In this document: positions 1 to 64,000 of the stretch, one piece after another
Position numbering within the stretch: position 1 is the stretch's first letter
Layout of the letters: the number at the start of each line of letters is the position of its first letter
From: Dakarella massiliensis
GTDB lineage: Bacteria > Pseudomonadota > Gammaproteobacteria > Burkholderiales > Burkholderiaceae_F
Reading direction: 5' to 3'
DNA length: 64,000 bases
Assembly: GCF_001182045.1 (NCBI RefSeq)
Contig: NZ_CVTY01000006.1
Coordinates: 356,086-420,085, forward strand
The notes under the pieces: generated by a model
What the model saw: only the letters and a program-made list of their open reading frames with translations
Told to the model about the DNA's origin: nothing
Database searches by the model: none
Position numbers and translations under genes: made by a program

Positions 1-321
1 CCGCGTCCTTCACAGCCGCGAGAAAGCCTTTCGACGAGAACGTAGCGCCTGAAATGGCGTCGAGATCCGTGGAATTCGTTTTGACAACGTTGTCTTTAAG
101 ATCTGTAAAGACCTTCTCCGCGAGAACCGGGTTCTCGTTCTGAGAGAGAACCTTGATTGACTGGATCTTATTTGCGTCAAAGGTCACCTGAACCTTGATA
201 TCGCCGTCCTTCCCAACACCGGTGCCGGTCGTGGTTACGGCCGCGGCGGACGCCTGGAAAGAAAAGGCTCCGATCACGGCCGCCATCACGGCGGCAAAAC
301 GAATGGATTTGGTATTCATCA
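1..321 (-). CDS. Partial (5' portion only; gene continues upstream of window) secreted FMN-binding-domain protein, probably the N-terminus of a flavocytochrome/fumarate-reductase-family flavoprotein
   Basis: Minus-strand translation MNTKSIRFAAVMAAVIGAFSFQASAAA...ISGATFSSKGFLAAVKDA shows a signal peptide plus the SGAT.SS FMN-binding motif, the same architecture as the N-terminus of the 19984..21924 flavoprotein. Confidence 0.55.
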
Positions 322-607
322 CGCTGCTTCTCCCCTCAAACCTGTCAAATTGACTTGTCAATTTTTGATTGCAACGTCATTAAAAGACAGTTAACCGCCT
401 AAGTCAATATCCTTATCTCTTTAGTGATAGAGGTAAATCGAAACAAAACGTGTTTGGGAGAATGAACTGTGCTTTTTCCTGACAGAATGGGGGATAGAGA
501 GCTCTCTGGAATCCACGGGAAATCAGCGGTTTCTGCGGAGTGGATCCGGGTGCCCCGGCTCAGAAACCATTACTGTGACGCGGATGAATGAAAGGGAGGA
601 TCCCGTG

Positions 608-1066
608 ATGACAGCCTGTGAGAAAGCGATCCGGTACCTGCTCGCCAAAATGGATGAGGAGGCGGGGGATGTCATGACGCTTCCGGTGCTTCAGAAACTC
701 CTCTATTACAGTCAGGGATTTTCTTTGGCGATTACCGGAAAGCCGCTTTTCGAAGAGGATTTCGAGGTGTGGCAGATGGGACCAGTGATTCCGGCGCTTT
801 ATGAGAAATATGGGAAAGAGCCGGCGTTCGGGATTCTGAACCCCTCGGAGACCGGAGACCCGGGACTCACGGAGGAGGAGAAGGATGTGCTTGATCAGGT
901 GTATTTCGTCTATGGGCAGTTTTCCGGGTGGAAACTGAGAGACCTGGTTCTCGCGGATCCATTGATCGCCGGGGCTCCGATCCGGTCCGTGATTCCGAAA
1001 GCCGCGATGAGAGACGCGTTTCTCGCGAGGCTCGAGGTGAGCGGCGCGTACGAGGCGGATTTCTAG
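608..1066 (+). CDS. Panacea-domain (DUF4065, SocA/GepA-like) antitoxin-like protein
   Basis: LQKLLYYSQGFSLAITGKPLFEEDFEVWQMGPVIPALYEKYG matches the Panacea/DUF4065 core. A GGGAGGA SD lies 5 nt upstream of the GTG/ATG at 605/608. The ORF-track start at 575 is probably too long. Confidence 0.6.
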   Translation: MTACEKAIRYLLAKMDEEAGDVMTLPVLQKLLYYSQGFSLAITGKPLFEEDFEVWQMGPVIPALYEKYGKEPAFGILNPSETGDPGLTEEEKDVLDQVYFVYGQFSGWKLRDLVLADPLIAGAPIRSVIPKAAMRDAFLARLEVSGAYEADF

Positions 1067-1141
1067 AGCGAGAGGAAAAGACCGCCAAACGCCCTAAAAT
1101 AGGCACTTTCAGCATCCGGTATTCATCAGGGCAATCCATCT

Positions 1142-2317
1142 ATGGCAGCAGATAACGCTTTTTCATTCGCGATCGTGACGGCGTCCCCGAAGGGGCGCAT
1201 GCTGGAACGGATGCTGGCGAAAGTCCTTAATTGCTATAAGTTCGTCTGGCTTCTTTCTATTCTCAAAATCGTCTCCGGGAAAAAGCGCGAATACATTTCT
1301 TTCAAAGAAATGTCAGCGCGAATGATAGCCACAGCCTGGTATCCGGTTATTTACTTTCGGCTTAACCTCGGATATGCGGACAGCCTGGCCGATGCTATTC
1401 ACGATGTGAAAGCCGAGTGCGGCCTCCCCGATGGCGCGAAGTATGATGAAATTGTGCGGGCTGTTATGGCAATAAAAAATGAAAAGCTGGCTGCCCAGAT
1501 AGAAGAGCTGACAGAATATGTTTGCCCGCGTTTCATCGTGCCTGTTTTCAGTGATGAGCTCGAGGAATTTAGAAAAACCTGCGGGAGCAATAGTAAGTTT
1601 GATGCGGGAAAGAACAGGACCGTTAAGGAACTCAGTCAGAAAGAGTGGAACAGACTTCGGACACCCTACGTGATTGGAGACGAGGGCATCACGCTGACCC
1701 CGGAATGGACGCAGTTCTTCCACGATTTCAACCAGATTATTGCGGAAAGCACGTACTTCAAGCTCACTCAGTACATTCAGCGTCGGAATCCCAGTGTTCC
1801 CGCCATCTCTGAAAAGTTGATTCAGCCGACAAAGCGCAGCAGTCCGGAATTTGATAAGGCGCGGGATTACTGGAGCCTGGTGATTGATAAGAATCCGGAC
1901 GTGTATGACATTTACACCATGCGTCACTTCACAAAGGACGCACTTGATAGCCTGGGGCCGATGTCTGTTGACCACTTTGTCCCCTGGAAGTTCGTGCTGC
2001 ATGACCAGATCTGGAATTTGGTTCCTACGTTCAGGAGCCCAAACAGCAGCAAAAGCGACAACCTCCCGGACTTCGCCTACCTGGATGACTTTTGCTCGGT
2101 GCAGTTCCTCGGTCTTTCAACGATTCGCCGCACTAACCAATTCTCTCATCTGATCGAGGCCTATCGGGATGTGATACCCGACGCGGAAAAGTTTGTGGCG
2201 ATTCTCGAAAACAAAGACGTGTTCAGCCTGCAGTTAAAGAACGCCATTATTCCGCTGCTGCTTCAGGCAAAAAATCAAGGCTTCTCCGACTGGAACAATT
2301 CATACCGGGAAATTTAG
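1142..2317 (+). CDS. HNH/His-Me-finger nuclease-motif protein (DUF1524-like C-terminal motif) with unknown N-terminal domain; candidate toxin partner of the upstream Panacea gene
   Basis: C-terminal VDHFVPWKF...DQIWNLVPTFRSPNSSKSDNLP fits the D-H...N...N..K His-Me finger pattern. It lies 75 bp downstream of the Panacea gene and has lower GC (about 49%) than its neighbours. Confidence 0.5.
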   Translation: MAADNAFSFAIVTASPKGRMLERMLAKVLNCYKFVWLLSILKIVSGKKREYISFKEMSARMIATAWYPVIYFRLNLGYADSLADAIHDVKAECGLPDGAKYDEIVRAVMAIKNEKLAAQIEELTEYVCPRFIVPVFSDELEEFRKTCGSNSKFDAGKNRTVKELSQKEWNRLRTPYVIGDEGITLTPEWTQFFHDFNQIIAESTYFKLTQYIQRRNPSVPAISEKLIQPTKRSSPEFDKARDYWSLVIDKNPDVYDIYTMRHFTKDALDSLGPMSVDHFVPWKFVLHDQIWNLVPTFRSPNSSKSDNLPDFAYLDDFCSVQFLGLSTIRRTNQFSHLIEAYRDVIPDAEKFVAILENKDVFSLQLKNAIIPLLLQAKNQGFSDWNNSYREI

Positions 2318-2598
2318 AGCGGACCCGAGGCATAAACCATCCATAAACTGACGGAAATCTAATTACAGGTGGGTCAGATCCTGTCCGCAAGATGATTGGG
2401 GATGCCAATTCACTAGGCAGATGTGCCAGCATCAATGACTGAGGAAGTCAGTGGAATTCTCTGCCCGGTAGTTCTGGCGCGAAGATAGTCTCTAAGCCTG
2501 ATTTATGGGTTTATTCGGAGGCTCACTTACGTAGGTTGTCAGAGCCTGATGACCCTTTCGGCGGGGAACCGTAGATAACGTCACCAGGCTCTGCCAGG

Positions 2599-3228
2599 TT
2601 ACGAGGCTTGTTCGGGACCAGTCACCGGCTTAGCGATAGCACTCTTCTCTTTGATCCAATTGGTCACGATATCCGGGTCAGCAAGGAACTCGGCGAGCGG
2701 CCAATGCTTGGAGCAGAACTCAAATTGAGGACATTTGCCACTTTGCTGCCAATCAGGTTGAAGAGGGGGCCTGTCAGCTTCTTTAACCATTTTCCAGTCG
2801 CTTTCCTGCAGGCAACGGTACAGATTGACTTCAACCACTGCCTCCTTGCCAGACATTTCCAAAGGATCGGGCTTGGTATTCTTACCTGCACACAAGTCTG
2901 AGTCACTGCGGAAATCGTAGTCGATATAGTTGCGTAAAATCAGCGCTTTATCGCCTTTGATAGCCTTGTTGTGTGTCTTGTCCCGGTAAGCATGAGTCGA
3001 AGCAAATAGCGGCAGATAGTCCCATGCCGAAGTGTCGGATGGGGGGTATGTATCGCGGGGAGGGGTGTAAGTTTCGGTGGGCTTCCAGTACCAGAACTCG
3101 GTGTACAGCGTCTGATAGGCGATCGTATCGAATAGCGGGAGGATACGCATGTAGAAAGCGGCCGCGAGTCTGTGGGCCTGCTGCAGCTGGGTAACCAGCT
3201 TGGTGGTTTGCTGAAGATCGTATGTCAT
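2599..3228 (-). CDS. Hypothetical protein, downstream partner of the NERD-like nuclease gene
   Basis: Uninterrupted ORF. The likely ATG (MTYDLQQ...) is preceded by AAGGA. Its start is 2 bp from the stop of the upstream gene, so the two are translationally coupled. No recognisable motifs. Confidence 0.45.
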   Translation of the reverse strand: MTYDLQQTTKLVTQLQQAHRLAAAFYMRILPLFDTIAYQTLYTEFWYWKPTETYTPPRDTYPPSDTSAWDYLPLFASTHAYRDKTHNKAIKGDKALILRNYIDYDFRSDSDLCAGKNTKPDPLEMSGKEAVVEVNLYRCLQESDWKMVKEADRPPLQPDWQQSGKCPQFEFCSKHWPLAEFLADPDIVTNWIKEKSAIAKPVTGPEQAS

Positions 3229-3248
3229 AGCGGCATCCTTATCCAAAG

Positions 3249-4064
3249 TCAGTGATTCAAAAAGGAGAAATCGTGGGAGGAGAGGCGCAATGTCCCGGCA
3301 TACTTAAGCAGCGCGGTCCAGCCAGCAGTGTGTTCAGCCGGTGAGGTCATTTCCCATCCTGATATCACCCCGCAATCCAAGTGCACCTTTTTTTCTGCGG
3401 GGTAGTCAAACAAGAGCTTCCACTCGGGTATTACTGGTGCCATACCAAAGAGCTCAAATGCCCGCATCCACTCTTCGCGAATGGCGCGATCCTGTCGGCA
3501 GGAGTCAAACTCGGGGGCGGTTTGCAGGAAGTGGCGGAGCGATCCCCATTCACGCAGTGTCATTTGGCGAAAACGTTCGGGCAGCTCCGGATGAGTCAGC
3601 GGGGCGGCAGGAGTATGGCCGAGCGCCACATAGTAGAGCCGGTCTCCATAGGTCTTAACGTCGGTATTGCTAACCACAGCATCGACCTGGTCCTTCCACT
3701 GGTCCTGATGCTGGTCGCCCCCGAACGGGGGCTTGACCTCGATAACCACCAATGAGTTTTTAAACCGAAGTATCACATCGGGCTCAACATGTTTAGGCTC
3801 CTTTTCGGGGTCAGCATGTTCAGGCTTCAATTCCAGGTATGGCCACAGCTCCAGCTTGTCAAAGGTGGAAGGATCAATCGGATTGTCGGCACCAAGCAGG
3901 AAGCGCAGCAGGGCACCCAGAGCGCTGTCAGAGAGGTAGGGCACACGTCCAAAAAAGACGGCAGTCAGCAGATCCTCGCTTCGTTTGAACGCGTCACGCC
4001 AGCTGATAGATTCCTCGTCCTGCTCGATACGGCCAGCCTTGCCATGCAGAATCGCCTGCAGCAT
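3249..4064 (-). CDS. NERD / PD-(D/E)xK nuclease-like protein
   Basis: EPDVILRFKNSLVVIEVKPPFGG is a classic PD...(D/E)xK / NERD signature. The start is set at MLQAILH, with AGGAG 5 nt upstream. Confidence 0.45.
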   Translation of the reverse strand: MLQAILHGKAGRIEQDEESISWRDAFKRSEDLLTAVFFGRVPYLSDSALGALLRFLLGADNPIDPSTFDKLELWPYLELKPEHADPEKEPKHVEPDVILRFKNSLVVIEVKPPFGGDQHQDQWKDQVDAVVSNTDVKTYGDRLYYVALGHTPAAPLTHPELPERFRQMTLREWGSLRHFLQTAPEFDSCRQDRAIREEWMRAFELFGMAPVIPEWKLLFDYPAEKKVHLDCGVISGWEMTSPAEHTAGWTALLKYAGTLRLSSHDFSFLNH

Positions 4065-4660
4065 CGCAGCTCCTCGTGATGTTGATAGTCCTCGTGAACC
4101 GATTTCAGGGCTTCCAGAGCGTTCACGAGTGAAAATCAAGTATGTAAAAAGAGTACGTAAAGAGTCTACTCGCCCGTCATTTATGAATCAAGGTAAATCG
4201 GTTCAAAGAACGGGTCAATTTATGGCCGCGGCAGAAACGGCATGGGAAGAGAGGTGCCGGGTACGAAGGATCCGGACAGCAGAAAACCGCCTCATGACGC
4301 ATAGTCATGCGGAGAATGGCATTGGCTCAAGGGAGTCGAAGACAACAGCTCGCAATCGAAGCTCTGTCTCTTTTTGATTCAGACGGGGGACATCCGGAAT
4401 CGCGCGCATGGATTCAGGGGTGCCGCGGGTCTTTTTTGAAACGCGCTTATCAGGTTCGGTGCCTGATGAAGCGGTAAAGCGGAAAACGTGTGAAGCGTAA
4501 ATCTTAGAAGGAAGTAACGAGGGAACTCTTAAGTTTTGTGCCGTTCCCTCTACGCCATGAAGATCGCTTCAAGGCTGAGGCACATTCGGAAATCGATCGT
4601 TTTACTGTGACACTTCATTTTGGCTGCTCCTATTTACGAAAGTCTCTTGTCGATCCGGTC

Positions 4661-4906
4661 TTAGATGCAGACACCGGAGAGGAGGCTCAGAACGTCGATA
4701 CCCTGGCGGGTCTTGCGGGGAGCGGCGGCCTGTTCGTGGGTCTGGGAGGCGAAGGTGCTCTTCGTCTGGGTTTCCGCCTTGGTGAGGGTGACGGAGCCGT
4801 CGGCCGCGATGCGGAACTCAAGCTGGTTGCCGCTCGCGAGATTCAGGAAATCGCGGATTTCCTTCGGAATAGTGACCTGACCCTTGATAGTAAGACGATT
4901 TGCCAT
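4661..4906 (-). CDS. AbrB/MazE/SpoVT-family antitoxin-like DNA-binding protein (orphan)
   Basis: N-terminal MANRLTIKGQVTIPKEIRDFL is the swapped-hairpin AbrB/MazE motif. No toxin ORF of at least 60 aa lies downstream. Confidence 0.55.
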   Translation of the reverse strand: MANRLTIKGQVTIPKEIRDFLNLASGNQLEFRIAADGSVTLTKAETQTKSTFASQTHEQAAAPRKTRQGIDVLSLLSGVCI

Positions 4907-4935
4907 TTTATTTCTTCCCTTTCGATTTACACGTA

Positions 4936-4977
4936 TAAAAAAAGACAGAGCCGCAATTTTGTTTGCGGCTCTGTCTA
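4936..4977 (-). terminator. Rho-independent terminator (minus strand), likely the thiC 3' end
   Basis: On the minus strand, a GACAGAGCCGCA / TGCGGCTCTGTC 12-bp stem is followed by TTTTTTT. Confidence 0.5.
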
Positions 4978-5221
4978 AGTTGAATCTCTGTTCTGCGGAA
5001 CTTATCTTTCTAACGGGTGTGCAGAACGAGACGCCTTAGCTCTGGAGAGCCGCGTCAGTCGCATGCACATGCTGTCAACGATGAACAGCTGGTTAGACAT
5101 TTGGAAAAGTTCCTGTAACAAGTAAAAACGTATAAGTAACCTTACCCGAGCAATTTTGAAAAGTCAAAATTTTGATTTCGGATAAGGTTTTTGTCGTAGA
5201 GACTCTAAGGAAAAGCGCCCA

Positions 5222-7096
<1,875 letters not shown>

Positions 7097-7224
7097 TTAT
7101 AGGCGGCGAGAAAGACGGAGGGAATAACAGCCGGTATGCAGGGTGGGGTCTTGAGACGTCTCTCAAAAAGAACGCCTTCCGGGAGTTCTCTTAATTCCGG
7201 AAAGCGTCCCGGCTCCCGCACCGC

Positions 7225-7332
7225 TGCATATTCGTTTCCCTCCGACGGTATCAGCCGCATCAGGTTCCACGGGTGTTTCTCAATCAGGAACGCGTTTTAG
7301 TGACAGGCCGCGTGCCCTGATACCCCGAACGT
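7225..7332 (-). ncRNA. TPP (THI-box) riboswitch controlling thiC
   Basis: Minus-strand RNA CGGGGUAUCAGGGCACG...UUGAGAAACACCCGUGGAACCUGAUGCGGCUGAUACCGUCGGAGGGAAACG matches the THI element core (CUGAGA...ACCC...AACCUGAU..GG.UAAUACC.GCG.AGGGAA). Confidence 0.75.
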
Positions 7333-7385
7333 GCGCACCATTCTAAACGGGGTTGAGATCCGAGAGGAGGGGAGGAAACGAAGTT

Positions 7386-8069
7386 TTACTCGTTTCGCCG
7401 CGAGACGAGCCGCCTGATCGAGCGGTCGTGAATCCCGGTGAGGAAGAGCATCGAGAAAACCGCGCCCACGAGGCACCACGCCATGTCTTTCTGCGTGTCC
7501 CAGGGGTCGCCCTGCGTGCCGAGGAACGCGTCCGCTTCCTCGTGAATGATTTCGGCGGTTGCCCACTCGAAGATTTCGTAGAGCGCGGCGATCGAGAGAC
7601 ACACCGTAATCGAGAAAAACGCGGCCCAGGCTTTAGAGCGGGCGGCGCGCGTCCGGAGGATGATTTCGCGCGCGATGATCGCGGGGAACGCCCCTTGAGC
7701 GAAGTGACCAACCTTGTCGTAATTGTTCCGCGCGAAGTGAAGCGGTCCCTCAAGCCACGTGAAGAGCGGGACTTCCGCGTACGTGTACTTCGCGCCAATA
7801 AAGAGGATCACGCAGTGGATCGCGATGAGCGCGTAGCAGAAGCGAGAGAAGCGGAATTTCCCCCAGGTGAGGGCAAGGAGCGCGAAGCCAATCAGCCCCG
7901 GCGTGCATTCGAGCCACCAGGTGAGTCGGTCATGCGGATTGATGCCGGACCAGACGAGCACGGCGAGCCAGATGGCGAGCAGCACCGCGTGGAACGTCGA
8001 AAACCGTTCCCCCATTCCTTTTTCGTACCAATCCATAAGCCGGACTCCTTTTCCGTCGAATCGTATCAC
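7386..8069 (-). CDS. Polytopic inner-membrane protein (DUF2238/YjdF-like, tentative)
   Basis: Several hydrophobic helices. The family assignment is from memory only. Confidence 0.4.
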   Translation of the reverse strand: MIRFDGKGVRLMDWYEKGMGERFSTFHAVLLAIWLAVLVWSGINPHDRLTWWLECTPGLIGFALLALTWGKFRFSRFCYALIAIHCVILFIGAKYTYAEVPLFTWLEGPLHFARNNYDKVGHFAQGAFPAIIAREIILRTRAARSKAWAAFFSITVCLSIAALYEIFEWATAEIIHEEADAFLGTQGDPWDTQKDMAWCLVGAVFSMLFLTGIHDRSIRRLVSRRNE

Positions 8070-8146
8070 GGGAAAGAAGCGCCGGCACGGGGAATCGCAG
8101 CGCGGTGTGCTCTTTAGACCCTTAAAATCCGGGTCTTTTCGGAACT

Positions 8147-9400
8147 TTACGCGGAAGCGCCCTTCGGGACGTCACGCCACCAGGCGGGGAACTCGATCGT
8201 TAGATCGCCGATCGGCACCACGTCCCCGACTTTCGGCGTGAGGAGCTTCCAGTCCGCGAGGTGAGAGGCCATCCGGAACCGCTCCAGCGGATCAAACCAG
8301 GCGTGCCGCGCGAGCGCGTAGCGGCAGTTGTGGATCGGGATCACGGATTTCGCGCCGACCTCGGTCGCGGCTTTGACGGATCCTTCCGGTGCCATATGAA
8401 TTTCCGCCCAGTCCGCGTTGTACTGGCCGTCCTCGATAAATGCGAGGTCGAAGCCCCCGGAATCGCGGAAGAGGTCGCCGATTTCCTTGAAGTGCGAACC
8501 GTTTCCGCCGTCCCCTGAGAGGTAAAGGCGCTTTCCGCCCGCCTCAATCACGTAAGACCCCCAGAGCGTCTGATCGCGCTTCAGCGTCCGCCCTGAGAAG
8601 TGGCGGGATGGGAAGAAGTAGATCGCGGGGGCCTGAAGAGCGCCGGACTTCCATTCAGCCGGCTGCAGACGCTTTTCCGGTTTATGGAACGGATGCAGCA
8701 CCTCAGGCTTCGGATCCGTGAACCGCGCGGCGTCGTACCAGTCGAAAACGAGGATCTTATCGGGGTTAATGCCCCAGGCGAGAAGATGCGAATTCACGCC
8801 AAGCGGCACCGCGTAGCGCTTCACCTTGTGGTCCAGCGCCTTGATCGTCTCGCAGTCGAGGTGATCCCAGTGGTCGTGCGTGAGGATCAGGAGGTCGATC
8901 GGAGGCGTGGTCTTCGCGGTAAAGGGATAGCCGCCCCGGAACTCAAAGCTTTTATTCACGAATGAGACCGGAGAGGCGTACGCCGAATACACCTGATCCA
9001 CGAGGAACCGGAGACCGGCGAGCTGGAAATAGAGCCCCGAGTGCCCGAGCCACACCGCGATATCGCGGTTCGGGTCGAGTTTTGAGAGATCGGTGTGCGT
9101 GCAGGGCAGCGGCGCTGCGGGTTTCAGATCCGGGATGGAGTTTGTGAGAAACTTCCACCAGGCCTCAATAAACCCGTCCTTCCCGACCATGACAGACGTC
9201 GGCTGCTGGTTACGGAATTCCCCGTCGATCCAGTTGGGGGATGTATGGATACTCTCCGCGAGCTTTCCCTCAGGGATCTCGCCAAAGCGGTTCACGAAGG
9301 AGCAGCCGGGCGTCATCACGACGGCTCCCGCGATCGCGCCGCCGAAGAGCGCCCGGCGCGTGCATTTCGCGACGGGACTCTGTTTAAACGGTTCATGCAT
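8147..9400 (-). CDS. Tat-exported MBL-fold metallo-hydrolase
   Basis: TRRALFGGAIAGA twin-arginine signal and the LTHDHWDHLD metallo-beta-lactamase motif. Confidence 0.8.
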   Translation of the reverse strand: MHEPFKQSPVAKCTRRALFGGAIAGAVVMTPGCSFVNRFGEIPEGKLAESIHTSPNWIDGEFRNQQPTSVMVGKDGFIEAWWKFLTNSIPDLKPAAPLPCTHTDLSKLDPNRDIAVWLGHSGLYFQLAGLRFLVDQVYSAYASPVSFVNKSFEFRGGYPFTAKTTPPIDLLILTHDHWDHLDCETIKALDHKVKRYAVPLGVNSHLLAWGINPDKILVFDWYDAARFTDPKPEVLHPFHKPEKRLQPAEWKSGALQAPAIYFFPSRHFSGRTLKRDQTLWGSYVIEAGGKRLYLSGDGGNGSHFKEIGDLFRDSGGFDLAFIEDGQYNADWAEIHMAPEGSVKAATEVGAKSVIPIHNCRYALARHAWFDPLERFRMASHLADWKLLTPKVGDVVPIGDLTIEFPAWWRDVPKGASA

Positions 9401-9704
9401 AGCGGCTCAGAAATGATTCAATGATGGATTTCCGCTTATGCTACTGCAGGCGGCGTTTTCCGCTGATCTTTAAACGTTAAAAAAACGTGAAAAAGTGCGA
9501 CAGGCCAGGGAGGAAACCCCGGACTCCGGGCGGGAAAGCTCCAGGCAAGAAAAATCCGGCAGAAAACTGACCCTGCCGGAGAAAAATGATTCCGTTCTAT
9601 TCTGGTAGAACAGAGATAAATACTACATAAATCACCCTATATAATCTAATATTATTTCTGACTGATAAAATAAACATAAAAGTTAATTCTATGGAGAAAG
9701 CCCC

Positions 9705-10628
9705 GTGCGCCGAGCCCTGATGCATATTGAAGCGATTCTGGAAAGCGGTTCGATCCGAAGCGCGTCGAGGCGGCTGTTTGTGTCGCAGCCGTCGCTCTCG
9801 CAGTACGTGAAGCGGCTCGAGGACACGCTCGGCTGCCCGATCTTTGACCGCTCGAAGTCGCCCTGGGTACTGACGGAGGAAGGGAAGTATTTCGTTGAGA
9901 CGGAGCGCCGGATCGACGCGATCGAAGAGGAGCGGAAGCACTATTACGAGGACCGCCGGGATGTGAAGTCGGGGGAAGTCGTGATCGGGTCGACACAGAA
10001 CCGGACGGTCGCGGTGCTGACTCATATTCTCCCCGCGTTCCGGCGCGAAGCCCCGGGAGTCCGGATCCAGATCCGGGAATTCACGTCGGGGCAGCTCGCG
10101 GAAGCGGTGACAAACGGCGAAGTGGACTGCGCGTTTCTCGCGAGTACGCTGAAGAGCCCTGGTCTCACCGGGTTCAAGGTCGAACGGGAAAAGATTCTGC
10201 TCGCGGTCCCTGAGGGGCATCGCCTCGCGAAACGCGCGAAAAAGGGTGATCCCTTTGAGCCGCCGTTCCCGGAAGTGAGTTTCAACGAATTGGAGGGCGA
10301 ACCCTTCATCATTCTCAATAAAGAGCAGGTGATGCGCCTCTACTTCGATCAGCTGGTGCAGGAGACCGGCGTCCACCCGAACCCCGTAGTCGAAACGGAG
10401 ACCGTCGCCGCCGTGAGTTCCTTTGTGCGTGAGGGGGTGGGGCTCTCCTTCATTCCGGACGCCGTGGTCCGGAATCAGAAACCGACGGGTGTCGTGTTCT
10501 TCACGATCGCCGGGAAATCCCCGGAGCTCGATTTCTCGGTCTTCTGGCGCGAGGACCGGTATCTCTCGAAAGCCGCGCAGGCCTTCATTGACTGTGTGAG
10601 AAGGACGATCACGCCGATCGAGGACTGA
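9705..10628 (+). CDS. LysR-family transcriptional regulator
   Basis: N-terminal HTH (SIRSASRRLFVSQPSLSQYVKRLE) plus a LysR substrate-binding domain. It is divergent from the MBL hydrolase gene. Confidence 0.85.
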   Translation: MRRALMHIEAILESGSIRSASRRLFVSQPSLSQYVKRLEDTLGCPIFDRSKSPWVLTEEGKYFVETERRIDAIEEERKHYYEDRRDVKSGEVVIGSTQNRTVAVLTHILPAFRREAPGVRIQIREFTSGQLAEAVTNGEVDCAFLASTLKSPGLTGFKVEREKILLAVPEGHRLAKRAKKGDPFEPPFPEVSFNELEGEPFIILNKEQVMRLYFDQLVQETGVHPNPVVETETVAAVSSFVREGVGLSFIPDAVVRNQKPTGVVFFTIAGKSPELDFSVFWREDRYLSKAAQAFIDCVRRTITPIED

Positions 10629-10698
10629 TCGGGTCGCTCCAGAAACAGCAAAGGCGCTTCAGATGAAGCGCCTTTTGTTTACCTCACGAGTCCCAGTC

Positions 10699-11463
10699 TC
10701 ACTCTTCGTGATTGTGGTGCTCAAAGCCGCCCGGGTGCGTGTGGCGGTGGGTATGGGTTTCCGGTTTCCCGCAGGCGACGACCTGACCCCCTTCGGGTTT
10801 CGACTCAATCGTCGCGAAGGTGTCCGAGACCTCCATCAGGAAATCCCAGTCGTGCGACACGACGATACGGGGGAGGTTGATGATTTTGAGAACATGGATC
10901 AGCTGTTCGCGCGCTTTTTCGTCCAACCCGGTGGTGGGTTCATCAAGGAGCAGCGCCCGAGGCTTCATCGCGAGCACCGTCGCGATTGAGACGAGCTTCT
11001 TTTCGCCGCCCGAGAGGCGGTCACTCGACCGGTGCGCGAAGGCGGAGAGACCGAGGGTCTCCAGCGTCTCCTCGGCGTCTTTCAGCGCTTCCGCCTGGGA
11101 TCGCCCGAGGTTCAGGGGGCCGAACGACACATCCTCAATCACCTCAGGGAAGAAAAGCTGATCCTCGGCGTTCTGAAGCACGTACCCCACGGCGCAGCGG
11201 AGGCCCCGGAATTCCGCTTCGGTCTTCACCGGCTTCCCCTCAAAACAGACGTCCCCGGATTGCGGCGTGAGGAGCCCCGTGATGAGCTTCAGGAGCGTCG
11301 TCTTCCCGCAGCCGTTCGGTCCATAGAGACCGATTTTTTCGGAGTCCGTGAGTGAGAAGTTGAGATCCCGGAAAACCGGCTTCCCCCGGCCGGCGTTTCC
11401 CATGGCGTCCGGCCACGAGAACGCGAGATTCCGAAGTTCAAAAATAGGGGCAGAGGGAGTCAT
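10699..11463 (-). CDS. cbiO: ECF transporter ATPase (CbiO/NikO-like) with His-rich C-terminal tail
   Basis: Walker A GPNGCGKTT, the LSGGEKK signature and LLLDEPT. The C-terminus is HTHRHTHPGGFEHHNHEE. Confidence 0.85.
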   Translation of the reverse strand: MTPSAPIFELRNLAFSWPDAMGNAGRGKPVFRDLNFSLTDSEKIGLYGPNGCGKTTLLKLITGLLTPQSGDVCFEGKPVKTEAEFRGLRCAVGYVLQNAEDQLFFPEVIEDVSFGPLNLGRSQAEALKDAEETLETLGLSAFAHRSSDRLSGGEKKLVSIATVLAMKPRALLLDEPTTGLDEKAREQLIHVLKIINLPRIVVSHDWDFLMEVSDTFATIESKPEGGQVVACGKPETHTHRHTHPGGFEHHNHEE

Positions 11464-11506
11464 TTGAATATGTGTCCAGGGTTCCTGACAGCCAATTTTT
11501 CTTTTA

Positions 11507-12265
11507 TCAGAACGGCCGCAGGATCATAAGAGACGCGAGAATCGCGATTTCAAGCACCGCGAAGGATATTAATGCAAGGTTCTGACGCGCGTCTGACGTC
11601 CCAGCCCATTCAAGGCACCGGAGGTTCACACCGTCGAACCCCCGGAGCCGCATCGCCTCTCCCGTCCGCTCCGCCCGGTCAAACGCGCGGACGAAGAGCT
11701 GACCCATAAGGGTCGCGTAGACGCGATACGTGAAGAGCGTTGTTTTCGGGGCAAAGCCGCGGAGCCGCGCGGCGTCCCGGAGCCGCTTATATTCCTGCGA
11801 GAACGACTCGATGTAGCGCCCCGTGAAGAGGAGGAGCATCACGAGTTTCGGGGGGAGACCGAGTTTCTGCAGCGCCATCGCGGATTCAGAAAGCGTGAGC
11901 CCGGCGGTGAGCGAAAAGAGCGACGCGATGATCGCGTTGCATTTGAGGGTCACGAGAAGCGAGAGCCGCACCCCCGCGTCCGTCGCCTCAAGCGGACCGA
12001 TCGACCACACCGGCGTTCCCGGCGTCGTGAACGGCGTAAAGACCCAGAGGAAGAGAATGAAGGCATTCGCGGCGAGAAGCCGCTTCTTCAGCTCTTTCCC
12101 GTTCGGGCGGAAGAGCGCGATGAGAACAAGAGACAGCAAAACCGCCGCGACCGCGGCCGGAATACCGGTCGCGAAGGCGACGGAGAAAGAAATCAGCGCA
12201 GCCGCGAGGAACCGGGTTTTCGGATCCGTGTGGCGGACAGAGGAGGCGGGGCCGTCGGTGGTCAT
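11507..12265 (-). CDS. cbiQ: ECF transporter transmembrane T component (CbiQ/NikQ)
   Basis: CbiQ-like membrane protein whose start overlaps the stop of the upstream gene (ATGA). Confidence 0.8.
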   Translation of the reverse strand: MTTDGPASSVRHTDPKTRFLAAALISFSVAFATGIPAAVAAVLLSLVLIALFRPNGKELKKRLLAANAFILFLWVFTPFTTPGTPVWSIGPLEATDAGVRLSLLVTLKCNAIIASLFSLTAGLTLSESAMALQKLGLPPKLVMLLLFTGRYIESFSQEYKRLRDAARLRGFAPKTTLFTYRVYATLMGQLFVRAFDRAERTGEAMRLRGFDGVNLRCLEWAGTSDARQNLALISFAVLEIAILASLMILRPF

Positions 12266-13023
12266 GCGTTCCTGTCCTTCTTACCTTCCGCTTCGCCCTT
12301 TTCCTTACCCTTCTTGTAGCCGAGCGCCGCGGCACCGGCGATACCGAAGATCCAGCCAAGGCCCCCGATCACGTCTTTCGCGGACGGGTTCGGGTTTGAG
12401 AGCTCAGCGATCTTCTGACGCAGCGGCGCGACCTTCTCTTCCACCGCGGACTGGGCGATCAGCGTGATTTCGTCCTTTGTGAGTCCGGGTTCCACCGGGA
12501 CCGTCGCGTTTTCGACCTGCTGAGGGGTCGGTTTGGCGGCCGGGGCGGCAGCCTTTACCGGAGCCTTCGCTTCCGTTTTCGCGGGGACCTTCGCGGGAGC
12601 GGCCTTCGGTTCAGTCTTCAATTCTTGTTTCACCGCGGGTTTGGCGGCGGGCGCGGGCTTCGGAGTCGGCGCGGCCGTCACGGTCTTCGGGAGATCCGAC
12701 GGGGTCATTTCCCAGGTGGCGGCGTGGCCTTCACCCGCAGCGATTGCGACCGTCACGCCTTTTTCCGAGTGGTAGCCCGCGGGGAGCGTGAAGCGCCAGG
12801 TACCGTTATCCGCGGTTTTCCCGGTCGCGAGCACCTTCCCGGTCGCCGTATCGGTGACGGTGAGCTTTCCGCCCTTTACCGGAGTCGAGTCACTGAATTT
12901 CGACTCCACCTGGACGGCGTTCCCTTCACTCCACGCGAAAAGATTCACGCGGTGCGCCGCGGCCGAGAACGACAGGGTAAGGAGGGCGGCGAGGGCGACG
13001 GTGTGCTTCAGAATCGGTTTCAC
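12262..13023 (-). CDS. Secreted Ala/Pro/Lys-rich protein with C-terminal TM anchor; putative NikL-like accessory component of the Ni/Co transporter
   Basis: A signal peptide is followed by AAHRVNLFAW (a mature N-terminal His, as in metal-binding components). The C-terminal helix is VIGGLGWIFGIAGAAALGY. It sits inside the nik/cbi operon. Confidence 0.45.
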   Translation of the reverse strand: MKPILKHTVALAALLTLSFSAAAHRVNLFAWSEGNAVQVESKFSDSTPVKGGKLTVTDTATGKVLATGKTADNGTWRFTLPAGYHSEKGVTVAIAAGEGHAATWEMTPSDLPKTVTAAPTPKPAPAAKPAVKQELKTEPKAAPAKVPAKTEAKAPVKAAAPAAKPTPQQVENATVPVEPGLTKDEITLIAQSAVEEKVAPLRQKIAELSNPNPSAKDVIGGLGWIFGIAGAAALGYKKGKEKGEAEGKKDRNA

Positions 13024-13082
13024 GGCAAAGACCTTTGTAGAAAATAACTAAATCTAAATAAATTCGTTATTCCGTTCTCGCG

Positions 13083-13736
13083 TTACTCAGCGGGCGGAAT
13101 CATATCGGCGAGCTTGAGCCGCGTCGCCTCCGGGAGCAGCGCCGGGCGGACGCGGGCGATGAAGGACACCGCGACCGCGGTCACGATCCCCTCAATCAGC
13201 ATCACGGGAAGGTGAGCGGCGAGGAGCATCAGCGCGGACGCTTTGAAGCCTTCATCCGTAAACGCGAGCGCGAGCGCGGTGAGAATCGCGGCGATCGCGA
13301 CACCGCAGGCACCGGACACGAACCCCGAGACCGCCGCCGCTTTCTTCGCGCCAAGCGGCTTAAGGACGGAGAGGAGGCCGCCGAAGATATACCAGCTGAG
13401 CACGGCTCCGAGCCCCATCGTCGCGGTGTTGACACCGAGCACCGTGAGACCGCCGAAACCGTAGAGAATGGCCTGAAGGAGCAGCCCCACAAAAATCACC
13501 GGGACCGCGCTCCAGCCGAGCAGCACCCCGAGGAGCCCGTTTAAGAGCAAATGCACCGAACTCGGCCCCACCGGGATGTGAATCAGGGAAGCGACAAAGA
13601 ACGCCGCGCCGAGAATCGCCGCCATCATCACCTGCCGGGGATCGAGTTTCTTAAGACCGTACGCCACGGCACCGGCTGCCACGACGGCACCCGTAATGAG
13701 GACAGGGGCGGAAAGTACGCCTTCAGCGATATGCAT
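13083..13736 (-). CDS. cbiM: Substrate-specific component CbiM/NikM of Ni/Co ECF transporter
   Basis: Begins MHIAEGVLS, the hallmark N-terminus of CbiM/NikM, and is a polytopic membrane protein. Confidence 0.9.
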   Translation of the reverse strand: MHIAEGVLSAPVLITGAVVAAGAVAYGLKKLDPRQVMMAAILGAAFFVASLIHIPVGPSSVHLLLNGLLGVLLGWSAVPVIFVGLLLQAILYGFGGLTVLGVNTATMGLGAVLSWYIFGGLLSVLKPLGAKKAAAVSGFVSGACGVAIAAILTALALAFTDEGFKASALMLLAAHLPVMLIEGIVTAVAVSFIARVRPALLPEATRLKLADMIPPAE

Positions 13737-13775
13737 TTCTTCGAGCTTCCCTAATCGGAAAAGGTTTTACGCGCG

Positions 13776-14549
13776 TTACTTCGCGAGCTGAGACGGAACC
13801 TTCGTGAAGTGAGTCCAGAGCACAGCGCCGCGCTCCACGTCCTTCATCTTTCCGTCCTTCGCCATCTTCGGGGCGTCGCCGAGCGCGGCGAATCCCCACC
13901 AGCCGGCAAACGGGGCGGTGAAAGCGAATTCACCGTTCGCGCCGGTCACGGCCTGAAGTGTAATCAGATAATCGTTCGGGAGCTTCGCTTTTGAGCCGTT
14001 CCAGAACTCGATCTCGATTGGCGTCCCTTCAGGCGCGGGCTTCCCATCAAAAAGCACGCGGCCCCGGAATTCGGCTCCGGCCCAGTTCGCGAAAGGACGG
14101 GTGAGCGGCACGATTTCGGCGGGGAGCCCAAGGGGCTTCTCCCAGCCTTCCTCATCCCCCATCGCGCCCACTACGACCTTCGTGTAGTGAACGATGAACT
14201 TATCTTCAGCCGGTTCCCAGTAGGGCTTCGGCGTGAAGGCGAACGTATACGTCCCCGGGCGCGTCACTGTGAAGGTGGACTTCCAGGCCTCGTGCTTCAG
14301 GACCTGGGTTTCCTTGAGGGTATTGAGGAGCGACGTCTTCTCCCCGTTCTGCCACACGTCAAACGCTTCCGGCTTAGCGAGATTCATGCCGTTCTGTTCC
14401 ACCGGGTGGCAGAACGCGAGCGTGAGTTCGAGCGGCGTCTTCGGACGGTTCACGAGTTCCGACCCCGGCATCAGCACACCGAAATGCGCGTAGGCGGGAA
14501 GAGCGGTAAGGGCAATGGCGGCAGCTGTGGCAAGAGCGCGGAGTCGCAT
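13776..14549 (-). CDS. Periplasmic DUF4198-family protein (NikK-like metal-binding component)
   Basis: The signal peptide ends AYA followed by HFGVL, so His is the first residue of the mature protein. It heads the ECF operon, with AAGGAG upstream of the start at MRLRAL. Confidence 0.7.
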   Translation of the reverse strand: MRLRALATAAAIALTALPAYAHFGVLMPGSELVNRPKTPLELTLAFCHPVEQNGMNLAKPEAFDVWQNGEKTSLLNTLKETQVLKHEAWKSTFTVTRPGTYTFAFTPKPYWEPAEDKFIVHYTKVVVGAMGDEEGWEKPLGLPAEIVPLTRPFANWAGAEFRGRVLFDGKPAPEGTPIEIEFWNGSKAKLPNDYLITLQAVTGANGEFAFTAPFAGWWGFAALGDAPKMAKDGKMKDVERGAVLWTHFTKVPSQLAK

Positions 14550-14932
14550 GACGGGAGGTCTCCTTCGTGACGGAAATGAATAAGGAAAAAATGGAGATCC
14601 GGCAGACGGGAATCCATGGAGATCACCATGAAGAAGAGCAAAGGGCGATGGGTCCTGCTGCCGGAACACCGTCGTTATAGCACCGTTTTCATACGATTTC
14701 CAGAAAAGTATTCACTTCGATCCGCGCCGCTTTACCGTATCTGTTTAAAAAACCGCGGGAGGGTTGCCATAAAAGAGGTAGTTTCGGTGTCGGAAAATAT
14801 TTTTGCGCAATAAATTAATATTTTCTGCGAATGAAACGCTATTTTTGATCCGTCTGGCGCATAGAATCTCAATTATCGAAAGGATCGTCAGGGTCCGGAC
14901 TGTCTTTTTTATTCTTTTGAGATTCCCACTTT

Positions 14933-15568
14933 ATGTTTGGCATTGAAAATTACGCCGGGTTCCTCGCGGCCGGGGTGCTCCTCAATATGCTCCCGGGCGT
15001 GGATTCGGTCTATGTATTGACGCGAAGCGCTGCGGAAGGGAAGCGGGTCGGGGTCGCGTCGGTGTTTGGGATCTCGTCAGGCGTCCTCTTCCACACGACG
15101 CTCGTGGCGCTTGGGCTTTCAGCGGTTCTCGCCGCGAGCCCGAAGGCGTTTTTCGCCGTGAAGCTCGCCGGAGCCGCGTACCTTCTCTGGCTCGGGATCA
15201 AAACGTTCCGGGAGAAGGGAAGCATCATCCCGACAGAAAGCGCGGAGCCGAAAAAGACCGGGCTCTGGGGCGCGTACCTGCAGGGGTTCCTCACAAACGC
15301 CCTGAACCCGAAAGTGGCGCTTTTCTTCCTCGCCTTCATGCCGGCCTTTGTGTCCCCCACGAACACCTACGGGCCGCTCCCGTTCCTGCTCCTCGGGCTC
15401 ACGTTCTTCGTGACGGGGACGCTCTGGTGCCTCGTGCTCGTCGCCGCGGGAGCTGCCTTAAAGAAACTCTTGGAGCGGAGCGCCACAGCTGCGCGCCGCA
15501 CCAAAAACGCATCGGCCGCGATTTACTGTCTCCTCGGGCTCAACGTCCTCTTCGCCAGGGCATCCTGA
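14933..15568 (+). CDS. LysE/RhtB-family amino-acid exporter
   Basis: MFGIENYAGFLAAGVLLNMLPGVDSVYV and a size of about 210 aa. Confidence 0.8.
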   Translation: MFGIENYAGFLAAGVLLNMLPGVDSVYVLTRSAAEGKRVGVASVFGISSGVLFHTTLVALGLSAVLAASPKAFFAVKLAGAAYLLWLGIKTFREKGSIIPTESAEPKKTGLWGAYLQGFLTNALNPKVALFFLAFMPAFVSPTNTYGPLPFLLLGLTFFVTGTLWCLVLVAAGAALKKLLERSATAARRTKNASAAIYCLLGLNVLFARAS

Positions 15569-15660
15569 AGCCTATTTCCATCTGCCGAAAAAACAGAGAG
15601 AGTCCGGTTTGTGTGAACGGACTCTCTTTTTCTTTGACCCTTTGACCGTGTGTCGGGGTT

Positions 15661-16107
15661 TCATCGGAGCGCTTTTCGAAGTTCCGCGAGACCGCGGTCC
15701 GAAATAAAGGCGGCGGACCGGGTTTCGTGCCGCGCCCGGCTCCGGATCCGGAAGAACGCCACGGCGTCCCCATTCGGAAGCACCCGGTTGATCGCGTAGG
15801 CAGAGGCAAGCGCCATGTCCTCATTATGCTTCACCGTGCCCCAAAGTCGGATCGGGATGAGGGTGCCGAGCGTCAGTTCCTCATCATCTTTGAACCCAAA
15901 GAGCCGCCGGGTAAAGGCGATGAATTCAGGGGACAGCGCTTCAAAATACGTGTCCCCGAGGACGAGGAGCCGATGCCGGCAGCCGTCCTTCGCCTCTGCC
16001 CCGCAGAACGGGCAGTGGAGCTTGATCAGTTCATACGCCTCTTCATCAAGCTTCATCGGAATGAGGCGCGGATAGTCTTTCAGGTCTTCCATCTCAAGTT
16101 TTTTCAA
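15661..16107 (-). CDS. Hypothetical protein
   Basis: Clean 148-aa ORF with a CPFCG...C motif and no recognised family. Confidence 0.35.
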   Translation of the reverse strand: MKKLEMEDLKDYPRLIPMKLDEEAYELIKLHCPFCGAEAKDGCRHRLLVLGDTYFEALSPEFIAFTRRLFGFKDDEELTLGTLIPIRLWGTVKHNEDMALASAYAINRVLPNGDAVAFFRIRSRARHETRSAAFISDRGLAELRKALR

Positions 16108-16302
16108 TCGGTTTTCAGGCGATTATGCGCCGGAATGGTTCCCGGCCGGCGCTTTTTATCGTTTCCGAGCCTTTCGCGCCGCGTATCCCCGGAACAGCAG
16201 ACAAAAAAATCCCGGAGGCTCTGATGAGCCGCCGGGAGAAGTCCACCCAATAGACTTAAATACAACAAACACAAAAAAAGAAAAGACAAACAACAAAACC
16301 AA

Positions 16303-16941
16303 TCAGAGCGCCGCGAGCTTCCCCGCGAACCCGAGGAACAGACTCCCGAGGAGCGTGTTCCCGACTTTTGACATCAGGGGGCTGCCGCTCACAAAGCGCT
16401 GGATCGCGGCCCCGGAGAGTGCGAGCGTCGACATCCAGCAGATGCTGAACGCTTCAAGGATCGACGCCATCACGAGGTACGAGATCCAGGGGTGTTCAAA
16501 CTCGGGGTTGATGAACTGGGAGAAGAACGCCACGTAGAAGAGGATCGCTTTCGGGTTCGTAAGCGAAAGAACCAGAGCCGTGCGGAAGGGCTTCACGGAA
16601 CTCGGAAGTGTTTCCGGTTTTGCCTGGCCTGCTTTCTTTCCGCGGTACGTGGAAATCAGCACCGAGAGCCCGAGGTAAGCGAGGTACGCCGCGCCCGCGA
16701 TCCGGACCGCCGTGAAGAGAAGCGGGTGGGAGGTAAGCGCCGCCGCGACCCCGAGGTACGCGAGGAAGATGAGGGCGGCGTCCCCGAGGAACACCGCGAG
16801 CGCCGCATGGAACGCGGGCTTCGACCCGTACTGAGTCGAGGTCTTGAAAACGAAAATGGAATTCGGACCCGGCGCGAGGATCAGCGCGAGAGCCCCAAGG
16901 GCGTAGAGCCCGGCATTCATGACACCAAAGCTTTCCAGCAT
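16303..16941 (-). CDS. LysE/RhtB-family exporter (second paralog)
   Basis: YALGALALILAPGPNSIFV motif. The ORF-track start is too long; the start probably lies at MLESFGV or MNAGL. Confidence 0.75.
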   Translation of the reverse strand: MLESFGVMNAGLYALGALALILAPGPNSIFVFKTSTQYGSKPAFHAALAVFLGDAALIFLAYLGVAAALTSHPLLFTAVRIAGAAYLAYLGLSVLISTYRGKKAGQAKPETLPSSVKPFRTALVLSLTNPKAILFYVAFFSQFINPEFEHPWISYLVMASILEAFSICWMSTLALSGAAIQRFVSGSPLMSKVGNTLLGSLFLGFAGKLAAL

Positions 16942-17763
16942 TTCTGTTTCAACCGAAAAAGTGTTTTGTGAAGAGAAAAAACTTTTTGAACCGAGACTCA
17001 GGCGAGCACGAAGCCCATACGCGAGAAACACGCGCGGACGCGAGAGGCATTCAGTCGGGTTGAAACGGCGGAAACTTCAGTGACCGGACGGAAGTGGATC
17101 CGTGACCGGGCGGAATCGCCGCGGCGTAAATACGGGTTGTGTCGTGAGTCATGCCTTCACCTTGGTTCAAGCGAAAACTCTTTAAGTCTGTCCGCAATCC
17201 AGAATGCGTCTTGTCGCGGGACAGCCTTGAAGAGAGGTTGTTCGAAACTAGATGCATGCAGGAGAGCAAAAACGCAGCCCCATTCTGTCTTCCAGTGTTA
17301 CAAACCCGCTCCCCGCGAGAATGGTGGCGGGAAGCAAGCGAGGTGAATTATACAAAAATCAGCCTGATGCGGAAGGCTTAACCCGGCGCTCCCCCCGTAG
17401 ATCAGAAATTCCATTTGCCCTGCGTCAAAAGACCCATTTCCTCTTTACACGCTCAAGGGGCCCCGGTCTCCGGGACACCGGTTTCACAAGGGCTGAGAGA
17501 ATGATCCCTGTGCTGGGGGGAGGGGCGGGAGGTGAGACATTGCCTCATTCAGCGCCTACCTCTGGAACCATTTCCGTGATCGGAAGGGAGAAGATCGCTG
17601 TCCTTCCGGCCGAGTAGAAAAAACCGGCGGACCGACCGAAGAGTCCTCAGAACAGTTTCTTTTTCTCCGGAACCGTATTAGTTTTCCTACTATGTCAGGA
17701 AAGACCTTTCCCATTCCGCTCTCGTCTCTCCGTCCGGAGAGAGCCTCGTTTGAAGGAATATCC

Positions 17764-18747
17764 ATGCGTTTTATGAATCGTTTCGCGAAAGCCGCGGTTT
17801 TTACTGTCTGCGCGTCACTCGTGTCGTCCATGGCCTGGGCGGGAGCTTTTGACCTCCCGTCAGAAGGGAAAATCCTCACCGGGACAGCGCAGCAGACTTA
17901 TATCAATCAACGGATGCATGACCTTCGATCCGGGAAAGTGAAGATCACGTTTTCGGTCACGGACGGCTGGGAAAAGCAGATGCTGAAGGCGGGAAGCGCG
18001 GACCTCGAGCGCTATGACTATCCGGCCGCGAAAACGAATCGCGTGCTCCTGCAGCTCCATGGCGGCGCGTATGTGCAGAAGCTTGATGACCTCTACCGCA
18101 TCACGGCGCTGACACAAGGGAAACTGATCTCTGCCCGGACGGTCTATTCGCTTGACTACCGCGTCGCCCCCAAGGCGGTTTACCCGGCGGCGCTCGAGGA
18201 AGCGCTCGCCGCGTACCGCGGGATTCTGGACACCGGTGCCAAACCGGCTGACATCATCGTGGTCGGCGACTCGGCGGGCGGGAACCTCGCGCTGGAACTC
18301 TCTCTCGCTCTCAAAGAAAAGGGACTCCCGCAGCCCGCGGCGCTGATTCTTCAGTCCCCCTGGACCGACATGGGAACGAGCCGGGCGTCCCGCGTCACGA
18401 ACTTCAAAAAGGATCTGATTCTCGGAGAGGGGACGCCTTTCAGCGGTCCTGTGGTCGAGGCGGCGTACGCGGGGAAACTGCCGGTGGATGATCCGCGGCT
18501 CTCCCCCGTGAACGCCGATCTCCGGGGACTCCCTCCGATGCTGATTCAGGCAGGGGGCTATGAAGTGTTTCTCTCTGAAATCGAGGATTTCGCGAGGAAG
18601 GCCGGGGAATCGGGCGTGCTGACCACGCTCACCGTCTACCCCGGGATGTCGCACGACTTCGCGCTCTGCCTCCCGGAGCTCCAGGAGTCGATCGACTCGA
18701 TGAAGGAAATCCGCGATTTCGTGAATCGGATCGACCGCGCGAAATAA
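17764..18747 (+). CDS. Secreted alpha/beta-hydrolase (HSL/esterase-lipase fold-3 family)
   Basis: HGGAYV oxyanion motif and GDSAGGNLA nucleophile elbow. Signal peptide starting at MRFMNRFAKAAVF. Confidence 0.8.
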   Translation: MRFMNRFAKAAVFTVCASLVSSMAWAGAFDLPSEGKILTGTAQQTYINQRMHDLRSGKVKITFSVTDGWEKQMLKAGSADLERYDYPAAKTNRVLLQLHGGAYVQKLDDLYRITALTQGKLISARTVYSLDYRVAPKAVYPAALEEALAAYRGILDTGAKPADIIVVGDSAGGNLALELSLALKEKGLPQPAALILQSPWTDMGTSRASRVTNFKKDLILGEGTPFSGPVVEAAYAGKLPVDDPRLSPVNADLRGLPPMLIQAGGYEVFLSEIEDFARKAGESGVLTTLTVYPGMSHDFALCLPELQESIDSMKEIRDFVNRIDRAK

Positions 18748-18815
18748 ATCCTGATCCGGAAGACCGAGGGGCGGGAGGTCGGATACCCGCCCCATCCATG
18801 CGTTCTTTTCTGGGG

Positions 18816-19829
18816 TTACTTCTCCCGCCCCAGCTTCCCGGAGACGAGTTCCTTCAGTGTCGATCGGATGATCTGCATCCCGGGGTCGGTGTGTGTCCTG
18901 ACGTGCCACCCCATGTAAACCGTGAGCTTCGGGGCTTTGTCCGTGATCGGGAGGAAATCAAGCTTCCTCCCGTCAAACGCCATTTCCGCGGTCGCTTTCG
19001 GCACGATCGCGTAGCAGTCCGTTTCATAGAGGCAGAGCGGGACCGAGAGGAAGAAAGGCACGACGAGCGCGATTTTTTCCGGATCCGTGGGGTTAAACCA
19101 CCCGTTCGCGGGGCTATTCGGCGCGCGGTAGCGGTCTGGCTGGGCGTTGATCAGCACCTGACGCCAGGGGTCGAGATCCGCCTTATCGAGGCTCCCGAAT
19201 TTCTCAGCTTTTTTCTTTAACGGATGCCCCTTCCGCACAACGCATACATAGGGCTCCGTGACGAGCGGTATGGAACGGAGCTGCGGGTGCAGCCCCTGAC
19301 GCGCGAAGAAAACAAGGTCCAGCCGGTTCGCCCGGAGATCGTCAAACAGGTGTTCGTCCGCCTGTGTCACATGGAAGCGGACGAGCGGCAGGCGCTTCTC
19401 AAACTCCGCGAAAACGGACGCGATCCCAAGCGTAAAAGCGTTGTCGTACGTCGCGAGCCGCACGGTGCGCTTCAGATGCAGCGGATCGATCCGGTCCTCA
19501 TGCTGGAGGTCTTCCAGCGTATTCATGAGCCCGAGGACACGGGCATAGCGCTTCTTCGCGCTTTCAGTCGGCTGCATCAGGAACCCGCTTCGGGTGAAAA
19601 GGGGGTCGTTCCAGTAGGTCCTCAGTTTCGCGAGCATCCGGTTCGCGGACGAGAGGCTCACCCCCATCTGCTCCGCGGCCCGCGGGAGCGACCCCGCGCG
19701 GTAGAGCGTGAGAAAGAAGTAGAGCGACTCCGCGTCGATCCCCCGGACATAGGCGGGGAGGGCTCCGGCAGCAGGGTTCAGATCCGTTTTTTCCGCGTCC
19801 TTTTTCTTCAGTACCGTTTTTTCTGACAT
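18816..19829 (-). CDS. LysR-family transcriptional regulator
   Basis: HTH region LYFFLTLYRAGSLPRAAEQMGVSLSSANRMLAKLR. It is divergent from the flavoprotein gene. Confidence 0.85.
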   Translation of the reverse strand: MSEKTVLKKKDAEKTDLNPAAGALPAYVRGIDAESLYFFLTLYRAGSLPRAAEQMGVSLSSANRMLAKLRTYWNDPLFTRSGFLMQPTESAKKRYARVLGLMNTLEDLQHEDRIDPLHLKRTVRLATYDNAFTLGIASVFAEFEKRLPLVRFHVTQADEHLFDDLRANRLDLVFFARQGLHPQLRSIPLVTEPYVCVVRKGHPLKKKAEKFGSLDKADLDPWRQVLINAQPDRYRAPNSPANGWFNPTDPEKIALVVPFFLSVPLCLYETDCYAIVPKATAEMAFDGRKLDFLPITDKAPKLTVYMGWHVRTHTDPGMQIIRSTLKELVSGKLGREK

Positions 19830-19983
19830 GGAGTCACTTCGATTTCTGACATTGAGAAGAGAAGATTAACGGATTTTCAGAGAGGGAGCCGATCCCTAGA
19901 ATTTTTTCCGAACCATAGAAAAGGCCGGGGCGGATGAGAGGAAACGCCCCGCTGCCTCAGGCAACCAAAGGAGAAAGGAAGAA

Positions 19984-21924
19984 ATGACAGCCATTCAGAA
20001 TTTCAGCGAACCGAAAACGCTGAAACGGATCGCGGCGCTCGTCGTCGCGGCCGGAGTCCTTACCGCGGGGAGCGCCTCCGCGATGACCGCCGGCACCTAC
20101 ACGTCGACGGTCCAGGGCCGTAACGGCAATATCACGGTCGAAGTGAAGGTGAGCGCGACGAAGATCGAAAGCGTCCGCGTGACCGATCAGAAAGAAACCC
20201 CCGGGATCGGGTCGCTTGCCGTGAAGAGCATTCCGGAAGCCGTGGTCGCGGGTCAGACCGCGCAGGTGGATAACGTCTCGGGCGCGTCGATCACGTCTCA
20301 GGCGCTCCGCAAAGGAATCCGCGAAGCGCTCGTGAAGGCGGGCGCGGATCGCTCGATGCTGGATCGCAAAGCGATCAAGAAGCAGTCCGCCGCGGCGCAG
20401 ACGCTCGTGCATTCAGCTGACGTGATCGTCGTTGGCGGCGGCGGAGCCGGCATGGTGGCAGCCGCGACCGCGGTGGATGGCGGCGCGAAGGTGATCGTCC
20501 TTGAAAAGATGGCGATGATCGGCGGGAACACGGCGCGCTCGGAGGGCAACATGTCCGCGATGGATCCGGAGCCCGAGAAGCTCCTTCCGATGACCCCGGC
20601 GGTCCGCGACATCGTGAAGAAGTACACCGATCAGAAGCCCTGCACGAAGGAAGTAGCCCAGCTTCAGCAGACCGTGAAAGATCAGCTGAAGGCGCATAAC
20701 GCCGCGGGTAAGAAGTACATCTTCGACTCTCCTGAACTCTTCGCCCTTCAGACGCTTGAAGGCGGCGACTGCCATAACGACCCGAAACTCGTTCTCACGA
20801 TGACCCGGAACGCGACGGCCGCGATGGAGTGGCTTGAGAAGCAGTCCGATATGAAGTGGTACCACGTGCCGCGCTACTGGGTGGACGTCGGTATCGGCGG
20901 CATTTATCCCCGCGGCCAGTGGCCCCGTCATGCGGACGGCAAGACCCCGATCTCGACCTACGACGCCTACATTTCGCCGCTCGCGGATAAGGTGACGAAG
21001 GCGGGCGGCCATATTTATACCCAAATGAAGGTGATGCAGATTGTGCGAGGGAAGGACGGCCGCGTGACGGGCGTGATCGCTGTTGATAAGAACGGCAAGA
21101 ATCAGGCCTTTAACGGGAAAAACGTGATTCTCGCGGCCGGCGGCTACGGCGCGAATCTCAAGATGGTGAAGAAGTACAACAACATCAACGTGATCGCGAC
21201 CTCTAACCAGCCTGGCACCACGGGTGAGGTGCTTGAGGAAGCGGTGAAGGTCGGTGCCGGCCTCACTGGCATGAAGTGGATTCAGATCCATCCGCACGGG
21301 AACCCGAAGAACGGTGAACTGGAATCCGCGATCGCGGGGCGGCCGTCTGACACCCCCTACGTCAACGTGAACGGCGACCGTTTTGTCGATGAGACGGGGC
21401 GTCGTGACGACATCTCGCACGGGATCCTCGCGCAGCCCGGTCAGGTGGTCTACGCGATCTTCGATCAGAAGACCATTGATCAGAAGAAAGTGCGTGACGA
21501 CCTGATGCAGATCGCGCTCGGCCACGGCTATGCCTATAAGGCCGATAACTTAAACGACCTCGCGAAGGCGGCTGGCATCAACCAGGCGGAGTTCGCGAAA
21601 ACCATGGCGGCCTATAACGAGGCCTCCCGCACCCAGAACACGAAGTCGCTTCCGGTGCCGAAGATCCTGATCGGCATGCCGGTCGATAAGGCCTCGTTCT
21701 ACTGCGTCCCGATCACGACGACGATCCATCACACGATGGGCGGTCTCCGGATCAATGAGAAGACTCAGGTGCTCGATACCAAGGGTCACGTGATCCCCGG
21801 CCTCTACGCCGCGGGTGAAATCACGGGCGGCATCCACGGCGGCAATCGCCTGGGCCGCAATGCCCTGACGGACCTCCTCGTGTTCGGTCACATCGCCGGC
21901 ATGCAGGTTAGCCCTAAGCCCTAA
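19984..21924 (+). CDS. Periplasmic flavoprotein: FMN-binding domain plus FAD-dependent fumarate-reductase/urocanate-reductase-like domain
   Basis: Signal peptide, SGASITSQAL FMN_bind motif, VIVVGGGGAGMVAAATA FAD dinucleotide fold, and C-terminal HTMGGLRIN...GLYAAGEITGGIHGGNRLG. Confidence 0.85.
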   Translation: MTAIQNFSEPKTLKRIAALVVAAGVLTAGSASAMTAGTYTSTVQGRNGNITVEVKVSATKIESVRVTDQKETPGIGSLAVKSIPEAVVAGQTAQVDNVSGASITSQALRKGIREALVKAGADRSMLDRKAIKKQSAAAQTLVHSADVIVVGGGGAGMVAAATAVDGGAKVIVLEKMAMIGGNTARSEGNMSAMDPEPEKLLPMTPAVRDIVKKYTDQKPCTKEVAQLQQTVKDQLKAHNAAGKKYIFDSPELFALQTLEGGDCHNDPKLVLTMTRNATAAMEWLEKQSDMKWYHVPRYWVDVGIGGIYPRGQWPRHADGKTPISTYDAYISPLADKVTKAGGHIYTQMKVMQIVRGKDGRVTGVIAVDKNGKNQAFNGKNVILAAGGYGANLKMVKKYNNINVIATSNQPGTTGEVLEEAVKVGAGLTGMKWIQIHPHGNPKNGELESAIAGRPSDTPYVNVNGDRFVDETGRRDDISHGILAQPGQVVYAIFDQKTIDQKKVRDDLMQIALGHGYAYKADNLNDLAKAAGINQAEFAKTMAAYNEASRTQNTKSLPVPKILIGMPVDKASFYCVPITTTIHHTMGGLRINEKTQVLDTKGHVIPGLYAAGEITGGIHGGNRLGRNALTDLLVFGHIAGMQVSPKP

Positions 21925-22047
21925 GCCCATAGTCCTAATTCGGGTGCATAATAGAGATACTTCGGCGGGATACCTTAGGAGAGGACCAGGGACCCGCCGG
22001 GGTGTAGCAGCAACCACCACCAAAACATTCAAGAGAAGAGAGTCATC

Positions 22048-23187
22048 ATGCGCTTCATGCAAACTGCGGCCGCTGCGGCCATTGCTTCCGCGTTTTTCTG
22101 CGGCTCCGCCTTCGCGGCGAGCCCGACCGTCACGCTGTACGGCATCGTGAATACCGGTCTCACCTATACGCATCAGAAGACCGCCCCGGGTAAGTCAACC
22201 GACACGGTTCAGATGGATAGCGGCAACTACCTCGGGAGCCGCTTCGGTTTGAAGGGTGAGGAGAAGATTACGGATACGACGTCTGTCGGCTTCATCCTGG
22301 AAAACGGCTTCTCGAGCGACACCGGTACGGGGTCGGACGATAACCGGATCTTCGGCCGTGAGGCGTCCCTCTACGCGAAGAACACGAATTTCGGTACCCT
22401 CCGGTTCGGGCGTCTCACGCAGCTCTCCGGTTCTACCGGTTCTTCCAGCATCATGGGCGGGAAGTTCTCCGCGCTCAGCACTGGCTGGGGCATTGTCTAT
22501 GGCCACAACGCCGTGTTCGCGGGCAAGTTCGGGCGCTTTGATAACGTCATCAACTATTCCACCCCGACCTGGAACGGCTTTGATCTGCATCTGCAGTATT
22601 CGGGCGGCATTGATATGAAGTCCGAAACCCCGACGGGGCGTGAAAACACCGGATCCACCACCCGCAACGGCGCGATCGGTGCCCGCTACATGAAGGGCGC
22701 TTTCAGCACGATCGGCGTGGTCGATACGTATCACTACGCGAATACGCAGGATGACGCGGGCTACACCGCGAACCTGAGTGTCGCCTACGACTTCAATGTC
22801 GCGAAGGTGTTCCTCGCCGGCCAGTACTTCAAGGACATGCGTTACCTCGGCAAGGCCGCGATTAACGACACGGTTTCCGGCGCTTCGGTCTTCGGGAACT
22901 CCACCGCCAAAGACGGCTGGGGCATCAACCTCGGCGCGACGGCTCCGGCTTTCGGCGGCAAGTTCTACGCCGCTGTCGGCTACATGGATGCCGATCATTC
23001 AGACGACACCGCCGGTAAACTGAAGCGCTACACGGTGTCCCTCGGCTACGACTATTCGCTCTCCAAGCGGACCCTCGTTTACGCCGGCGCTGGCTACATG
23101 CACGACAAGTATGACGACTTCGCCGCGACCACCGTCGGCTCCGCCTATAACTACGGCGTGACCGCGGGTCTCGTCCACAAGTTCTGA
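22048..23187 (+). CDS. Outer-membrane general porin (OmpC/Neisseria-type Gram-negative porin family)
   Basis: Signal peptide, TLYGIVNTGLTY start, alternating beta-strand pattern, and C-terminal ...VHKF. Confidence 0.8.
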   Translation: MRFMQTAAAAAIASAFFCGSAFAASPTVTLYGIVNTGLTYTHQKTAPGKSTDTVQMDSGNYLGSRFGLKGEEKITDTTSVGFILENGFSSDTGTGSDDNRIFGREASLYAKNTNFGTLRFGRLTQLSGSTGSSSIMGGKFSALSTGWGIVYGHNAVFAGKFGRFDNVINYSTPTWNGFDLHLQYSGGIDMKSETPTGRENTGSTTRNGAIGARYMKGAFSTIGVVDTYHYANTQDDAGYTANLSVAYDFNVAKVFLAGQYFKDMRYLGKAAINDTVSGASVFGNSTAKDGWGINLGATAPAFGGKFYAAVGYMDADHSDDTAGKLKRYTVSLGYDYSLSKRTLVYAGAGYMHDKYDDFAATTVGSAYNYGVTAGLVHKF

Positions 23188-23327
23188 AATTAGACCACTA
23201 AGAGTCATCTCTCCTTAGCAGTAAAGAGCAGCAAATTTGAAGGGCTCCTTCCAGTCCCATCCCAGGAAGGAGCCCCTTTTTTGTCCGCGTTTTCTGCTGA
23301 CGGTTTGTCTGTATAGTTGCCGGGGAA

Positions 23328-24218
23328 TCAGAGCGGTGTGTGGTGAATGAAGGTGGGTTTGCGGCTCATGAGCCGGTACTGGATGAGGCCGGAGGCGAGC
23401 TCCGCCGCGGTGATGAGCGCGATCCCGCCCCAGGTGAGCGCCTGCGGGGTGTCGGACGTGATCACCCACCCGAGGAGCGCGGCAAATGGCACCGCGGAGA
23501 ATTGAAGGGACGCTGAGAGAAGCGGTTTCCCGTGGCCCCAGCCCTGAGTCTGCGCGAGCTGGCTTCCGACGGTCGTAAGCCCGATCGCGAGCATCACGGG
23601 TTCGGTGAAGAGCGAAAGGGCGGATTCCGTGGAGAAGAGACTGAACATCACGATCCCGGCCGCAAGGCATCCGATCGCGAACCAGGTAACGGTCCGGATA
23701 ATGGGTTCACCGAGAGACCCAAGTTTCCAAAGTGTGAGGCCCGTCGCGGCGGAGCAGAGTCCGGAAAAGAGCCCAAGCGCGATAAAGGGGAGCGATCCGT
23801 CTTCGCCCCCCGGCCGCATCACAAGGAGCACCCCGATGAAGCCCGCCGCGATCGAGAGCAGCAGCCCCGGATCCGGGAAACGCTTCAGAAGGACGCCGCG
23901 CACCATCCCGTACGCCGCGACGAAGAGCGGAGCTGTGAAGACGAGCGTCTGAAAGAGGACGACTGACATATGCTGCACCGCGATGATATTCACGCAGAGC
24001 GCGGTGACGCCGCAGAGAATCCGGAAACACTGAAGCCTGGGGTGACGGGTTTTAAGGCTCGTTTTTGATACCGCCGCGATCACGAGGATCACGAGCGCCA
24101 TGAAGGCGGAGCGGACGAGAAAGATGTCATAAAACGCGGTCCCTTCCGGCGCAAGCTTCACGAGCGCGTAGGTGAGCGTCGTGAGAAACGTGGATAGCAG
24201 CAACCAGAAAGACTGCAC
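23328..24218 (-). CDS. DMT/EamA-family transporter
   Basis: Ten predicted TM helices in an EamA-like duplicated arrangement. Confidence 0.7.
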   Translation of the reverse strand: MQSFWLLLSTFLTTLTYALVKLAPEGTAFYDIFLVRSAFMALVILVIAAVSKTSLKTRHPRLQCFRILCGVTALCVNIIAVQHMSVVLFQTLVFTAPLFVAAYGMVRGVLLKRFPDPGLLLSIAAGFIGVLLVMRPGGEDGSLPFIALGLFSGLCSAATGLTLWKLGSLGEPIIRTVTWFAIGCLAAGIVMFSLFSTESALSLFTEPVMLAIGLTTVGSQLAQTQGWGHGKPLLSASLQFSAVPFAALLGWVITSDTPQALTWGGIALITAAELASGLIQYRLMSRKPTFIHHTPL

Positions 24219-24391
24219 GGGGATTGGCTCCGGGAACCAGGAAGAGTTTTATGGACGTAGGACTTAATCATAACGACGTATTTCGTAAAGTCCATGCAGG
24301 AAAGAAAAGACTTTGGAAGTCTCTGCGGGAAGTCAGGGAGTGACCGTCATCTTTGCCTTTCCGCCACAGAGAAGGATCGGATTTTGTCCGC

Positions 24392-24700
24392 GGAATCGGT
24401 AAAAAAGAGAATGTGAATCGGATAAATCGGTAAAAGGGCTTTAGCCGATTTGCTCGATTCGGCGAGCGGCTTTTGAGAGAGCGTCACCATTTCTCAGAAT
24501 TGAAGACGAAAAACGCCGGCACCTTCTTATCAGCCGTGGAAATCAGGGTTCTTCAGCGTTTTTAGCGGTTTTGTCTTTAGGAGGATTGCGGCTCGCGCGA
24601 TGCCGTTTCAGTCCCGAATCGGTAAAAAAGAGAATGTGAATCGGATAAATCGGTAAAAGGACTTTTACCGATTTGACCGATTCGGGAAGAGCGTCTTCAG
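24392..24700. repeat. Two copies of an approximately 90-bp direct repeat rich in ATCGG/CCGAT half-sites (iteron-like), spaced about 223 bp apart
   Basis: GAATCGGTAAAAAAGAGAATGTGAATCGGATAAATCGGTAAAAGG is identical at 24392-24436 and 24615-24659. Each copy is followed by an inverted CCGATTT..CGATTCGG. Copy 2 contains the perfect palindrome ATCGGTAAAAGGACTTTTACCGAT. Confidence 0.8.
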
Positions 24701-24883
24701 ACAGTGTCTTCTTCCCTCGGAACCGGAAACAGAAAAGCCGGTATCACCCGCCGCTGCCATCGGAGGTCTCCAATTGGCATAACGTTTTTATCTGCGGTGT
24801 GTAGGCAGAAAGCGATTGAAATACATCATCTATTTTCATTCAAAGAAATTAAAATAGTTACCTCGTTAATGACGGAGTCCCGT

Positions 24884-25180
24884 ATGTATCAAATCAGCAA
24901 ACATCACATCGCAGTTCCGCCAGGAGAAACCATCAAGGAACAGCTGGAGATTTGGGAGGTCACAAAGGCTGAATTTCTTTCCCGGATGGGTATGACAGAA
25001 GATGAGGGCGAGGCGCTTCTCGAAGGCGACATGGCGCTGACGCCGGACGTCGCCTCACGGCTGGAATCCGCGCTATCTATTGATAAGGGGTTCTGGCTCA
25101 GGCTTGAGAGCTGTTACCGCGAGGACCTCAAAGAAGTGGAAGAGGAAAACGCCCGAATGAAGAGGAAAGCCCTCTCCTGA
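24884..25180 (+). CDS. HigA/VapI-like XRE-HTH antitoxin-family protein (paralog 1)
   Basis: PPGETIKEQLEIWEVTKAEFLSRMGMTEDEGEALLEGDMALTPDVASRLESALSIDKGFWLRLES matches the HigA/VapI HTH pattern. The start is chosen at MYQ, with GGAG 8 nt upstream. Confidence 0.55.
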   Translation: MYQISKHHIAVPPGETIKEQLEIWEVTKAEFLSRMGMTEDEGEALLEGDMALTPDVASRLESALSIDKGFWLRLESCYREDLKEVEEENARMKRKALS

Positions 25181-25212
25181 ATCCCACGGATTATGATGAC
25201 GGGCTCCAGCAC

Positions 25213-25491
25213 TTGAAACCCTGCAGAAAGAGAATGAAGGTAAAACCGATTCCCGAGAAAACCGCGCTGCCGCCCGGATCGATGATCGGAGAGATGCTCG
25301 CGATGCAGCAGATCTCGCTCTCCCGCTTCGCCTCAGCGCTTGAGATGACTGAAACCGATGCCGAATCGCTCCTCGCGGGCAGCCTGCCGCTCACGGACGC
25401 GATCGCGAAGAAGCTGGAGACGCTTCTCGATCTCCCTGCGCACTTCTGGCTTGGACTTGAAGCGAGCTACCGCTCGGATCTCAAAAAATAA
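25213..25491 (+). CDS. HigA/VapI-like XRE-HTH antitoxin-family protein (paralog 2)
   Basis: PPGSMIGEMLAMQQISLSRFASALEMTETDAESLLAGSLPLTDAIAKKLETLLDLPAHFWLGLEASY has the same architecture as paralog 1. Confidence 0.55.
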   Translation: MKPCRKRMKVKPIPEKTALPPGSMIGEMLAMQQISLSRFASALEMTETDAESLLAGSLPLTDAIAKKLETLLDLPAHFWLGLEASYRSDLKK

Positions 25492-25784
25492 AGACGGCGT
25501 CAAAGACTGACCCCGTCTCCTCAGACAATTATCTGTGTCAGTAAAAAAGAAAACCTCCATTCCGTGAGTAATCAGGGGATGGAGGTCTTCACGTGCAGAA
25601 AGGCGTGTCAGCGTGCGGTTTTAACGCCTTTCTAGGCACCCGGAAGAACTGCCTCTCAGAAATTTATCTATTGAGACAGCCATATCCGTAGTCTACCTTT
25701 GCTGTACCGGAATTGCTAAAAAATTGAGGTATCCAGACAGATTTAGGTTATACGGAAAAGCTGAAAAGAATACAGGCAAGCCTG

Positions 25785-26066
25785 TCAGGCGTAAGGGCGG
25801 GATTCGATCCAGGCGTAGATATCAGCCGCGCGCCAAGCGACGGACTGAATGCCGATTTTTAAACTGCGTGGGAATCTGCCTCTTATGGAATCCATGTAAA
25901 TTGAGGTTCTGCTCCTGCCGGTGAGCCGGACCACTTCTCTTATCCGCATCAGACCGGGATGTTCTTCTCTCAGTTTTTCATAGAAATCTGTAGTGACATA
26001 GTCAAGGGCATTCCACGCAGAGGGCTGGGAATCCTTGGAAGAAGCGGAAAATCCAGTGTTTTTCAT
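25785..26066 (-). CDS. alpA: AlpA-family phage/island transcriptional regulator (probable true start near 25949)
   Basis: MRIREVVRLTGRSRTSIYMDSIRGRFPRSLKIGIQSVAWRAADIYAWIESR matches the Phage_AlpA HTH. Confidence 0.65.
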   Translation of the reverse strand: MKNTGFSASSKDSQPSAWNALDYVTTDFYEKLREEHPGLMRIREVVRLTGRSRTSIYMDSIRGRFPRSLKIGIQSVAWRAADIYAWIESRPYA

Positions 26067-26087
26067 TTAACTTCTCCTTACTCAGAT

Positions 26088-26127
26088 TAAAAAGCCTGTC
26101 AGGGAATCAAAACCCAATCTGACAGGC
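26088..26127 (-). terminator. Hairpin terminator (minus strand) between the secreted-protein pseudogene and alpA
   Basis: GCCTGTCAG...CTGACAGGC 9-bp stem followed by CTTTTT on the minus strand. Confidence 0.45.
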
Positions 26128-26291
26128 GGCCTTCCAGGGCGAGCGTTGCCTGCCCTGTTTCGGGCCAGAAGCCCGAAAGGTAATTCGTAAGAGAGTTAAT
26201 AGGCGAGGGTATAGCCCCGCCCAAAGATTTTCCTGATGCCGCTTTTATAGCGTTTTCTCAATCCGATTTCATCCGGATTTTCTTCTTACCA

Positions 26292-26852
26292 GTCGTGCAG
26301 CTCGTATTTGCCGTTCGAATCCGCGGTGAGGCTCTGCTTCGTCACCGGGTTGTAGTAGGCGGGTTTCCCGTTCACTTCACCATTCGCGCGGAACTTGCTG
26401 TTCTTGATCATCTCTTCAAGCTTCTGCTGATTCTCTTCCGCCTGCTTTTTCAGCTGCTCCAGCTGATACTCCGGAGTCCGGGTATAGGCGGTGCCTTGGA
26501 TGTAGCTTTCGTTCCAGTAGCGGCGTCGCGCGGCGGTGAGGCGGACATTCTTATCGTGAATGCCGCCGAATTTATCGTACGTCGTGATGGTTTCGTATTT
26601 GTCGTCGAGGCAGCAGCTTGAAGAGGGCTCCCGATACTGAATCCGGAAGTTCTTGATGCTCGCGGTGTCCTACCTCGGATAAGCGACATTCAGGTATGTC
26701 CGTTTCTCCGGTGCCGGCGCTTTGTAGCCGCCCATCACGGCCCGGGCAGATTCAAGCGGCGAAAACGCGTCGTAGCCCTTCGCGAGCGAGACCTGAGCCG
26801 GCGCGAGGCTTACGCCGATCAGCGCGGCGCTTAAGAGAATCCAGGGTTTCAT
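26292..26852 (-). pseudogene. Secreted protein gene interrupted by an in-frame TAG (plus 26670-26672)
   Basis: MKPWILLSAALIGVSLAPAQ...VAYPR* then continues in the same frame with DTASIKNFRIQYREP...GKYELHDW* for 125 more codons. Confidence 0.55.
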
Positions 26853-27016
26853 GACGCGGAGCCTCCATGAAGAAAAACGTGCAGGCGGGATGAGGGCAGA
26901 GCGCCCTTGCATCCCATCCTTTCTCTTCATTATAAAAATAAGAACGGAGGGAATCGGTTCCGCTTCTGTACGAAACGTGTCCCGTAACGAAAGATGCGCG
27001 ATTTCGCAGTGACGGA

Positions 27017-28132
27017 CTACTTTGAAACCGAGACATCCACATCCGGCGTGATCTGGAAGCTGTACTCAGGGTAGGCGGAGCGCATTTCGTCATAAATCTC
27101 ACGCAGCCCATCCTCCGGCTTGATATCGAAACTCAGCACCACATCAAACCGGATCGCTTTCTTCGCTTCATCGAGGTAGAACCCGTGGCTCTGCACGACC
27201 CAGGGGTGAGCGGCAAGGCGCTTGCGGATATCGTCCCGAATACGCTTTGCCTTGTCGTCATGGGTGTTATAGGAATAGACGCCGACTCCGGCGAGCAGCA
27301 CCCCCGTTTCCTTCATCACCCGGGATTCGACGCGGCGCGTCAATGCGTCCACTTCCTTCACGGTCATCGTGTCCGGGAGCTCGAGGTGGACGGAGGCGAG
27401 GTTTTTGCTCGGGCCGAAGTTGTAGACCACGAGGTCGTACGCCCCATGCACCTTCGGTTCCTCGCAGAGGATCTTCGTGATTTCGTCCGTGAGTTCAGAG
27501 TTTTCACGCTTCCCGAGGATGTCGTTCAGCGTGTCCACGATCATCCCGATACCGGCCTTGATAATGACAAGCGAAATCACCGCGCCCACATAGGCTTCAA
27601 GCGAAATCCCGGTCGCGATGAAGAAAAGGGCGGAGGCGAGGACCGAGGCCGAGAGCACGGCGTCAAACATGGCGTCCGCCCCGGATGCCTTCAGCGCCCC
27701 CGAGTTCACGGATTCCCCCTTCGCCTTCACGTAGCGCCCGAGGAAAATTTTCACCGCGATCGCTACCGCGATGATGAGGAGCGACACCGCGCTGTAGTCC
27801 GGCGTCGCGGGATTGATGATTTTCTTAACGGATTCGACCGCTGACGTGATGCCGGCGTAGAGCACAAGCCCCGCGACGATAAGCGCGGTCAGGTATTCAA
27901 CCCGCCCGAACCCGAGCGGATGCGCTTTATCGGGCTTCCGGGCGGAGAGCTTTGTGCCGCCGATCGTGACAATCGACGAGATCGCGTCCGTGAGATTATT
28001 CACGGCGTCGAGAATCACGGCAATCGAATTCGCGGTGAGTCCCACGGCGGCCTTGAAGGCCGCGAGAAGGACATTCACGACGATCCCGACAATCCCGGTG
28101 CGGACAATAACGGCTTCTCTATTCATGCTCAT
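27017..28132 (-). CDS. Cation diffusion facilitator (CDF) family metal efflux transporter
   Basis: Six TM helices with conserved D/H pairs (ILDAVNNLTD...) and a C-terminal cytoplasmic domain. Confidence 0.85.
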   Translation of the reverse strand: MSMNREAVIVRTGIVGIVVNVLLAAFKAAVGLTANSIAVILDAVNNLTDAISSIVTIGGTKLSARKPDKAHPLGFGRVEYLTALIVAGLVLYAGITSAVESVKKIINPATPDYSAVSLLIIAVAIAVKIFLGRYVKAKGESVNSGALKASGADAMFDAVLSASVLASALFFIATGISLEAYVGAVISLVIIKAGIGMIVDTLNDILGKRENSELTDEITKILCEEPKVHGAYDLVVYNFGPSKNLASVHLELPDTMTVKEVDALTRRVESRVMKETGVLLAGVGVYSYNTHDDKAKRIRDDIRKRLAAHPWVVQSHGFYLDEAKKAIRFDVVLSFDIKPEDGLREIYDEMRSAYPEYSFQITPDVDVSVSK

Positions 28133-28230
28133 GCAGCGCCCTTCTTTTCAATCACTTCCGTATTGTCTCGGCATTGTAGCGAGCGGGGCGAAGAGTGAAC
28201 AGATTCCCGGGGATGCCGGGGGAAATTCCG

Positions 28231-28962
28231 CTATTCCGCCGCGCCCAGCGTCTTTTCGCGCTCCGTGAGCCGCAGCTTCGCGTTCGCGAGGTGACGCTGC
28301 ATCAGGCTTCGGGCGTCGTCCGCCCTCTGATCCCGGATCGCGTCAAAGATCGCCTGATGGAAGGTGAGCGATTCCTCTCGTCGCTCCGGGCTCCAGAGCG
28401 TGAGGCGCCGGGACGCTTCGAGGAGCTCCGCGAAGAAGTGCCAGAGAATGATGAGGAGGCGGTTCCCCGCCATCACCGCGATTTCCTGATGAAACCGGTG
28501 AGAGGCTTCCTCGGCGGACTTCTCATCCGTAATGGAGTCATTCAGCAGGTCGAGCGACGCCTGGAGGGTCTTCAGGTCCGACTCGGTCCGGTTTTTCGCC
28601 GCGAGCTCCGCCGCGTACCCCTCAAATAAAATCCGGAGGTCGAAGAGTTCAGAGAGCGTCGCGGAATCCGGCGGCGCGAGGAACGGCCCGATCTTAGCGA
28701 GCACCTCACCCGGATCCGTCTTCTGCACGAAAACGCCTTTTCCCCGCACCTGCTTCACGATTCCGAGGTACTCAAGCGACTTCATCGCTTCGCGGACCGG
28801 GATGCGGCTGACGCCGAGAGACTCCGAGATATCGCGTTCGCTCGGGAGCGCGTCCCCCGGTTTATATTCGCCTGACACGATTTTCTCGCGCCAGATCTCC
28901 GCGATCTGACGGTACAGCGTGTCGCTCTCGCGGTGCAGAGCCGGTGTGGTGGTTTCACTCAT
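28231..28962 (-). CDS. GntR-family (FadR/FCD subfamily) transcriptional regulator
   Basis: N-terminal wHTH LPSERDISESLGVSRIPVREAM and a C-terminal FCD-like helical domain. Confidence 0.85.
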   Translation of the reverse strand: MSETTTPALHRESDTLYRQIAEIWREKIVSGEYKPGDALPSERDISESLGVSRIPVREAMKSLEYLGIVKQVRGKGVFVQKTDPGEVLAKIGPFLAPPDSATLSELFDLRILFEGYAAELAAKNRTESDLKTLQASLDLLNDSITDEKSAEEASHRFHQEIAVMAGNRLLIILWHFFAELLEASRRLTLWSPERREESLTFHQAIFDAIRDQRADDARSLMQRHLANAKLRLTEREKTLGAAE

Positions 28963-29085
28963 GGTTGTTACTCTCTCTTATTTTTTATCGATGAAAAAAG
29001 CCCGGCTTCTTTGGGGTGGTCCAAAGCGTTTGCCGGGCTTTTCTTTGTCCTTCCTCAGAAAGTCATTCTAAGGGGAGAACGGCGG

Positions 29086-29679
29086 TCAGAGCGTTTTGAG
29101 GATTTCTTCCTCAACCGCCTGAGCGTGCGCCTGCACGTCGTCATAGCGGCTCTTCCCATAAGAGTCCATCGTGATGAGGAACGGGCCGAAGTGCTTCGTC
29201 TGAAGCGGCCACATGGCTTCCGGCATCCCGCACTCGTACCAGTACGGGTCCTTTGTTCCGGTCACGCCCTTCGCGAGCACCACGGCGCAGCCAGGAACGG
29301 CCTGCGCGTAGACCTGCTTATATTTCTGCATCGCTTTCCGGGTGCCTTCCGCCATGCCGCCTTTGCCGATCAGGATCTTGACGCCGATACGGCCGATGAA
29401 GTCCGCGTACGGTTCCATACGGATGGAGGTCGTGGGGCCGATCACGGAGAGATACCAGTGACCCGCCTCATCCTTCTTCATCACGGGGCCGGCGTGGAAG
29501 ATCGCGGCGCCCTTCAGGTCTTCGGGGAAAGGCTTTCCGGCTTCATCCAGCGCCTTAAGCCGCAGGTGCGCCTGATCGCGCGCCGTACAGACCTGGCCAT
29601 TCAGATAAATGATGTCGCCGACATGCAGCTTCTCAATCGTCTCGTTATCAACGGGGAGCGTCAGTTCATACACTGCCAT
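29086..29679 (-). CDS. Fe–S hydro-lyase beta subunit, tartrate/fumarate family (TtdB/FumB-like)
   Basis: About 197 aa with conserved beta-subunit blocks (GQVCTARDQAH, KGGMAEG). The upstream alpha-subunit gene ends 2 bp before its start. Confidence 0.85.
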   Translation of the reverse strand: MAVYELTLPVDNETIEKLHVGDIIYLNGQVCTARDQAHLRLKALDEAGKPFPEDLKGAAIFHAGPVMKKDEAGHWYLSVIGPTTSIRMEPYADFIGRIGVKILIGKGGMAEGTRKAMQKYKQVYAQAVPGCAVVLAKGVTGTKDPYWYECGMPEAMWPLQTKHFGPFLITMDSYGKSRYDDVQAHAQAVEEEILKTL

Positions 29680-29681
29680 TT

Positions 29682-30599
29682 TTATTCTCCAACCTGAAAG
29701 AGTTCTTCCGTGTGACCGTCCGGGTAGAAGCGGATGCCGAAGCGCCGCGCGACCCAGCAGTGGAAGTTGATGACGACAGGGAGAATGGCGGTGTGGGTGG
29801 AAGCCCAGCCGATCTTCACGGCAAGCGCCGACGTGTCGCCGCCGATGCCCGCGGGGCCGTTCCCGAGCTTATTGATGTCGGCGAGCAGTTCCTGCTCGAG
29901 TTCATCAAAAAGCGGATCCGGGTTGTGGTCGAGCCAGTTGCGGGTCGAGATCGCTTCACGCGAAAGCTTCGCCGCGACGTCCATCTGGCCGCCGAGACCG
30001 ATACCGAGGGAGAACGGCGGGCAGGGGTAGCCGTGCGCGCCGACCTGGCCCCGGGCGCCGGTGACGGTGTCGAGGACGAGCTGCTTCAGGCCCTTGTAGT
30101 CTTTCCCAAGCGTCGCGGGCGTCAGGATCTTCGCGACATTCGGAAGCTCCGCGCCGCAGCCCTTCGCACTCACGATGATTTCGCAGTAGGGGAGGTCCTT
30201 CTCGTAGCGGAGCTCATAATTCGGAACGCCGCGGCCCGTGGAATCGCCCGGGTTGAAACGGGTGAGCGGATGCACGATCGAGGGGCGGATGTAGCCCTGC
30301 TTCGTCGCGTCGACGACAGACCGCGTGATGTTATCGATGAGGTTCGAGAGGTTCGGCTCATAGGCTTCGCCCCAGCGGATCCAGACAGACGGGTATCCAG
30401 GCGACTGGCACACCGGCTTATCCTCGATCCCGGCGAGACGCTCGTTCTCCACCATCGTTTCGAGGAATGTCTTCGCCGCGGGGTTCGTTTCCTTCTTCGC
30501 TGCTTCTTTGAGCAGGTAAAGGACGTCCGGCGAAATACGGGTGCACATCTTGTGAGTCAGGTCGAAGACCTGCTCGTACGGCAGTTCTAATTTAGCCAT
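29682..30599 (-). CDS. Fe–S hydro-lyase alpha subunit, tartrate/fumarate family (TtdA/FumA-like)
   Basis: About 305 aa alpha-subunit homolog. Operon with the beta subunit and the GntR regulator. Confidence 0.85.
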   Translation of the reverse strand: MAKLELPYEQVFDLTHKMCTRISPDVLYLLKEAAKKETNPAAKTFLETMVENERLAGIEDKPVCQSPGYPSVWIRWGEAYEPNLSNLIDNITRSVVDATKQGYIRPSIVHPLTRFNPGDSTGRGVPNYELRYEKDLPYCEIIVSAKGCGAELPNVAKILTPATLGKDYKGLKQLVLDTVTGARGQVGAHGYPCPPFSLGIGLGGQMDVAAKLSREAISTRNWLDHNPDPLFDELEQELLADINKLGNGPAGIGGDTSALAVKIGWASTHTAILPVVINFHCWVARRFGIRFYPDGHTEELFQVGE

Positions 30600-31090
30600 A
30601 GTGTCTCTTCTAGTTGGTTATGAGGCTTGTCAGCGGAGCTGAGAGGAGGTGTGTGACTCCAGACAGCGTGTTTCTCCTGCCTCAGAAGGCCAGCGTGTGA
30701 ATCAGGGCCGCAGGCTCTGAGACCGCTGTCCGGTTCGTACGCCCGGACAGGCTTAAAGCACAGAATACACAGACTTCCCGTCGCCGGTATGCCTGTTTTT
30801 TCCCTTTATGGGATACCGGTATACCAGTTGGCGCACGCTCAATATAGCTCGAAAGGATTAGAAAATCCAGCCCGAAAGAATGATATGAGAACGGAAAATG
30901 TGACTTTGTATAGCGTTGATCCCCGAGTATTGGGGGTTTCAGACGAATGAAGATCGTTCTCAATCCGTTTTGCGTAATACGGAAGAAATCCCCCTTCAGA
31001 AACTTTTTGAAACGGAAAAGGGCCGGACCTTCCCGCTGACTCCCGGGAAGAGGGGATGAAACGGGGGAAACCGGTTTCTGTATTACATCA

Positions 31091-31131
31091 ACAACTTCAG
31101 TTATCAAATAATATTTGATAACTGAAGTTTG
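31091..31131. promoter_or_regulatory. Perfect 18-bp-arm palindrome in a 900-bp intergenic region
   Basis: AACTTCAGTTATCAAATA|ATATTTGATAACTGAAGTT. Confidence 0.6.
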
Positions 31132-31597
31132 CGGTTTAAATAACCGTCTGAAATTCAACACGAACCCGAAATCGATTTTCGTTAGCCCGTAGACCGTAAT
31201 ACGAAAGAGCGCGAAAACGTTATTCCAGAGTCCGTTATTGAACTGAATATCAGGGTCAGATTACGAAATCAATTCTCTTAGTTATGTCTCGATATCAGAG
31301 GAAGAGCCGCGAGGAGCGGAGAGGTGTTTTCTCCCGTTTTGAGTGACCGCGGAAGATTCCGGAATAACGCTGGTTTCCGTGAAATGTAACAAATTTTTAA
31401 CTTCGTCAATCGGGTTAAAATCGCAGGGTAAGTTATACCGAGTCCCAAGCTTTCCGACGCACGCAGGAACCGACAGAGATGGGGGTGGAATGTCTCCCGT
31501 TCCGGTTCCTTGAAGATGTGAAAATCAGTACTAACCGGAGTAGCATTGGAATACGGTTCCGGAATTATCGATCCCGGACCCGATCAACCCCTTTTCA

Positions 31598-32386
31598 TTG
31601 AAGCTGAAACCGAAAATGATTATCGACTTAGTCAAGTGGGACACACGAAACCCGAAGCTTCTCGCGTGGAAATTCCCGTCACAGGAACTCTCCACCTGGA
31701 CGCAGCTGATCGTTAACGAGACGCAGGAAGCGTATCTCGTAAGCGGCGGCGTCTACGAGGGGCCGTATGAGGGAAGCCGCCACACCCTCTCGACGCAGAA
31801 TATCCCGATTCTCCGGAATCTCCTCGGGATCCCGTTCGGAGGGCAGTCGCCCTTCACGGCTGAGGTCTGGTACATCAACAAAGCCGCGATCCTCGACCTC
31901 AAGTGGGGAACACCGGACCCGATCCAGCTGAAGGATCCGCTTTACGGCGTGATGGTGCCGGTGCGGGCGTTCGGACAGTACGGTATCCGGATCCGGGACG
32001 GGAAGAAGTTCCTCCTGAAACTCGTGGGGACGCTCCCGAGTTTTGACGCCGAGTCACTCAACAACTACTTCAAGGGCATCTTCATTCGGAAAACGAAGAC
32101 CCTGATCTCTGAAACGATCATTCAGAAAAAGATCTCGGTCCTCGATATCTCGATGTATCTCGATGAGATCTCGGATAGCCTCCGGAATCTCTTCGCGGAA
32201 GAGCTTGATCAGTACGGGATTGAGATTGTCCGGTTCGACGTGATGTCGATCAGCGTGCCGGAGGATGACCCCTCTGTGATATCGCTTAAGGCCGCGCTCG
32301 CCCGCAGGGCCGAGCTCGGGATCCTCGGGAACAACTATCAGCAGGCCCGGAGCTTTGACGTGCTGGAAGCCGCGGCGAAGAACTAA
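31598..32386 (+). CDS. SPFH/band-7 domain protein (COG4260-like). Reading frame continues after an in-frame TAA into the next ORF.
   Basis: 262-aa SPFH-like sequence ending ...EAAAKN*. The next ORF is in the same frame, 8 codons later. Confidence 0.6.
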   Translation: MKLKPKMIIDLVKWDTRNPKLLAWKFPSQELSTWTQLIVNETQEAYLVSGGVYEGPYEGSRHTLSTQNIPILRNLLGIPFGGQSPFTAEVWYINKAAILDLKWGTPDPIQLKDPLYGVMVPVRAFGQYGIRIRDGKKFLLKLVGTLPSFDAESLNNYFKGIFIRKTKTLISETIIQKKISVLDISMYLDEISDSLRNLFAEELDQYGIEIVRFDVMSISVPEDDPSVISLKAALARRAELGILGNNYQQARSFDVLEAAAKN

Positions 32387-32410
32387 GGGACCACCGGAGC
32401 CTTTGTCGGA

Positions 32411-32650
32411 ATGGGGCTCGGAACAGGGCTCGGCGGCGCGATGAACCCGATGGCACAGGGTTCCGGTGCCGGCGCGGTGATCAACACGAATCCGCCCCCG
32501 GCTCCAGAGGCGGCTCCCGCCGCGCCTAAGGCTGAAACGATCAGCTTCAAGGAAAAGATTGAGATGCTGAAGCAGCTCGGGGAACTCCGCGCCCAGGGCG
32601 TGCTGACCGAAGAAGAGTTTGCGACTGAAAAGAAAAGGATTCTGGGATGA
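32411..32650 (+). CDS. Gly-rich linker plus SHOCT domain; probably the C-terminal part of the upstream SPFH gene
   Basis: EKIEMLKQLGELRAQGVLTEEEFATEKKRIL is a SHOCT-domain signature. Same frame as 31598..32386. Confidence 0.55.
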   Translation: MGLGTGLGGAMNPMAQGSGAGAVINTNPPPAPEAAPAAPKAETISFKEKIEMLKQLGELRAQGVLTEEEFATEKKRILG

Positions 32651-33327
32651 ACGACATCAAGCTGAAGTTCGTATTTCTGTCGATCCTCGCGTTCGTCGCG
32701 GTGATCTTTATTCTTGCGGTGCTCGTGCCGTCTGACCTTCGGAACGGGTACTTCTACGCCGCGGCGTTCCTCACGGCGCTGAGTGTCGCGTACCTCTTCA
32801 TCATTCCGACCTGCCCGGGGAAGAAGGGGATGGATTCGGCGCTCGCGGGGCTCGGGATCGGGATTTTCTTTGGCGGGCTGCTCGCCGGGGTCGCGCTGCT
32901 CTCGCTTGTCTTTTCGCTCTGCGGGTTCCTGAAGCTGTCGCTCGCGACCGACGCCCTCTGGGTGCTTGGGCTCGGCTGCCACTTCGTGTTCAGCAATGTC
33001 ACGATGAAGCAGGTGTCCAAGCTCGCCGAGGAAACGAACGCGTTCCCGTGGAATAAGCAGGTCGCGTCCGATCTCCGCACGATTCAGGCGAAAGCGAAGG
33101 ATGACGAGGATAAGAAGATCCTCGAGCGTCTGATTGACGCCGCCGCGTTCTCGAACCCGAAGCAGTATCCGGCCTCCGAATCGCTTGAGAAGCAGATCGT
33201 CGCCGCGGTGGGCGAGCTCGAATCGAGCCTCGGTGACGCGAAGGCCCTGAACGATAAGGCGCAGGCCCTCTTCCGGCTCTTCAATCAGCGGAACATTCTC
33301 GTCAAAAACGAATTCAATAAAGGCTGA
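32647..33327 (+). CDS. Membrane protein of unknown function (N-terminal TM bundle, C-terminal soluble region)
   Basis: ATGA start/stop overlap with the preceding ORF; 4-5 hydrophobic helices. Confidence 0.5.
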   Translation: MNDIKLKFVFLSILAFVAVIFILAVLVPSDLRNGYFYAAAFLTALSVAYLFIIPTCPGKKGMDSALAGLGIGIFFGGLLAGVALLSLVFSLCGFLKLSLATDALWVLGLGCHFVFSNVTMKQVSKLAEETNAFPWNKQVASDLRTIQAKAKDDEDKKILERLIDAAAFSNPKQYPASESLEKQIVAAVGELESSLGDAKALNDKAQALFRLFNQRNILVKNEFNKG

Positions 33328-33332
33328 GTGAC

Positions 33333-35240
33333 ATGGCTGACTTGAAAATCCGCTGCGACAAATGCGGATCCGAACTCACGTATAAGCCCGGCACCGAGAC
33401 GCTGGTCTGCGCGTACTGCGGGAATACGGTGAGAATCCCGACCCAGGTCGTGAATCCGGAAGATATTACGGATACCGACCTCATCATCCCGCTTCAGATT
33501 CAGGGGGATGCCCTCACGAACGCTACCCGGGTGTATATGACACAGGGCCAGTTCACGCCGGATGATCTCGTGCAGAAGGCGACGATCACGAAGCAGTGGC
33601 TGAAGTACGTGCCGTTCTATCTCTATCACGGCGAATTCCACGCGAACTGGACCGCGTCCTTTGGCTATAACCGCCGCGAAGGATCCGGGAGCAACAGCCG
33701 CACTGTGACAGACTGGCGTCCGGCGAGCGGCACCGTGAGCGGCCCCTTCAGTCTCCTCGGCTACGCGGGGAACGAGGTCGACAGGAACTGCGCTGATCTT
33801 CTCGCGGATCAGGACCGGTCGAAACTCGTGCCGTATGACGCCAAATTCATGACGGGGTTCCCGAACGACAAATTCGCGCTTTCGGAGCGTGAAGCCTATC
33901 AGACGTATGTCGAAGATCGGGTTGCCGCCCTGGTGGCCTCTGAAGTGAAGGCCAACGCGCAGGGCGATGAGCAGAAAGACTGGCACTGGAGCGGCTCTCA
34001 GTCTTACGAGACGAAAACGCTTTACCTCCCGGTTGGTCTCAGTGTCTTTGAGTACGAAGGGAAGGAATACAAGGTCTGGGTGGACGGCGTGGATCCCACT
34101 CGGTTCACGGGGGATCCTCTTCCGGTAGACGATAAGAAGCAGAAGTCTTCTTACTATGGCTGGATCTCGTTTGGTCTCACCTTGGTTTTCTCAATCGCGT
34201 ATCTCTTCGGGAAAGACGCCGCGCACGCCTCGGGCTGGATGGGAGCCGCGCTCCTTCTTACCGCGCTTTATGCCCTGATCCGGAAGTTCGTGATGAGCTC
34301 CTACTCGAAGAAACTCCGGAAGGCGTTTCTCACGCAGGTTCAGGCGGCGGATATTGATACATCGCACGCCACTCAGGAGCAGCTTGCGGAAATCTCTAAG
34401 AGCTATAAGCTCCCCGAGAAGCCGTTCATCGCGAATACGGCGAACGACAAGTTTATCCTCCCGATTCTTTCAATCGCGGGTCTGGCCTGTATCGTGGGAC
34501 CTGGCGCGGTGGAAACGACGGGGAGCGGCACCGCTGTGACGACGTCCGCTCCGGCGAGAGCGCCGAAAACCGCGGCGCTTGCTGAAACCGCCAGTTCATC
34601 GGCTGCTTCCAGTGAAGAGAAGAAAGAGGAGGATGACGTTCTCATTCATCATGGTCATGGGGCTGATGAAATTGCCTTGAATATTGCTGAGGCAATTCAT
34701 CCCTACCCAATGGATCAAGCTTCCGGGATTTTCGACAAGATTCTAGATAGCATGAAGACAAATCCTGCCCGTGTTCAGACCTACATAAACCAAATCCGGG
34801 GATTGCCGGTTCCGCCTAAGGGCGATCGGAAAGCTTCACGGGCCTTCAATCGTGAAGCACTGGAGCTTCTTCATAGTGGTCAGACAAATGCGGCGATCGA
34901 TAAATTCGCAGAGGCTGTCAAGGCTGATCCGACGGATATTGAAGCAGTCAATAATCTGGGGTTTGCGCTTCTTAAAGATGAGCGTGACGGAGAGGCTGAA
35001 TCTGTTCTCTATTCCGCTTTGACGCTTAATCCAACTCGGGCGGAAGGGTGGTTTAACCTCGGAGATGCCCTGGCGAAACAGGGGCTTGTGGGCGCGCCTG
35101 AAGCCATGATGCTGGGCTACAGGTTCTGCAACGACAACCGCAAGCAGAAAACGAAGCAGCTTTGGAATCGTCTGATTTCAGATCCGAGCACCAATCCTAA
35201 GGTGGCTGATGCTATGGTCACTGCACTGAGCACGATTTAG
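33333..35240 (+). CDS. Zn-ribbon / TM / TPR-repeat multidomain protein
   Basis: CDKCGSE...CAYCGN zinc ribbon at the N-terminus, hydrophobic helices at about aa 290-330 and 370-390, and C-terminal TPR-like repeats (EAVNNLGFALL..., EGWFNLGDALAKQG). The codon-composition break at about 34620 is described in the findings. Confidence 0.6.
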   Translation: MADLKIRCDKCGSELTYKPGTETLVCAYCGNTVRIPTQVVNPEDITDTDLIIPLQIQGDALTNATRVYMTQGQFTPDDLVQKATITKQWLKYVPFYLYHGEFHANWTASFGYNRREGSGSNSRTVTDWRPASGTVSGPFSLLGYAGNEVDRNCADLLADQDRSKLVPYDAKFMTGFPNDKFALSEREAYQTYVEDRVAALVASEVKANAQGDEQKDWHWSGSQSYETKTLYLPVGLSVFEYEGKEYKVWVDGVDPTRFTGDPLPVDDKKQKSSYYGWISFGLTLVFSIAYLFGKDAAHASGWMGAALLLTALYALIRKFVMSSYSKKLRKAFLTQVQAADIDTSHATQEQLAEISKSYKLPEKPFIANTANDKFILPILSIAGLACIVGPGAVETTGSGTAVTTSAPARAPKTAALAETASSSAASSEEKKEEDDVLIHHGHGADEIALNIAEAIHPYPMDQASGIFDKILDSMKTNPARVQTYINQIRGLPVPPKGDRKASRAFNREALELLHSGQTNAAIDKFAEAVKADPTDIEAVNNLGFALLKDERDGEAESVLYSALTLNPTRAEGWFNLGDALAKQGLVGAPEAMMLGYRFCNDNRKQKTKQLWNRLISDPSTNPKVADAMVTALSTI

Positions 35241-35304
35241 CAGCGTGAAAGCGGTCAGCAGTAAAAGAAGGCAATGACCTGACTGGTCAGTGTCAGGAAA
35301 CGGG

Positions 35305-35343
35305 AGCCCTGAGGATTATCTTCAGGGCTCCTGTTTTTTTCAC
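35305..35343 (+). terminator. Rho-independent terminator
   Basis: GGAGCCCTGA...TCAGGGCTCC stem followed by TGTTTTTTT. Confidence 0.6.
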
Positions 35344-35595
35344 CGCTATGAGGAATTGAGGGTAATGGGTACGTCTTTTCTTCGGTCCTTGTTATGCTGT
35401 CGGGGAACCACTTTGCTGTATTCCGGGCGCGGCGAGATGCGAATCAGTTAAAAAACACGGTTCTGACCTCACCATCAGAGTGGACCTCCTCCCGCAGAAG
35501 CCCTGAAATCAATGAAGGCGGCACAGGTGATTAGAATAAATCGCGTAAAGCATTGCTTAAAACCCATCGAAATATCTCTCAATTCATCCTAGATC

Positions 35596-38451
35596 ATGAA
35601 GATTTATAAGAAGAAAAGCATCAGGAAAGGTCAGAACAGCGTCAAGTGTTATCAGATATTGGGTAAAACCGTTCTCAGGAAAGAAAAGAATGACGCCATT
35701 AAGAAATATGCTTTCTTCGGGAAAAAATGGGGTATTTTCAAGCAGAAAAAATCGGAATTAATTGAAGGAAAATCCGTTAAACAAGCGGTCGAACCCATAC
35801 CGCAGGCGGCTAAGCCCATCCCGGAAGACCCATACAAGAAATGGGTCAGGCGTCTTGATACTATTTACGATCAGGACGTGGTGATGATGAAGGAGGCAAT
35901 TTCCAAATTTAAATTGCTTCCTAAATTCAGTGTTGTCATGCCGGTATATAACACCGACATAGGATTTTTAGAGAAAGCTATCCATAGCGTTCTGGATTAG
36001 ACCTACCCTTATTGGGAATTATGCATTGCGGACGACGCGTCTCCTGATCAAACAGTCCGAGACTGTATCGCGAGCTATGCGGCAATTGATAACCGGATCA
36101 GGTACGTTTTCCGTAAGAAAAATGGGAATATCTCGGTTTCATCGAATGACGCGATTAATCTGGCGACCGGGGAATTTATCGTCCTGTTTGATCATGATGA
36201 TATTTTGGATATATCAGCCTTGTTTTGCCTGGCTGAGAGGATAAACGCCCTCGGCGGTAAGGTTGACCTGCTGTATACCGATGAAGACAAGATAGATGAA
36301 GACGGAAACCGGTTTAATTCCTACTTCAAACCGGATTGGAACCGGGCGCTCTTTCTCCAGCAGAATTTTATTGCGCATCTCGGATGCTACAGAACCGCTA
36401 TCGCGAAAGAGATCGGCGGATTCAGAGCCGGTTTTGAAGGATCTCAGGATTACGATTTCGCGCTTCGGTTTATCGCTCGCATTTCAGAGTCAGGAATCAG
36501 CCACATCGACCGGATTCTGTACCATTGGCGCAAGGTTCCGCAGCATCATTCGTTCAGCACTGATTTTCAGGATAAATCTGACGCGGCCGCGAAGCGGAGC
36601 CTGGAAGAGCTGTTCGCCCCTCGGGGATGGAAAATTGAGCCATCCAAAACGATGGTTGGCTGTTGGCACTGGGTGCTGCCGGAGCCTGCGGACGAACCCC
36701 TGATCAGCATTATTAATCCCACCAAAAATCATGTGGAACTAATAAAACGATGTGTTGACAGTATTCTCTCCAAAATCACTTATAAGAATTATGAAATTCT
36801 GATTGTGGATAATAAGAGTGAAGAAGAATCAACCATTGAGTATTACAAAGAGCTGAGCGGAAAAGAAAAAGTCAGGCTCCTGCATTTTGATGAGCCGTTC
36901 AATTACTCAAAGATAAATAATTTTGCCGCCCGTTCCGCTCAAGGGGATTATCTCTTGCTGCTGAATAATGACACCGAGGTGATCAGCGGCGATTGGCTTG
37001 ACTCGTTTATTAAGAGATTCGCCGCCGATCCGACCGTCGGTGTGATTGGCGCGAAACTGCTCTACCCCGATGGTTCGATCCAGCATGCGGGTGTTGTGAC
37101 GGGAATCTACAAGGTGGCTTCTCATCCGTTCAGATTCCAGAAAAACGATCCTTCCTTTGGCTACTGCAGTCTGGACCGGTATGTCAGTGCGGTGACCGGG
37201 GCCTGTCTGATCATCAGGAAAAGCTTATTTGATCAGGTAGGCGGGCTGGACGAAGAGAAATTGCGGATTTCCTTTAACGACGTGGATCTATGCCTGAAGG
37301 TAAAGCAACGTGGGTACCACATCCTGTGGACGCCGGATGTCATTCTGAACCACTATGAAAGCCAGACGAGAGGAAAGGACGAGACGCCGAAGAAAAAGCT
37401 GGTGAACTTCAATGAACGGAAGGCCATGCTCGAGCGGTACGGGGACAGTCTCTTTTTTGACGAGTTTTATAACTCGAACTTATCCCTCGATTCTGAAGGC
37501 TATGAATTTACCCATTTCCCGAGGAAGCAGAAGCCTTGGAGAAAAGACAGTATCGATTTTCTCTGCCCGTTTCACCGCGGTGACGTGATTGTCGGATTAG
37601 CAGTGGCGGTAACCTACAGCGCGCTATCCGATAAGAAGCTGTCTTTCCATATATCCAGGGATTTATATGACTGGATTGCGCCTTTCCTGTATTCGGGTCT
37701 GTTCAGAATTATCAGAAATGAAACAGGGTTGCCTGCTGCCGCGGAAACGTTTGGAAAATTTAATGAAGCGATGGAAAGGGTTGTCACAAGACCTGATTTT
37801 TCGGGGAAATTAGCGACCTCTCATAATGTTCTTCCCTTTGAGCAGACAGGGACTGACATTGTCACGAGCATGCTGCTTGGGCTTGGACTTCCTGCTGATA
37901 CACGGCTGAAAAGGCTGTCTGCTTTCAGGGTTCCCCGGAAGAGAGAACATAAAAAAAGGATCCTCATCCATCCTTATGGCTCATGGAAACTGAAAACTCT
38001 GCCTTTGGAGACGATAGAAAAAATCATTGAGATCGCTCATCAGCAGGGGTATTCGGTGACTCAGGTGGGAGGCGCTTCGGATAAGAAAATCGCAGGATTT
38101 GATGACTATTGCCTCAGGAATGAAGACGTTGTTTATTGGTTCTCGCTCTTGAAGGACTCCGCCTGCATTGTGTGCTGCGACAGCTGGTTCAGCCATTTCG
38201 CGGCCTTTATCGATTTCCCCTCAATCACTTTTTATGGCTCCACCTCCGCGCGGCACTGTTCCTCAAGGGAGCACTTTGAGGCGGGATGGTCCAAGTACCT
38301 GGTGATTGATTCCAGCTGTGAACTGGCTCCCTGCAATTCTCTGACCTGCAAGCTTGATAACGGCAGTGTCTGCAAGGGGTTCAGGTGGGATAACAGGATC
38401 GCTGAATTTATTGCTGAACTGTCAGAGGAGGGGAAAGACATCGGTGAGTAG
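35596..38451 (+). pseudogene. Approximately 950-aa tri-domain glycosyltransferase (GT2 + GT2 + GT-B/GT9-like) interrupted by an in-frame TAG at 35998-36000
   Basis: FSVVMPVYNTDIGFLEKAIHSVLD*TYPYWELCIADDASPDQ: the stop replaces the conserved Gln of the GT2 motif and the frame is otherwise continuous. Second GT2 block is LISIINPTKNH...ILIVDNKSE. The C-terminal block ILIHPYGSWKLKTLP... is heptosyltransferase-like. The ORF-track piece 36205.. starts at TTG. Confidence 0.6.
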
Positions 38452-38563
38452 TGCCGGTGTTTCTGACAGGGTGGCTGATTTTCCGAGCAGGAAAGTGGAA
38501 ACAAAAACCCCGAAAGCGTGATTGCTTCCGGGGCTTGGATACCTGCACGGTTTACGGCGAATC

Positions 38564-40240
38564 TCAGTTAGTGAAGCGGTAAATCTTTTGGAACTCCGCA
38601 TCTTCTTTTTCCGGACGGATGATGTATTTTCCGCCCTCGTTTGCGGAGATGCGGAAGGAATCAGTGCCTGCCGCGAAATGATGCATCAGACGGCTGCTTC
38701 TCTCATCGCACTGGGTTTCGAAGAGCGAGCACCCGAGGAAATACTGTTCCGTCTTTCGGATTCCCAGCACGTCAAGGAGCGTCGGGGCAAGACTGATACT
38801 GGTTGTGCCTTTGGCGTCCAAAATCTGCGGCTTCACCATCTTTCCATACAGAATGAGCGGAATCTCAAAGTTCGACCGTTCAGTCTTCTGATGGAAGGAC
38901 TTGCGGTATTCGGGGGTCGGAATCACGACTCCATGGTCTGACGTGATGACGAGGAGCGTGTTGTCGTAATACGGACTCGTTTTGAACCAGGAGATAAAGT
39001 CCCCGAGCCAGTGATCGAGGTTATGGAATTTGTTGTAGTAGCTGTTTGACCCATCGCCGTATTTCAGGTCTGGGCTGTCAACGCCATGATGAGTGCCGGC
39101 GGTGTACATGCCGATAAAGAAGGGCTTATTGTCCTTGTAGTCGGAGAGCACCTGTTTCAGACTCTGGAAAGCGAATTTATCGCTCCGCGGGGGTTCTCCC
39201 GTCCAGCCCAGGTCATCAGCGCCGTACACACGGGTGAAGGCGAAAGTTTTTAAGTACGAGGTCATGTTGCCCGTACTGAGTTCGTTCGACAGGAAGTACG
39301 TATTGAAATGATGCTGATTCAGAATCGCAGGCACTGACACCAAACCGGATTTCGATAATTTTTTGATCTTATCGTGATCCATCTGACCGAACCCCTGGTT
39401 ACCGACATCCGGGGAAAAACCCGCTTTATATTGCCATAACGAATACAGCTGCCCCCGCAGCCCCCGATAGGTAGCGTAGGTGTGGTTGTAGTAATGATCA
39501 AATGCCAGGCTGTCTTTATAGAGCTGGTCATACGTGGGGGTCAGATTGCGGGATGAATGATTTTTGTAATCCATGACCTCAGCAGAAAACCCCTCAACAA
39601 AAATCACGATGACATTTTTGATCGGTGTGTCTGGTGAGAAATAATCCGCCCCGGCGGTCTCGAGCAGGCTTTGGCTGACGACCGCAGGTTTCCGATATTG
39701 CTCACGGATGGCGGCATTTTGTTTGGGGACGAAGTAAACGTCGTGAATCACGGCTTTCGCGAGGTGCTTGGTGCTCTTCAGAACGCTGTTCTGAGTGAAG
39801 GCCAGAACGATCATCAGCACACCGACCACGGATCCGGCGGCCACGTAGATTTTCTTCCTCACTTTCACGTTTTTCGTGGAGAAAATGGCGAAGAACGAGG
39901 GGAAAAACACGATGGCGAAAATAAAAGCGAGCCAGATCTGTGCTTTCACCCCGATCGCATTGTGGGACGACAGATTCATCACGGTGAGCGGCACGATATA
40001 GATGCCGGTTGACACGATAGAGCACATCTGAAGGGCGACGATGAACTGAAAGATGCCCCAGAGCGCGGCGCGGATGATGAACGGGAAGAGCAGAACCGCC
40101 GCGTACACCAGGGTCGCCTCCGCGCAGTATTTGGCGAAGTGGAGGTCAGTTCCTGAAAGCTTGAAAACCGTCAGAACTGTGAGAAACGTGACGATTAAAG
40201 GAAGCAGCAGCCTGGCGCAGATTTCGGATCGAAGAGACAT
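38564..40240 (-). CDS. LTA-synthase-family membrane sulfatase-fold transferase (phosphoglycerol/phosphoethanolamine transferase-like)
   Basis: Five N-terminal TM helices plus a sulfatase domain (NVIVIFVEGFSAEVM, TAGTHHG, ITSDHG). Confidence 0.75.
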   Translation of the reverse strand: MSLRSEICARLLLPLIVTFLTVLTVFKLSGTDLHFAKYCAEATLVYAAVLLFPFIIRAALWGIFQFIVALQMCSIVSTGIYIVPLTVMNLSSHNAIGVKAQIWLAFIFAIVFFPSFFAIFSTKNVKVRKKIYVAAGSVVGVLMIVLAFTQNSVLKSTKHLAKAVIHDVYFVPKQNAAIREQYRKPAVVSQSLLETAGADYFSPDTPIKNVIVIFVEGFSAEVMDYKNHSSRNLTPTYDQLYKDSLAFDHYYNHTYATYRGLRGQLYSLWQYKAGFSPDVGNQGFGQMDHDKIKKLSKSGLVSVPAILNQHHFNTYFLSNELSTGNMTSYLKTFAFTRVYGADDLGWTGEPPRSDKFAFQSLKQVLSDYKDNKPFFIGMYTAGTHHGVDSPDLKYGDGSNSYYNKFHNLDHWLGDFISWFKTSPYYDNTLLVITSDHGVVIPTPEYRKSFHQKTERSNFEIPLILYGKMVKPQILDAKGTTSISLAPTLLDVLGIRKTEQYFLGCSLFETQCDERSSRLMHHFAAGTDSFRISANEGGKYIIRPEKEDAEFQKIYRFTN

Positions 40241-40549
40241 GAGTGAAGCAGATGATCAGAGATCAGGAAGTGAACTGAAGAACAAAGCGTTAGATCATAA
40301 ATCGTTATAAAAAAGATGTAAATGATCAATATGACTGGGGGTCGGATAATTTTCGCTTTGGCTGATTCGGAATCAGTGGATCCCGGCTTTCTTAAGAGAA
40401 ATTGGCTTTGAAGCGGTAGCAAATCAGTAATAACAGAGTCTGGCGGAATGACTCGTTTTGGGTACGACTAATTTGGATCTTTAAAGCAGGCATTAAAAAC
40501 CCCGGAGGCTTTCACACCTTCGGGGTTTGCCGTTAAGCATCTACTCGAC

Positions 40550-41674
40550 TCAGGAATACGTCGGGAAGCGATCATCCGGCCCGTAGACTGTTTTCCGGTA
40601 GGCGTCCGGAATATCTCGGTGCTCAAGGAGTTCGTTCGCCGCTTCCATCACGTCCTCAACCCGGATTTCCCGCATGCATTCGCTGATACCGCAGCGGCCG
40701 CATCCGCGCTGTTCGCAGAAGTGGCATCGCCCGGGGCTGATCACGACGCGGCTCGCGTCGTTTTCCCACGGTCTCCAGCGGCCCGGAATCGTCGCACCGA
40801 AGAGAATCACTTCAGGGGTCTGAAGGGCGGCCGCCATATGAGCCGGCGCGGAGTCAACCCCGATAAGGAGCTTCGCGTCATCAATCAACGCGGTAAAGGT
40901 CTTCATGGAAGGGGTCTTGCCGATCAGAACAATCGGCTTCGCGACTTTAAGAAGCGAGACGATCTTTTCAATCATCGTCCGTTCTTCGTCAGAGGGCCCC
41001 GACGTGATCACGATCTTTTCATCCTGGCTCGCGAGGCGATCGAGCATTTCAGCCGTCCGTTCCTCGGTCCAGCACTTGAAGAAGAACCGCGCCGCGGGGT
41101 GGACGAGCACATAGTCCTTGAGCCCCCCGACGAGTTTTGCGGCTTCCACGCGCGCTTCATCCGGGATCGTGAGCTTCAGCCCCGGTACTTCTTCCTCAGG
41201 CACCACAACGCCAAGCGCCCGGAGGTGATCCATGTTGAACTGCGCGATGTGGCGCTCACGCGGGAGCACAAGGCTCGCCATGTGAGTGAAGCTCTTGTTA
41301 TAGAAATTCAGCCCCCCGAAATGCTTCGGGCAGGAGATGCTCCGCTTCGGCTTCAGGATGCGGGCGAGCCACATGCCGCGGTTATGCGTCGTGAGGTGAA
41401 GGAGCGTGTCGTAGTGATTCGCTTTCAGCGTCTTCAGAAGATTGATTTCAGCCGCGAGCTGCTTCTTCACGCCCATCTTCTTCCACTTCTGATCGATCGT
41501 GTAAACGTTATCGAGATCCGGATTCCCGGTCAGCATCTCACGCGTGCTGTGATACACCAGAGCGTCGATCCTCGCGTTCGGGTACTTCTTCCGCAGAAAG
41601 CCGATGAGCGGCGTGGTGAGGAGGACGTCTCCGAAGTAGCGGAGTTCCGTAATCAGTATGCGTTCGAGTTCCAC
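40550..41674 (-). CDS. GT9 family glycosyltransferase (LPS heptosyltransferase-like) with Cys-rich C-terminal extension
   Basis: N-terminal LRYFGDVLLTTP motif typical of ADP-heptose:LPS heptosyltransferases. The C-terminus has CHFCEQRGCGRCGISEC. Confidence 0.75.
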   Translation of the reverse strand: MELERILITELRYFGDVLLTTPLIGFLRKKYPNARIDALVYHSTREMLTGNPDLDNVYTIDQKWKKMGVKKQLAAEINLLKTLKANHYDTLLHLTTHNRGMWLARILKPKRSISCPKHFGGLNFYNKSFTHMASLVLPRERHIAQFNMDHLRALGVVVPEEEVPGLKLTIPDEARVEAAKLVGGLKDYVLVHPAARFFFKCWTEERTAEMLDRLASQDEKIVITSGPSDEERTMIEKIVSLLKVAKPIVLIGKTPSMKTFTALIDDAKLLIGVDSAPAHMAAALQTPEVILFGATIPGRWRPWENDASRVVISPGRCHFCEQRGCGRCGISECMREIRVEDVMEAANELLEHRDIPDAYRKTVYGPDDRFPTYS

Positions 41675-42011
41675 AGCGGTGCGGTCCGGATTGATAAGAA
41701 AGAGGGACGGCGGGGCAGGAGAGATCTTTTGTTTCTTCTCTGTCCGCAGAGTTCCCCGATTTTAATAGATACGGGAAAGAGTGACGGCGGACGCTATCCC
41801 GCGGTTCAATGAGGGAGGGGAGAACAGACTCTCGTACTTCTCAAATCGGGATTTGCTTTTCGTGCTCATTTCGCGCGCCATATGAGCACGAACGTTTGAA
41901 GAAATCGCTCTTCACGGTTCTGAGTCAAAGAGCTGACGCTCCCCTTCGGGGTAATAAAAAGGCGCTGTCTCCAGGGAGGAAGACAGCGCCGTCTCGCTCT
42001 AAGCGGATGCC

Positions 42012-43049
42012 TTACAGGTCATCCACCAGAGCTGAGCTCTTCGCGTAAGCGGTGACACGGGCTTCGAAGAAGTCGGTCTTCACCATGTTCGCGTTCGCGT
42101 ACTGGCTGACCCACTGCATGGAAGCCGGTTCCTGAGCGTGGCTCGGATCGTAGGGCTCATAACCCAGCGTCATCCAGCGGAGATTGCCGAGGTAATTGAT
42201 GTAGTCGGTGATCATGCCGGGCGTGAGGCCGCGGACCTTGTCGCCGATCACATAATGACCCCATTCGATTTCCTGGCGGACGCCTTCCTTCAGCATATCG
42301 AGAAGCTCGGCCTTCAAGTCGTCCGTAAACCACTCCGGGTGCTCCTTCTGGAGCTCACGGAAGATATTCCGGAAGAGCCAGAGGTGCGTGTTCTCGTCGC
42401 GGTTGATGTAGCGGATTTCCTGCGCGGAACCCGGCATCTTCTCGTTCCGGCTCAGGTTATAGAAGAACGAGAAGCCGGAGTAGAAGTAGATGCCTTCAAG
42501 GATGTAGTTCGCCATCACGACACGGATGAAGTTGTGCTCATCCGGGTGATTCAGGAACTCGTTATATTGCTCGCCGATGAAGGTGTTCCGCTTCAGGAGA
42601 TGCTTATCTTCCTTCCACTGGTAGAGAATCGAGTTCCGCTCTTCAGGCGAACAGATCGTGTCCAGCATATAGCTGTAGCTCTGCGAGTGGATGCACTCCT
42701 GGAACGTCTGAATGTTGAGGCAGAGGTTCACTTCGCTCGACGTGATGTAGCTCGAGATGTTCGGGAGGTTCGCGGACTGCAGCGAATCAAGGAACACGAG
42801 GAAGCTCAGAATCTTGTTATAGGCGTTTCGCTCCGGCTCCTCGAGATTCGGGTAGTCCTTCACGTCCTGCGCGAGATTGATTTCCTCCGGCACCCAGAAG
42901 TTATTCATCGCCTGGCGGTACCAGTCAGAGACCCACGGGTACTTGTGGTTATTGAAGTCGTTCAGGTTCGTCGGGTTTCCGCCCACGATCTGAATTGCGC
43001 CGATATCAGTATCCCCCTGGGGGTTGAACAACGGTTTTTTCTTGAACAT
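42012..43049 (-). CDS. nrdB: Ribonucleotide reductase class I beta (R2) subunit
   Basis: Ferritin-like diiron helices (EEINLAQD, ECIHSQSYS, ILEGIYFYSGF) immediately downstream of nrdA. Confidence 0.9.
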   Translation of the reverse strand: MFKKKPLFNPQGDTDIGAIQIVGGNPTNLNDFNNHKYPWVSDWYRQAMNNFWVPEEINLAQDVKDYPNLEEPERNAYNKILSFLVFLDSLQSANLPNISSYITSSEVNLCLNIQTFQECIHSQSYSYMLDTICSPEERNSILYQWKEDKHLLKRNTFIGEQYNEFLNHPDEHNFIRVVMANYILEGIYFYSGFSFFYNLSRNEKMPGSAQEIRYINRDENTHLWLFRNIFRELQKEHPEWFTDDLKAELLDMLKEGVRQEIEWGHYVIGDKVRGLTPGMITDYINYLGNLRWMTLGYEPYDPSHAQEPASMQWVSQYANANMVKTDFFEARVTAYAKSSALVDDL

Positions 43050-43066
43050 TTCTTTAACTCACTCCA

Positions 43067-45583
43067 TCAGGACGAGCAGGACTCGCACTCTTCAACTTCA
43101 AGCGACTTGCTGCGGATGTAATAGATCGTCTTCACGCCGCACTTCCACGCTTCGAGGTAGAGGTTAAGCACCTTTCTCATCGTAAAGTCGTTCGTGATGT
43201 AGAGATTGATACTCTGCGCCTGGTCAATGTGACGCTGACGGACGCCGCAGGCCCGGATCGACCAGTTCTGATCGATGAGGTGCGCGTTCTTGTAGAGCCA
43301 CCAGGTGTCGGACGAGAGATCCGGCGCCACGCGCGGGAGCAGCCCGTTCTTCTTCTCTTCGAGGAAGTAGCGGTTCATGATCGGGTCAATGCCAGGGGTG
43401 GTGCCGGCGATAATGCTCGTGCTTCCGGTCGGCGCGATCGCCATCAGGTAGCCGTTTCGCATGCCGTACTTCGCGACATCGGCCTTCACATCATCCCAGT
43501 ACGGGGTGTTGTAGCCGCGCTTCTCGAAGAACGCGCCGGTGTCCCAGTCGCTCCCCTTATACATGCCGTACGTGCCCTTGTCCTTGGCGTTCAGAGCGCT
43601 CGTCTCAATCGCGGAGTGCGCGATACGCTCAAACACCTTATCGACAAAGGCAAGGTGCTCCTCGCTCTCCCAGCGGATGCCGTGCTTCGCGAGCATGTGG
43701 TGATAGCCGCTTACGCCAAGCCCGATCGCGCGGTAACGTTTCGACGTGATCTCGGCGTACGGGGTCGGGTAGAAATTGAGGTCTATCACGTTATCGAGCG
43801 CGCGGACGACGCTTGACGTCAGGTGCTCTAGATACCCCGGCTCATCCACCGGAATGCGGCCGAGGTTGAGGCTCGCGAGGTTGCAGACCACGAAGTCACC
43901 CGGTTTCGTCGTGGTGACGACTTCAACCGTGCCTTCAGACGTCTTGATCTCGCGGCTCACGCTCTGAATCGGAGCCGTGTTCTGCGCGATTTCCGTGCAG
44001 AGGTTCGAGGAATAGATGTGGCCGCAGTGGGCGTTCGGGTTCATCGCGTTCACGAGGTCGCGGTTGAAGATGAACGGGGTGCCCGTTTCCACCACGGACT
44101 TCAGGAACAGACGCACCAGATCCTTCAGGCTGATCTCACGCTTCGTGATGCGATTATCGTGCACGCACTCGAGGTAACGCTTCGTCCACTCTTCGCCAAA
44201 GCTGTCCTCAAGGTTGTAGCCGCGGACCTGGCTGATCTCATGCGGGCACATCAGGTACCAGACACCGTTAAAGTTATCGCGGACCTGCTGCCAGAAGTAA
44301 TCCGGGACGCAGAGCGCGGGGAAGGTGTCATGCGCCTTCAGACGGTCATCGCCGTTATTCGTCCGCATCTGGAGGAACTCGGGGATATCGCGGTGCCAGA
44401 TATCGAGGTAAACCGCCACGGAGCCCTGACGGACACCGAGCTGGTCCACGGCGACCGCCGTGTCATTCACGAGCTTGATCCAGCGGGAGACGCCGCCTGC
44501 GGCGCCCTTGAAACCCCGGATGTCGCTTCCGCGGGCACGGACCTTGCCGAAATAAAGCCCCATGCCGCCGCCGAACTTGCTCACCTGAGCGAAGTTATCA
44601 AGGCTCCGGTAGATGCCGGCGAGGCTGTCAGGCACGGTGTCAATGAAGCAGGACGACAGCTGGTGATAAGGCTTACGGGCGTTCGCGAGAGTCGGCGTCG
44701 CCATCGTCACTTCGAGTTTCGACAGCATGTCGTAGAACCGCTTCACGTACTGCATCCGGACGTCTTTCTTTTCCGGCATCGCGAGGTGAAGCGCCACGCC
44801 GAGGAACAGTTCCTGCGGGCTCTCGAGGATCTCGTTATTGTGGCTCTTGATCACGTAGCGCTCGAGCACGAGCTGAAGGCCGGAGTAGTTGAAGAGCTTA
44901 TTCCGGTTCTCATCGATCAGGCCGGCGGCCTCATCAATCTCTTCCTTCGTGTAGTTCTCGAGAATGTACTTCCCGTAGAGGCCGTGCTCCGTGAGGAACA
45001 TGAGCTTCGTGTAGAAGTCCGTGAGACCGAGGTTCTGCTTACGCTGCGCGAGCTTCCGCTTGAAGCTGTGGCAGAGGAGCCGCCCGGCGATCTGCTCGTA
45101 GCGGGGCGCGTTCTGCGTCGTGAGCTCCACGGCGGAACGGATCAGGGTGTCGAGCTTCTCGTCGACACTCGCGGTGGGCGACACCTGGGAATTGAACTTC
45201 GCGGTGAGGACTTCAAGCGAATACTCAGGCGCCTTGAAGTCATTCTGGATCTCGAAGAGGCAGCCATCGAGGTCGCTGTCACCCGTCGCAACAGAAAGCG
45301 CGAGGCGGCAGGTACGGAGTTCCGTCCGCTTTTCGCGGTACAGAATGAAGTTCTTCGCGACCTGGTAGTGGCCGCGCTGCATCAGAGCTTCTTCGACACG
45401 GTCCTGAATGGTTTCTACGGAGCAGCCCGGTGTCACGAGAATCTGCTTTTCCACGAGATCAAGCAGCTCGTCGAGATCGTCGGGTTGTTCAATGCCTGTG
45501 CTCTTAAACGCTTTCGTAATAGCAAGGGCAATTTTTTTGCGATCGTACTCTTCGGTTTGACCGCTTCTTTTAGTTATCAGCAT
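43067..45583 (-). CDS. nrdA: Ribonucleotide reductase class I alpha subunit with N-terminal ATP-cone
   Basis: ATP-cone (ITKRSGQTEEYDRKKI), catalytic NLCTEI and C-terminal CESC motifs. Confidence 0.95.
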   Translation of the reverse strand: MLITKRSGQTEEYDRKKIALAITKAFKSTGIEQPDDLDELLDLVEKQILVTPGCSVETIQDRVEEALMQRGHYQVAKNFILYREKRTELRTCRLALSVATGDSDLDGCLFEIQNDFKAPEYSLEVLTAKFNSQVSPTASVDEKLDTLIRSAVELTTQNAPRYEQIAGRLLCHSFKRKLAQRKQNLGLTDFYTKLMFLTEHGLYGKYILENYTKEEIDEAAGLIDENRNKLFNYSGLQLVLERYVIKSHNNEILESPQELFLGVALHLAMPEKKDVRMQYVKRFYDMLSKLEVTMATPTLANARKPYHQLSSCFIDTVPDSLAGIYRSLDNFAQVSKFGGGMGLYFGKVRARGSDIRGFKGAAGGVSRWIKLVNDTAVAVDQLGVRQGSVAVYLDIWHRDIPEFLQMRTNNGDDRLKAHDTFPALCVPDYFWQQVRDNFNGVWYLMCPHEISQVRGYNLEDSFGEEWTKRYLECVHDNRITKREISLKDLVRLFLKSVVETGTPFIFNRDLVNAMNPNAHCGHIYSSNLCTEIAQNTAPIQSVSREIKTSEGTVEVVTTTKPGDFVVCNLASLNLGRIPVDEPGYLEHLTSSVVRALDNVIDLNFYPTPYAEITSKRYRAIGLGVSGYHHMLAKHGIRWESEEHLAFVDKVFERIAHSAIETSALNAKDKGTYGMYKGSDWDTGAFFEKRGYNTPYWDDVKADVAKYGMRNGYLMAIAPTGSTSIIAGTTPGIDPIMNRYFLEEKKNGLLPRVAPDLSSDTWWLYKNAHLIDQNWSIRACGVRQRHIDQAQSINLYITNDFTMRKVLNLYLEAWKCGVKTIYYIRSKSLEVEECESCSS

Positions 45584-46332
45584 TGAGTAACCTACTGTCA
45601 GAGTGGTTAGGATGAGAATTGGCTTTTCAGCTGTGTGTGAGTGAGCATTTTACTAGGGAATGTTAATCCGCGCTTAATAAAACCTAGATCTAGTGCTTAT
45701 GGGAGCGGATCAGGCACCAACTGAAAAGGGACGGAAGAGATGTCTTTCACTACGGAACTGAGCCCGGCTGCGTGACCCGATAAGGGACGGAAAAACAGCG
45801 GGATGCGGTTTGAGACGTGACTTCTTCAGAGCGACATCTCAAAAGACATTCTCTTCACAACTGACACCGTTTCTCACCCTCCTCAAGGGGTAGAACCGAG
45901 GGGGAATTGCGGTTGAAGGCAGAAAGTGCCGGATGAATTTCAGACTACAGAAATGTGGGAACGCTGAAAAACGCAGGTAATGAAAAAGCCCCAGGGGTTA
46001 GATGTCACGGACCATATAGGCGGACTTTTCCTGGGGCTGTTGCTGGAAGAGATGCTCGCGGTTTCGGGCTTTACCGGCCCGACTGGAGATTCTTCCGATC
46101 GCAAGAAAAGTATCGCTCTTTTCGAAGAAAAACGCATCAAGGAAAATCCGCTTTTAAGACTCGGATAAGAATGCGATAATAAAAAGAAATGCTGTTGAAA
46201 ATAAATAAAAATAAAGATCCGCACTGAAGCTCTCAGACTACCCGCCGCTGCGCCATAATGGTTGAGACACAGAGCGCCCCGGGAGGCTCCTCTCTTTCGG
46301 GGCACAAAACTCACAAATTACAGGAGTCAGAC

Positions 46333-46791
46333 ATGACGAAAGCCCCGATTTTCGAGATCAATGATTCAGACGGCAAGCCCTTCAAGATGGAAGATCACTT
46401 CCCGATGGTGCTCTACTTCTACCCGAAGGACAGCACCTCCGGCTGTACTACAGAAGCGAAGGAATTCACCGCTCTGATCCCGGAGTTCCAGAAGCTCGGG
46501 TACGACGTTGTCGGTGTCTCGCGTGACTCCGAAAAGAGCCACCAGAACTTCATCTGCCGCTACACCCTCGCGATCACGCTCCTCTCGGACCCGGAAGAAA
46601 AAGCCTGCAAGGCGTACGACGTGATCAAAGAGAAGAACATGTACGGAAAGAAGGTGATGGGCGTTGTCCGCAGCACGTTCCTGATCGATAAAGACGGAAA
46701 CCTCGTGAAGGAATGGCGGAAGGTGAAGGCGGCTGGCCACGCCCAGGCGGTTCTCGACTTCATTAAGAATCCGGAAGCGGCCAACGCCTGA
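46333..46791 (+). CDS. bcp: Thiol peroxidase Bcp (AhpC/TSA peroxiredoxin family)
   Basis: YFYPKDSTSGCTTEA peroxidatic Cys motif. CAGGAG SD 6 nt upstream of the ATG at 46333. Confidence 0.85.
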   Translation: MTKAPIFEINDSDGKPFKMEDHFPMVLYFYPKDSTSGCTTEAKEFTALIPEFQKLGYDVVGVSRDSEKSHQNFICRYTLAITLLSDPEEKACKAYDVIKEKNMYGKKVMGVVRSTFLIDKDGNLVKEWRKVKAAGHAQAVLDFIKNPEAANA

Positions 46792-47023
46792 CCGTAATCA
46801 GTCCTGATTCAAACAGAAACCCGGAGGGTTCTTCAAGAGAGCCGTCCGGGTTTTCGTTTGCGTAATGACAGGATTCGTGCGGAGCCCGCGAGTAAGAGGC
46901 TTTCTGAAAAGTAGCGTTATTCTCATCTTTTGTTTTTGCTATTACATAATTTCACGACTTAGAGTTGCTTTGTCGTTTGTTGTAACTTAATGATTTAACG
47001 GCGCTATCCAAAATTATTAAAGG

Positions 47024-47500
47024 GTGTTTAATAATTTTGACGCTGATAAATACGCAAAACATAATGAAAAAATAAAAAATAGTTATTTTAGTAGTACGGA
47101 AAATAGAACCCCCCATTCTTGTATAATTGGCCGTCAAGATTTTGTCAAAAGCTCTCAGAAAAAAATGACGATTAATGTTCAATGCGTCTACGGGGATGAC
47201 GACATCGAGAATGTCAGAAGCTGCATCATTCCGAATCTTGCTGCTGCCACAAAGGAAAAAGTCATATTTCTGACAATGAATTACGACGCTGCCGGCAAAA
47301 GGCTTGACTCCGGGGATCCGTATGGCTGCGAAGTCTGGGATATTCCGAAGACATCAGACGGTCGGACAGGCTTTGATGAGGAAATCACCACGTTTGAAGA
47401 TTGGTATCTTCAGATGCTCGCTTTCCTGACTTTTGGTGGGCCGGGCGGCAGGTATAAAGAGAGAAAGAGGAAATATCGGGAAAACTTTCGAAGACTCTGA
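47024..47500 (+). CDS. Hypothetical protein (start uncertain; possibly 47165 at MTINVQ)
   Basis: ORF at the edge of the low-GC island with no recognised motifs. Confidence 0.3.
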   Translation: MFNNFDADKYAKHNEKIKNSYFSSTENRTPHSCIIGRQDFVKSSQKKMTINVQCVYGDDDIENVRSCIIPNLAAATKEKVIFLTMNYDAAGKRLDSGDPYGCEVWDIPKTSDGRTGFDEEITTFEDWYLQMLAFLTFGGPGGRYKERKRKYRENFRRL

Positions 47501-47630
47501 AATGATAAGAATTGTCAGCTTTGATTAGTGGCAAGGCATTTCAACCCGCACTTGGTATCTTCCAAAGTTGATCTCCAATATGCAACCAGTAGGGATTATT
47601 TCCCTAGTTGAATTAAAAGATAGCCGCTAA

Positions 47631-49520
47631 ATGAAAAGACTCGCTTTTTATACTTTTTGGGAAAAAGATGGCATTGTCAGAAAATATGTCTTCACGTACC
47701 TGAAAGGCCTTCAGGAAGTTGCGGACAAAATTATAGTTATTGCCAATGGGAAACTTTCTTCCGAGGGTAAAGAGAAGCTTGAAAAGCTAGGCGTTACCGT
47801 CTTGCAGCGAGAAAACAAGGGATTTGATTTTGGGGCCTGGAAAGCCGCTTTTGAGTTCCTTGGCTGGGACGAAGTACTGAAGTTTGATGAACTGGTACTC
47901 ACAAATTGTAGCAATTATAGTCCTGTGTACCCTTTCTCTGGAGTTTTTAGGAGAATGGAAAATAACCTCTGCGATTTTTGGGGTCTGACACAGCACCAGG
48001 AGGTGAAAAACGCCCTAATCATTGCGGGAGACAAAGACTCTTATATCAGACGGCACATTCAGTCTTTCTTCATAGTAATCAGACAGAAAGTCATCCTGTC
48101 TGAAAAGTTTTCCTCTTACTGGGCTGACCGTGTTGAGGCAGAGAACCTGAAACAAGAGATCTGTGAACACGAAACAAAGTTCACAGAATATCTGGAATCT
48201 GCAGGATTCAGCTGGGATACTGTATTTAAGCCGAAGGGAGAATTTAATCCCAGTTTTTATCAGGCAACAGAATATATAGATGCAGGATATCCTTTGGTGA
48301 AAAGGAAACTTTTTAATTCTCCTTCTTTTGTTTGGACCGATCATACCAGAGGAGATACACCCAGTAAGGTACTTGAAAAGCTTGAAAAACTTGATTATCC
48401 AGTCGACGAAATATTTGAGGATCTTCTTGGAACCAGCTGTCTAAGCGTATTGAATAGGGATATACATTTTAATAAGTTTATTCCTGACAATTCCAGTGAA
48501 GATATTGATGATGTGCTGAAGGATAAGAAAATAGCGGTTGTGTTTTTTGCGTATTATCCTGACATTGCAAGCAGGTATCTGCCTTACATTCTGAATCTGC
48601 CAAAAACAGCGCATATTTGCTTAATTTCTACTAGACAGGACACTTTGGATTCATATTCTGAACTGTTCAGGAAATATGATCTCGATTTTGAGTGTCGGAT
48701 TAAACCTAATAAGGGACGCGATTTTGCGGCGTATTGTATTACAGCAAGAGATATTTTTGATAAATATGATTACATTTGCTGTGTAAAAGATAAGAAATCC
48801 CCTCAGATTTCGTCTCTGATAGCGGAGTCTTTTGATAAACAGTGTTGGGATAGTGTGCTCTTTTCCAGAGATTATGTTAATAACTGCCTCCGGCTGCTTT
48901 ATGACAACCTCTCCGCAGGCATGATTTTTTCTCCTCCGCCTAACTTTGGTCCTTACACCTCGGTTGGAAATGAGATGAGCCATAATGAGGAGCATATTTC
49001 GTATCTATGGAAAGAGTTGAAACTCCGCATTCCAAAGGAGGAAAGCGAGTTGGTTGCTCCTTTTGGTTCTATTTTTTGGATTAAAAGCGCCACCGCAAGG
49101 ACACTGCTTCCCCATAATTGGACATATGAGGAGATGCCGCCTGAACCAATTGGACCGGATGGAACGCTTCTGCATGGTTTAGAAAGAATATGGGCGTATG
49201 CCGCTCAGAATGATAGATTTTATCCAGTAATTGCAATGCCTATTTCGTTAGGAGAAATTTATTACGGGGATGCTCTTCTGCAGCTGAGAGATCTTAATGC
49301 GGCTTTATTCGAAAAATATGGAATCAACTTGCATAGACGTTTAATTGATTTGATCAGAACGCCTATAGAGCCTGTTAAGATTACGGCTATAAAAGAGCCC
49401 GCCAAAAATATTTCGATTAAGAAAATCGTCAAGTACCGTCTGATGGCAAAAATTTTTCACGGAAATAGAAGAAAACATTATGAGAAGAAGCTCACCAAAT
49501 ATCTTGCAAAATTTGCCTGA
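47631..49520 (+). CDS. Rhamnan-synthesis protein F (RgpF) family glycosyltransferase
   Basis: N-terminal AFYTFWEKDGIVRKYVFTYLKGL...IIVIANG and a two-domain layout of about 629 aa typical of RgpF/WbbX-type rhamnosyltransferases. GC about 34%. Confidence 0.7.
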   Translation: MKRLAFYTFWEKDGIVRKYVFTYLKGLQEVADKIIVIANGKLSSEGKEKLEKLGVTVLQRENKGFDFGAWKAAFEFLGWDEVLKFDELVLTNCSNYSPVYPFSGVFRRMENNLCDFWGLTQHQEVKNALIIAGDKDSYIRRHIQSFFIVIRQKVILSEKFSSYWADRVEAENLKQEICEHETKFTEYLESAGFSWDTVFKPKGEFNPSFYQATEYIDAGYPLVKRKLFNSPSFVWTDHTRGDTPSKVLEKLEKLDYPVDEIFEDLLGTSCLSVLNRDIHFNKFIPDNSSEDIDDVLKDKKIAVVFFAYYPDIASRYLPYILNLPKTAHICLISTRQDTLDSYSELFRKYDLDFECRIKPNKGRDFAAYCITARDIFDKYDYICCVKDKKSPQISSLIAESFDKQCWDSVLFSRDYVNNCLRLLYDNLSAGMIFSPPPNFGPYTSVGNEMSHNEEHISYLWKELKLRIPKEESELVAPFGSIFWIKSATARTLLPHNWTYEEMPPEPIGPDGTLLHGLERIWAYAAQNDRFYPVIAMPISLGEIYYGDALLQLRDLNAALFEKYGINLHRRLIDLIRTPIEPVKITAIKEPAKNISIKKIVKYRLMAKIFHGNRRKHYEKKLTKYLAKFA

Positions 49521-50130
49521 CAGAGGATCGGTGCTGATGAAATCATAGGTTCAGTCGTTTTTGACTGCTTTAAAATAAGTCAGATTCACTGACATTCTCG
49601 GCGTAGCTGAACTGATTGGCACCGCTCTTATGATGCCGTATGCCCTTGGTCTTACATTTGGAGCTCATCATCTCAAGGAATTTTGGAGCTGGAAGAATGT
49701 TTTTTCATTTTGCTCACATTCTTTATGTTGTCCTGCCGGGGAGTGACGCGCTGTTTGATCGATTCGATCAGAGGATATTAAGTATGTGTTTTTGGTCAGA
49801 TCCACTAAGTGCAAGGAGCCCAGAATCATAAAAGGGGACTTCTTTTCAATCAAGATTTCCTGGAGGCTGTCGATTTTGATGAGATTTAATAAAAGTTTTC
49901 CTATAATTACACCATACGCATCAATCGCATGCCAGGTCTGACTACCTAAATTCCCGCTCAGATAGCTTATTTTTATTTATAAAATTAATAGATCTGGGTT
50001 AAAAGTACAGATAACATATCGGGAATTTAGGCTATAAACAGCGTTGCTAATAGTGATACTTGTGATTTTTTATTCCTATTTTAAATAAAATTCGGGGTTT
50101 CAACGTGATTGCAAGAGAGCAGAGTCCTGA

Positions 50131-51261
50131 TGCAGACCATAAAATTGCGTAGTAATACCGACGTATAAAGCAAAGAAGCATATATTAGGTGTAATTGATA
50201 GGATCGGCCCTGAAGTTGACAGAATTTATGTTGTAGATGATTGTTGCCCAGAAAATTCAGGAGCATTTGTCGAAAAAAATTGCTCTGATCAGCGAGTTTC
50301 TGTTATTAGAAATAGTGTAAATCAAGGTGTTGGTGGAGCTGTGATGACAGGGTATAGAGCGGCTCTCAAAGACGGAATCGATATCATTGTTAAGATAGAT
50401 AGTGATGGGCAGATGGCCCCCGCATTAATAATTGATTTTGTTGGTCCTATAGTAGACGGAGAAGCAGATTACACTAAGGGAAACAGATTCTTCGAATTAG
50501 AGAAGGTAAAATCCATGCCAAGAATCCGACTGATTGGGAATGCCATTCTCTCTTTTATGTGTAAGCTATCATCTGGATATTGGAACCTATTTGATCCTAC
50601 GAATGAATTTACCGCCATACATGCTGATGTAGCACGTCGGTTGCCTTTTAATAGTATAAGTAAAAGGTATTTCTTCGAAAGCGATATATTATTCCGTTTA
50701 AATACACTGAGGGCCGTTGTGATTGACATCCCAATGGAAGCTAAATATGGAGATGAGATAAGTAATTTAAAAATTTCTAGAATAGTCGGTGAATTTTTAG
50801 TTAAGCATTCAAAAAATTTTATAAAAAGAATTTTTTATAACTATTATCTGAGAGATATGTCCTTGGCATCGATTGAGTTGCCGGTCGGTCTATCACTCCT
50901 GCTATTTGGAACTATATACGGTATATATCATTGGGTACACTCCACGACACTGGGAATTACGACTCCAGTTGGAACAGTAATGATCGCTGCCTTAACTATT
51001 CTGATGGGAGTTCAACTGGTGCTGGCATTTCTGTCTTATGATATAGCCAACATTCCTAATAGACCTGTTCACGTCCATAATCACTATAAAATAATGGCCA
51101 ATAATCGATTCTTTATTTATATTTTAGTCGGTATTATCTGTGCCGTAATCGATATAGGGCTGATGGGACTATTAATCCATCAACACATAAATTATTTTCT
51201 AGCGGCTACTATTGGTTTTTTGCTGGATTTATTGTTAATTATTTTTTACATACTAAGATAA
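50131..51261 (+). pseudogene. GT2 polyprenyl-phosphate glycosyltransferase (GtrB/ArnC-like) with N-terminal frameshift near 50150; reading frame runs on into the GtrA-like gene
   Basis: ATG CAG ACC ATA AAA TTG (MQTIKL) at 50131 is in frame +1 relative to the ...VVIPTYKAKKHI...VDDCCPEN...DSDGQ body. One extra base near 50150 restores MQTIKLVVIPTYK. The body has two C-terminal TM helices. Confidence 0.6.
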
Positions 51262-51458
51262 CTTTTAGATCAACACTTTCCAACGAACATTTATTTAAAT
51301 ATTCAATAGTTGTAGCAATTAACTATCTATTAACTCTGATATTTACCTATATATTTGAACAATTTTTTAATCTGCCGATGATGGGGAAGATAATATCTTT
51401 ACCGGTTGTTGCTGTAAATGGGTTCGTCTTATTAAATTATTGGGTTTACTGTAAGTAA
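51097..51458 (+). pseudogene. GtrA-family small membrane protein with frameshift near 51255
   Basis: MANNRFFIYILVGIICAVIDIGLMG...ATIGFLLDLLL in one frame, then KYSIVVAINYLLTLIFTYIFEQFF...VAVNGFVLLNYWVYCK* in the +1 frame. Together these give four TM helices of a GtrA fold. A T6 homopolymer lies at the junction. Confidence 0.45.
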
Positions 51459-51524
51459 ATATATTTAATTTTTATATTTATTTTTTTGTATTAATTATTA
51501 GATGCCGTAAAAGCAACAGCAAAA

Positions 51525-52907
51525 ATGTTCAAATTGACTTCCGAAAAGAAAAATTGGCTTATTCTCGCCATTCTATCAATAGGATATTTTTTCCTATCTT
51601 CAGTCATCCCTCCTCTCATGTCGCCTGATGAACCAAATCATATTGAAAGAGCCTATCTCCTAGAAAAAGGTGTAGTTGTATTGGACAGAAAGGAAGGGAA
51701 TTCAAGCGGCGGATATATTGACACAGGTCTATTGGATTACCTTGGCTACTACAATCCGTTTCAGAAGAAACTGCAGCCAGAAATGATTCATAAGGCGGAA
51801 AAAATTAATTGGAGTGGAAATCGGGTGTACGCAGAATTGCCCGGTACTGGATATTATTTTCCTGCTGCTTATACTCCCCAGGCTCTAGGTCTCATGCTTG
51901 GGGAAAGTATTGGACTAAATATTGATCATTCGTATCGTCTTGCTCGCTTATTTGCTCTGATGGCGATAATCTTGATTCTTTATCTTTCCTTTAGGCTCTT
52001 TTCGCCAAATGGCATAGTGCTAGCAATCCTGGCTCTGCCCATGACTATTTTTCAAATGGCATCTGCAAGTTTAGATGGTATTTGTATTGCTATTACAGTT
52101 CTAGCGATATCAGCCTTTATGCGAATATCAAAAGATAAAAACGCCACTTCTGACAGTATTCAATATGTACTGGCATTATCAATTGCTATCCTTGTTACAA
52201 GCCGTCCAAACACATTGCCGATGCTTTTGTTGCTTGGTGCTTCAATTTTTTATATCAAGAATAAGAAATCAATATTTCTTTTTATACTGACAACATTATT
52301 CATTGGGATATGGACATTGCTGTCATTAAAAACCACAGTCGATTTAAGAGTAACTTTAGGACATTCATCATCTAGCATAATTTATTATTACATAACACAT
52401 CCATTTGACTTCATTAATGTTGTTGGGAATACCTTATCTAACGAACAAAATAGATCTTTTTATTTCAAATCATTTATTGGAATTTTGGGTTGGCTTGATA
52501 TCCCACTAAGCGATAAATATTATAAAATCATCTCAATTTTGTTTTCTATAATAGTGCTTTTATCTGTTTCTCTAAAAAATATTAATAATACTTGGAAGCC
52601 AAGATTTCTGTTGTTTATTACCTCAGTAGCAACTTTATTGCTTGTATTTTTTGCTATGCTAGTTACATGGACTCCTCATCCTGCACATCAGATTCTTGGA
52701 GTTCAAGGAAGATATTTTTTGATACCAGCTATTTTGTTTGGATATGCGATATCAAATAATATAAATTTTTCAAATAATATCCGTACAAAAGAAATCCAAT
52801 TTTTATTATTATTCTTTTTATTGTTGCTGTTTATTCTTCGATGCATTTCACTATTAATCGTTATTTTTTATGTACCGGCCCCATTGATCACAGGACACTT
52901 TCTCTAA
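51525..52907 (+). CDS. Polytopic membrane protein, DUF2142-like (polysaccharide-associated, tentative)
   Basis: At least 12 TM helices and an N-terminal PDEPNHIERAY motif. Follows the RgpF/GtrB/GtrA genes. GC about 30%. Confidence 0.55.
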   Translation: MFKLTSEKKNWLILAILSIGYFFLSSVIPPLMSPDEPNHIERAYLLEKGVVVLDRKEGNSSGGYIDTGLLDYLGYYNPFQKKLQPEMIHKAEKINWSGNRVYAELPGTGYYFPAAYTPQALGLMLGESIGLNIDHSYRLARLFALMAIILILYLSFRLFSPNGIVLAILALPMTIFQMASASLDGICIAITVLAISAFMRISKDKNATSDSIQYVLALSIAILVTSRPNTLPMLLLLGASIFYIKNKKSIFLFILTTLFIGIWTLLSLKTTVDLRVTLGHSSSSIIYYYITHPFDFINVVGNTLSNEQNRSFYFKSFIGILGWLDIPLSDKYYKIISILFSIIVLLSVSLKNINNTWKPRFLLFITSVATLLLVFFAMLVTWTPHPAHQILGVQGRYFLIPAILFGYAISNNINFSNNIRTKEIQFLLLFFLLLLFILRCISLLIVIFYVPAPLITGHFL

Positions 52908-53357
52908 CCTAAAATTTCTTTAGGGGAAAGACTATAACAATCATGAAAAAAGAGGGAACTTTAAAAACTCGTCCTACGACCAGTCGTAGAATTAGTTTGC
53001 CAACGGACAAGAGGGTCGGTTCATTATGAGCTGTACCCTGGCAATACATTTGAGTTTGGAACCATGGTTCCTCTTCTTGAAAAACTGAAGAATGTATGTC
53101 ATTGCTTACCTTCTCTGAAACTCTGGTAACGCGATCAGAAAGATGATTGCGCCACCGAACGGATGGATGTGCCGCATTCATCCGGTGGCGGAGAATACAG
53201 ACGTCAGCCTATATTGCATTTCACTGAGCGAGTGTCAGGCGCAATGATAAATTTTCTGCATCCCTTCATCGACTACTCAGAGTGACTCGATCTGGGAATA
53301 GGCAGGTAAGCTATAGAAGCTCTCTATTCCCGATGCATCCTTTTTCCAGGCGTACGC

Positions 53358-53681
53358 ATGGCTGACACTGATAAAAAACCGACTGAAACCCCGAAACCGG
53401 CAGATAATCCAAACCCCTTTGCCGCTAACTGCCTCTGGGGCGGGGTGTACGCGTTTGCCGCTTTCTTTCTCGGGCAGCCGCAGTACCCAGGCGGCTATAT
53501 CGGTGTCGCGGCGTTCTTTGTGATCGGTTTCCTTTGGAATCCGGCCCGGTTGAAGAAGGGACAGAAGACAAAGATAGAAAAGGAGTGGGAGTCCGCGAAA
53601 GAAGCTCTGCTCGACGATTCAAAAGAAAAGACTTCAGACACGGATGAGAAAGAGAAGGTCTCCCCGACTGATAAACCCTGA
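53358..53681 (+). CDS. Small membrane protein with acidic/Lys-rich C-terminal tail
   Basis: Two hydrophobic helices (LWGGVYAFAAFFLG, IGVAAFFVIGFLW). Confidence 0.4.
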   Translation: MADTDKKPTETPKPADNPNPFAANCLWGGVYAFAAFFLGQPQYPGGYIGVAAFFVIGFLWNPARLKKGQKTKIEKEWESAKEALLDDSKEKTSDTDEKEKVSPTDKP

Positions 53682-53706
53682 CCCCTAAAGACAAGGAGTT
53701 CCTCTG

Positions 53707-53910
53707 ATGACGATGAGTGATGAAGGACGGAAGATCTGGAACAGCCCGGCAGGCGTTCACCTTCTTAAAACCTGGGGGCTCGGAACCGAAGAAACGCCAG
53801 AAGACCGGGAGACGATCAATCGTCTGAAGGAACTGAACCGGAAGCGGGGGATTGTGCCGGGAAACGCCGCGGCGGATAAGAGCGGCCGCGAGCCTGACTC
53901 GGATAAATAA
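53707..53910 (+). CDS. Small hypothetical protein (67 aa)
   Basis: ORF between the two membrane genes, same strand. Coding status uncertain. Confidence 0.3.
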   Translation: MTMSDEGRKIWNSPAGVHLLKTWGLGTEETPEDRETINRLKELNRKRGIVPGNAAADKSGREPDSDK

Positions 53911-53929
53911 GCGATTCGGGAGGATTCCC

Positions 53930-54679
53930 ATGACGAAACCGAGTGAACCGACAGGCTGGCGATCGATCGAACTCTATAACAAGATCACGCTTGGGGTCGC
54001 TCTTCCGGCGTTCGGGAAGGCGGCCTGGAAACCGTTTCTCGTCGTTTCTCTCATCCTCATTATCTGTAAGCAACCACCTTACAGTGATATGGGGATCACC
54101 CTCATCCTCGGCGCGCTGATTTTCTACGTGATTCCGGGGTATCTCAGGTTCGTTCGGGACGCGGCCGGCAGTCCTGACTTCCGCCGGAACCCCAAGGCGG
54201 CTTTGGAAGAGGCGAATAAAGTGGCTTCGAAGATCCTCCTTCTCAAGGAACTCGAATCCGGGCAATTCAAGGCGGAAGGCTGGAAAGAGGGGGACCGGGA
54301 AGCGTTTCTCATGAGTGACCGCGAGGTGGTGAGGGACGCGGAACTCATCCGTGACCCTAATCACCCGACGGATCCCTTTGCCATCGCCTGCGTCTGGCGG
54401 GGAAAGACGATTGGGTACCTGCCGCCCTTTGTTTCCCGGTTCCTCGGCCCCACGATGGATAAAGGACTGCGGCTTAAAGCCTCCATTCATGGCTGGCGGT
54501 CAAGGGAGAAGCCGGGGCTTGCTGACGTCGTTGTCCTTCCAAAGCCTGTTGATTGGAAAGATCAGTCAAAGCTCGACCTTGTCTTCGCAGATATCCGAGG
54601 CGCTTACTATGAGTCTGGGCTTTCGGCGAAGGCGTTCCGCGAGAGTTTTAAGCGAACCGGTCTGGAGACTCCCCCTTGA
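53930..54679 (+). CDS. Membrane-anchored HIRAN-domain protein
   Basis: GGGAGGA SD 7 nt before the ATG at 53930. Two N-terminal TM helices. The C-terminal region IRDPNHPTDPFAIACVWRGKTIGYLPPFVSRFLGP matches the HIRAN signature (NpyDpnAI.V....G..iGYlP). Confidence 0.55.
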   Translation: MTKPSEPTGWRSIELYNKITLGVALPAFGKAAWKPFLVVSLILIICKQPPYSDMGITLILGALIFYVIPGYLRFVRDAAGSPDFRRNPKAALEEANKVASKILLLKELESGQFKAEGWKEGDREAFLMSDREVVRDAELIRDPNHPTDPFAIACVWRGKTIGYLPPFVSRFLGPTMDKGLRLKASIHGWRSREKPGLADVVVLPKPVDWKDQSKLDLVFADIRGAYYESGLSAKAFRESFKRTGLETPP

Positions 54680-54771
54680 GATAACCTCCAGTCTCTGGCT
54701 TTTCATCGCCCGATAAAAAATGCCGATCTCTTTATTGAGACCGGCATTTTGGCTCCCGGGCGCTTAAGAGC

Positions 54772-55767
54772 TTACCTGTTGTTATATGGGAGCTTCTTGC
54801 TTGAGACGAGCGCCTTATGGTCCGCCTCAATAATAAACGGGTGGATCGCGGCCCAGGTCTCGGGGAAATTATCGATAAACGCGGTGTGCCACGCCTTCGG
54901 AACCACGCAGAGTCGCGAATTCGGAAGCATCTGATGCGCTTCGAGCACCGTGATCACCGGCGCGTGGTCATCTTCATCCCCCACAATCAGGAGCACCGGA
55001 GCTTTCACCGCTTTGAAGGTTTCGGCTCCGACCGACATCCGGCTCCAGAAATTCATGTAGTTCGTGAGGAACTCCTGCCAGCGACCCGGTTCCGGCATCA
55101 GTTTCAGCTGCTGCTCGACAAAGGCGTTATCGATCTTCCGGAGGTCCGAGACCTTGAGACCCGGCTTGAAGTACCCGGGTTTAAGCGTTCCCGCGCCGAT
55201 CGCGACGATCCGGTCCACAGCTTTCGGCTCCAATTTCGCCACTTCGTACGCGGTGTACGCCCCGTCGCTGAACCCAATAATCATCGCGGGTTTCCGGGTG
55301 ACCGCGTGCATCACGGCTAGCATGTCGCGCCCCTTCTGCTCGTACGTGATCGGGGAGTGTCCGATTTCAGACCGCCCGTGGCCGCGCGTCGACACCACAA
55401 TCACCTCGTGGTTCGGACGCAGATGGTCGATCAGTGTCCCCAACTCGTAGGGAGCGCCGACACCGCCCCCGTGGAAAACAAACACCGGCGTTCCGGTCTG
55501 AGGCGTCCCGTAGATCTCGTAATAGATCTTCGCGTCACCGGCCTGCACCGTGTGACCAACCGACGGATTATTGCCGTACGGGGTTTGGCTCGCGGCAGCG
55601 CCTGGCTGCTCCGTGAACCAGCGAAGTGGTCCCTGGGTGCCGGTGTGAGCCGCGGAGACAGGCCCTTGGGATGGCGACCCGGGGAAAGCCGACACCGCGG
55701 CGTATGCCGCGCCGGATCCAAACGCCAGTCCCGCGATCATCGCGGAAAACAGCAGATTTCTCATCAT
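54772..55767 (-). CDS. Secreted alpha/beta-hydrolase
   Basis: Signal peptide, HGGGVGAP and GFSDGAYTA nucleophile elbow. Confidence 0.75.
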   Translation of the reverse strand: MMRNLLFSAMIAGLAFGSGAAYAAVSAFPGSPSQGPVSAAHTGTQGPLRWFTEQPGAAASQTPYGNNPSVGHTVQAGDAKIYYEIYGTPQTGTPVFVFHGGGVGAPYELGTLIDHLRPNHEVIVVSTRGHGRSEIGHSPITYEQKGRDMLAVMHAVTRKPAMIIGFSDGAYTAYEVAKLEPKAVDRIVAIGAGTLKPGYFKPGLKVSDLRKIDNAFVEQQLKLMPEPGRWQEFLTNYMNFWSRMSVGAETFKAVKAPVLLIVGDEDDHAPVITVLEAHQMLPNSRLCVVPKAWHTAFIDNFPETWAAIHPFIIEADHKALVSSKKLPYNNR

Positions 55768-55986
55768 GACTCTGTGTGTCCTTTCTGACGGTCCATTTTC
55801 GGACTGAATTAGTTAGATGTCTAACTATTTTATTCTGAAAAAAGAAAAAAGCGAGCCGTTGATACTGCAGGTTTTGGAGGAGGGGAAGAAGGGCAAAAAA
55901 GCACCGATCTTCCACCCGGGAGGAGAGAGAGTCCGGGATGAGAGATCGGTGCAACCGACAGTAGGAGATAATGGTGAAACCGAAAC

Positions 55987-56658
55987 TTATTTGTTCTTGC
56001 GGATAAAGAGGCAATAAACAAAGCACAGAGCCATGATTACGAGAATCACCAGCATGAAGCCAAAGGCGAGCTCGCAGCACTGAGCCATGCTCATAAACTT
56101 CCACTTCGGAATCAGATACCAGGAGTCCGAGCTGTTGTACATATCGATGAACCACTGCTGGAGGCTCGAAAGCTGTGTACCGTCAGGAACCACCGCGAGG
56201 TCGTACCCGCAGTCTCCAGTCGGCTTGAACCAGTCAGGAGCCCACTGGGCGAGCGGGAGATCAAACGGATAGTGAGGATCCGTCGAGCAGCCCTGCATAC
56301 CGAACATCGCGGTCGGATCGTCACTGTGAATAGCATGATGGATAGCCTCAAGCTTCACAGAACACTTAAGACCGTATATCGCGCCGGCAAAAGCAAAGGC
56401 ATAGCCCAGCACCTTCAGGATCAGGTTTTTTGGATTGATAACGCAGATCAATCCGCCGATCGCCATCACCAGAAAGCCGAATCGGATGTAAACACACTGT
56501 TCACAGGGTGCCATGTAAAGCCACACCTGGAACATGTAATGCGCAACCAAAACCAGAAGGACGCAGACTGCGGCCATCAGAACCCAGGGCCAGCGCATAT
56601 CCTGCCAGTCTGCAATTGCGCCGACAGGATCCTTTTTCAAATGATCAAACCAGGACAT
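55987..56658 (-). CDS. dsbI: DsbB-family disulfide oxidoreductase, DsbI-like
   Basis: Membrane protein with an [10 protein letters not shown] CxxC loop. Downstream of assT. Confidence 0.8.
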
Positions 56659-56753
56659 TTTTAGTCTGCCTAAAAATCTGCCCTGCCAATAGGCGATACC
56701 GGCAGGGCAGCCGGGGAGCCTGTGAGAAGATTCTCTCAGGCTTCCTCAATCAG

Positions 56754-58595
56754 TTAATGAACCTTGCTGTTAAAGGCCTTTTCAGGATCAAAAACGATTG
56801 CCTGATAGCCTGTCGTCGAATGGAACTGGAGTTCCACGGACGGCTCCTTGGCACCCCACTCAAATTCCTCGAGATAGGGGTTCGGGGCAGATACGAGACC
56901 GCCGGTCTTCAGGTCATAGTTAGCACCGGCCGTAGCGGAGTAGACGAGGACAGAATTCTTGTCCTTCATGTACTTCACGAGAGAGGTAACGGGGCTGAAC
57001 CAGCCATGGCCGCGTTCCTTGCCGTACTCCCAAACCTGTTCAACCGTGCGCTTGTTCTGATCGATCTTATAGATCACCGCGCGGCTGTACTTCTGAGAGG
57101 GAAGGGCGGGCTGCTCAAAGTGGCGGGCATCGCCGTTATCGAACACGGAGAGCCAGAAGGTGTTCTTATCGGACATCTCGTCGATACGGAAGGCCGTGTG
57201 CTGCGTGAAGGTCCAGTCGAAGTTCGTGTCGTGGCAGACATATTCATCGCAGTCGAGTTTCTTGCCGTTCTTATCAACCGGGGTGAGAAGCAGATCATGG
57301 TAGGGCTTCTTCCAGCCGGCGCCACCGCCCAGAATCCACTTCACCTTGTGATCGCGGCCGATCTTGATGACCGCGCACTGGTGACGGGACGAAATGATGA
57401 TGGAGTCGTCCGTCGGGTCATAGTCGACAGAGTTCACGTGAGCCCAGTTGCGGCCAGGGCCAGTGCCGACGATGTCGCCGAAGTTTCCTGCTTTATCGAG
57501 CTTCTGCAGTTCCTCGGTAGTTACCGTCTTGCCGGCGAGGCTTGCGTCAATATTCAGGCAGACAGCGCCCTGATCGAGTGCCTTGATGGCGACATCGCGA
57601 TACGGATCAAGAATTTCCCAGAGACGCCACTGATCAACCACCTGACCATCCTGGTTCACTTCAATAATCAGGTCGCGGACCGTGTGCACGTTGCGGCCAT
57701 CGGTACGTTTCAGGTTGGCAGATGCCACACGAAGGAAGTAGTGACCGTTCTGGGCAGCGTCCATTGAGTGGCTGAAATCACTGTAGGCGAAGGGGAGACG
57801 ACGGTTCCAGACTTTACGGCCCATGATGTCGTACTTCACATAATGCTGACCGTAACCCCAGGTGAGAGCGCCGTCATCATTCTGCTGAACGCCCATCATG
57901 ATGCCGCCGTTCCAGAGGGAGTTCACATCAAAAATCGGATCAGCCTTGAGGTACCAGCGGATTTCACCCTTGGTATCGGTAATCCAGTTAATCGGGTCAG
58001 AGGACCACTGCAGCGCGCCGCCTTCAGGGCTGTTCCAAACGGCCTTTCGAGTACCGCCGGCAACACCGCCAATGTTATTCACGTAGTACAGACGATTCGC
58101 AAACTTCCCGGTTGCGGGCTTAATGACAGTCGTCTTCGGGAAAATGGCATTTTCGCTCTTGGAGCCAGCCAGATCACGCCAGGCCGGAGGCGCGTACATC
58201 TGATAGGTTTCGTCGAAGTGTTCCGTCTTATTGTTCCAGATACGGTCGTAACTCACCTGAACATGGTTGACGTGGTCCGGGTACAGACCGAAAACCGGGA
58301 TGCCGCCGTGAGTCATCACCTGGCTGTCGGACACGTGATAGGCGATTTCCTGACCGCCGGTCTTCGGGACGATGCGGACGCGGACATTCTTCAGCACATA
58401 GCCGCCGTCATGAATGATGGCGGTGAGCGGCGCGATCTTATACGGATTCATTTGAATCTCGCCGATATGACCCTGAACCTTATAGATGGTCTTAGCGCCG
58501 GACGGACCGCCAAAAGCGAAGGCGGCCGTCGGAAGAGAAATGCCGGCTGCTGCGGCGATGGTCATTTTGTACAGCTGACGACGGGTGATACTCAT
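56754..58595 (-). CDS. assT: Periplasmic arylsulfate sulfotransferase (ASST) with Tat signal
   Basis: MSITRRQLYKMTIAAAAG twin-arginine leader. About 600 aa ASST family. Flanked by dsbL and dsbI as in the described assT-dsbL-dsbI units. Confidence 0.85.
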   Translation of the reverse strand: MSITRRQLYKMTIAAAAGISLPTAAFAFGGPSGAKTIYKVQGHIGEIQMNPYKIAPLTAIIHDGGYVLKNVRVRIVPKTGGQEIAYHVSDSQVMTHGGIPVFGLYPDHVNHVQVSYDRIWNNKTEHFDETYQMYAPPAWRDLAGSKSENAIFPKTTVIKPATGKFANRLYYVNNIGGVAGGTRKAVWNSPEGGALQWSSDPINWITDTKGEIRWYLKADPIFDVNSLWNGGIMMGVQQNDDGALTWGYGQHYVKYDIMGRKVWNRRLPFAYSDFSHSMDAAQNGHYFLRVASANLKRTDGRNVHTVRDLIIEVNQDGQVVDQWRLWEILDPYRDVAIKALDQGAVCLNIDASLAGKTVTTEELQKLDKAGNFGDIVGTGPGRNWAHVNSVDYDPTDDSIIISSRHQCAVIKIGRDHKVKWILGGGAGWKKPYHDLLLTPVDKNGKKLDCDEYVCHDTNFDWTFTQHTAFRIDEMSDKNTFWLSVFDNGDARHFEQPALPSQKYSRAVIYKIDQNKRTVEQVWEYGKERGHGWFSPVTSLVKYMKDKNSVLVYSATAGANYDLKTGGLVSAPNPYLEEFEWGAKEPSVELQFHSTTGYQAIVFDPEKAFNSKVH

Positions 58596-58689
58596 ATTGT
58601 TCCCCTTTGAATTGTTTCGAGACAAAGCTTCCCCTACCCTGAGGGGATGATTCCCTCAGGGAGAAAAGCGAACTGCGGAGAAAACTGAA

Positions 58690-59355
58690 TTACTTTTTCG
58701 CGAGGACTGCGATCAGATTCACGAAGCCATCAATGCTCTGAATGTTCTTCGTCATGATCAGCCACTTGCCGTTGACGACGTAGGCCGGAATGCCCTGGAT
58801 CTTCGCGACGTCATAGACGGGCTTCCAGGAATTGGCGAGAGCCTGAACGGCTGCCGTCTTGCGTTCCTTCGCGAATTCATCGGCAGAAATGCCAGTGGCT
58901 TTCGTCATGGTTTCGATGAAGGCGCCTTCTCCCTTGGTCCAACGTTCGGAGTGACGGTGATAGGCCTGATAGACAGCATCCTTGGCTTTCTTGAAGAGCG
59001 AGTCCTTGGCTTCAAGAGACCGGCCGGCTTTCTTATCCATCAGGATGCACATGGCAAAGAATTCAGACGCGCAGCGTCCGTACTTGCCTTTGGTTTCCAG
59101 ATGACGAGGCTCGAATTTCAGACCGAGCTTTTCGATTTTCGGGATAGCGGTCGGGTCAACGCCAATGTCGTAGCGGAAGCAGAACGGGCAGTCATAGGAA
59201 AAAACCTTGATGACGGTGCCGTTAGCGTTAGCGAGCGGCTTGGCGAGTTTGACGTAATCGGTGCCTTCTTTGAAATCGGCAGCAAACGCGACAGCAGGAA
59301 CAGCCGCAGCGAGAGCGGCGGTTAAAGAAACTTTGAAAAGTGAACGACGCTGCAT
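58690..59355 (-). CDS. dsbL: DsbA-family periplasmic thiol:disulfide oxidoreductase, DsbL-like
   Basis: Signal peptide, CPFC active site, thioredoxin fold. GGAGAG SD before the start at MQRRSLF. Confidence 0.8.
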   Translation of the reverse strand: MQRRSLFKVSLTAALAAAVPAVAFAADFKEGTDYVKLAKPLANANGTVIKVFSYDCPFCFRYDIGVDPTAIPKIEKLGLKFEPRHLETKGKYGRCASEFFAMCILMDKKAGRSLEAKDSLFKKAKDAVYQAYHRHSERWTKGEGAFIETMTKATGISADEFAKERKTAAVQALANSWKPVYDVAKIQGIPAYVVNGKWLIMTKNIQSIDGFVNLIAVLAKK

Positions 59356-59528
59356 ATTCTCTCCATTCATTGATAAAAGGACTATTTGTCCCTGATAAGA
59401 AAAATGTAGTCGTTCATGATTTGAAAAAAATAGAGAATTTCAATGGGTGTATTCTTGTTTTTTGCAAATCAGAGTTCTTGTGATTCTAAAGTATTAGTTC
59501 TGTAGAACTATTTTTGTAAAAAATTCAA

Positions 59529-60482
59529 ATGGAATCAATTGATATCAGAAGGCTGGAAAATATCAGCGGTCTACGTCTTCTTAGGTCTATATGCAGACTT
59601 GGTACTCTTTCTGCTGCCGCTGAAGAGCAGAAACTGTCGATATCGGCAGCCAGCCATCAGCTCGCTGTGATGAAGGACTTCTTCAAGGACGAACTGTTTC
59701 AGAGGTCAGGCAGAGGATTGATTCCTAACAGCAGAATGGGTGATCTGCTGCCTCGAATCATCCAGGTGCTTGATGGACTGGATGCTTTGAACGAGGACGA
59801 GTCGTTTGACCCAGGAAAGGTCAAACGACAGATGAGAATCCTCTGTTATGGGGTCGGGTACTTCACTTTTATTCTTCCGATTCTTTCCGAATTATTCGCT
59901 GAAGCTCCGGGGCTTCATCTCAGTATTAACTTCTATCCAAAGGATGGAAAGGCGGTTGAATTTTTTAAAAATGGATTTGCCGATTTTGGATTGAATCCGA
60001 TTCCGCCAACAGTTCAGGGAATCCATATCCACCCTCTGACAACATTGAAATATGTGCTTCTTTTGAGCAGCACACACCCGATTTACAGGCGATGGAAAGA
60101 GTCACATCGTTTCCAGCTGAATTGGCTTCTTCCTTATACGCAATTTATTCCGTCCTCAAGCAAAATCGGCTATTACCGTCCCTGGCTTCAGCTTGCTGAG
60201 CAGGGTATGAGAACGATAGAAAGTCCCTTCTTTCACACGAATTCTTTTTATATCGAAGGTTCAAACGCGGTGGGTTGGATCCCTGAGCCGTCAGGGCGTT
60301 ATCTGGAGGCAAATTCAGGCGGACGACTGGGCGTGATTTCTCTCCCTGGTGAAAAGAAGGGGGAGTTTGTCCCGAAGCTCTTTTGGCACGAAAGGCTGGA
60401 GAATGATCCTCTGCATCAATGGGTCAGATCAAAGATCATCTCTCACGCCTCATCTATGGATTTGAGCAAACCTTTGCTTTAA
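59529..60482 (+). CDS. LysR-family transcriptional regulator
   Basis: HTH LRSICRLGTLSAAAEEQKLSISAASHQL plus a substrate-binding domain. Lower GC (about 45%). Confidence 0.8.
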   Translation: MESIDIRRLENISGLRLLRSICRLGTLSAAAEEQKLSISAASHQLAVMKDFFKDELFQRSGRGLIPNSRMGDLLPRIIQVLDGLDALNEDESFDPGKVKRQMRILCYGVGYFTFILPILSELFAEAPGLHLSINFYPKDGKAVEFFKNGFADFGLNPIPPTVQGIHIHPLTTLKYVLLLSSTHPIYRRWKESHRFQLNWLLPYTQFIPSSSKIGYYRPWLQLAEQGMRTIESPFFHTNSFYIEGSNAVGWIPEPSGRYLEANSGGRLGVISLPGEKKGEFVPKLFWHERLENDPLHQWVRSKIISHASSMDLSKPLL

Positions 60483-61405
60483 TTTGTGCTGACTGTTTTG
60501 GTTCGATAAGAGGCGCCGATGCCGGCGAGCATGATGGCGAAGATGCCGGTAATTTCGGAAGGGGACAGATGCTCTTCGTAAAACAACAGCCCGAATAATG
60601 CAGAAATCGCGATGGTGAAGTACTCGAAGACGGCAGACAGAAGCATATGCTTCGCCATAAAAGCCATTGTGAAAAACAGCTGCTTCATCAGGGCAAGACA
60701 CACCAGGACCAGAATCAGCATCGCATAAGGCAAACTGGCGTCATTTGCCCGAAGAACAGAAAAGAGATCATCAAAGTCAATCAGGAACGCGGCGCCGAAC
60801 GCGCTGATTGCCGAAAAATACATGGCCGTACGCCAGGCGGGCTCCTTCCACTTTCTCATATGACGGATTTTGAGAATTGCTTGCGAAGCACAGAAACCTC
60901 CAAAGAGTGAAACCAGCATTGGAAGGAGATTCTGTTGGTTAAAGTTGTGGATGCAGGGACTGAGGATCAAAACGATCCCGATGAACCCCAGAAGAATGCT
61001 GCCCAGCGATCCCCACGGTAAGTCCTGTTTTCTTTTTAAGGATCCCCATAAGGCTCCAAGGGCCAGAAAAATCGGTGAAGTATAGAAAAGCGCGGTAGCG
61101 TTGGCCAAAGGCTGCCGATTGAGTGACCAAAACCAGCAGCACATAGCTAGGACCCCGAAAAAGGCCCTCAGAATCTGATGACCTGCGCAGGGTGTCGCAA
61201 GGGGCCGGCGCCTGAAAATCGCCCAGAGCAGAATGCAGGCAGCGATTGAAGATGATCGGATAACAATCAGCTGAATTGGTGTCAGGGTAATCAGGAGACT
61301 TCGGGCAGCGATCGAATTAATCGGGGTGATAACCGCAACGGCAAGCATCCAGAACGATCGGTAATCGAAGGAGCCAGATTCCTGAATTGAACTTGACGCG
61401 GCCAT
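60479..61405 (-). CDS. DMT/EamA-family transporter
   Basis: Ten TM helices. Convergent with the LysR gene, overlapping by 4 bp. Confidence 0.7.
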   Translation of the reverse strand: MAASSSIQESGSFDYRSFWMLAVAVITPINSIAARSLLITLTPIQLIVIRSSSIAACILLWAIFRRRPLATPCAGHQILRAFFGVLAMCCWFWSLNRQPLANATALFYTSPIFLALGALWGSLKRKQDLPWGSLGSILLGFIGIVLILSPCIHNFNQQNLLPMLVSLFGGFCASQAILKIRHMRKWKEPAWRTAMYFSAISAFGAAFLIDFDDLFSVLRANDASLPYAMLILVLVCLALMKQLFFTMAFMAKHMLLSAVFEYFTIAISALFGLLFYEEHLSPSEITGIFAIMLAGIGASYRTKTVSTN

Positions 61406-61907
61406 CCTTAAGTTACTCAGCTCCGTTAACAAATTACGAAGACCGTTAATAGCGGTCCTGGAAGAACGCCGATGTCATTTCATTAGGAAATCAGCTTTCT
61501 AATGTGATCCCGCATCAGATTTTTAATCTTGAAAAGGGTGACTTTTTCCGGCATCTGTGTGATACAGAATTTTCATTCTGCTACCAGATTTTGAGGAAAA
61601 CAATAACGTCCAGGATATTTTTAGGGAAAAACGAGCCAGATTTTATTTATGTAATACAATAAATTATCAAAAGCGGATACTTTTCTGAAAAACAGGAGCC
61701 ATGAAAAAGCCCCGGTGTTCTTACAACGTACCGACATGGCCGTTTCTTCACCGGGGCTTTTGGGATGGAAGGCTGGCATGTTGCTGTGAACTTTGCCTTG
61801 CAGTCTTCCTGTTACGGGATCTATTTTGCCTGTCCCAAAAATTTTCTGCCTCAGTGAAAATTCTCTTTTTAAAACAAATGAACTGTGGCATACTTTTAAC
61901 TTCGTTG

Positions 61908-61932
61908 CCGGGGAAAGAGCCCCGGTTTTTTT
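61908..61932 (+). terminator. Rho-independent terminator with no annotated upstream gene
   Basis: CCGGGG-AAAGAG-CCCCGG followed by TTTTTTT. Confidence 0.55.
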
Positions 61933-62119
61933 ATGCCTCGATCAGACGGTTCCCGTCCGCCTCCGCCCCTATAGCCCCGCTCTTCTGATAAACCGTTTAA
62001 CATGACGAAGGAGCAACATACGGAGGTTTTTATCCTGACTCACGGGTTTACGGTATATCAATGTGTTAGAGTAATTCCCGTGATTCAAAATTCAGCAACT
62101 ACAGCGGAAGAGGCGAAAC

Positions 62120-63292
62120 ATGATCCAGTCTTACGATCTCTACATGCCGACCCACCTGATCTTCGGAAAGGGCCGGATTTCGGAACTGAAGGACGCGGTG
62201 GCGGGAGCCGGAAAGAAGGCGCTGATTACGTACGGCGGCGGCTCCGTGAAGCGCTCAGGGCTCTTCCCCCGGGTGAAGGAGCTGCTTGAAAGCGCGGGCT
62301 GCACGGTTTCGGAGTTCGGAGGGATTGAGCCAAACCCGAAGATCACGTCGGTGCGTGAGGGTGTAAGCCTCTGCAAGGACGAAGGGATCGATTTCGTCGT
62401 GGCGGTCGGAGGCGGTTCGGTTCTGGATGCCTCGAAAGCGATCTGCTGCGGCGCGATGTACCCGGGAGATCCGTGGGATCTGGTGCTTGACGCGAAGAAG
62501 ATCAAAGCGTACCTCCCGCTTTTTGACGTCATTACGCTTGCCGCGACCGGGTCTGAGTACGACCGCGCGGGCGTGATCTCAAACGAAGAGACGAAAGAGA
62601 AGCTCACGATCTGGGGAAACTTCCCGGTGACCTCAATCCTCGACCCCGAGTACACGATGACGGTGCCCGCGAACCAGACGGCGGCCGGAATCGCGGACAT
62701 CATGTCGCACACCTTCGAGCAGTACATCGTGCGGGACGGCAATATGCTCTCTGACGGCTTCTGCGAATCGATGCTCCGCACGGTGACGCACTTTGGGCCG
62801 ATCGCGGTGAAAGACCCCACGAACTACGAGGCGCGGGCCGAGATTCTCGCCGCGAGCTCGTTTGGCTGCTGCGGGCTCCTCGCGCTCGGCCGCAACCCGT
62901 CCCCCTGGCCCTGCCACGGAATGGAGCATGAGCTCTCCGCCTGGTACGACATCACGCATGGCGTCGGGCTCGCGATCCTGACGCCTAACTGGATGCGCTG
63001 GTGCCTTGAGACCGATCCCACGACCGTCAATCGTTTCGCGCAGTACGGGGTGAATGTCTGGAAGCTGAACCCTCGGCACGACCCGATGGAAAACGCGAAA
63101 GACGCGATCGCGAATACCCGGAAGTTCTTCGACTCGATCGGGATCCCGAATACCCTTGGAGCGCTTGGGATCGATGACACGCACTTCGGCGAAATGGCGG
63201 ACCACATCAAAGCCTGCTGGGGCGATCTCGGCAAGGCCTTCGTTCCGATGGACCGGGACGCCATCCTCACGGTGCTCCGGATGAGCCTCTGA
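62120..63292 (+). CDS. Iron-containing (group III) alcohol dehydrogenase
   Basis: GGGSVLDASKA and other Fe-ADH motifs; 390 aa. Confidence 0.9.
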   Translation: MIQSYDLYMPTHLIFGKGRISELKDAVAGAGKKALITYGGGSVKRSGLFPRVKELLESAGCTVSEFGGIEPNPKITSVREGVSLCKDEGIDFVVAVGGGSVLDASKAICCGAMYPGDPWDLVLDAKKIKAYLPLFDVITLAATGSEYDRAGVISNEETKEKLTIWGNFPVTSILDPEYTMTVPANQTAAGIADIMSHTFEQYIVRDGNMLSDGFCESMLRTVTHFGPIAVKDPTNYEARAEILAASSFGCCGLLALGRNPSPWPCHGMEHELSAWYDITHGVGLAILTPNWMRWCLETDPTTVNRFAQYGVNVWKLNPRHDPMENAKDAIANTRKFFDSIGIPNTLGALGIDDTHFGEMADHIKACWGDLGKAFVPMDRDAILTVLRMSL

Positions 63293-63657
63293 GACTCTGA
63301 AACTCTGATGTCAGGGATCCGGTCCAGCCGGATCCCGCCTTCCTCCCTTCACACAAACCCCCGCGGCACCTCACCAGGTCCGCGGGGGGTTTCTTCGCCT
63401 CTCAGGCCTGAATCGTTTTCATCTCTCTTTTATGGATTCGTCACCCGTTTGATTGGATTTCGCAGAAATCCGATCAGTTCACGACGGAGTTTTCCCATCC
63501 GCTTCCTAGAATTTCTTACATCAGAACGGAGGGCGGTGAGTTATCGGATTTCCATGCGAACCCGCTCTTCCGCGCAGAATGAAAACCAGACGGAATGGAG
63601 TGATTTGAAGGACGAGTTTCCCTTCTCCTCACTCTCTTCTTTGAGAGGAAATGAAAA

Positions 63658-64000
63658 ATGATTCAGTCTTATGATCTTTATCTCCCCACGCATCTCATTT
63701 TCGGGAAGGGCCGCGTCAAGGAACTCGGGCGTCTCATCAAGGGGTACGGGAGCAAAGTGCTGCTCACGTACGGAGGCGGCTCCGTGAAACGGATCGGACT
63801 CTATGACACCGTGCGGGAGATCCTGCATCAGGAAGGCTGCACGGTCTTTGAGCTCTCCGGAATCGCCCCGAACCCGAAGATCGAGTCGGTGCGGGAAGGC
63901 GTCCGGATCGTAAAGGAAAACGCGATCGACTTTATCGTCGCGATAGGAGGCGGCTCGGTCCTTGACTGCTCCAAAGCGATCGCCTGCGGCGCGGGGTACG
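63658..64000 (+). CDS. Second iron-containing alcohol dehydrogenase paralog (3' end beyond window)
   Basis: MIQSYDLYLPTHLIFGKGR...GGGSVLDCSKA, about 60% identical to the upstream paralog. No stop codon before the window end. Confidence 0.85.
   Translation, partial: MIQSYDLYLPTHLIFGKGRVKELGRLIKGYGSKVLLTYGGGSVKRIGLYDTVREILHQEGCTVFELSGIAPNPKIESVREGVRIVKENAIDFIVAIGGGSVLDCSKAIACGAGY

What the first reader, a model, noticed from the sequence alone, without database searches (positions are those of the whole stretch)
575..2317. Panacea-domain antitoxin-like gene paired with an HNH nuclease: candidate PanA-PanT type toxin-antitoxin or abortive-infection module
The first gene carries the Panacea/DUF4065 core (LQKLLYYSQGF...W.MGPVIP.LY). 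The gene 75 bp downstream has a C-terminal His-Me finger (VDHFVPWKF...NLVP...NSSKSDN) and a roughly 270-aa N-terminal region that I cannot place in any family. Panacea domains are known to neutralise many unrelated toxin folds, so an adjacent nuclease of unassigned type is a plausible new toxin partner. The nuclease gene is also compositionally distinct (about 49% GC against about 60% for the backbone).
Basis: partly seen in the sequence, partly recalled or inferred. Interest (0 to 1): 0.7.

Follow-up and report, generated by a model that had tools for sequence, protein, structure and literature searches.

The report
Catalogued, untested Panacea–HNH nuclease gene pair
A small "antidote-like" gene sits just upstream of a DNA-cutting enzyme gene in a gut bacterium's defence island; this likely poison–antidote pair was already listed, untested, in a 2022 survey of the same species.

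Summary
ORF A (most likely 608..1066, 152 aa) is a stand-alone Panacea/DUF4065 protein (PF13274, E=1.5e-18). Exactly 75 nt downstream, ORF B (1142..2317, 391 aa) has a complete Cas9-type HNH_4 motif at aa 256-309. Its N-terminal ~255 aa match no sequence family.

The "new toxin partner" claim does not hold. The Panacea protein is 100% identical to Dakarella massiliensis WP_022444358.1. Kurata et al. 2022 (Dataset S1) already list a PanA + "HNHc superfamily" pair in that species: cluster T70, antitoxin first, 75-nt gap, "notest".

New here:
- The HNH family is large. Its usual neighbours are a methyltransferase(-HIT), MazG or NUDIX gene. Panacea was found beside it only in the Sutterellaceae clade.
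- Sister strains carry two tandem HNH paralogs after PanA.
- The HNH genes are a fast-diverging cassette, repeatedly knocked out in wild strains while PanA stays intact.

Best reading (about 0.5): PanA restrains a DNA-cleaving HNH effector. Toxicity, neutralisation and binding remain untested.

The parts
608..1066 (+). panA: stand-alone Panacea/DUF4065 protein, 152 aa (the longest ORF starts at GTG 575). The Panacea core is about aa 28-114 of the 152-aa form. There is no extra N-terminal domain, and a C-terminal tail of ~38 aa.
   Evidence: PF13274 E=1.5e-18. NCBIfam SocA_antitoxin reaches only 48 bits against a cut-off of 190. phrog_1281 E=2e-29. Exact match to WP_022444358.1 / CDE51147.1, seen on 682 contigs. 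SD GGGAGG at 594-599.
1067..1141 (+). 75-nt spacer and leader. Its last ~55 nt are conserved upstream of every HNH paralog (HNH-1 and HNH-2) in sister strains, so the leader was duplicated together with the gene.
   Evidence: Alignment A4. No promoter-like or terminator-like consensus site. No stable RNA fold, z = +1.5. No Rfam match.
1142..1906 (+). HNH protein aa 1-255: helical and winged-helix-like region with no sequence family. Includes the family-invariant residues Y32-K33 and W66 (with Y67 nearly invariant; motif AWYPV) and a variable helical stretch at aa ~91-180.
1907..2068 (+). HNH_4 (beta-beta-alpha-metal, Cas9-type) nuclease core, aa 256-309. Catalytic candidates are D277, H278 (nt 1970-1975), N292, N301 and K304.
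   Evidence: PF13395 E=3.3e-9. Profile alignment to Cas9 HNH domains. These residues are invariant or nearly so across 59 homologs.
2069..2317 (+). C-terminal helical extension of the HNH protein (aa 310-391) plus the stop codon. The end motif LLLQAKNQGF..W is conserved.
   Evidence: Model secondary structure. Alignments A1 and A2.
2599..3246 (-). Neighbour on the opposite strand, convergent with the HNH gene: PDC-M15B, part of a PADLOC phage-defence candidate system.
   Evidence: PDLC04466 E=7e-86.
3249..4139 (-). Neighbour: PDC-M15A.
   Evidence: PDLC04456 E=2.6e-100.
4661..4906 (-). Neighbour: AbrB/MazE/PrlF-type small DNA-binding protein with no toxin ORF downstream. It marks the far edge of the low-GC island, before thiC.
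   Evidence: PF15937 and PF04014. TIGR01439. No minus-strand ORF longer than 43 aa in 4140-4660.

Best explanation
This is a two-gene PanA-HNH module in a small chromosomal defence island of Dakarella massiliensis or a close relative (Sutterellaceae, human gut).

The downstream protein is a DNA nuclease. It combines a winged-helix-type DNA-binding or reader region with an intact Cas9-type HNH active site.

The upstream stand-alone Panacea protein is most likely made from the same transcript. It probably holds the nuclease in check by direct binding, as shown for other stand-alone PanA proteins. A trigger such as phage infection would then release or destabilise it, and the nuclease would cut DNA.

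Shown here: domain identities, intact catalytic residues, gene order and spacing, recurrence of the pair, defence-island setting, and recurrent natural knock-outs of the nuclease.

Inferred: co-transcription, binding, toxicity, the trigger, and the substrate.
For: - Panacea and HNH_4 calls are well above cut-off, and the catalytic D-H...N...N set is intact.
- Same strand, 75-nt gap, no terminator-like site.
- The same pair, with the same gap, is catalogued as PanAT cluster T70. It carries a T number, the label the paper gives to clusters kept after its reciprocity filter (PMC8832971).
- PanA is followed by an HNH family member in every Sutterellaceae-type locus that extended past PanA. This holds for two diverged cassette types: a single 391-aa gene, or 406-aa plus 389-aa tandem paralogs.
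- The two PanA alleles differ at 13-15 residues and track the cassette type.
- PDC-M15A/B lie next door.
- Flanks are ~90% identical in DNA between strains, but the HNH genes are only ~70% (65% aa). This is the pattern of a fast-evolving conflict gene.
- At least six independent early knock-outs of the HNH gene next to PanA were seen. In the four point-mutant alleles (three nonsense, one frameshift) and the A-tract frameshift allele, PanA is intact; the insertion-type contigs begin inside HNH-1, so PanA could not be checked there. The truncated HNH-1 form is much more common than the intact one. This points to a cost of the nuclease.
- Some family members carry fused regulatory modules (HTH_3, Peptidase_S24), suggesting the nuclease is generally kept under control.
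- The family is rare in viral contigs: 6 loci.
Against: - There is no experimental test of toxicity, neutralisation or complex formation for this cluster ('notest' in the 2022 dataset).
- In 80 genome loci of the wider HNH family (29-37% identity), no Panacea gene is adjacent. 26 of the 82 loci classified (these 80, less one duplicate, plus three metagenomic loci) have none of the recurrent partners within 1.5 kb. The nuclease may therefore not be toxic by itself.
- The pairing is seen only in one bacterial family. In all my loci with enough flank it sits at one chromosomal site, so co-occurrence could be by descent.
- More distant Panacea relatives (43-45% identity) are not followed by this nuclease.
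- 75 nt is long for a type II TA pair, and the HNH gene has no obvious Shine-Dalgarno sequence.
- Knock-outs also fit simple relaxed selection.
Confidence: 0.5

Rival explanations
1. The HNH protein is a restriction-type nuclease that reads a DNA modification or a foreign-DNA feature through its N-terminal winged-helix/SBD-like domain. That would make it type IV-like, possibly sensing phosphorothioate or another modification, and harmless to its own host. PanA would then be a sensor or regulator rather than an antidote, or have no role in controlling it.
For: - The family has invariant Y32-K33 and W66 with nearly invariant Y67 (the P of AWYPV is only a majority residue). This loosely recalls the H116-R/K117 and Y164-P165-F-W pocket residues of SBDs (PMC6224610).
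- The usual partner methyltransferase's best curated match is the dnd-associated methyltransferase TIGR04096 (E 1e-17, below cut-off).
- The Synechocystis pSYSM homolog sits among DUF4007, a cysteine desulfurase and a dnd-associated methyltransferase.
- About a third of family loci have none of the recurrent partners, as expected for type IV enzymes.
- Neighbouring MazG, NUDIX and HIT enzymes could act on modified nucleotides.
Against: - Sequence identity is 6-9%, and no SBD-type sequence family hits.
- The HNH here is the Cas9-like HNH_4 type. It lacks the Cys4 zinc site described for ScoMcrA (sequence; PMC6224610).
- No dnd or ssp family appears among the 25 most frequent Pfam families of the 98 adjacent genes; only the top 25 of 99 are listed.
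- A frequent adjacent methyltransferase fits a classical restriction-modification logic better than a type IV enzyme.
- Recurrent knock-outs suggest a cost to the host.
Confidence: 0.28
2. The two genes are independent neighbours in a defence island. PanA is an orphan, or pairs with nothing here, and the HNH nuclease is a separately acquired cassette.
For: - The HNH cassette is exchanged or diverges independently of its flanks: ~70% against ~90% DNA identity.
- Each HNH paralog carries its own conserved ~55-nt leader, which could hold its own promoter.
- All co-occurrences I could inspect with enough flank are at one chromosomal site in close relatives.
- Kurata et al. found only about half of DUF4065 proteins in TA-like pairs.
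Against: - PanA is never seen without a following HNH gene across two diverged cassette types.
- The 75-nt PanA-HNH spacer is identical in length and nearly identical in sequence in the window, L005 and L006.
- There is no terminator-like site.
- The pair carries a T number, the label for clusters kept after the published reciprocity filter, and is reported in a second genus.
Confidence: 0.15
3. PanA acts like SocA of the type VI SocAB system. It would be a protease adaptor that delivers the nuclease to ClpXP for continuous degradation, rather than an inhibitor by binding. This is a variant mechanism within the toxin-antitoxin reading.
For: The only curated NCBIfam hit is SocA_antitoxin (E 1e-12). 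Pfam names the domain 'Antitoxin SocA-like'.
Against: The score of 48 bits is far below the equivalog cut-off of 190. The PanA proteins tested by Kurata et al. and Ernits et al. form complexes with their toxins and neutralise them directly.
Confidence: 0.07

Closest known systems
PanAT toxin-antitoxin systems, specifically predicted cluster pT90/T70 'HNHc superfamily' of Kurata et al. 2022 (PNAS 119:e2102212119, Dataset S1)
   Same: Same species (Dakarella massiliensis), with a PanA protein identical to a RefSeq entry of that species. Same order (antitoxin first), same 75-nt gap, and same CDD-level label for the partner. PanA has no extra N-terminal domain ('noNTD').
   Different: Nothing differs in kind; the window is another strain of the catalogued locus. 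That entry is a prediction only ('notest'). I could not retrieve WP_022444357.1 to confirm sequence identity with ORF B. The link rests on species, the adjacent accession number, the gap length and the domain label.
ScoMcrA / SprMcrA / Hga: SBD-(SRA)-HNH type IV phosphorothioate-dependent restriction endonucleases
   Different: There is no sequence-level relationship. The HNH is of the Cas9-like HNH_4 type without the Cys4 zinc site. The wider family usually has a methyltransferase(-HIT) neighbour, which type IV enzymes do not need.
Cas9 HNH domain (Pfam HNH_4)
   Same: It is the closest sequence relative of the catalytic core. D-H, N and N align with SpCas9 D839-H840, N854 and N863; the Cas9 numbering is from my own knowledge.
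   Different: There is no RuvC domain, no guide-RNA-binding lobes and no CRISPR context. Only the ~55-residue core is shared.
SocAB type VI toxin-antitoxin system (Caulobacter)
   Same: The antitoxin carries the same Panacea/DUF4065 domain.
   Different: The score is far below the SocA equivalog cut-off. The partner is an HNH nuclease, not the SocB replication-clamp inhibitor.
Classical restriction-modification pairs (nuclease plus protective methyltransferase)
   Same: In the wider family, 36 of 82 loci have a class I SAM methyltransferase within 1.5 kb. It is often overlapping and often fused to HIT.
   Different: The window has no methyltransferase; PanA sits in the adjacent position instead, though upstream, whereas the MTase-HIT gene is always downstream. 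The methyltransferases are not of recognised DNA-methyltransferase Pfam families.

Membership tests
PanAT (Panacea-containing toxin-antitoxin, Kurata et al. 2022) | The antitoxin candidate carries the Panacea/DUF4065 domain | tested here: met
   PF13274 E=1.5e-18, 68 bits against a cut-off of 25.7.
PanAT (Panacea-containing toxin-antitoxin, Kurata et al. 2022) | Two adjacent genes on the same strand, at most 100 nt apart, in an operon of no more than three genes | tested here: met
   The gap is 75 nt. The next genes are on the opposite strand. Sister strains have a three-gene form, PanA-HNH1-HNH2.
PanAT (Panacea-containing toxin-antitoxin, Kurata et al. 2022) | [quoted passage not shown] | tested here: inconclusive
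   The pair is seen in several metagenomic lineages with PanA 90-100% identical. Where the flank was long enough, all sit at the same site. The second genus (Mesosutterella) comes only from the published table. No pair was found outside Sutterellaceae.
PanAT (Panacea-containing toxin-antitoxin, Kurata et al. 2022) | The partner is toxic when expressed alone, and PanA neutralises it | not testable with these tools
   Marked 'notest' in the published dataset. The only indirect hint is the recurrent natural knock-outs of the nuclease, with PanA intact wherever it could be seen.
PanAT (Panacea-containing toxin-antitoxin, Kurata et al. 2022) | Physical PanA-PanT complex | not testable with these tools
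   Co-folding was not possible. The structure tool reports no interface measure.
HNH / His-Me finger nucleases (Pfam HNH_4) | Beta-beta-alpha-metal core with the catalytic His and the metal-binding Asn/Asp residues | tested here: met
   PF13395 E=3.3e-9. D277, H278, N292 and N301 align to Cas9 HNH domains and are invariant or nearly so in 59 homologs. In the model, strands 274-278 and 293-297 are followed by helix 298-304.
SBD-HNH type IV phosphorothioate-dependent restriction enzymes (ScoMcrA-like) | Sulfur-binding domain with the conserved pocket (H116, R/K117, Y164, P165 in ScoMcrA numbering) | tested here: inconclusive
SBD-HNH type IV phosphorothioate-dependent restriction enzymes (ScoMcrA-like) | HNH domain with a Cys4 zinc-finger fold (C484/C489/C527/C530 in ScoMcrA) | tested here: not met
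   There are no cysteine pairs around the motif at aa 256-320 (sequence). The feature is described in PMC6224610.
SocAB type VI toxin-antitoxin | The antitoxin reaches the curated SocA equivalog score | tested here: not met
   NF047745 scores 48.1 bits against a cut-off of 190.
   No such Pfam hit at E <= 0.1.
Known defence-system nucleases in PADLOC v2 (for example Septu PtuB, Zorya ZorE) | Match to a PADLOC model other than the generic HNH core | tested here: not met
   Only weak Cas9 HNH-core matches, E 2e-4 to 0.03.

The most novel reading that the evidence does not exclude
The ~370-aa 'reader + Cas9-type HNH' proteins would form a large, uncharacterised family of defence nucleases (881 clusters at 50% identity; at least 589 matching stretches in species-representative genomes). 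Their self-harm would be controlled by interchangeable neighbouring modules: a dnd-like methyltransferase(-HIT), MazG, NUDIX, fused HTH or S24 domains, or, in Sutterellaceae, a Panacea protein. In this reading Panacea has replaced a modification enzyme as the immunity factor of a restriction-like nuclease. That would link restriction-modification logic to toxin-antitoxin logic within one family.
Probability: 0.2. Interest if true: 0.6.

Novelty: already known. Interest (0 to 1): 0.33.

Why it matters
If the pair works as a toxin-antitoxin or abortive-infection module, it would add a DNA-cleaving HNH enzyme to the confirmed partners of the Panacea antitoxin domain. None of the toxin domains named in the main text of the 2022 paper is an HNH DNase.

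It would also give a handle on a large nuclease family that currently carries only a generic "HNH endonuclease domain-containing protein" label.

The natural series of alleles in gut metagenomes offers ready-made material for testing cost and benefit. That series includes single or tandem nuclease genes and repeated knock-outs, with PanA intact wherever it could be seen.

As a prediction, however, the locus is already in the literature, so the window adds detail rather than a discovery.

Tried and rejected
1. **Structured RNA or attenuator in the 75-nt spacer.** A GCCCT-AAAAT-AGGGC hairpin is visible in sister strains. However, folding energies are no better than shuffles (z +0.4 to +1.5). There is no Rfam match and no terminator-like or promoter-like site. 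Rejected.

2. **The window's single HNH gene as a clean recombinant of the tandem HNH-1/HNH-2 pair.** Sliding identity shows it is closer to HNH-2 almost throughout (66% against 53%), with no sharp breakpoint. Not supported. It is best seen as a third diverged allele.

3. **Linkage of the HNH family to PDC-M15 beyond this clade.** L039 (a Sutterella MAG) has downstream genes of similar size, but BLAST finds no similarity. Rejected.

4. **N-terminally truncated HNH products as evidence of knock-outs.** Two of the four inspected for the window-type gene are scaffold gaps of Ns (L097, L099). Only L098 and L100 are real lesions.

5. **Co-folding PanA with the nuclease.**
   - An alignment with an artificial linker aligned poorly.
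   - I did not submit that alignment. The structure tool returns no interface measure and would probably refuse a non-window sequence.

6. **Foldseek against AFDB50.** The library was unavailable. Foldseek against the PDB found only the Cas9 HNH core.

7. **Phage homing-endonuclease reading.** The family is nearly absent from 2.9 million viral contigs, with 6 loci. The PHROGs hit is marginal. Rejected.

8. **Retrieving accession numbers for ORF B.** No accessions were returned for the cluster members.
Full report
**1. What is in the sequence**

The region holds two same-strand ORFs.

ORF A is listed as 575..1066 from a GTG, giving 163 aa. The likely start is ATG 608, giving 152 aa, for three reasons:
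- A GGGAGG box at 594-599 lies 8 nt upstream.
- All gene calls on related contigs give 152 aa.
- The 152-aa product is an exact match to a RefSeq protein.

ORF A matches Pfam SocA_Panacea (PF13274) at E=1.5e-18. It matches the curated SocA equivalog only weakly, at 48 bits against a cut-off of 190.

After a 75-nt gap (1067..1141), ORF B runs 1142..2317 (391 aa).
- Its only sequence-family match is HNH_4 (PF13395) at aa 256-309, E=3.3e-9.
- PADLOC, NCBIfam and PDB sequence searches see only the Cas9 HNH core.
- In those alignments D277-H278, N292 and N301 sit at the catalytic positions.
- These residues, with S302-S303-K304, are invariant or nearly so in 59 homologs. The active site looks intact.

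However, the whole stretch 362..5221 is low (51.5%), PanA is 56.2%, and the window averages 53.8%, with 58-62% over most of 6-24 kb. The low-GC unit is an island, not one gene.

**2. Where it comes from, and what is already published**

The window corresponds to a 172-kb human-associated metagenome contig.
- The PanA protein is identical to WP_022444358.1 / CDE51147.1. These are named "Panacea domain-containing protein, Dakarella massiliensis" and "SocA family protein [Sutterella sp.]".
- It occurs on 682 contigs.

The supplementary table of Kurata et al. 2022 (PMC8832971) lists the following:
- For D. massiliensis ND3: PanA WP_053101820.1 paired with WP_022444357.1.
- For Mesosutterella multiformis: WP_118076410.1 paired with WP_116270642.1.
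- Both are assigned to toxin cluster pT90/T70, annotated "HNHc superfamily" by CDD.
- Both have order A|T, intergenic distance 75, and are marked "notest".

T-numbered clusters are those that passed the paper's reciprocity filter against chance neighbours.

The species, the gap, the order, the domain label and the adjacent accession number together make it very likely that this is the same locus. I could not fetch WP_022444357.1 to prove identity. The main text of that paper, and of the follow-up NetFlax paper, does not discuss an HNH partner of PanA.

**3. Neighbourhood**

Convergent with the nuclease gene are PDC-M15B (2599..3246) and PDC-M15A (3249..4139), matched at E=7e-86 and 2.6e-100 to PADLOC defence-candidate models.

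Next come a ~520-nt stretch without an ORF and an AbrB/PrlF-type gene (4661..4906) with no toxin partner. After these, thiC and its TPP riboswitch begin the high-GC backbone. The pair therefore lies in a small defence island between a flavoprotein gene and thiC.

**4. Variation among close relatives**

Sister strains carry, at the same site: PanA - HNH-1 (406 aa) - HNH-2 (389 aa) - M15B - M15A - AbrB - thiC. Their PanA is 90-91% identical to the window's.
- The window's nuclease is 66% identical to HNH-2 and 53% to HNH-1. The two paralogs are 52% identical to each other.
- Flanking DNA is ~90% identical between the two locus types, but the nuclease DNA is only ~70%.
- The last ~55 nt upstream of each nuclease gene are conserved, including between HNH-1 and HNH-2, so the duplication carried the leader.

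The nuclease genes are repeatedly broken in wild strains.
- Window-type gene: K33 to TAG (L098), and loss of one A from the A5 run at ~1280-1284 (L100 plus 8 similar places).
- HNH-1: two different nonsense changes, a 1-bp deletion, and a junction to foreign sequence at codon ~52 (L101-L105 plus 10 similar places).
- The truncated HNH-1 product is indexed far more often than the intact one.
- PanA is intact in L098, L100 and L101-L103; the L104/L105 contigs begin inside HNH-1 and do not reach PanA.

This pattern is what one expects if the nuclease is costly and the antidote is harmless. It would also fit relaxed selection.

**5. The nuclease family at large**

The full-length architecture is widespread.
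- 479 clusters at 90% identity were found by word-seeded search.
- 881 representative clusters match the N-terminal 250 aa alone, and nearly all of those listed are about 350-400 aa long.
- 17 plasmids carry it.
- Only 6 loci were found in 2.9 million viral contigs.

All are annotated only as "HNH endonuclease domain-containing protein".

I inspected 82 loci for neighbours within 1.5 kb.

| Neighbour | Loci |
|---|---|
| Class I SAM methyltransferase, often overlapping and often fused to HIT | 36 |
| MazG-like gene | 12 |
| NUDIX, PLD-helicase-DUF3427 or Schlafen-type helicase | a few |
| None of these | 26 |
| Panacea | 2 (both Sutterellaceae-type metagenome loci) |

- A Pfam scan of 98 same-strand adjacent genes confirms the Panacea result: 2 hits, against 29 methyltransferase and 22 HIT hits.
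- Rare fusions add an N-terminal HTH_3 or a C-terminal Peptidase_S24 domain.
- More distant Panacea relatives are not followed by this nuclease. This fits the partner swapping described for Panacea.

**6. Structure**

With the 59-sequence alignment, the model is confident: mean pLDDT 91.9, pTM 0.85.
- Foldseek finds only the HNH core, so no solved structure shares the whole architecture.

Three weak hints point toward DNA phosphorothioation:
- The SBD-like fold.
- The partner methyltransferase's best curated match, the dnd-associated methyltransferase TIGR04096. The match is E 1e-17, covers the first 85 model positions only, and is below cut-off.
- The Synechocystis pSYSM homolog, which lies among DUF4007, cysteine desulfurase and dnd-associated methyltransferase genes.

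Against this:
- The margin over generic winged helices is small.
- The HNH type differs from ScoMcrA's zinc-finger HNH.
- No dnd or ssp family appears among the 25 most frequent families of the adjacent genes; only the top 25 of 99 are listed.

I treat this as a lead, not a finding.

**7. Most likely mechanism**

I favour a PanA-restrained nuclease effector, at a confidence of about 0.5.
- PanA and the nuclease would be made together.
- Stand-alone Panacea would bind and silence the nuclease, as shown for other stand-alone PanAs.
- An unknown trigger would free the nuclease to cut DNA.

The domains, the intact active site, the layout, the recurrence and the natural knock-outs are shown. Co-transcription, binding, toxicity, the trigger and the substrate are inferred.

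The main rival (about 0.28) is that the nuclease is a restriction-type, possibly modification-reading enzyme that does not harm its host. PanA would then be a regulator or sensor at most. Independent neighbours (about 0.15) and a SocA-like protease-adaptor variant (about 0.07) remain possible.

**8. Verdict**

The "new toxin partner" claim is not: the same pair in the same species is already catalogued as an untested PanAT candidate.

The added value here is descriptive:
- a corrected start for panA;
- the island context;
- the intact Cas9-type active site;
- the tandem paralogs, the fast-diverging cassette and the repeated knock-outs;
- the finding that the nuclease family normally keeps other company.

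Interest is modest unless the experiments listed under next steps show toxicity and neutralisation.

Noticed in passing
window 2599-4139 (- strand): A complete PDC-M15A/PDC-M15B pair (a PADLOC phage-defence candidate system) lies convergent with the HNH gene. The matches are very strong (E 2.6e-100 and 7e-86), but neither protein has a confident Pfam family.
   Followed up: partly
window 4140-4906: An AbrB/MazE/PrlF-type antitoxin-like gene (4661-4906, - strand) has no toxin ORF downstream. About 520 nt (4140-4660) carry no ORF longer than 56 aa. It could be an orphan antitoxin or the regulator of the PDC-M15 operon.
   Followed up: partly
window 7220-7337 (- strand): A TPP riboswitch (RF00059, 58 bits, above the gathering score) lies upstream of thiC (5222-7081). 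This is ordinary.
   Followed up: yes
window 34000-40000 and 46000-54000: Two further low-GC islands (down to 36% GC) encode surface-polysaccharide functions: RgpF rhamnan synthesis, GT2/GT9 glycosyltransferase, DUF2142 membrane protein and a sulfatase-family enzyme. Several of their ORFs have no family.
   Followed up: partly
L089-L093, L101-L105 (sister strains); the equivalent position in the window is 1142-2317: Sister strains carry two tandem HNH paralogs after PanA (406 aa and 389 aa, 52% identical). The first is inactivated by at least four independent early lesions: two nonsense changes, one frameshift and one insertion junction. The truncated form is much commoner than the intact one.
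   Followed up: yes
L098 and L100; window ~1238-1240 and ~1280-1284: The window-type HNH gene also has natural null alleles: K33 to TAG, and loss of one A from an A5 run. PanA is unchanged next to them.
   Followed up: yes
HNH-1 of sister strains (for example L089 6535-7755), aa ~335-345: C-terminally truncated HNH-1 products end at aa 338 or 344, at a poly-lysine (poly-A) tract (KNKKKKKAD). This could be slippage-prone phase variation or a sequencing artefact.
   Followed up: no
L007-L086 (genome loci of the wider HNH family): The usual same-strand neighbour of the nuclease is a class I SAM methyltransferase, often fused to a HIT domain. Its best curated match is the dnd-associated methyltransferase TIGR04096 (below cut-off). 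MazG-like and NUDIX genes also recur. This looks like an undescribed multi-gene module.
   Followed up: partly
L095 (Synechocystis sp. PCC 6803 plasmid pSYSM, 21843-23219): An HTH_3-fused homolog (WP_011153553.1) lies among DUF4007, a BrxC-like P-loop protein, a LAGLIDADG endonuclease, MNT/HEPN-like and RelE/HigA pairs, a cysteine desulfurase, AAA+DUF4276 and a dnd-associated methyltransferase.
   Followed up: no
P0320, P0316, P0066, P0079 (homologs): Rare fusions of the nuclease occur to a C-terminal Peptidase_S24 (LexA/CI-type autoprotease) domain or an N-terminal HTH_3 domain. This hints at built-in regulation of the nuclease.
   Followed up: partly
window 4902-4977 (+): A weak Rfam match to Listeria sRNA rli40 (22.7 bits against a gathering score of 100). 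I take it as chance.
   Followed up: yes

Follow-up and report, generated by a model that had tools for sequence, protein, structure and literature searches.

A predicted PD-(D/E)xK nuclease and its conserved partner in Dakarella massiliensis form a gene pair of the candidate defence family PDC-M15

In the window (the whole 64-kb stretch of Dakarella massiliensis DNA analysed here), a flavoprotein reductase gene and thiC flank an islet of lower GC content, with approximate boundaries drawn from the GC profile at 320–4945 (~4.6 kb). A first-pass annotation had placed the genes studied here in such an islet, and the composition agrees: about 50% GC against ~60% in the flanks, or 0.47–0.57 over positions 1–5250 versus 0.58–0.64 over 5250–9250. 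The only genes in the islet are a Panacea gene (575–1066, plus strand) and an HNH gene (1142–2317, plus strand), together a Panacea–HNH module spanning 575–2317; a convergent minus-strand pair, here called A and B, which this module adjoins as annotated; and an orphan AbrB/PrlF-like gene (4661–4906, minus strand). No methyltransferase gene lies in the islet. A terminator-like hairpin sits downstream of thiC (4976–4943, minus strand). Three-frame translation of the ~600 bp separating A from the AbrB-like gene revealed no recognisable toxin remnant, and inverted repeats at the islet edges (418–443 and 4920–4945), considered as the ends of an element, were rejected as too weak (77% complementary over 26 nt). 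The setting is a small islet of toxin–antitoxin-like genes, not a classical defence island. Gene order is identical in all the metagenome contigs read that carry exactly the same protein, and the same thiC-...-A-B-HNH arrangement recurs in Mesosutterella.

The two genes had been annotated as co-oriented, and both reading frames are found on the minus strand (A, 3249–4139; B, 2599–3246), each being the maximal TTG-started ORF. The PADLOC profiles align from residue 26 onwards in the long ORF of A and from residue 7 in that of B; homologue alignments and public gene calls support the same starts, and on these comparisons the most likely initiation codons are the ATG at 4064 for A and the ATG at 3228 for B. 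Read from there, A (3249–4064, minus strand, including a TGA stop at 3251–3249; PDC-M15A; WP_022444355.1) would encode a predicted PD-(D/E)xK nuclease of 271 residues, and B (2599–3228, minus strand; PDC-M15B; WP_022444356.1) a non-enzymatic alpha+beta partner of 209 residues. Ribosome-binding sites read from the sequence precede both ATG codons, GAGGAG by 6 nt in A (4071–4076, minus strand) and AAGGA by 7 nt in B (3236–3240, minus strand), the latter within the spacer between the genes. Because B then begins 20 nt past the TGA of A (spacer 3229–3248), the 2-bp distance first reported holds only for the in-frame TTG at 3246. Tight coupling can be regarded as a property of the family, since the two genes overlap by 4–10 nt in most other loci. 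No sigma-70-like site emerged from a promoter scan of the sequence upstream of A. Judged by their relatives, both are real genes with deep families of homologues: 120 clusters for A and, at 50% identity, at least 858 for B.

The protein encoded by A contains the string HVEPDVILRFKNSLVVIEVKPPFGG, originally singled out as a restriction-endonuclease-fold signature. Its catalytic D...ExK motif occupies residues 94–111 (EPDVILRFKNSLVVIEVK; 3732–3785, minus strand), within which E94, P95, D96, E109 and K111 are invariant in 62/62 homologues, as are the upstream acidic residues E30 and D31 and, further on, Q118, Q122 and W123. The AlphaFold2 model of A (pLDDT 85.6) has the alpha-beta-beta-beta-alpha-beta, restriction-endonuclease-like topology by which the PD-(D/E)xK superfamily is defined, answering the earlier concern that the motif might not fold into such a core; in it D96 directly precedes strand 97–101, E109 lies inside strand 105–110 and K111 directly follows that strand. 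Alignment and model together show an intact, strictly conserved PD-(D/E)xK signature (D96, E109-x-K111, with E30/D31) on a predicted restriction-endonuclease fold. The structures closest to it are modules that cleave non-specifically, namely the cleavage domains of FokI and N.BspD6I/R.BspD6I, McrC and NucS.

Beyond this signature, A is as unrecognisable as first described: it matches nothing in Pfam or NCBIfam, single-sequence and profile searches of the PDB gave no match (the best hits being insignificant, E ≥ 0.5), and no ATPase motif or domain was detected. The accompanying NERD label is not supported at Pfam thresholds, and membership of that family was rejected. NERD proteins (PF08378), such as HEC-02 (an ATPase plus NERD), belong to the same superfamily, and NERD is the commonest sub-threshold Pfam match among the homologues of A, reached by 3/62 (best E 0.0096, below Pfam thresholds); the window protein itself has no such match at E ≤ 1, and there is no ATPase partner. 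With the nuclease domains of Shedu (SduA), Hna, Upx and Can2/Card1, A shares similarity at the superfamily level only, and architectures and partners differ.

B was modelled with similar confidence (pLDDT 88.3), so that the structure prediction proposed at the outset now covers both proteins. Its predicted helix-plus-sheet fold carries no catalytic motif and resembles only protein-binding scaffolds, likened to chaperone- or immunity-like binders. The protein is acidic across its family (pI 4.5–6.2, median about 5), and domain and fold searches detected no DNA-binding autoregulatory domain. Its description as motif-free stands: the domain search returned no Pfam or NCBIfam match (the gene is nonetheless listed under Pfam PF27385, 'PM0109'), and single-sequence and profile searches of the PDB gave only insignificant hits (E ≥ 0.5). 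Trp, Tyr and Pro, in which it was said to be rich, are present at no more than moderate levels (W 3.3%, Y 5.7%, P 8.1%). Foldseek comparison of B with viral structures gave no hit at E ≤ 0.001, a search of PHROGs gave no match, and the literature on 'PM0109' comprised only irrelevant papers.

A remote-homology search against defence-system HMMs, another check suggested at first pass, placed both proteins in a single PADLOC candidate family. A matches the PDC-M15A model PDLC04456 over its full length (E 2.6e-100, profile 1–260/260) and four further PDC-M15A models; B likewise matches the PDC-M15B model PDLC04466 (E 7e-86, profile 1–198/200) and eight further PDC-M15B models; and the genes are adjacent and co-oriented in the family order, A then B. 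By these matches the Dakarella pair is a further member of an uncharacterised candidate family that databases already include, the pair having been catalogued in 2023–24. PDC-M15 corresponds to cassette CAS_00081 (FAM_00087>>FAM_00103), one of 145 'guilt-by-embedding' candidates derived from genes embedded in BREX, DISARM and Type I restriction–modification (R-M) systems (Payne et al., bioRxiv 10.1101/2024.01.29.577857). Candidates of this kind fail in a sizeable share of tests, two of nine in that paper and four of eight in a cold-seep study. The family itself is without described domains, mechanism or validated function. A full-text literature search for 'PDC-M15' found no paper and no defence test, and one for 'PDC-M' returned only noise. 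In the features that define membership the Dakarella copy shows no difference from PDC-M15; it stands alone, outside any R-M operon.

Whether the genes are kept together elsewhere was examined in 30 further loci: 25 genome loci anchored on A, four distant loci anchored on B and one Vibrio plasmid. Conservation as neighbours, on which the original reading had been staked, was complete, with B next after A on the same strand in 25/25, 4/4 and the plasmid locus, respectively. Divergence of A and B is correlated (Mantel r = 0.88, a value reached in 0/2000 permutations), and one natural fusion joins them in a single polypeptide (P0309; hhalign probability 99.7% against A1 and 99.8% against A4), the identical protein being found on five contigs beside GmrSD_N, HEPN and caspase-like genes. 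The B family extends across Pseudomonadota, Desulfobacterota and Bacteroidota, and insertion sequences are often found near the pair. Comparison of the loci shows a pair that moves horizontally and has a patchy distribution.

In 12/30 of these loci (about 40%), the pair lies inside or against a Type I R-M operon on the same strand, reproducing independently the embedding from which PDC-M15 was derived. Two arrangements occur: hsdM-hsdS-(X)-A-B-hsdR (L010, L011, L014, L019, L020, L023, L024 and L035) and hsdR-hsdM-hsdS-(X)-A-B (L002–L004 and L008), the slot X being filled by AbiD, a ThsA-like SIR2 gene, SoFic or PDC-S18. No hsdM, hsdS or hsdR gene occurs anywhere in the 64-kb window. Obligate dependence of the pair on Type I R-M was rejected, as more than half of the loci, the Dakarella window among them, have no Type I R-M nearby.

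We lean, if only modestly, towards reading A and B as a two-gene module directed against phages or mobile elements. The first-pass annotation had likewise seen an uncharacterised anti-phage system here, a view now matched independently by the PADLOC assignment and by the R-M embedding. Under our proposal, A and B would form a complex, with A cutting DNA as its effector and B serving as a regulatory or sensing subunit that licenses or directs A upon a phage-derived cue, for example a phage protein bound at the chaperone-like surface of B; either the invader's DNA would be destroyed or abortive infection would follow. In the window the module stands alone, there being no Type I R-M in the 64 kb.

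The organization of the locus also recalls a toxin–antitoxin or addiction module, in which A would be a DNase toxin and B its proteinaceous antitoxin, the pair stabilizing the islet or an R-M operon with defence a secondary effect. Consistent with this are the tightly coupled two-gene operon with its small, acidic second protein, the toxin–antitoxin-like neighbours in the window (Panacea and the AbrB/PrlF-like antitoxin) and the likeness of B to chaperone- or immunity-like binders. We nevertheless consider it unlikely, on account of natural variation at two loci: in Thiothrix (L022) an IS66 element splits B, and in Aeromonas sobria (L007) B is frameshifted, and in both A remains full-length with all catalytic residues. 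Because A persists intact where B is destroyed, B does not seem to be simply an antidote, although A in these two genomes could be silenced in ways invisible in sequence. Further against an addiction module, an IS256 element separates intact A and B in Mesosutterella, the fusion would be unusual for a labile antitoxin, B lacks a DNA-binding autoregulatory domain, and the toxin would come first in the gene order. A classical toxin–antitoxin pair was rejected on the natural B knock-outs and the fusion.

Of equally low probability, in our estimate, is a methyltransferase-independent restriction enzyme, either Type IV-like or split in the manner of FokI and BspD6I, with B recognizing, for instance, modified phage DNA and A cleaving it. 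In structure A is closest to the cleavage modules of Type IIS enzymes and to McrC, which depend on recognition by a distinct domain or subunit; Type IV enzymes commonly sit beside hsd operons; and the absence of a methyltransferase gene from the islet fits such an enzyme, while setting the pair apart from Type II and IIS R-M systems, which have a cognate one. Against such an enzyme stand the acidity of B throughout its family and that of A as well. From R.BspD6I, a heterodimeric Type IIS enzyme composed of the nickase N.BspD6I and a small subunit, and from the FokI cleavage domain the pair differs in several ways: sequence identity is about 9%, A has additional conserved N-terminal (MLxAILxGKAGR) and C-terminal helical regions, and B is not a nuclease, nor can it be recognised as a DNA-binding domain.

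The placement of the pair in hsd operons, on the same strand and either separating hsdS from hsdR or closing the operon, raises the possibility of a guard of Type I R-M that senses its inactivation by phage anti-restriction proteins and unleashes the nuclease. PrrC and RloC, effectors likewise nested in hsd operons on the same strand, provide a precedent for R-M guarding. Yet they are single-gene, ABC-ATPase-fused anticodon RNases, whereas A–B consists of a PD-(D/E)xK protein with a separate partner and no ATPase, and often occurs without any R-M; in the window we find neither Type I R-M embedding nor the ABC-ATPase plus anticodon nuclease architecture. The slot is moreover filled elsewhere by unrelated defence genes, which points to a permissive landing site and away from a functional partnership, and with over half of the loci free of nearby Type I R-M we regard a guard as improbable.

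Least probable of all is a role outside defence, as a factor of DNA repair, recombination or mobile elements (such as a nuclease of the TnsA or resolvase type accompanied by an accessory protein): a homologue is annotated in one UniRef record as 'TnsA endonuclease N-terminal domain', weak sub-threshold similarities are AHJR-like and NucS-like, and insertion sequences are frequent nearby, but no TnsB/C, integrase or terminal-repeat partner is conserved with the pair, tblastn of A gave no hit in 50,697 phage records and two in 72,556 plasmids, and the patchy, horizontally transferred distribution and R-M embedding suit accessory immunity better. A Tn7 TnsA-like transposon nuclease in particular was rejected, A having no Pfam match and TnsB and TnsC not being among the conserved neighbours.

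Returning to the anti-phage or anti-mobile-element module, we tentatively offer a more specific version of it. The pair may be a new two-component immune nuclease in which a FokI-like, non-specific A is switched on by B, a type III secretion chaperone-like protein acting as a direct sensor of a phage protein, with a sensor fold so far unreported in bacterial immunity, and optionally backing up a Type I R-M system disabled by phage. As B has no solved or annotated relative, the principle of sensing or activation could be new.

Apparently undescribed for this family before now are A's catalytic signature, the fold predicted for B, the natural A–B fusion and the natural B knock-outs, which together supply concrete mutants and hypotheses. 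If PDC-M15 were validated, a widespread module, on the count of B clusters given above, would join the bacterial immune systems. The Dakarella copy is found, identical, in well over 1000 public assembly blocks, the contigs read being all metagenomic, and Dakarella massiliensis is known from the human gut; the module may therefore shape the phage–host dynamics of a common gut commensal.

A search of defence-system profiles, proposed in the first-pass annotation, places the two genes in a catalogued candidate family: the upstream gene, A, a predicted PD-(D/E)xK nuclease, matches PADLOC PDC-M15A over its full length (E 2.6e-100), as its downstream partner, B, matches PDC-M15B (E 7e-86). Two consecutive minus-strand ORFs, 3249-4139 and 2599-3246, are maximal frames with TTG starts; because the PADLOC profiles set in at residue 26 (first ORF) and residue 7 (second ORF), homologue alignments begin at the same methionines, and public gene calls give 271 and 209 aa on all contigs examined that carry the identical proteins, the real starts lie further in. 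A thus spans 3249-4064 (minus strand; ATG at 4064, GAGGAG 6 nt upstream; 271 aa; WP_022444355.1) and B spans 2599-3228 (minus strand; ATG at 3228, AAGGA 7 nt upstream; 209 aa; WP_022444356.1), both labelled 'hypothetical protein'. The first-pass annotation correctly recognized a co-oriented pair, but its 2-bp spacing referred to the TTG at 3246; with the TGA of A at 3251-3249, the ATG of B follows 20 nt later. The assembly collection has 1329 blocks that contain the exact A sequence, and the gene order is the same on all contigs examined.

Searches of Pfam, NCBIfam and PDB sequences returned no match for A. In an alignment of 62 homologues (27-81% identity), M1, L2, A4, K9, W22, R23, E30, D31, L32, L33, R40, W74, E94, P95, D96, E109, K111, Q118, Q122, W123, L148, G149, W173, A202 and F203 are invariant. 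In a confident AlphaFold2 model (pLDDT 85.6, pTM 0.77), D96 directly precedes strand 97-101, E109 lies inside strand 105-110 with K111 directly after it, and helix 120-132 bears Q122 and W123, with Q118 just ahead. As modelled, D96, E109, K111 and Q118-W123 form the canonical core that the earlier annotation had expected from the motif, and the predicted nuclease active site is intact and strictly conserved. Its NERD assignment fared worse: only 3 of the 62 homologues match NERD, all sub-threshold (the strongest at E 0.0096), and there is no match for the window protein; RE_AlwI and AHJR-like each match one homologue. Structural comparison listed N.BspD6I (7.6), FokI (6.7), AF1548 (6.7), McrC (6.6), NucS (6.4), the R.BspD6I small subunit (6.4), Hna (6.0), Upx (5.9), Shedu SduA (5.8) and Can2/Card1 (5.2-5.6). 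The nearest structural relatives, FokI, the BspD6I heterodimer and McrC, depend for cutting on another subunit or domain that positions or dimerizes them.

B matched nothing in local Pfam or NCBIfam copies; precomputed annotation assigns its homologues to a newer Pfam family, PF27385 'PM0109', for which we found no literature. Searched with a profile, 1.84 billion representative proteins yielded 858 clusters (E <= 1e-3), almost all of stand-alone proteins of ~200 aa. Across 66 diverse members A18, W48, W69, P73 and D103 are invariant and no catalytic-looking motif is present, in keeping with the original description of a motif-free partner. Structural comparison listed CCDC47, Med17C, the type III secretion chaperones AvrPphF ORF1, SycN, ExsC, ShcA and SicP, actin-capping protein alpha and YbjN-like proteins, with no significant match among viral structures. 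The family is acidic throughout (pI 4.5-6.2, median ~5), which argues against a DNA-binding subunit; B is a non-catalytic, acidic, scaffold-like protein.

A and B behave as a single unit. When one genome per species was scanned by pattern, A homologues turned up at 25 loci, each with a B homologue downstream on the same strand (25/25), the genes overlapping by 4-10 nt in most; conversely, distant B homologues (Kaistia, a MAG, Saprospiraceae) have directly upstream an A homologue carrying the ED...EPD...ExK...QW signature (4/4 loci). Pairwise identities of A and B are correlated across 22 intact loci (Mantel r 0.88, reached by 0/2000 permutations). The two are also fused head to tail in a 459-aa protein, P0309, whose residues 1-218 align to the A profile and 249-451 to the B profile (hhalign probabilities 99.7% and 99.8%). 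The identical fusion lies on five independent contigs (L031, 1566-2945, also L032-L034; MAGs GCA_029935755.1 and GCA_030590925.1), beside GmrSD_N, HEPN (HEPN_MAE_28990) and caspase-like (Peptidase_C14) genes. Co-occurrence is obligate. The pair is patchily distributed and has moved horizontally: the proteins of Dakarella massiliensis (Sutterellaceae) share 81% identity with Mesosutterella, 62-66% with the closest Aeromonas copies and only ~35% with other Betaproteobacteria. The pair was absent from the phage genomes and nearly absent from the plasmids searched.

By analogy with the relatives of A that need another subunit or domain, we lean towards a complex in which B would gate A on a cue from the infection; the cue is probably a phage protein that docks on the chaperone-like surface of B, and the outcome would be cleavage of the invading DNA or abortive infection. 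Were B instead an antidote, the pair would be a toxin-antitoxin module, which we consider unlikely in view of natural disruptions. In Thiothrix, an IS66 element (L022, 7050-8627), of which the locus has a further, 100% identical copy, splits B, and A keeps its full length and every catalytic residue; a frameshift breaks B beside an intact A in Aeromonas sobria; and in Mesosutterella an IS256/Mutator-family element separates intact A from intact B (L001, 6981-9984), a second copy of the pair being decayed in both genes. Such loci point to tolerance of A in the absence of B, and agree better with B as an activator, a sensor or a specificity subunit than with B as an antidote. We consider a Type IV-like or split restriction enzyme, B being its recogniser, equally unlikely; the acidity of B speaks against it.

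Elsewhere the pair is often resident in defence loci. At 11/25 of the genome loci, as well as on a plasmid of Vibrio rumoiensis, it lies inside or against a same-strand Type I restriction-modification (R-M) operon, in the order hsdM-hsdS-(X)-A-B-hsdR in Pseudomonas, Zoogloea, Photobacterium, Shewanella, Vibrio and Lysobacterales (sometimes with a YgjP/SprT peptidase gene after hsdR) and hsdR-hsdM-hsdS-(X)-A-B in Aeromonas. Where present, X is AbiD, ThsA-like SIR2, SoFic or PDC-S18 (NucS_C+DUF5655). This last, a 308-aa protein (PADLOC E 4.7e-149 in L010), recurs in these operons, ahead of A in L010 (5045-5971) and past B in L011 (7430-8359); a 308-aa ORF in the L024 slot (3412-4338) is a putative further case. 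Another embedded gene without a family, 435 aa (L020, 4090-5397), lies between hsdS and A in Shewanella and has no Pfam or PADLOC match. A PrrC-like guard of Type I R-M would suit such operons but is improbable; the 64-kb window holds no hsd gene. A non-defence role is about as improbable. Loci of other kinds contain a KAP NTPase, a UvrD/GajB-like helicase together with an MrfA-Zn protein, IS elements, or ordinary genes of housekeeping function.

In Dakarella the pair occupies, as first described, a lower-GC islet (~320-4945) beside toxin-antitoxin-like genes: GC is 0.47-0.57 over ~1-5250 against 0.58-0.64 in the flank on the thiC side. The islet also holds a Panacea-domain gene (575-1066, plus strand) and an HNH_4 gene (1142-2317, plus strand; 391 aa), both convergent to B, and an AbrB/PrlF/MazE-like antitoxin gene (4661-4906, minus strand; 81 aa). 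We found no cognate toxin for the last in the window; the ~600 bp between it and the start of A (4065-4660) lack a long minus-strand ORF, and three-frame translation gave no recognizable toxin remnant. It is not kept alongside the pair in other genomes. A 389-aa ORF convergent to both Mesosutterella copies (L001, 10716-11885, and L006, 6698-7867; minus strand) is taken, by size and position, to be an HNH homologue; if it is, A-B and HNH co-travel as modules within Sutterellaceae and not in other taxa. An imperfect 26-nt inverted repeat (418-443/4920-4945, 77% complementary) roughly brackets the islet, too weak a match for element ends. A terminator-like hairpin (4976-4943) lies downstream of thiC (5222-7081, minus strand) and, directly upstream of thiC, a TPP riboswitch (RF00059, 7220-7337, minus strand; 58.2 bits, above the gathering score), which is ordinary thiamine regulation.

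According to Payne et al., the PDC systems are 145 untested candidates nominated by 'guilt-by-embedding' within loci of BREX, DISARM and Type I R-M; they tested only the HEC-01 to HEC-09 candidates, and their supplementary table marks cassette CAS_00081 (FAM_00087>>FAM_00103, count 241) 'Assign as candidate PDC-M15' (bioRxiv 10.1101/2024.01.29.577857). Eight candidates were put to the test in a subsequent study, M15 not among them. Full-text literature search found PDC-M15 in no paper text, and PDB searches found no solved structure for either family; with the PADLOC listing, this leaves a catalogued family without described function, domains or mechanism. With its genes kept as neighbours and its nuclease fold predicted, the first-pass reading as a candidate anti-phage system stands, and the pair joins that family as a new, stand-alone member rather than being a new kind of system. 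A specialist's PADLOC run would already flag the locus; validation of the pair would be useful, and the role of B could prove new.

What the first reader, a model, noticed from the sequence alone, without database searches (positions are those of the whole stretch)
24360..24720. Iteron-like arrays of ATCGG half-sites in two 90-bp direct repeats between a DMT transporter and the HigA-like genes
Each repeat contains three direct GAATCGG(T/A)AAA units followed by inverted CCGATTT / CCGATTCGG units. Copy 2 includes the perfect palindrome ATCGGTAAAAGG-ACTTTTACCGAT. Arrays of this kind are typical of replication-initiator or partition-protein binding sites (iterons, parS-like sites) or of dense operator arrays. 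A 17-codon ORF (MPFQSRIGKKENVNRINR) overlaps copy 2, but its SD spacing is poor. Together with the downstream HTH antitoxin-like genes and AlpA, this suggests a degenerate plasmid- or ICE-derived region.
Basis: seen in the sequence. Interest (0 to 1): 0.6.

Follow-up and report, generated by a model that had tools for sequence, protein, structure and literature searches.

The report
Tandem operator-like arrays beside orphan HigA genes
Two neighbouring copies of a short DNA module, each holding five copies of an 11-base motif, sit only at this one place in a gut Mesosutterella genome; the motifs are kept unchanged by selection and most likely serve as docking sites for the small regulator proteins encoded next door, so this is a real but fairly ordinary regulatory feature and not a relic of a plasmid origin.

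Summary
Two direct copies of a 78-nt core (24391-24468 and 24614-24691, 223 bp apart) each carry five AATCGGnnAAA units arranged + + + - -. All nine exact matches in the 64-kb window lie in these cores, against 1.1 expected.

It is not a dispersed repeat. Pattern scans of 185,579 species genomes and of metagenomes found the array only at this syntenic Mesosutterella locus, always next to the same two toxin-less HigA-like genes.

Across five haplotypes retrieved without reference to the motif, 0 of 82 unit positions vary. In comparison, 13 of 74 other core positions and 99 of 509 other intergenic positions vary. Units that would be unpaired in a hairpin are equally invariant, which favours protein-binding sites over RNA or DNA structure.

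The nearest outside relatives of HigA-like-1 (54% identity) carry the same motif upstream of their gene. alpA is absent, replaced or IS-disrupted in several strains whose arrays are intact. No replication, partition or integrase gene is nearby.

The best reading (about 0.45) is operator-type arrays for the adjacent HigA-like HTH pair. The closest architectural analogue is the phage P4 crr, which has two 120-bp repeats with five iterons each. The binding protein has not been shown.

The parts
24391..24468 (.). Array module 1 (core copy 1): units L1, L2, L3 direct, then R3' and R2' inverted. The right arm is imperfect.
24614..24691 (.). Array module 2 (core copy 2): units L1, L2, L3 direct, then R3 and R2 inverted. 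A near-perfect nested palindrome.
24394..24404 (+). Unit L1 of copy 1, AATCGGTAAAA
24416..24426 (+). Unit L2 of copy 1, AATCGGATAAA (22 bp after L1)
24425..24435 (+). Unit L3 of copy 1, AATCGGTAAAA (9 bp after L2)
24440..24450 (-). Unit R3' of copy 1, AATCGGCTAAA on the minus strand
24449..24459 (-). Unit R2' of copy 1, degenerate (AATCGAGCAAA on the minus strand)
24617..24627 (+). Unit L1 of copy 2, AATCGGTAAAA (preceded by CCCG, forming the 9-bp palindrome CCGAATCGG)
24639..24649 (+). Unit L2 of copy 2, AATCGGATAAA
24648..24658 (+). Unit L3 of copy 2, AATCGGTAAAA
24663..24673 (-). Unit R3 of copy 2, AATCGGTAAAA on the minus strand
24672..24682 (-). Unit R2 of copy 2, AATCGGTCAAA on the minus strand
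24469..24540 (.). Weakly conserved 3' extension of repeat copy 1 (homologous to 24692-24763)
24692..24763 (.). Weakly conserved 3' extension of repeat copy 2
24469..24613 (.). Segment between the cores. It is deleted, together with half of each core, in natural single-copy strains (L182, L184).
24473..24500 (+). Weak sigma-70-like promoter match (TTGAGA-16-CAGAAT) just after module 1. Conserved in relatives but absent from single-copy strains.
24267..24294 (-). Sigma-70-like promoter match (TGGACT-16-TATGAT) in front of eamA, about 100 bp from module 1
23328..24218 (-). EamA/DMT transporter gene, divergent from the arrays
24884..25180 (+). HigA-like-1 (98 aa). HigA fold, no HigB partner, acidic recognition helix EDEGEALL.
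25213..25491 (+). HigA-like-2 (85-92 aa depending on the start; ATG at 25234). A paralogue 43% identical to HigA-like-1.
25785..26066 (-). AlpA-family gene. A variable accessory and not a constant partner of the arrays.
24601..24657 (+). 18-codon ORF overlapping module 2, judged non-functional
24830..24857 (.). Separate palindrome CTATTTTCATT/AATTAAAATAG in the AT-rich stretch just upstream of higA-like-1. A possible proximal operator or promoter element.
   Evidence: (I14)

Best explanation
The two modules are arrays of protein-recognition sites. The unit is AATCGGnnAAA, with five units per module arranged + + + - -. The arrays are kept by purifying selection, and the most likely binders are the two toxin-less HigA-like helix-turn-helix proteins encoded immediately downstream.

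Proposed mechanism. Dimers, or mixed dimers, of the paralogues occupy the inverted pair L3/R3 and the neighbouring units cooperatively. The resulting nucleoprotein complex in the middle of the 665-bp divergent spacer tunes transcription of higA-like-1/2, and possibly of the divergent eamA transporter gene.

Shown: the arrays exist, are unique to this locus, are constrained unit by unit, and always travel with the higA-like pair. Also shown: the closest outside homologues of HigA-like-1 have the same motif in front of their gene.

Inferred: that the HigA-like proteins are the binders, and that the outcome is transcriptional control.
For: (1) Locus specificity. All 9 exact units in 64 kb lie in the two cores, against 1.1 expected. 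An architecture pattern scanned over one genome for each of 185,579 species hit only this locus in Mesosutterella multiformis, plus one chance hit inside a TraI ORF. In metagenomes, 11 of 14 hits are this same syntenic locus, one is probably a chimeric contig and two are coding-region chance hits.

(2) Purifying selection on units. In five haplotypes retrieved through the protein and not the motif, 0/82 specified unit positions vary. In comparison, 13/74 other core positions vary (Fisher 3e-5) and 99/509 spacer positions outside the cores vary (1e-7). All changes fall in the L1-L2 spacer, the loop, the 'nn' positions or the flanks.

(3) Sites and not a hairpin. L2, which is unpaired in the best fold, is invariant. 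So are the mismatched right-arm units of copy 1, whose fold is not better than shuffles (z -1.3).

(4) Constant linkage. Every locus with the array and enough flank carries higA-like-1/2 next to it, and every HigA-like-1 relative of at least 71% identity carries the array.

(5) Independent co-occurrence. The nearest non-Mesosutterella relatives of HigA-like-1 are P0025 and P0026 (54% identity, 39-40% GC contigs next to restriction-modification genes). They have AAAATCGGCAAAA about 100 nt upstream and AAAATCGG about 30 nt upstream of their start codon. The exact match is expected 0.11 times in the whole 5.7-kb locus.

(6) HigA-like-1 has a confident HigA fold (pLDDT 90.9). Its best match is DNA-bound P. 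vulgaris HigA, 6CHV, with TM 0.68-0.76. HigA antitoxins are known autorepressors that bind inverted repeats (PMC12266136).
Against: The recognition helix is unusually acidic: EDEGEALL in HigA-like-1 and ETDAESLL in HigA-like-2. Of the seven P. vulgaris HigA residues that contact DNA, Ala36, Thr37, Ser39, Arg40 and Lys45 align with Asp, Glu, Glu, Ala and Asp in HigA-like-1. Its net charge is -8.

The arrays lie 190-490 bp upstream of the higA-like-1 start codon. They do not overlap the best promoter-like sequences.

HigA-like-1 carries in-frame 7- and 8-aa deletions inside the HTH in two lineages, and is fused with HigA-like-2 in a third. No single paralogue's HTH is therefore intact in every lineage, yet the arrays do not change.

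Other relatives of the family (L010-L015, L191-L195) lack the motif. The outgroup motif match was noticed post hoc. No binding or expression data exist.
Confidence: 0.45

Rival explanations
1. The arrays are iteron-type cis elements of a mobile replicon, either a crr- or ori-like site of a satellite or prophage, or a partition centromere. They are either a relic or are still recognised in trans by an initiator encoded elsewhere.
For: The architecture closely parallels the phage P4 crr. P4 crr has two 120-bp direct repeats 180 bp apart, 98/120 identical, each with five 8-bp type-1 iterons in the order + + - - +, the first two 9 bp apart. Here there are two repeats of about 120-150 bp, 223 bp apart, each with five units in the order + + + - -, adjacent units 9 bp apart and L1 to L2 22 bp. 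P22-like phages carry 3-4 repeats of tttACCGAATCGGTAAAA at 20-24 bp phasing inside their Phage_rep_O gene, followed by a DnaB-like helicase gene. These share the 14-mer CCGAATCGGTAAAA with unit L1. An AlpA/Vis homologue lies 1.1 kb away in this strain.
Against: No initiator, primase-helicase, partition, integrase or relaxase gene lies within +/-6 kb. There is no tblastn trace of the P22-type O protein or of any P4 protein except Vis in 64 kb. No DnaA box (fewer than 2 mismatches) and no AT-rich stretch adjoins the arrays. No second array was found in the representative genome. The locus is chromosomal, syntenic and vertically inherited. Strong unit-level purifying selection is unexpected for a relic. 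The P22 match came from a search that used the motif itself, and the half-sites are arranged head-to-head there but tail-to-tail here. alpA is not a constant neighbour.
Confidence: 0.12
2. The arrays are binding sites for a host-encoded transcription factor that controls the divergent eamA/DMT gene, and are unrelated to the HigA-like genes.
For: The arrays sit in the eamA upstream spacer, about 100 bp beyond a promoter-like match for eamA. Selection on the units shows that a trans factor is present in all strains.
Against: The motif occurs nowhere else in 64 kb, so a regulator with a wider regulon is unlikely. The eamA orthologue of a related genus sits in a LysR-eamA operon with no such motif. 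The LysR/flavoprotein spacer of the window lacks the motif.
Confidence: 0.12
3. Each module acts as a hairpin, as a structured RNA (small RNA, leader or attenuator) or as a DNA cruciform, and the units are simply its stem sequences.
For: Copy 2 folds to -32.7 kcal/mol, z = -4.5. 94% of cells are paired over eight copies, and two base pairs at the foot of the outer stem differ compensatorily between copy 1 and copy 2. R2 can pair with either L1 or L2, giving alternative pairings.
Against: Copy 1 does not fold better than shuffles (z = -1.3 on the plus strand, -1.7 on the minus strand). Its arm mismatches are stably inherited and not repaired. L2, unpaired in the best fold, is as invariant as the paired units. 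The two 'compensatory' pairs lie in non-homologous flanks, and their chance probability is about 0.14. There is no Rfam match at E<=1 and no terminator-like site in the spacer. The 18-codon ORF is not shared by copy 1 or by single-copy strains.
Confidence: 0.1
4. The units are binding sites for AlpA (a recombination directionality factor or regulator), or arm-type sites of a lost integrase, which would make the region an old att site.
For: An AlpA-family gene lies 1.1 kb away. It resembles P4 Vis (36.5% over 52 aa, E 1e-9). Such proteins and integrases bind arrays of short direct and inverted repeats; the P4 record annotates 12-bp arm repeats around attP.
Against: alpA is absent from the M. 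multiformis type strain and from the L007 and L183 lineages, where a flavocytochrome gene pair takes its place. It is split by a 1.9-kb IS in L182. In all of these the units are unchanged. There is no integrase and no tRNA gene in 64 kb.
Confidence: 0.05
5. The modules are copies of a small mobile or dispersed repeat (MITE, REP or PATE-like) with terminal inverted repeats.
For: Copy 2 has 16-nt terminal inverted repeats, TCCCGAATCGGTAAAA/TTTGACCGATTCGGGA (I5). The two hairpins are in direct orientation, as at IS200/IS605 ends.
Against: Only this one locus carries it in the window, in the representative genome and in metagenomes. There is no target-site duplication. Homology runs on 3' of the core, as after a local tandem duplication. 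There are no blastn hits in the plasmid or phage collections.
Confidence: 0.02

Closest known systems
HigA antitoxin operators (for example hig O1/O2 of Proteus vulgaris Rts1, or the P. aeruginosa higBA promoter palindrome)
   Same: Inverted-repeat sites lie upstream of a gene for a HigA-fold HTH protein (fold match to 6CHV and 7CSY). The protein family is known to autoregulate by binding such sites (PMC12266136).
   Different: There is no HigB toxin gene here. Two tandem paralogous antitoxin-like genes are present. There are ten units in two 78-nt modules where known systems have one or two palindromes. The arrays lie 190-490 bp from the start codon and do not overlap the promoter. The motif is unrelated to known HigA operators. 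The recognition helix is acidic.
crr (cis replication region) of satellite phage P4
   Same: Two direct repeats of about 120 bp separated by a short spacer. Each holds five short iterons in both orientations, with adjacent iterons 9 bp apart. An AlpA/Vis-family gene is present in the same element or neighbourhood.
   Different: P4 crr iterons (TGTTCACC) are shared with a separate ori, are bound by the alpha primase-helicase encoded next to crr, and lie beside attP and int. Here there is no alpha, ori, int or att, and the motif differs. The locus is a fixed chromosomal site, and alpA is not a constant neighbour.
Origin iterons of lambdoid and P22-like phages (inside the O / gene 18 replication gene)
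   Same: The half-site TCGGTAAAA and the 14-mer CCGAATCGGTAAAA are identical. The phasing of about 22 bp matches that between L1 and L2.
   Different: The phage iterons are head-to-head palindromes repeated 3-4 times in one direction, inside a Phage_rep_O gene, and are followed by an A+T-rich stretch and a helicase gene. None of this context exists in the window. The resemblance was found by searching with the motif.
Centromere or operator arrays such as parC of plasmid R1 (two blocks of 11-bp repeats flanking a promoter) or omega-protein heptad arrays of pSM19035. These comparisons are from general knowledge and were not tested here.
   Same: Two blocks of short repeated units flank a promoter-like sequence. 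The units occur in both direct and inverted orientation.
   Different: No partition ATPase or adaptor gene is present. The putative binder here has an HTH fold and not a ribbon-helix-helix fold.

Membership tests
Dispersed repeat (REP/BIME, MITE) | Many copies scattered over the genome | tested here: not met
   The units and the 46-nt core occur only at 24391-24691 in 64 kb. There is one locus in the representative genome and in metagenomes.
Dispersed repeat (REP/BIME, MITE) | Terminal inverted repeats with a target-site duplication | tested here: inconclusive
   Inverted termini are present in copy 2 (I5). No duplicated flank is seen in the sequence.
Replication-origin iterons (plasmid, lambdoid, P4 ori/crr) | Several phased copies of a short initiator-binding repeat | tested here: met
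   Ten units, spaced 9 and 22 bp apart.
Replication-origin iterons (plasmid, lambdoid, P4 ori/crr) | Cognate initiator gene adjacent to, or enclosing, the repeats | tested here: not met
   Pfam content of +/-6 kb: LysR, flavoprotein, porin, EamA, AlpA, cation efflux, GntR, fumarase. No tblastn hit for the P22-type O protein or P4 alpha in 64 kb. The search was not exhaustive for every Rep family.
Replication-origin iterons (plasmid, lambdoid, P4 ori/crr) | Adjacent A+T-rich unwinding element and/or DnaA boxes | tested here: not met
   The segment between the modules is 49.7% GC. The lowest-GC 40-mer lies at 24815, away from the arrays. No TTATCCACA match with fewer than 2 mismatches occurs in the spacer.
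Replication-origin iterons (plasmid, lambdoid, P4 ori/crr) | Supports replication, or causes incompatibility | not testable with these tools
   Needs a replication or incompatibility assay.
P4-type crr | Two direct repeats of about 120 bp, each with about five iterons in both orientations | tested here: met
   Compare with the P4 record.
P4-type crr | Lies in a P4-like satellite (int, attP, alpha, cos, sid/delta/psu) and shares its iterons with a separate ori | tested here: not met
   Only Vis/AlpA has a homologue in the window. No second array was found.
parS / plasmid centromere | Neighbouring parA/parB-type or parM/parR-type genes | tested here: not met
   None are among the called genes with Pfam hits within +/-6 kb.
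HigBA type II toxin-antitoxin module | HigA-fold HTH antitoxin | tested here: met
   TIGR02607 E 7e-10 and 2e-8, both below the curated cut-off. PDB HigA E 2e-8. AlphaFold model with pLDDT 90.9, best match 6CHV, TM 0.68-0.76.
HigBA type II toxin-antitoxin module | HigB toxin gene immediately upstream in the same operon | tested here: not met
   There is no ORF and no tblastn trace of the HigB-like protein of relatives (L011) in the spacer or the window. Relatives L011 and L012 do have a 97-98-aa gene directly upstream.
HigBA type II toxin-antitoxin module | Antitoxin binds an inverted repeat in its own promoter | not testable with these tools
   There is only indirect support: linkage, unit-level selection, and the same motif upstream of 54%-identical homologues.
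Structured RNA family | Match to a curated covariance model | tested here: not met
   No Rfam 15 match at E<=1 in 23000-27000.
Structured RNA family | Pairing maintained by covariation in all copies | tested here: inconclusive
   94% of cells are paired, but most pairs never vary. There are two both-side changes in the non-homologous flanks. Copy 1 does not fold better than shuffles.
Integrase/RDF attachment region | Integrase gene and an att core (often a tRNA 3' end) next to the arm repeats | tested here: not met
   No tRNA gene in 64 kb. No P4-int homologue. alpA is absent from several array-bearing strains.

The most novel reading that the evidence does not exclude
The arrays are not an ordinary autoregulatory operator. 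Instead they are a selected chromosomal iteron block of the crr type, without a replicon of its own. It could act as a decoy that titrates the replication initiator of an invading phage or satellite, since the half-site is identical to P22-type origin iterons. Alternatively it could be a helper-dependent cis site. In either case the toxin-less, acidic HigA-like pair would serve as modulators and not as the DNA binders.
Probability: 0.06. Interest if true: 0.7.

Novelty: new member of a known kind. Interest (0 to 1): 0.3.

Why it matters
If the adjacent HigA-like proteins bind these units, the locus would show an antitoxin-type regulator that has outlived its toxin. It has duplicated and acquired an unusually large site array (2 x 5 units) in front of a transporter gene in a common human-gut bacterium. 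That would be a small, concrete case of toxin-antitoxin parts being turned into ordinary regulators.

The locus also offers a ready natural experiment. Strains exist with two modules, with one hybrid module, with damaged HigA-like-1, and with or without alpA.

The stakes are modest. The kind of element, a cluster of transcription-factor sites, is well known, and no long-standing question hangs on it.

Tried and rejected
1. Rfam scan of 23-27 kb at E<=1 found nothing.
2. tRNA scan of the window found none.
3. blastn of the arrays against the plasmid and phage collections found nothing.
4. tblastn of AlpA and HigA-like-1 against plasmids found only remote relatives, at most 46% identical, and no parent element.
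5. AlpA relatives in viral contigs: none.
6. Decayed higB in the spacer: no trace.
7. Lambda-O-like or P4 gene remnants in the window: none except Vis/AlpA.
8. Leader-peptide or attenuator idea for the 18-codon ORF: rejected. It has no counterpart in copy 1, the Shine-Dalgarno sequence is 15 nt from the ATG, no terminator follows, and the start is deleted in single-copy strains.
9. LysR-type or ArgR/TyrR-box readings of the motif: no convincing match by eye, and the motif is absent from the LysR spacer of the window and of a related genus.
10. Literature search for the motif strings: only primer coincidences. Searches for AlpA binding sites and for a description of the P4 crr gave nothing usable, so the P4 GenBank record was used.
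11. Viral-contig hits other than the P22-like family were simple tandem repeats in A+T-rich genomes.
12. Metagenome hits L176 and L181 lie inside a ketoacyl-synthase gene, and genome hit L003 lies inside a TraI gene. All three are chance matches.
13. L187 joins 360 nt of this locus to low-GC dapB-type genes and is probably a chimeric assembly.
14. The 'low-GC island' argument was weakened: the window averages 53.8% GC, and the higA-like genes are 53-57%.
Full report
**What is there.** The 665-bp spacer between an EamA/DMT gene (23328-24218, minus strand; Pfam EamA) and the first of two small plus-strand genes (24884-25180 and 25213-25491) contains two direct copies of one module. The repeat finder reports 121 nt at 79% identity, 223 bp apart. 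The core, 24391-24468 versus 24614-24691, is 69/78 identical, and its left 45 nt are identical in both copies. Weaker but significant similarity continues about 70 nt to the 3' side (0/2000 shuffles) and not to the 5' side. Each core holds five copies of an 11-nt unit, AATCGGnnAAA. Three are direct: L1, then L2 22 bp later, then L3 9 bp later. Two are inverted: R3 and R2, 9 bp apart. All nine exact matches to this pattern in the 64-kb window lie in the two cores, against 1.1 expected; the tenth unit is degenerate. Copy 2 is a nearly perfect nested palindrome, whereas the right arm of copy 1 is imperfect.

**Where it occurs.** A pattern requiring L2, L3 and R3 was scanned over one genome for each of 185,579 species. 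It hit only this locus in Mesosutterella multiformis 4NBBH2, plus one chance match inside a TraI gene. The window is not that strain; it is 92.7% identical over 5 kb, but it is the same locus. The same scan of metagenome contigs gave 14 hits. Eleven are this syntenic locus, one is probably a chimeric contig, and two lie inside a ketoacyl-synthase gene. The plasmid and phage collections have no similar DNA, Rfam has no match, and the window has no tRNA gene. The element is thus lineage-specific and single-locus.

**Selection.** Loci found through exact or related HigA-like-1 proteins, so without reference to the motif, give five haplotypes of the spacer. Neighbouring genes are 92-97% identical to the window, while parts of the spacer fall to 78-82%. 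Of the 82 specified unit positions, none varies. Of the other 74 core positions, 13 vary (Fisher 3e-5). Of 509 spacer positions outside the cores, 99 vary (1e-7). Every change lies in the L1-L2 spacer, the loop, an 'nn' position or a flank. The units are therefore under purifying selection, which means a factor that reads them is present in living populations. This argues against a decaying relic.

The two copies in the window share spacer states that neither copy has in the other lineage, so gene conversion between copies also occurs. Two metagenome contigs of different haplotypes (L182, L184) carry a single hybrid module: the left part is of copy-1 type, the right part is of copy-2 type, and the 223-bp unit between is gone. 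This shows recurrent recombination between the repeats, and that one module without the intervening segment is viable.

**Sites or hairpin?** Copy 2 folds well (z = -4.5), but copy 1 does not (z = -1.3). In a count over eight copies, 94% of cells pair. Nearly all pairs never vary, and the only two both-side changes lie in the non-homologous flanks at the stem foot, with a chance probability of about 0.14. L2, which is unpaired in the best fold, is as invariant as the paired units. The mismatched right-arm units of copy 1 are inherited unchanged and are not repaired. No terminator-like site is present. Conservation follows the unit sequence and not pairing, which favours recognition by a protein.

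**Who binds?** The two downstream genes are paralogues, 43% identical. They match the HigA antitoxin family below NCBIfam's cut-off and match solved HigA structures (E 2e-8). An AlphaFold model of the first (pLDDT 90.9) matches DNA-bound P. vulgaris HigA best (TM 0.68-0.76). No HigB toxin gene or remnant precedes them, although more distant relatives have a 97-98-aa gene in that position.

The arrays and this gene pair are always found together. The nearest relatives outside Mesosutterella are 54% identical, come from 39-40% GC contigs, and lie beside restriction-modification genes. They carry AAAATCGGCAAAA about 100 nt upstream and AAAATCGG about 30 nt upstream of their start codon, and in two otherwise 95%-identical contigs the proximal copy lies in opposite orientations. 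The exact match is expected 0.11 times per 5.7-kb locus. This is the best, though post hoc, evidence that the motif belongs to this HTH subfamily.

Against this, the recognition helix is very acidic (EDEGEALL and ETDAESLL). Five of the seven P. vulgaris HigA residues that contact DNA, including the only base-specific one, Arg40, align with Asp, Glu, Glu, Ala and Asp. HigA-like-1 has in-frame deletions inside the HTH in two lineages and is fused to HigA-like-2 in a third. The arrays also lie 190-490 bp from the start codon and overlap no good promoter match.

**AlpA and the 'mobile relic' idea.** The AlpA-family gene (25785-26066) resembles P4 Vis but is not a constant neighbour. In the M. multiformis type strain and in the L007 and L183 lineages, a cytochrome c plus flavoprotein gene pair occupies its place. 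In L182 a 1.9-kb IS splits it. In all of these the units are unchanged. No integrase, primase, O-like, partition or relaxase gene is nearby. The GC dip is modest.

**Known analogues.** Scans of viral contigs with the unit found P22-like phages in which 3-4 repeats of tttACCGAATCGGTAAAA lie inside the Phage_rep_O gene ahead of a DnaB-like helicase gene. This is the classical lambdoid origin arrangement. The half-site is identical to the one here, but the arrangement and context differ, and the search itself imposed the motif. The closest architectural match is the P4 crr: two 120-bp direct repeats, each with five 8-bp iterons in both orientations, adjacent ones 9 bp apart. The present locus works like such an array in form, but it fails the membership tests that need an initiator gene, a second origin and a satellite backbone.

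**Verdict.** This is a real, selected, single-locus cluster of protein-recognition units, and most probably an operator-type array for the adjacent toxin-less HigA-like regulators (about 0.45). Smaller probabilities go to a crr/iteron-type element read in trans (0.12), a host factor controlling eamA (0.12), an RNA or DNA hairpin (0.10), AlpA or integrase sites (0.05) and a mobile repeat (0.02). It is a new member of a known kind, and interest is low to moderate.

Noticed in passing
L007 5001-5276; L008 3913-4185; L006 4998-5276 (orthologues of window 24884-25491): HigA-like-1 carries an in-frame 7-aa deletion (L007) or 8-aa deletion (L008) inside the helix-turn-helix. In L006 the two paralogues are fused into one hybrid gene (HigA-like-1 N-terminus plus HigA-like-2 C-terminus), evidently by recombination between the paralogues.
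   Followed up: partly
window 26286-26930 (minus strand): A gene for a 214-aa signal-peptide protein, intact in L006 and L008, is broken in the window into 86-aa and 41-aa ORFs. It is a likely pseudogene.
   Followed up: partly
L004 547-2987; L007 5718-6803; window position about 25697-26284: The alpA segment and a cytochrome c (122 aa) plus flavoprotein (598 aa) gene pair are alternative contents of the same slot between higA-like-2 and the 214-aa gene in different Mesosutterella strains. The type strain has the flavocytochrome version.
   Followed up: partly
L182 1994-3875 (insertion at window about 25973-25981): A 1.9-kb insertion encoding a 569-aa transposase-like protein splits alpA, with a 9-bp duplication of the target.
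   Followed up: partly
window 25553-25586: Hairpin ACCTCCAT...ATGGAGGT. On the minus strand it is followed by TTTTCTTTTTT, which makes it a likely intrinsic terminator of alpA. The whole 25492-25784 spacer is 97% conserved between lineages, more than the flanking genes.
   Followed up: no
window 24830-24857: A separate palindrome CTATTTTCATT/AATTAAAATAG lies in the most A+T-rich 40 nt of the spacer, just upstream of the higA-like-1 ribosome-binding site. It is conserved in relatives and may be the proximal promoter or operator.
   Followed up: no
L009 2386-2401 versus L190 1982-1997: In two 95%-identical upstream regions of a HigA-like-1 homologue, a roughly 10-nt segment holding AAAATCGG is inverted between flanking CCCC and GGGG runs. 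This is a tiny natural inversion that keeps the motif.
   Followed up: partly
L142 800-880 and about 20 other viral loci (L140, L145, L151, L155, L157 and others): P22/BTP1-like phages carry origin-type iterons tttACCGAATCGGTAAAA inside their O-like replication gene, followed by an A-rich stretch. These share a 14-mer with unit L1 of the window.
   Followed up: yes
L016 4970-6897: In a related organism the eamA homologue (49% identical) is co-transcribed with the LysR gene and lies divergent from the flavoprotein-porin pair. The same four genes are arranged differently in the window, where eamA stands alone with its own spacer.
   Followed up: partly
L187 8889-9250: A metagenome contig joins 360 nt of this spacer (module 1 plus the inter-module segment) to low-GC dapB and class 3 fructose-bisphosphatase genes. 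It is most likely a chimeric assembly, but a second genomic context cannot be excluded.
   Followed up: partly
window 24219-24390: The left part of the spacer exists as two sharply different haplotypes, 78% versus 90% identical to the window. These do not follow the haplotypes of the rest of the spacer, which suggests recombination within the spacer.
   Followed up: no

Follow-up and report, generated by a model that had tools for sequence, protein, structure and literature searches.

To our knowledge, the HIRAN domain is well understood in eukaryotic fork remodelling, and its stand-alone versions in bacteria and phages have no assigned function. Examples of the latter are lp_0118 of L. plantarum (PDB 3k2y) and gp253 of Bacillus phage G, soluble proteins of about 80-130 aa. 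At the membrane, P22 SieA, T4 Imm, lactococcal Sie2009 and HK97 gp15 are superinfection-exclusion proteins of temperate phages that are anchored there and act on incoming DNA. We know of no superinfection-exclusion protein that carries a HIRAN or other DNA-end-binding domain.

In the HIRAN domain of HLTF (PF08797; PDB 4xzg, 4s0n and 6l8o for HLTF/Rad5), residue D94 recognises the 3'-OH, and the two bases at the end of the strand are clamped by Y72 and Y93 (PMC5773155). HipN (PADLOC PDC-M03B) joins a HipS-like domain to a HIRAN and is the putative antitoxin of HipI, HipA-family kinases, in a candidate defence system (PMC13245101, PMC8262856). In S. Typhi, the 741-nt prophage cargo gene t3415 encodes a HIRAN and is reported to be required by TraDIS (PMC3632133).

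Here, we analyzed a 64-kb stretch of Dakarella massiliensis DNA (the window), in which the gene g3 encodes a 249-aa HIRAN protein with a membrane hairpin. Unlike HLTF and Rad5, g3 has no SWI/SNF helicase or RING domain, two helices tie its HIRAN to the membrane, and glutamate and threonine replace Y72 and Y93. The N-terminal β-hairpin region of HLTF is replaced in g3 by a short strand and a helix. A membrane hairpin, a linker helix, and a C-terminal helical extension set g3 apart from the stand-alone proteins lp_0118 and phage G gp253. HipN is more similar in outline, as it is also about 250 aa long with a C-terminal HIRAN and belongs to a predicted conflict system. PADLOC PDC-M03B matches g3 residues 108-191 at an E value of 2.6e-5, and the g3 paralogs match better. 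However, the match spans only profile positions 131-214 of 250, within the HIRAN half, and the N-terminal part of g3 forms a membrane hairpin, with no HipS-like domain. No HipA-family kinase was found among the ORFs scanned from 46258 to 60482, and PDC-M03B gave the only PADLOC matches. We therefore ruled out g3 as a PDC-M03 (HipI-HipN) system, since only the HIRAN half matches and there is no HipA partner.

The g1-g2-g3 locus and its variable surroundings

Three genes on the forward strand make up the cluster: g1 (53358-53681, a 107-aa small membrane protein, WP_022444858.1), g2 (53707-53910, a 67-aa soluble protein, WP_022444859.1) and g3 (53930-54679, WP_022444860.1). The three accessions belong to D. 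massiliensis and also to Sutterella sp. CAG:351. The g3 reading frame was initially listed as 53852-54679, beginning at a TTG. A GGAGG lies 7-11 nt upstream of the ATG at 53930, and all database orthologs of g3 (241-249 aa) begin with MTKPSEP; therefore, we take this ATG as the real start. In pairwise comparisons with three sister loci, dN/dS was 0.08-0.17 for g1, 0.09-0.24 for g2, and 0.17-0.34 for g3, with 0.07-0.19 for the neighbouring hydrolase. These low ratios indicate that all three genes are real and protein-coding, under purifying selection, and they bear out the first-pass annotation in calling the two small upstream ORFs genes.

The intergenic gaps are short, 25 nt between g1 and g2 and 19 nt between g2 and g3, with an AAGGAG before g2 and the GGAGG before g3. 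A promoter and terminator scan found no terminator-like site between the genes. Downstream, between the convergent g3 and an α/β-hydrolase gene, a hairpin with an A-run on one side and a U-run on the other (54717-54750, not assigned to a strand) has a predicted RNA fold of -36.5 kcal/mol (z = -5.1; 0 of 200 shuffles as good). It was not flagged by a simple terminator scan; it is likely a bidirectional terminator that closes the operon. A ribosome-binding site at each gap, the absence of an internal terminator, and the strong hairpin downstream of g3 make it likely that the three genes are co-transcribed as one operon.

Upstream of g1, a conserved stretch (53266-53357, forward strand) was found by blastn against two sister loci, L001 and L007. 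The match extends over window positions 53266-53583 and corresponds to 7409-7728 of L001 and to L007 from 3697. In these relatives, the stretch consists of the last ~20 nt of a paralog of g3 plus a 75-nt spacer before g1. A hairpin lies within it at about 53292-53333, and the fold of 53266-53357 is no better than that of shuffled sequence. No sigma-70-like promoter was detected on the forward strand upstream of g1, where scan counts were no better than those of shuffles, and Rfam gave no match over 52700-54900.

The first-pass annotation had placed the cluster at the edge of an island, and we agree. The cluster has a GC content of 50-58% and adjoins a 6.5-kb island of 29-42% GC (46792-53265, forward strand) that encodes RgpF, a 306-aa ORF, and a DUF2142 membrane protein, as delimited by GC content, Pfam matches, and a break in homology. 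Homology of the window to L001 and L007 ends at 46781 and resumes at 53266. Only short, chance-level repeats surround the island, with no clear att-like direct repeats. Other neighbours in the window are nrdAB, bcp, the hydrolase gene, and ASST together with DsbB-like and DsbA-like genes; the island itself is one of sugar modification. Near the cluster, the window holds no defence genes, integrase, or phage genes.

The same locus in sister strains carries more HIRAN genes. In L007 the order is bcp, HIRAN-A (247 aa), g1, g2, g3, HIRAN-C (305 aa), and the hydrolase, and L001-L004 share this order, with HIRAN-A at 6691-7428 in L001. The locus is arranged in yet different ways in L010 and L011; among the differences are a duplicated arylsulfotransferase and an incomplete copy of the g1 5' end. 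Over the HIRAN domain and C-terminal helix, g3 and HIRAN-A are homologous (hhalign probability 99.2%, 31% identity), and HIRAN-A carries a long acidic linker. In the window, the island occupies the site that the 245-247-aa HIRAN-A holds in the relatives, HIRAN-C is absent as well, and g3 is the sole HIRAN gene in the 64 kb. Proteins identical to g3 are indexed in 948 collection blocks, and the paralog is missing from all eight of the places shown; g3 without the paralog is the common arrangement in D. massiliensis. Compared with L001 and L007, identity is 85-89% over the cluster, 96% in the left flank, and 92% in the hydrolase. Among strains, the flanks are 92-97% identical and the content between bcp and the hydrolase differs, so this interval is a variable hotspot.

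These comparisons bear on the suggestion that g3 is a fragment of a larger system. Sister strains do have one to two additional proteins of the same two-helix, HIRAN architecture (2TM-HIRANs) flanking the cluster, but never an enzyme. In the window, too, the scanned neighbouring ORFs have no match to a nuclease, helicase, or kinase family, in agreement with the earlier statement that g3 has no enzymatic partner. That this would be unusual for a HIRAN did not hold up, as small stand-alone HIRANs are common in phages and bacteria.

Fold, membrane anchor, and DNA-end pocket of g3

The HIRAN signature seen in the first pass was confirmed by profile searches and structure prediction. Pfam PF08797 matches g3 significantly at an E value of 7e-6, in a partial match (profile positions 27-77 of 96) whose 26.2-26.4 bits narrowly pass the gathering score of 24.7. 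All 10 members of an alignment of g3 and its paralogs match PF08797 (best E value 4e-13), and a search of the PDB with the family profile returned chains of the HLTF HIRAN and lp_0118 at E values of 3-5e-4. The AlphaFold2 model of g3 contains the HIRAN fold, a β-barrel flanked by helices, with an overall pLDDT of 77 and values mostly of 86-96 over residues 141-240, dipping to 63 in the block 191-200. Foldseek matches this model to HLTF HIRAN structures with a probability of 1.0 and an E value of 4e-4, and the best matches among viral models are HIRAN proteins too. The barrel spans residues 112-206 (54263-54547, forward strand) and is followed by a C-terminal helix at 209-229. RefSeq already names g3 a "HIRAN domain-containing protein"; NCBIfam and PHROGs returned nothing meaningful for g3, g1, or g2.

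Ahead of the barrel, the AlphaFold2 model has helices at residues 10-31, 33-46, 53-79, and 88-110. Kyte-Doolittle analysis gives two hydrophobic segments, residues 30-46 and 56-72, separated by a 9-residue loop. Together they support the two N-terminal membrane helices described earlier, which form a hairpin over residues 30-72 (54017-54145, forward strand). Five paralogs have the same hairpin layout by hydropathy. Lysine and arginine residues flank both outer sides of the hairpin, and the loop is nearly neutral. On the side of the membrane occupied by the HIRAN domain, which the first-pass annotation had left between cytoplasm and periplasm, the positive-inside rule puts both termini of g3 in the cytoplasm, and the HIRAN domain is thus predicted to face the cytoplasm. 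Pairwise identity among g3 orthologs is 94% in the N-terminal 33 residues, where it is highest, 87% in the HIRAN domain, and 72% in the hairpin, the lowest value of any folded part.

We then compared the DNA-end pocket with that of HLTF. Residue D148 of g3 aligns with HLTF D94 and is at least 90% conserved across a 30-sequence alignment, and the PDB profile match confirms the alignment in the Y93/D94 region. In the MAFFT alignment, E120 and T147 stand at the positions of HLTF Y72 and Y93, leaving g3 without the aromatic clamp, with the Y72 equivalence the less secure of the two, as an insertion in g3 falls at this point; upstream of Y73, the HLTF sequence in the alignment is provisional. N144 and the REP/DPN motif are kept, and the invariant W118, adjacent to the lost clamp position, could stand in for the clamp. 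At the two clamp positions, HIRAN-A has phenylalanine and tyrosine, and the Parasutterella homolog P0067 has two histidines; HIRAN-C also lacks the aspartate. The first-pass description of g3 as a sensor of 3' ends is therefore borne out for the aspartate but not for the clamp, and since both base-stacking tyrosines are replaced, 3'-end binding by g3 cannot be assumed. Judged from these alignments, g3 is a divergent HIRAN, and canonical 3'-end binding may have been lost in these paralogs.

One possible consequence is that the HIRAN fold of g3 has been re-purposed for a protein or other non-DNA ligand, or as a partner or regulator of HIRAN-A, in which case g3 would be an orphan in the window with some other activity at the membrane. 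Replacement of the tyrosines that clamp the DNA end in HLTF (PMC5773155), at positions where HIRAN-A and the out-groups retain F or H and Y or H, fits such a change, as do the higher conservation of the N-terminus than of the HIRAN domain and the loss of HIRAN-A from the window. A profile scan of genome contigs with the paralog alignment adds a further point. It returned 80 loci, nearly all from Rhodocyclales, and did not widen the 2TM family; the proteins are mostly HIRANs of ~121 aa, often with a signal peptide, rather than 2TM-HIRANs. Such exported proteins imply that the HIRAN fold is not tied to cytoplasmic DNA and works outside the cytoplasm. However, D148, N144, and the REP/DPN motif are all retained, W118 could replace the clamp, and g3 is under purifying selection. 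The orphan variant also fits poorly with how common the g3-only arrangement is. We consider re-purposing unlikely on balance.

The small proteins g1 and g2

The first-pass annotation described g1 as a small two-TM protein with a lysine-, aspartate-, and glutamate-rich tail. The tail is present, as is a hydrophobic hairpin at about residues 21-60, but only its second segment, 44-60, scored as transmembrane at the hydropathy threshold used. The tail is predicted to be cytoplasmic. In-frame deletion variants of g1 occur in L001 (82 aa) and L010 (90 aa), with the tail or half of the hairpin lost. For g2, the first 52 residues are invariant among orthologs, and the AlphaFold2 model is of low confidence (pLDDT 65, pTM 0.31), with three short helices. 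Neither protein belongs to a family in Pfam, NCBIfam, PADLOC, or PHROGs, and their homologs are confined to close relatives with Dakarella/Sutterella-type loci. We also asked whether g1 and g2 are pieces of a decayed 2TM-HIRAN paralog; hhalign probabilities of 19% and 0.8%, respectively, ruled this out.

The order g1-g2-g3 is kept in every relative examined, all of which have a g3 at least 76% identical to that of the window. At this range, synteny says nothing beyond shared descent. Among 118 loci, tblastn found neither g1 nor g2 near the out-group 2TM-HIRAN genes. A conserved three-gene system is therefore unsupported, since synteny at close range carries no information of this kind and neither small gene occurs beyond these relatives.

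The three genes might nonetheless work as one system of three parts, for example a membrane complex in which g1 and g2 would gate or antagonise g3, in the style of a toxin-antitoxin or sensor-effector set. Their fixed order, 19-25 nt spacing, and ribosome-binding sites would suit this, as would the lack of a terminator between them and the strong hairpin at the end, the retention of the order in all relatives examined, and the purifying selection on all three. However, the synteny is seen among near relatives only and out-group 2TM-HIRANs manage without g1 and g2. Furthermore, g1 tolerates in-frame loss of its tail or half its hairpin, one contig (L008) carries g1 and a truncated g2 without g3, and the two small proteins match no family or PADLOC model. 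We therefore think a three-part system improbable. The proteins g1 and g2 are lineage-specific and small, their genes are probably co-transcribed with g3, and any closer tie to it is putative.

Distribution and possible role of 2TM-HIRAN proteins

A word-indexed search of 5.8 billion clusters returned only g3 orthologs at 76% identity or above. When 1.84 billion representatives were searched exhaustively with a HMMER profile, 25 matches had E values of 1e-3 or lower. Only 3 of these (P0011, P0012, and P0014) combine a membrane segment with a HIRAN; in the others, which are short proteins for the most part, the match is confined to the HIRAN core. The P0012 cluster includes a protein from Parasutterella excrementihominis. 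All named sources of 2TM-HIRANs, which are D. massiliensis, Sutterella sp., and P. excrementihominis, are Sutterellaceae. The 2TM-HIRANs are a very small family, and to date every known occurrence is in Sutterellaceae or on their mobile elements. A tblastn search with g3 against phage and plasmid collections gave no match, and P0012 matched only the HIRAN cores of Bacillus phage G gp253 and of Streptococcus prophages in the phage collection. IMG/VR yielded no relatives of g3 or of the out-group proteins P0065 and P0067, which are likewise absent from the phage and plasmid collections, and a search of IMG/VR with the family alignment recovered nothing beyond generic HIRANs of small size. Two IMG/VR loci (L016 and L018) encode small HIRANs with a single N-terminal TM helix, co-directional with their neighbours and possibly in a structural module. 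In the literature, we found nothing relevant on membrane-anchored HIRANs or on HIRANs in superinfection exclusion.

Two out-group gene clusters place the same architecture on mobile elements. P0067, found in Parasutterella (L113-L116), is the only forward-strand gene in a 6.3-kb run of reverse-strand genes. Its island is inserted beside rplU/ispB and encodes an integrase, a Terminase_4 small terminase, a Phage_capsid protein, and a 975-aa DUF927 primase (the last also by PHROGs). Such a gene set is typical of phage satellites. The second out-group protein, P0065 (L117), belongs to the P0011 cluster; its gene is the only one on the forward strand within ~9 kb of reverse-strand genes, with PolA on one side and an SNF2 helicase on the other. 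The contig is identified as a temperate phage by its CI-like S24 repressor, Cro, PD-(D/E)XK nuclease, and Enc34-type ssDNA-binding protein, and PHROGs adds a Rha-like regulator and a polymerase. Lone, oppositely oriented genes in such positions are typically independently expressed cargo. The superinfection-exclusion proteins, which are small, sit in the inner membrane, and are independently oriented prophage cargo, resemble the out-group 2TM-HIRANs in this respect. The likeness is one of context, with no relation in sequence or fold expected, and the g3 gene of the window is not prophage-borne and lies instead in a chromosomal variable locus without phage genes.

An anti-phage role for g3 had been raised in the first pass. 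It gains indirect support from the out-groups, whose lone opposite-strand genes lie on a phage and a satellite, an argument that draws on two gene clusters only, and none from the immediate surroundings of g3, which lack phage genes. The companion suggestion of a role in DNA uptake finds no backing, as nothing points to uptake.

The mobile-element context might also be read from the element's side, with the 2TM-HIRAN protecting or positioning the element's own DNA ends at the membrane, for instance against exonucleases of the host or in replication and packaging, and the chromosomal copies being domesticated remnants. Both out-group genes do lie inside replication modules, and many phages carry small HIRAN proteins. 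However, in both elements the gene is opposite in strand to the replication genes, which is more typical of cargo, and the Dakarella locus keeps and multiplies its paralogs without any other phage genes. We regard such an element-serving role as distinctly unlikely. A housekeeping role in host DNA metabolism, in repair or in membrane tethering of replication intermediates, could draw on the fork-remodelling paradigm of eukaryotic HIRANs (PMC5773155) and on the housekeeping neighbours nrdAB and bcp, but the extremely narrow distribution, the variation in copy number and presence between close strains, a g3 dN/dS above that of the neighbouring hydrolase, and the homologs on mobile elements make it very unlikely.

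Our preferred, still tentative reading is that each 2TM-HIRAN works alone, as a one-protein module that acts at the inner membrane on foreign DNA; this seems to us plausible though somewhat short of probable. It is based on the rarity of these proteins, their occurrence on one phage and one satellite, the variation in their number at the chromosomal hotspot, and the precedent of the HIRAN in HipI-HipN. In such a module, a 33-residue cytoplasmic N-terminus would lead into the two-helix hairpin, and a linker helix of ~40 residues would hold the HIRAN domain just under the membrane. The protein could then capture or block incoming linear DNA ends and so exclude them. Alternatively, detection of a DNA end could be coupled through the hairpin to an effect on the membrane, as in abortive infection; either mechanism could apply. 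The Dakarella chromosomal locus would then be a variable hotspot with a series of paralogs that have diversified, of which the window keeps one. Several observations weaken this foreign-DNA reading: the mobile-element argument draws on two out-group gene clusters, g3 and these out-groups are absent from IMG/VR and from the phage and plasmid collections, no defence or phage genes surround g3, its aromatic clamp is lost, and exported HIRANs exist in Rhodocyclales. The more specific proposal, that 2TM-HIRANs are an unrecognised class of single-gene modules against phages and other mobile elements, which intercept injected 3' ends or trigger the hairpin and whose paralog arrays reflect an arms race, is possible but doubtful.

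The HIRAN annotation of g3 is public already. In the literature we searched, the membrane-anchored architecture and its setting on mobile elements and in a paralog array appear undescribed. A membrane-pinned HIRAN that is lone cargo on a phage and on a satellite and has multiplied at a variable chromosomal site offers a concrete single-gene test case. If the foreign-DNA reading is wrong, g3 is a lineage-restricted hypothetical protein of a common human-gut bacterium. If a g3-type protein does block DNA entry or trigger on DNA ends, it would represent a new sensor logic, recognition of a free 3' end at the membrane, and would provide the first function for a prokaryotic HIRAN.

Conserved and variable parts of g1 to g3

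The best conserved part of g3, the 249-aa 2TM-HIRAN protein, among its orthologs is the predicted cytoplasmic N-terminus (residues 1–33; 53930–54028), with an identity of 94% in pairwise comparisons versus 72% for the membrane hairpin. These 33 residues are modeled with low confidence in the predicted structure, and they could constitute an interaction motif.

The upstream genes vary in length. In-frame deletion variants of g1 (53358–53681) occur in sister strains (L001, 7503–7751; L010, 8001–8273). An 82-aa variant is missing the K/D/E tail, while a 90-aa variant is missing approximately half of the hydrophobic hairpin through a deletion between two AAFF motifs. Truncated or deleted forms of g2 are also present in metagenome contigs.

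Insertions and neighboring genes around the cluster

To the left of the cluster is a low-GC island (46792–53265; 29–42% GC), which stands in place of a 2TM-HIRAN paralog that sister strains have at the same spot. The island encodes RgpF (47631–49520), an ORF of 306 aa with multiple TM segments and no Pfam match (50341–51261), and a DUF2142 membrane protein (51525–52907); we found no long ORF between 49521 and 50340. The island is probably a cassette for modifying surface polysaccharides. In one D. massiliensis contig (L121, 1123–4245), a gene resembling mercuric reductase and an ISL3 transposase take the place of the left part of this island. Therefore, the g1–g3 locus is confirmed as a hotspot for insertions.

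Immediately right of the alpha/beta-hydrolase gene that converges on g3, an arylsulfotransferase (ASST) gene lies between DsbB-like and DsbA-like genes (55987–59370). A second ASST copy and an adjoining 221-aa gene are inserted between two 2TM-HIRAN paralogs in the sister-strain locus L010 (4309–6916 and 10579–13644), where the insertion interrupts a copy of the 5′ end of g1.

HIRAN proteins in Salmonella and Rhodocyclales

A HIRAN domain is also encoded by the prophage cargo gene t3415 of S. Typhi (741 nt), which a transposon-library study scored as required (PMC3632133). Compared by length alone, t3415 falls in the same class as the 2TM-HIRAN proteins.

Our genome-contig profile search with the 2TM-HIRAN paralog alignment recovered a conserved HIRAN protein, mostly ~121–137 aa long, in dozens of Rhodocyclales species, including Dechloromonas, Azonexus, Accumulibacter, and Rhodocyclus (L033–L112). 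Examples are encoded at L033 6890–7255 and, in Candidatus Accumulibacter phosphatis, at L084 6824–7237. Export would be odd for HIRAN, a DNA-end-binding domain. Both canonical motifs, GSQYY and REPDNRHD, are unbroken in the Rhodocyclales proteins, and a Sec-type signal peptide, such as MRFLPTLSLLAWLGCAQA|EGVR, stands at the start of many of the sequences inspected. From these sequence features, the Rhodocyclales protein looks like an exported HIRAN protein.
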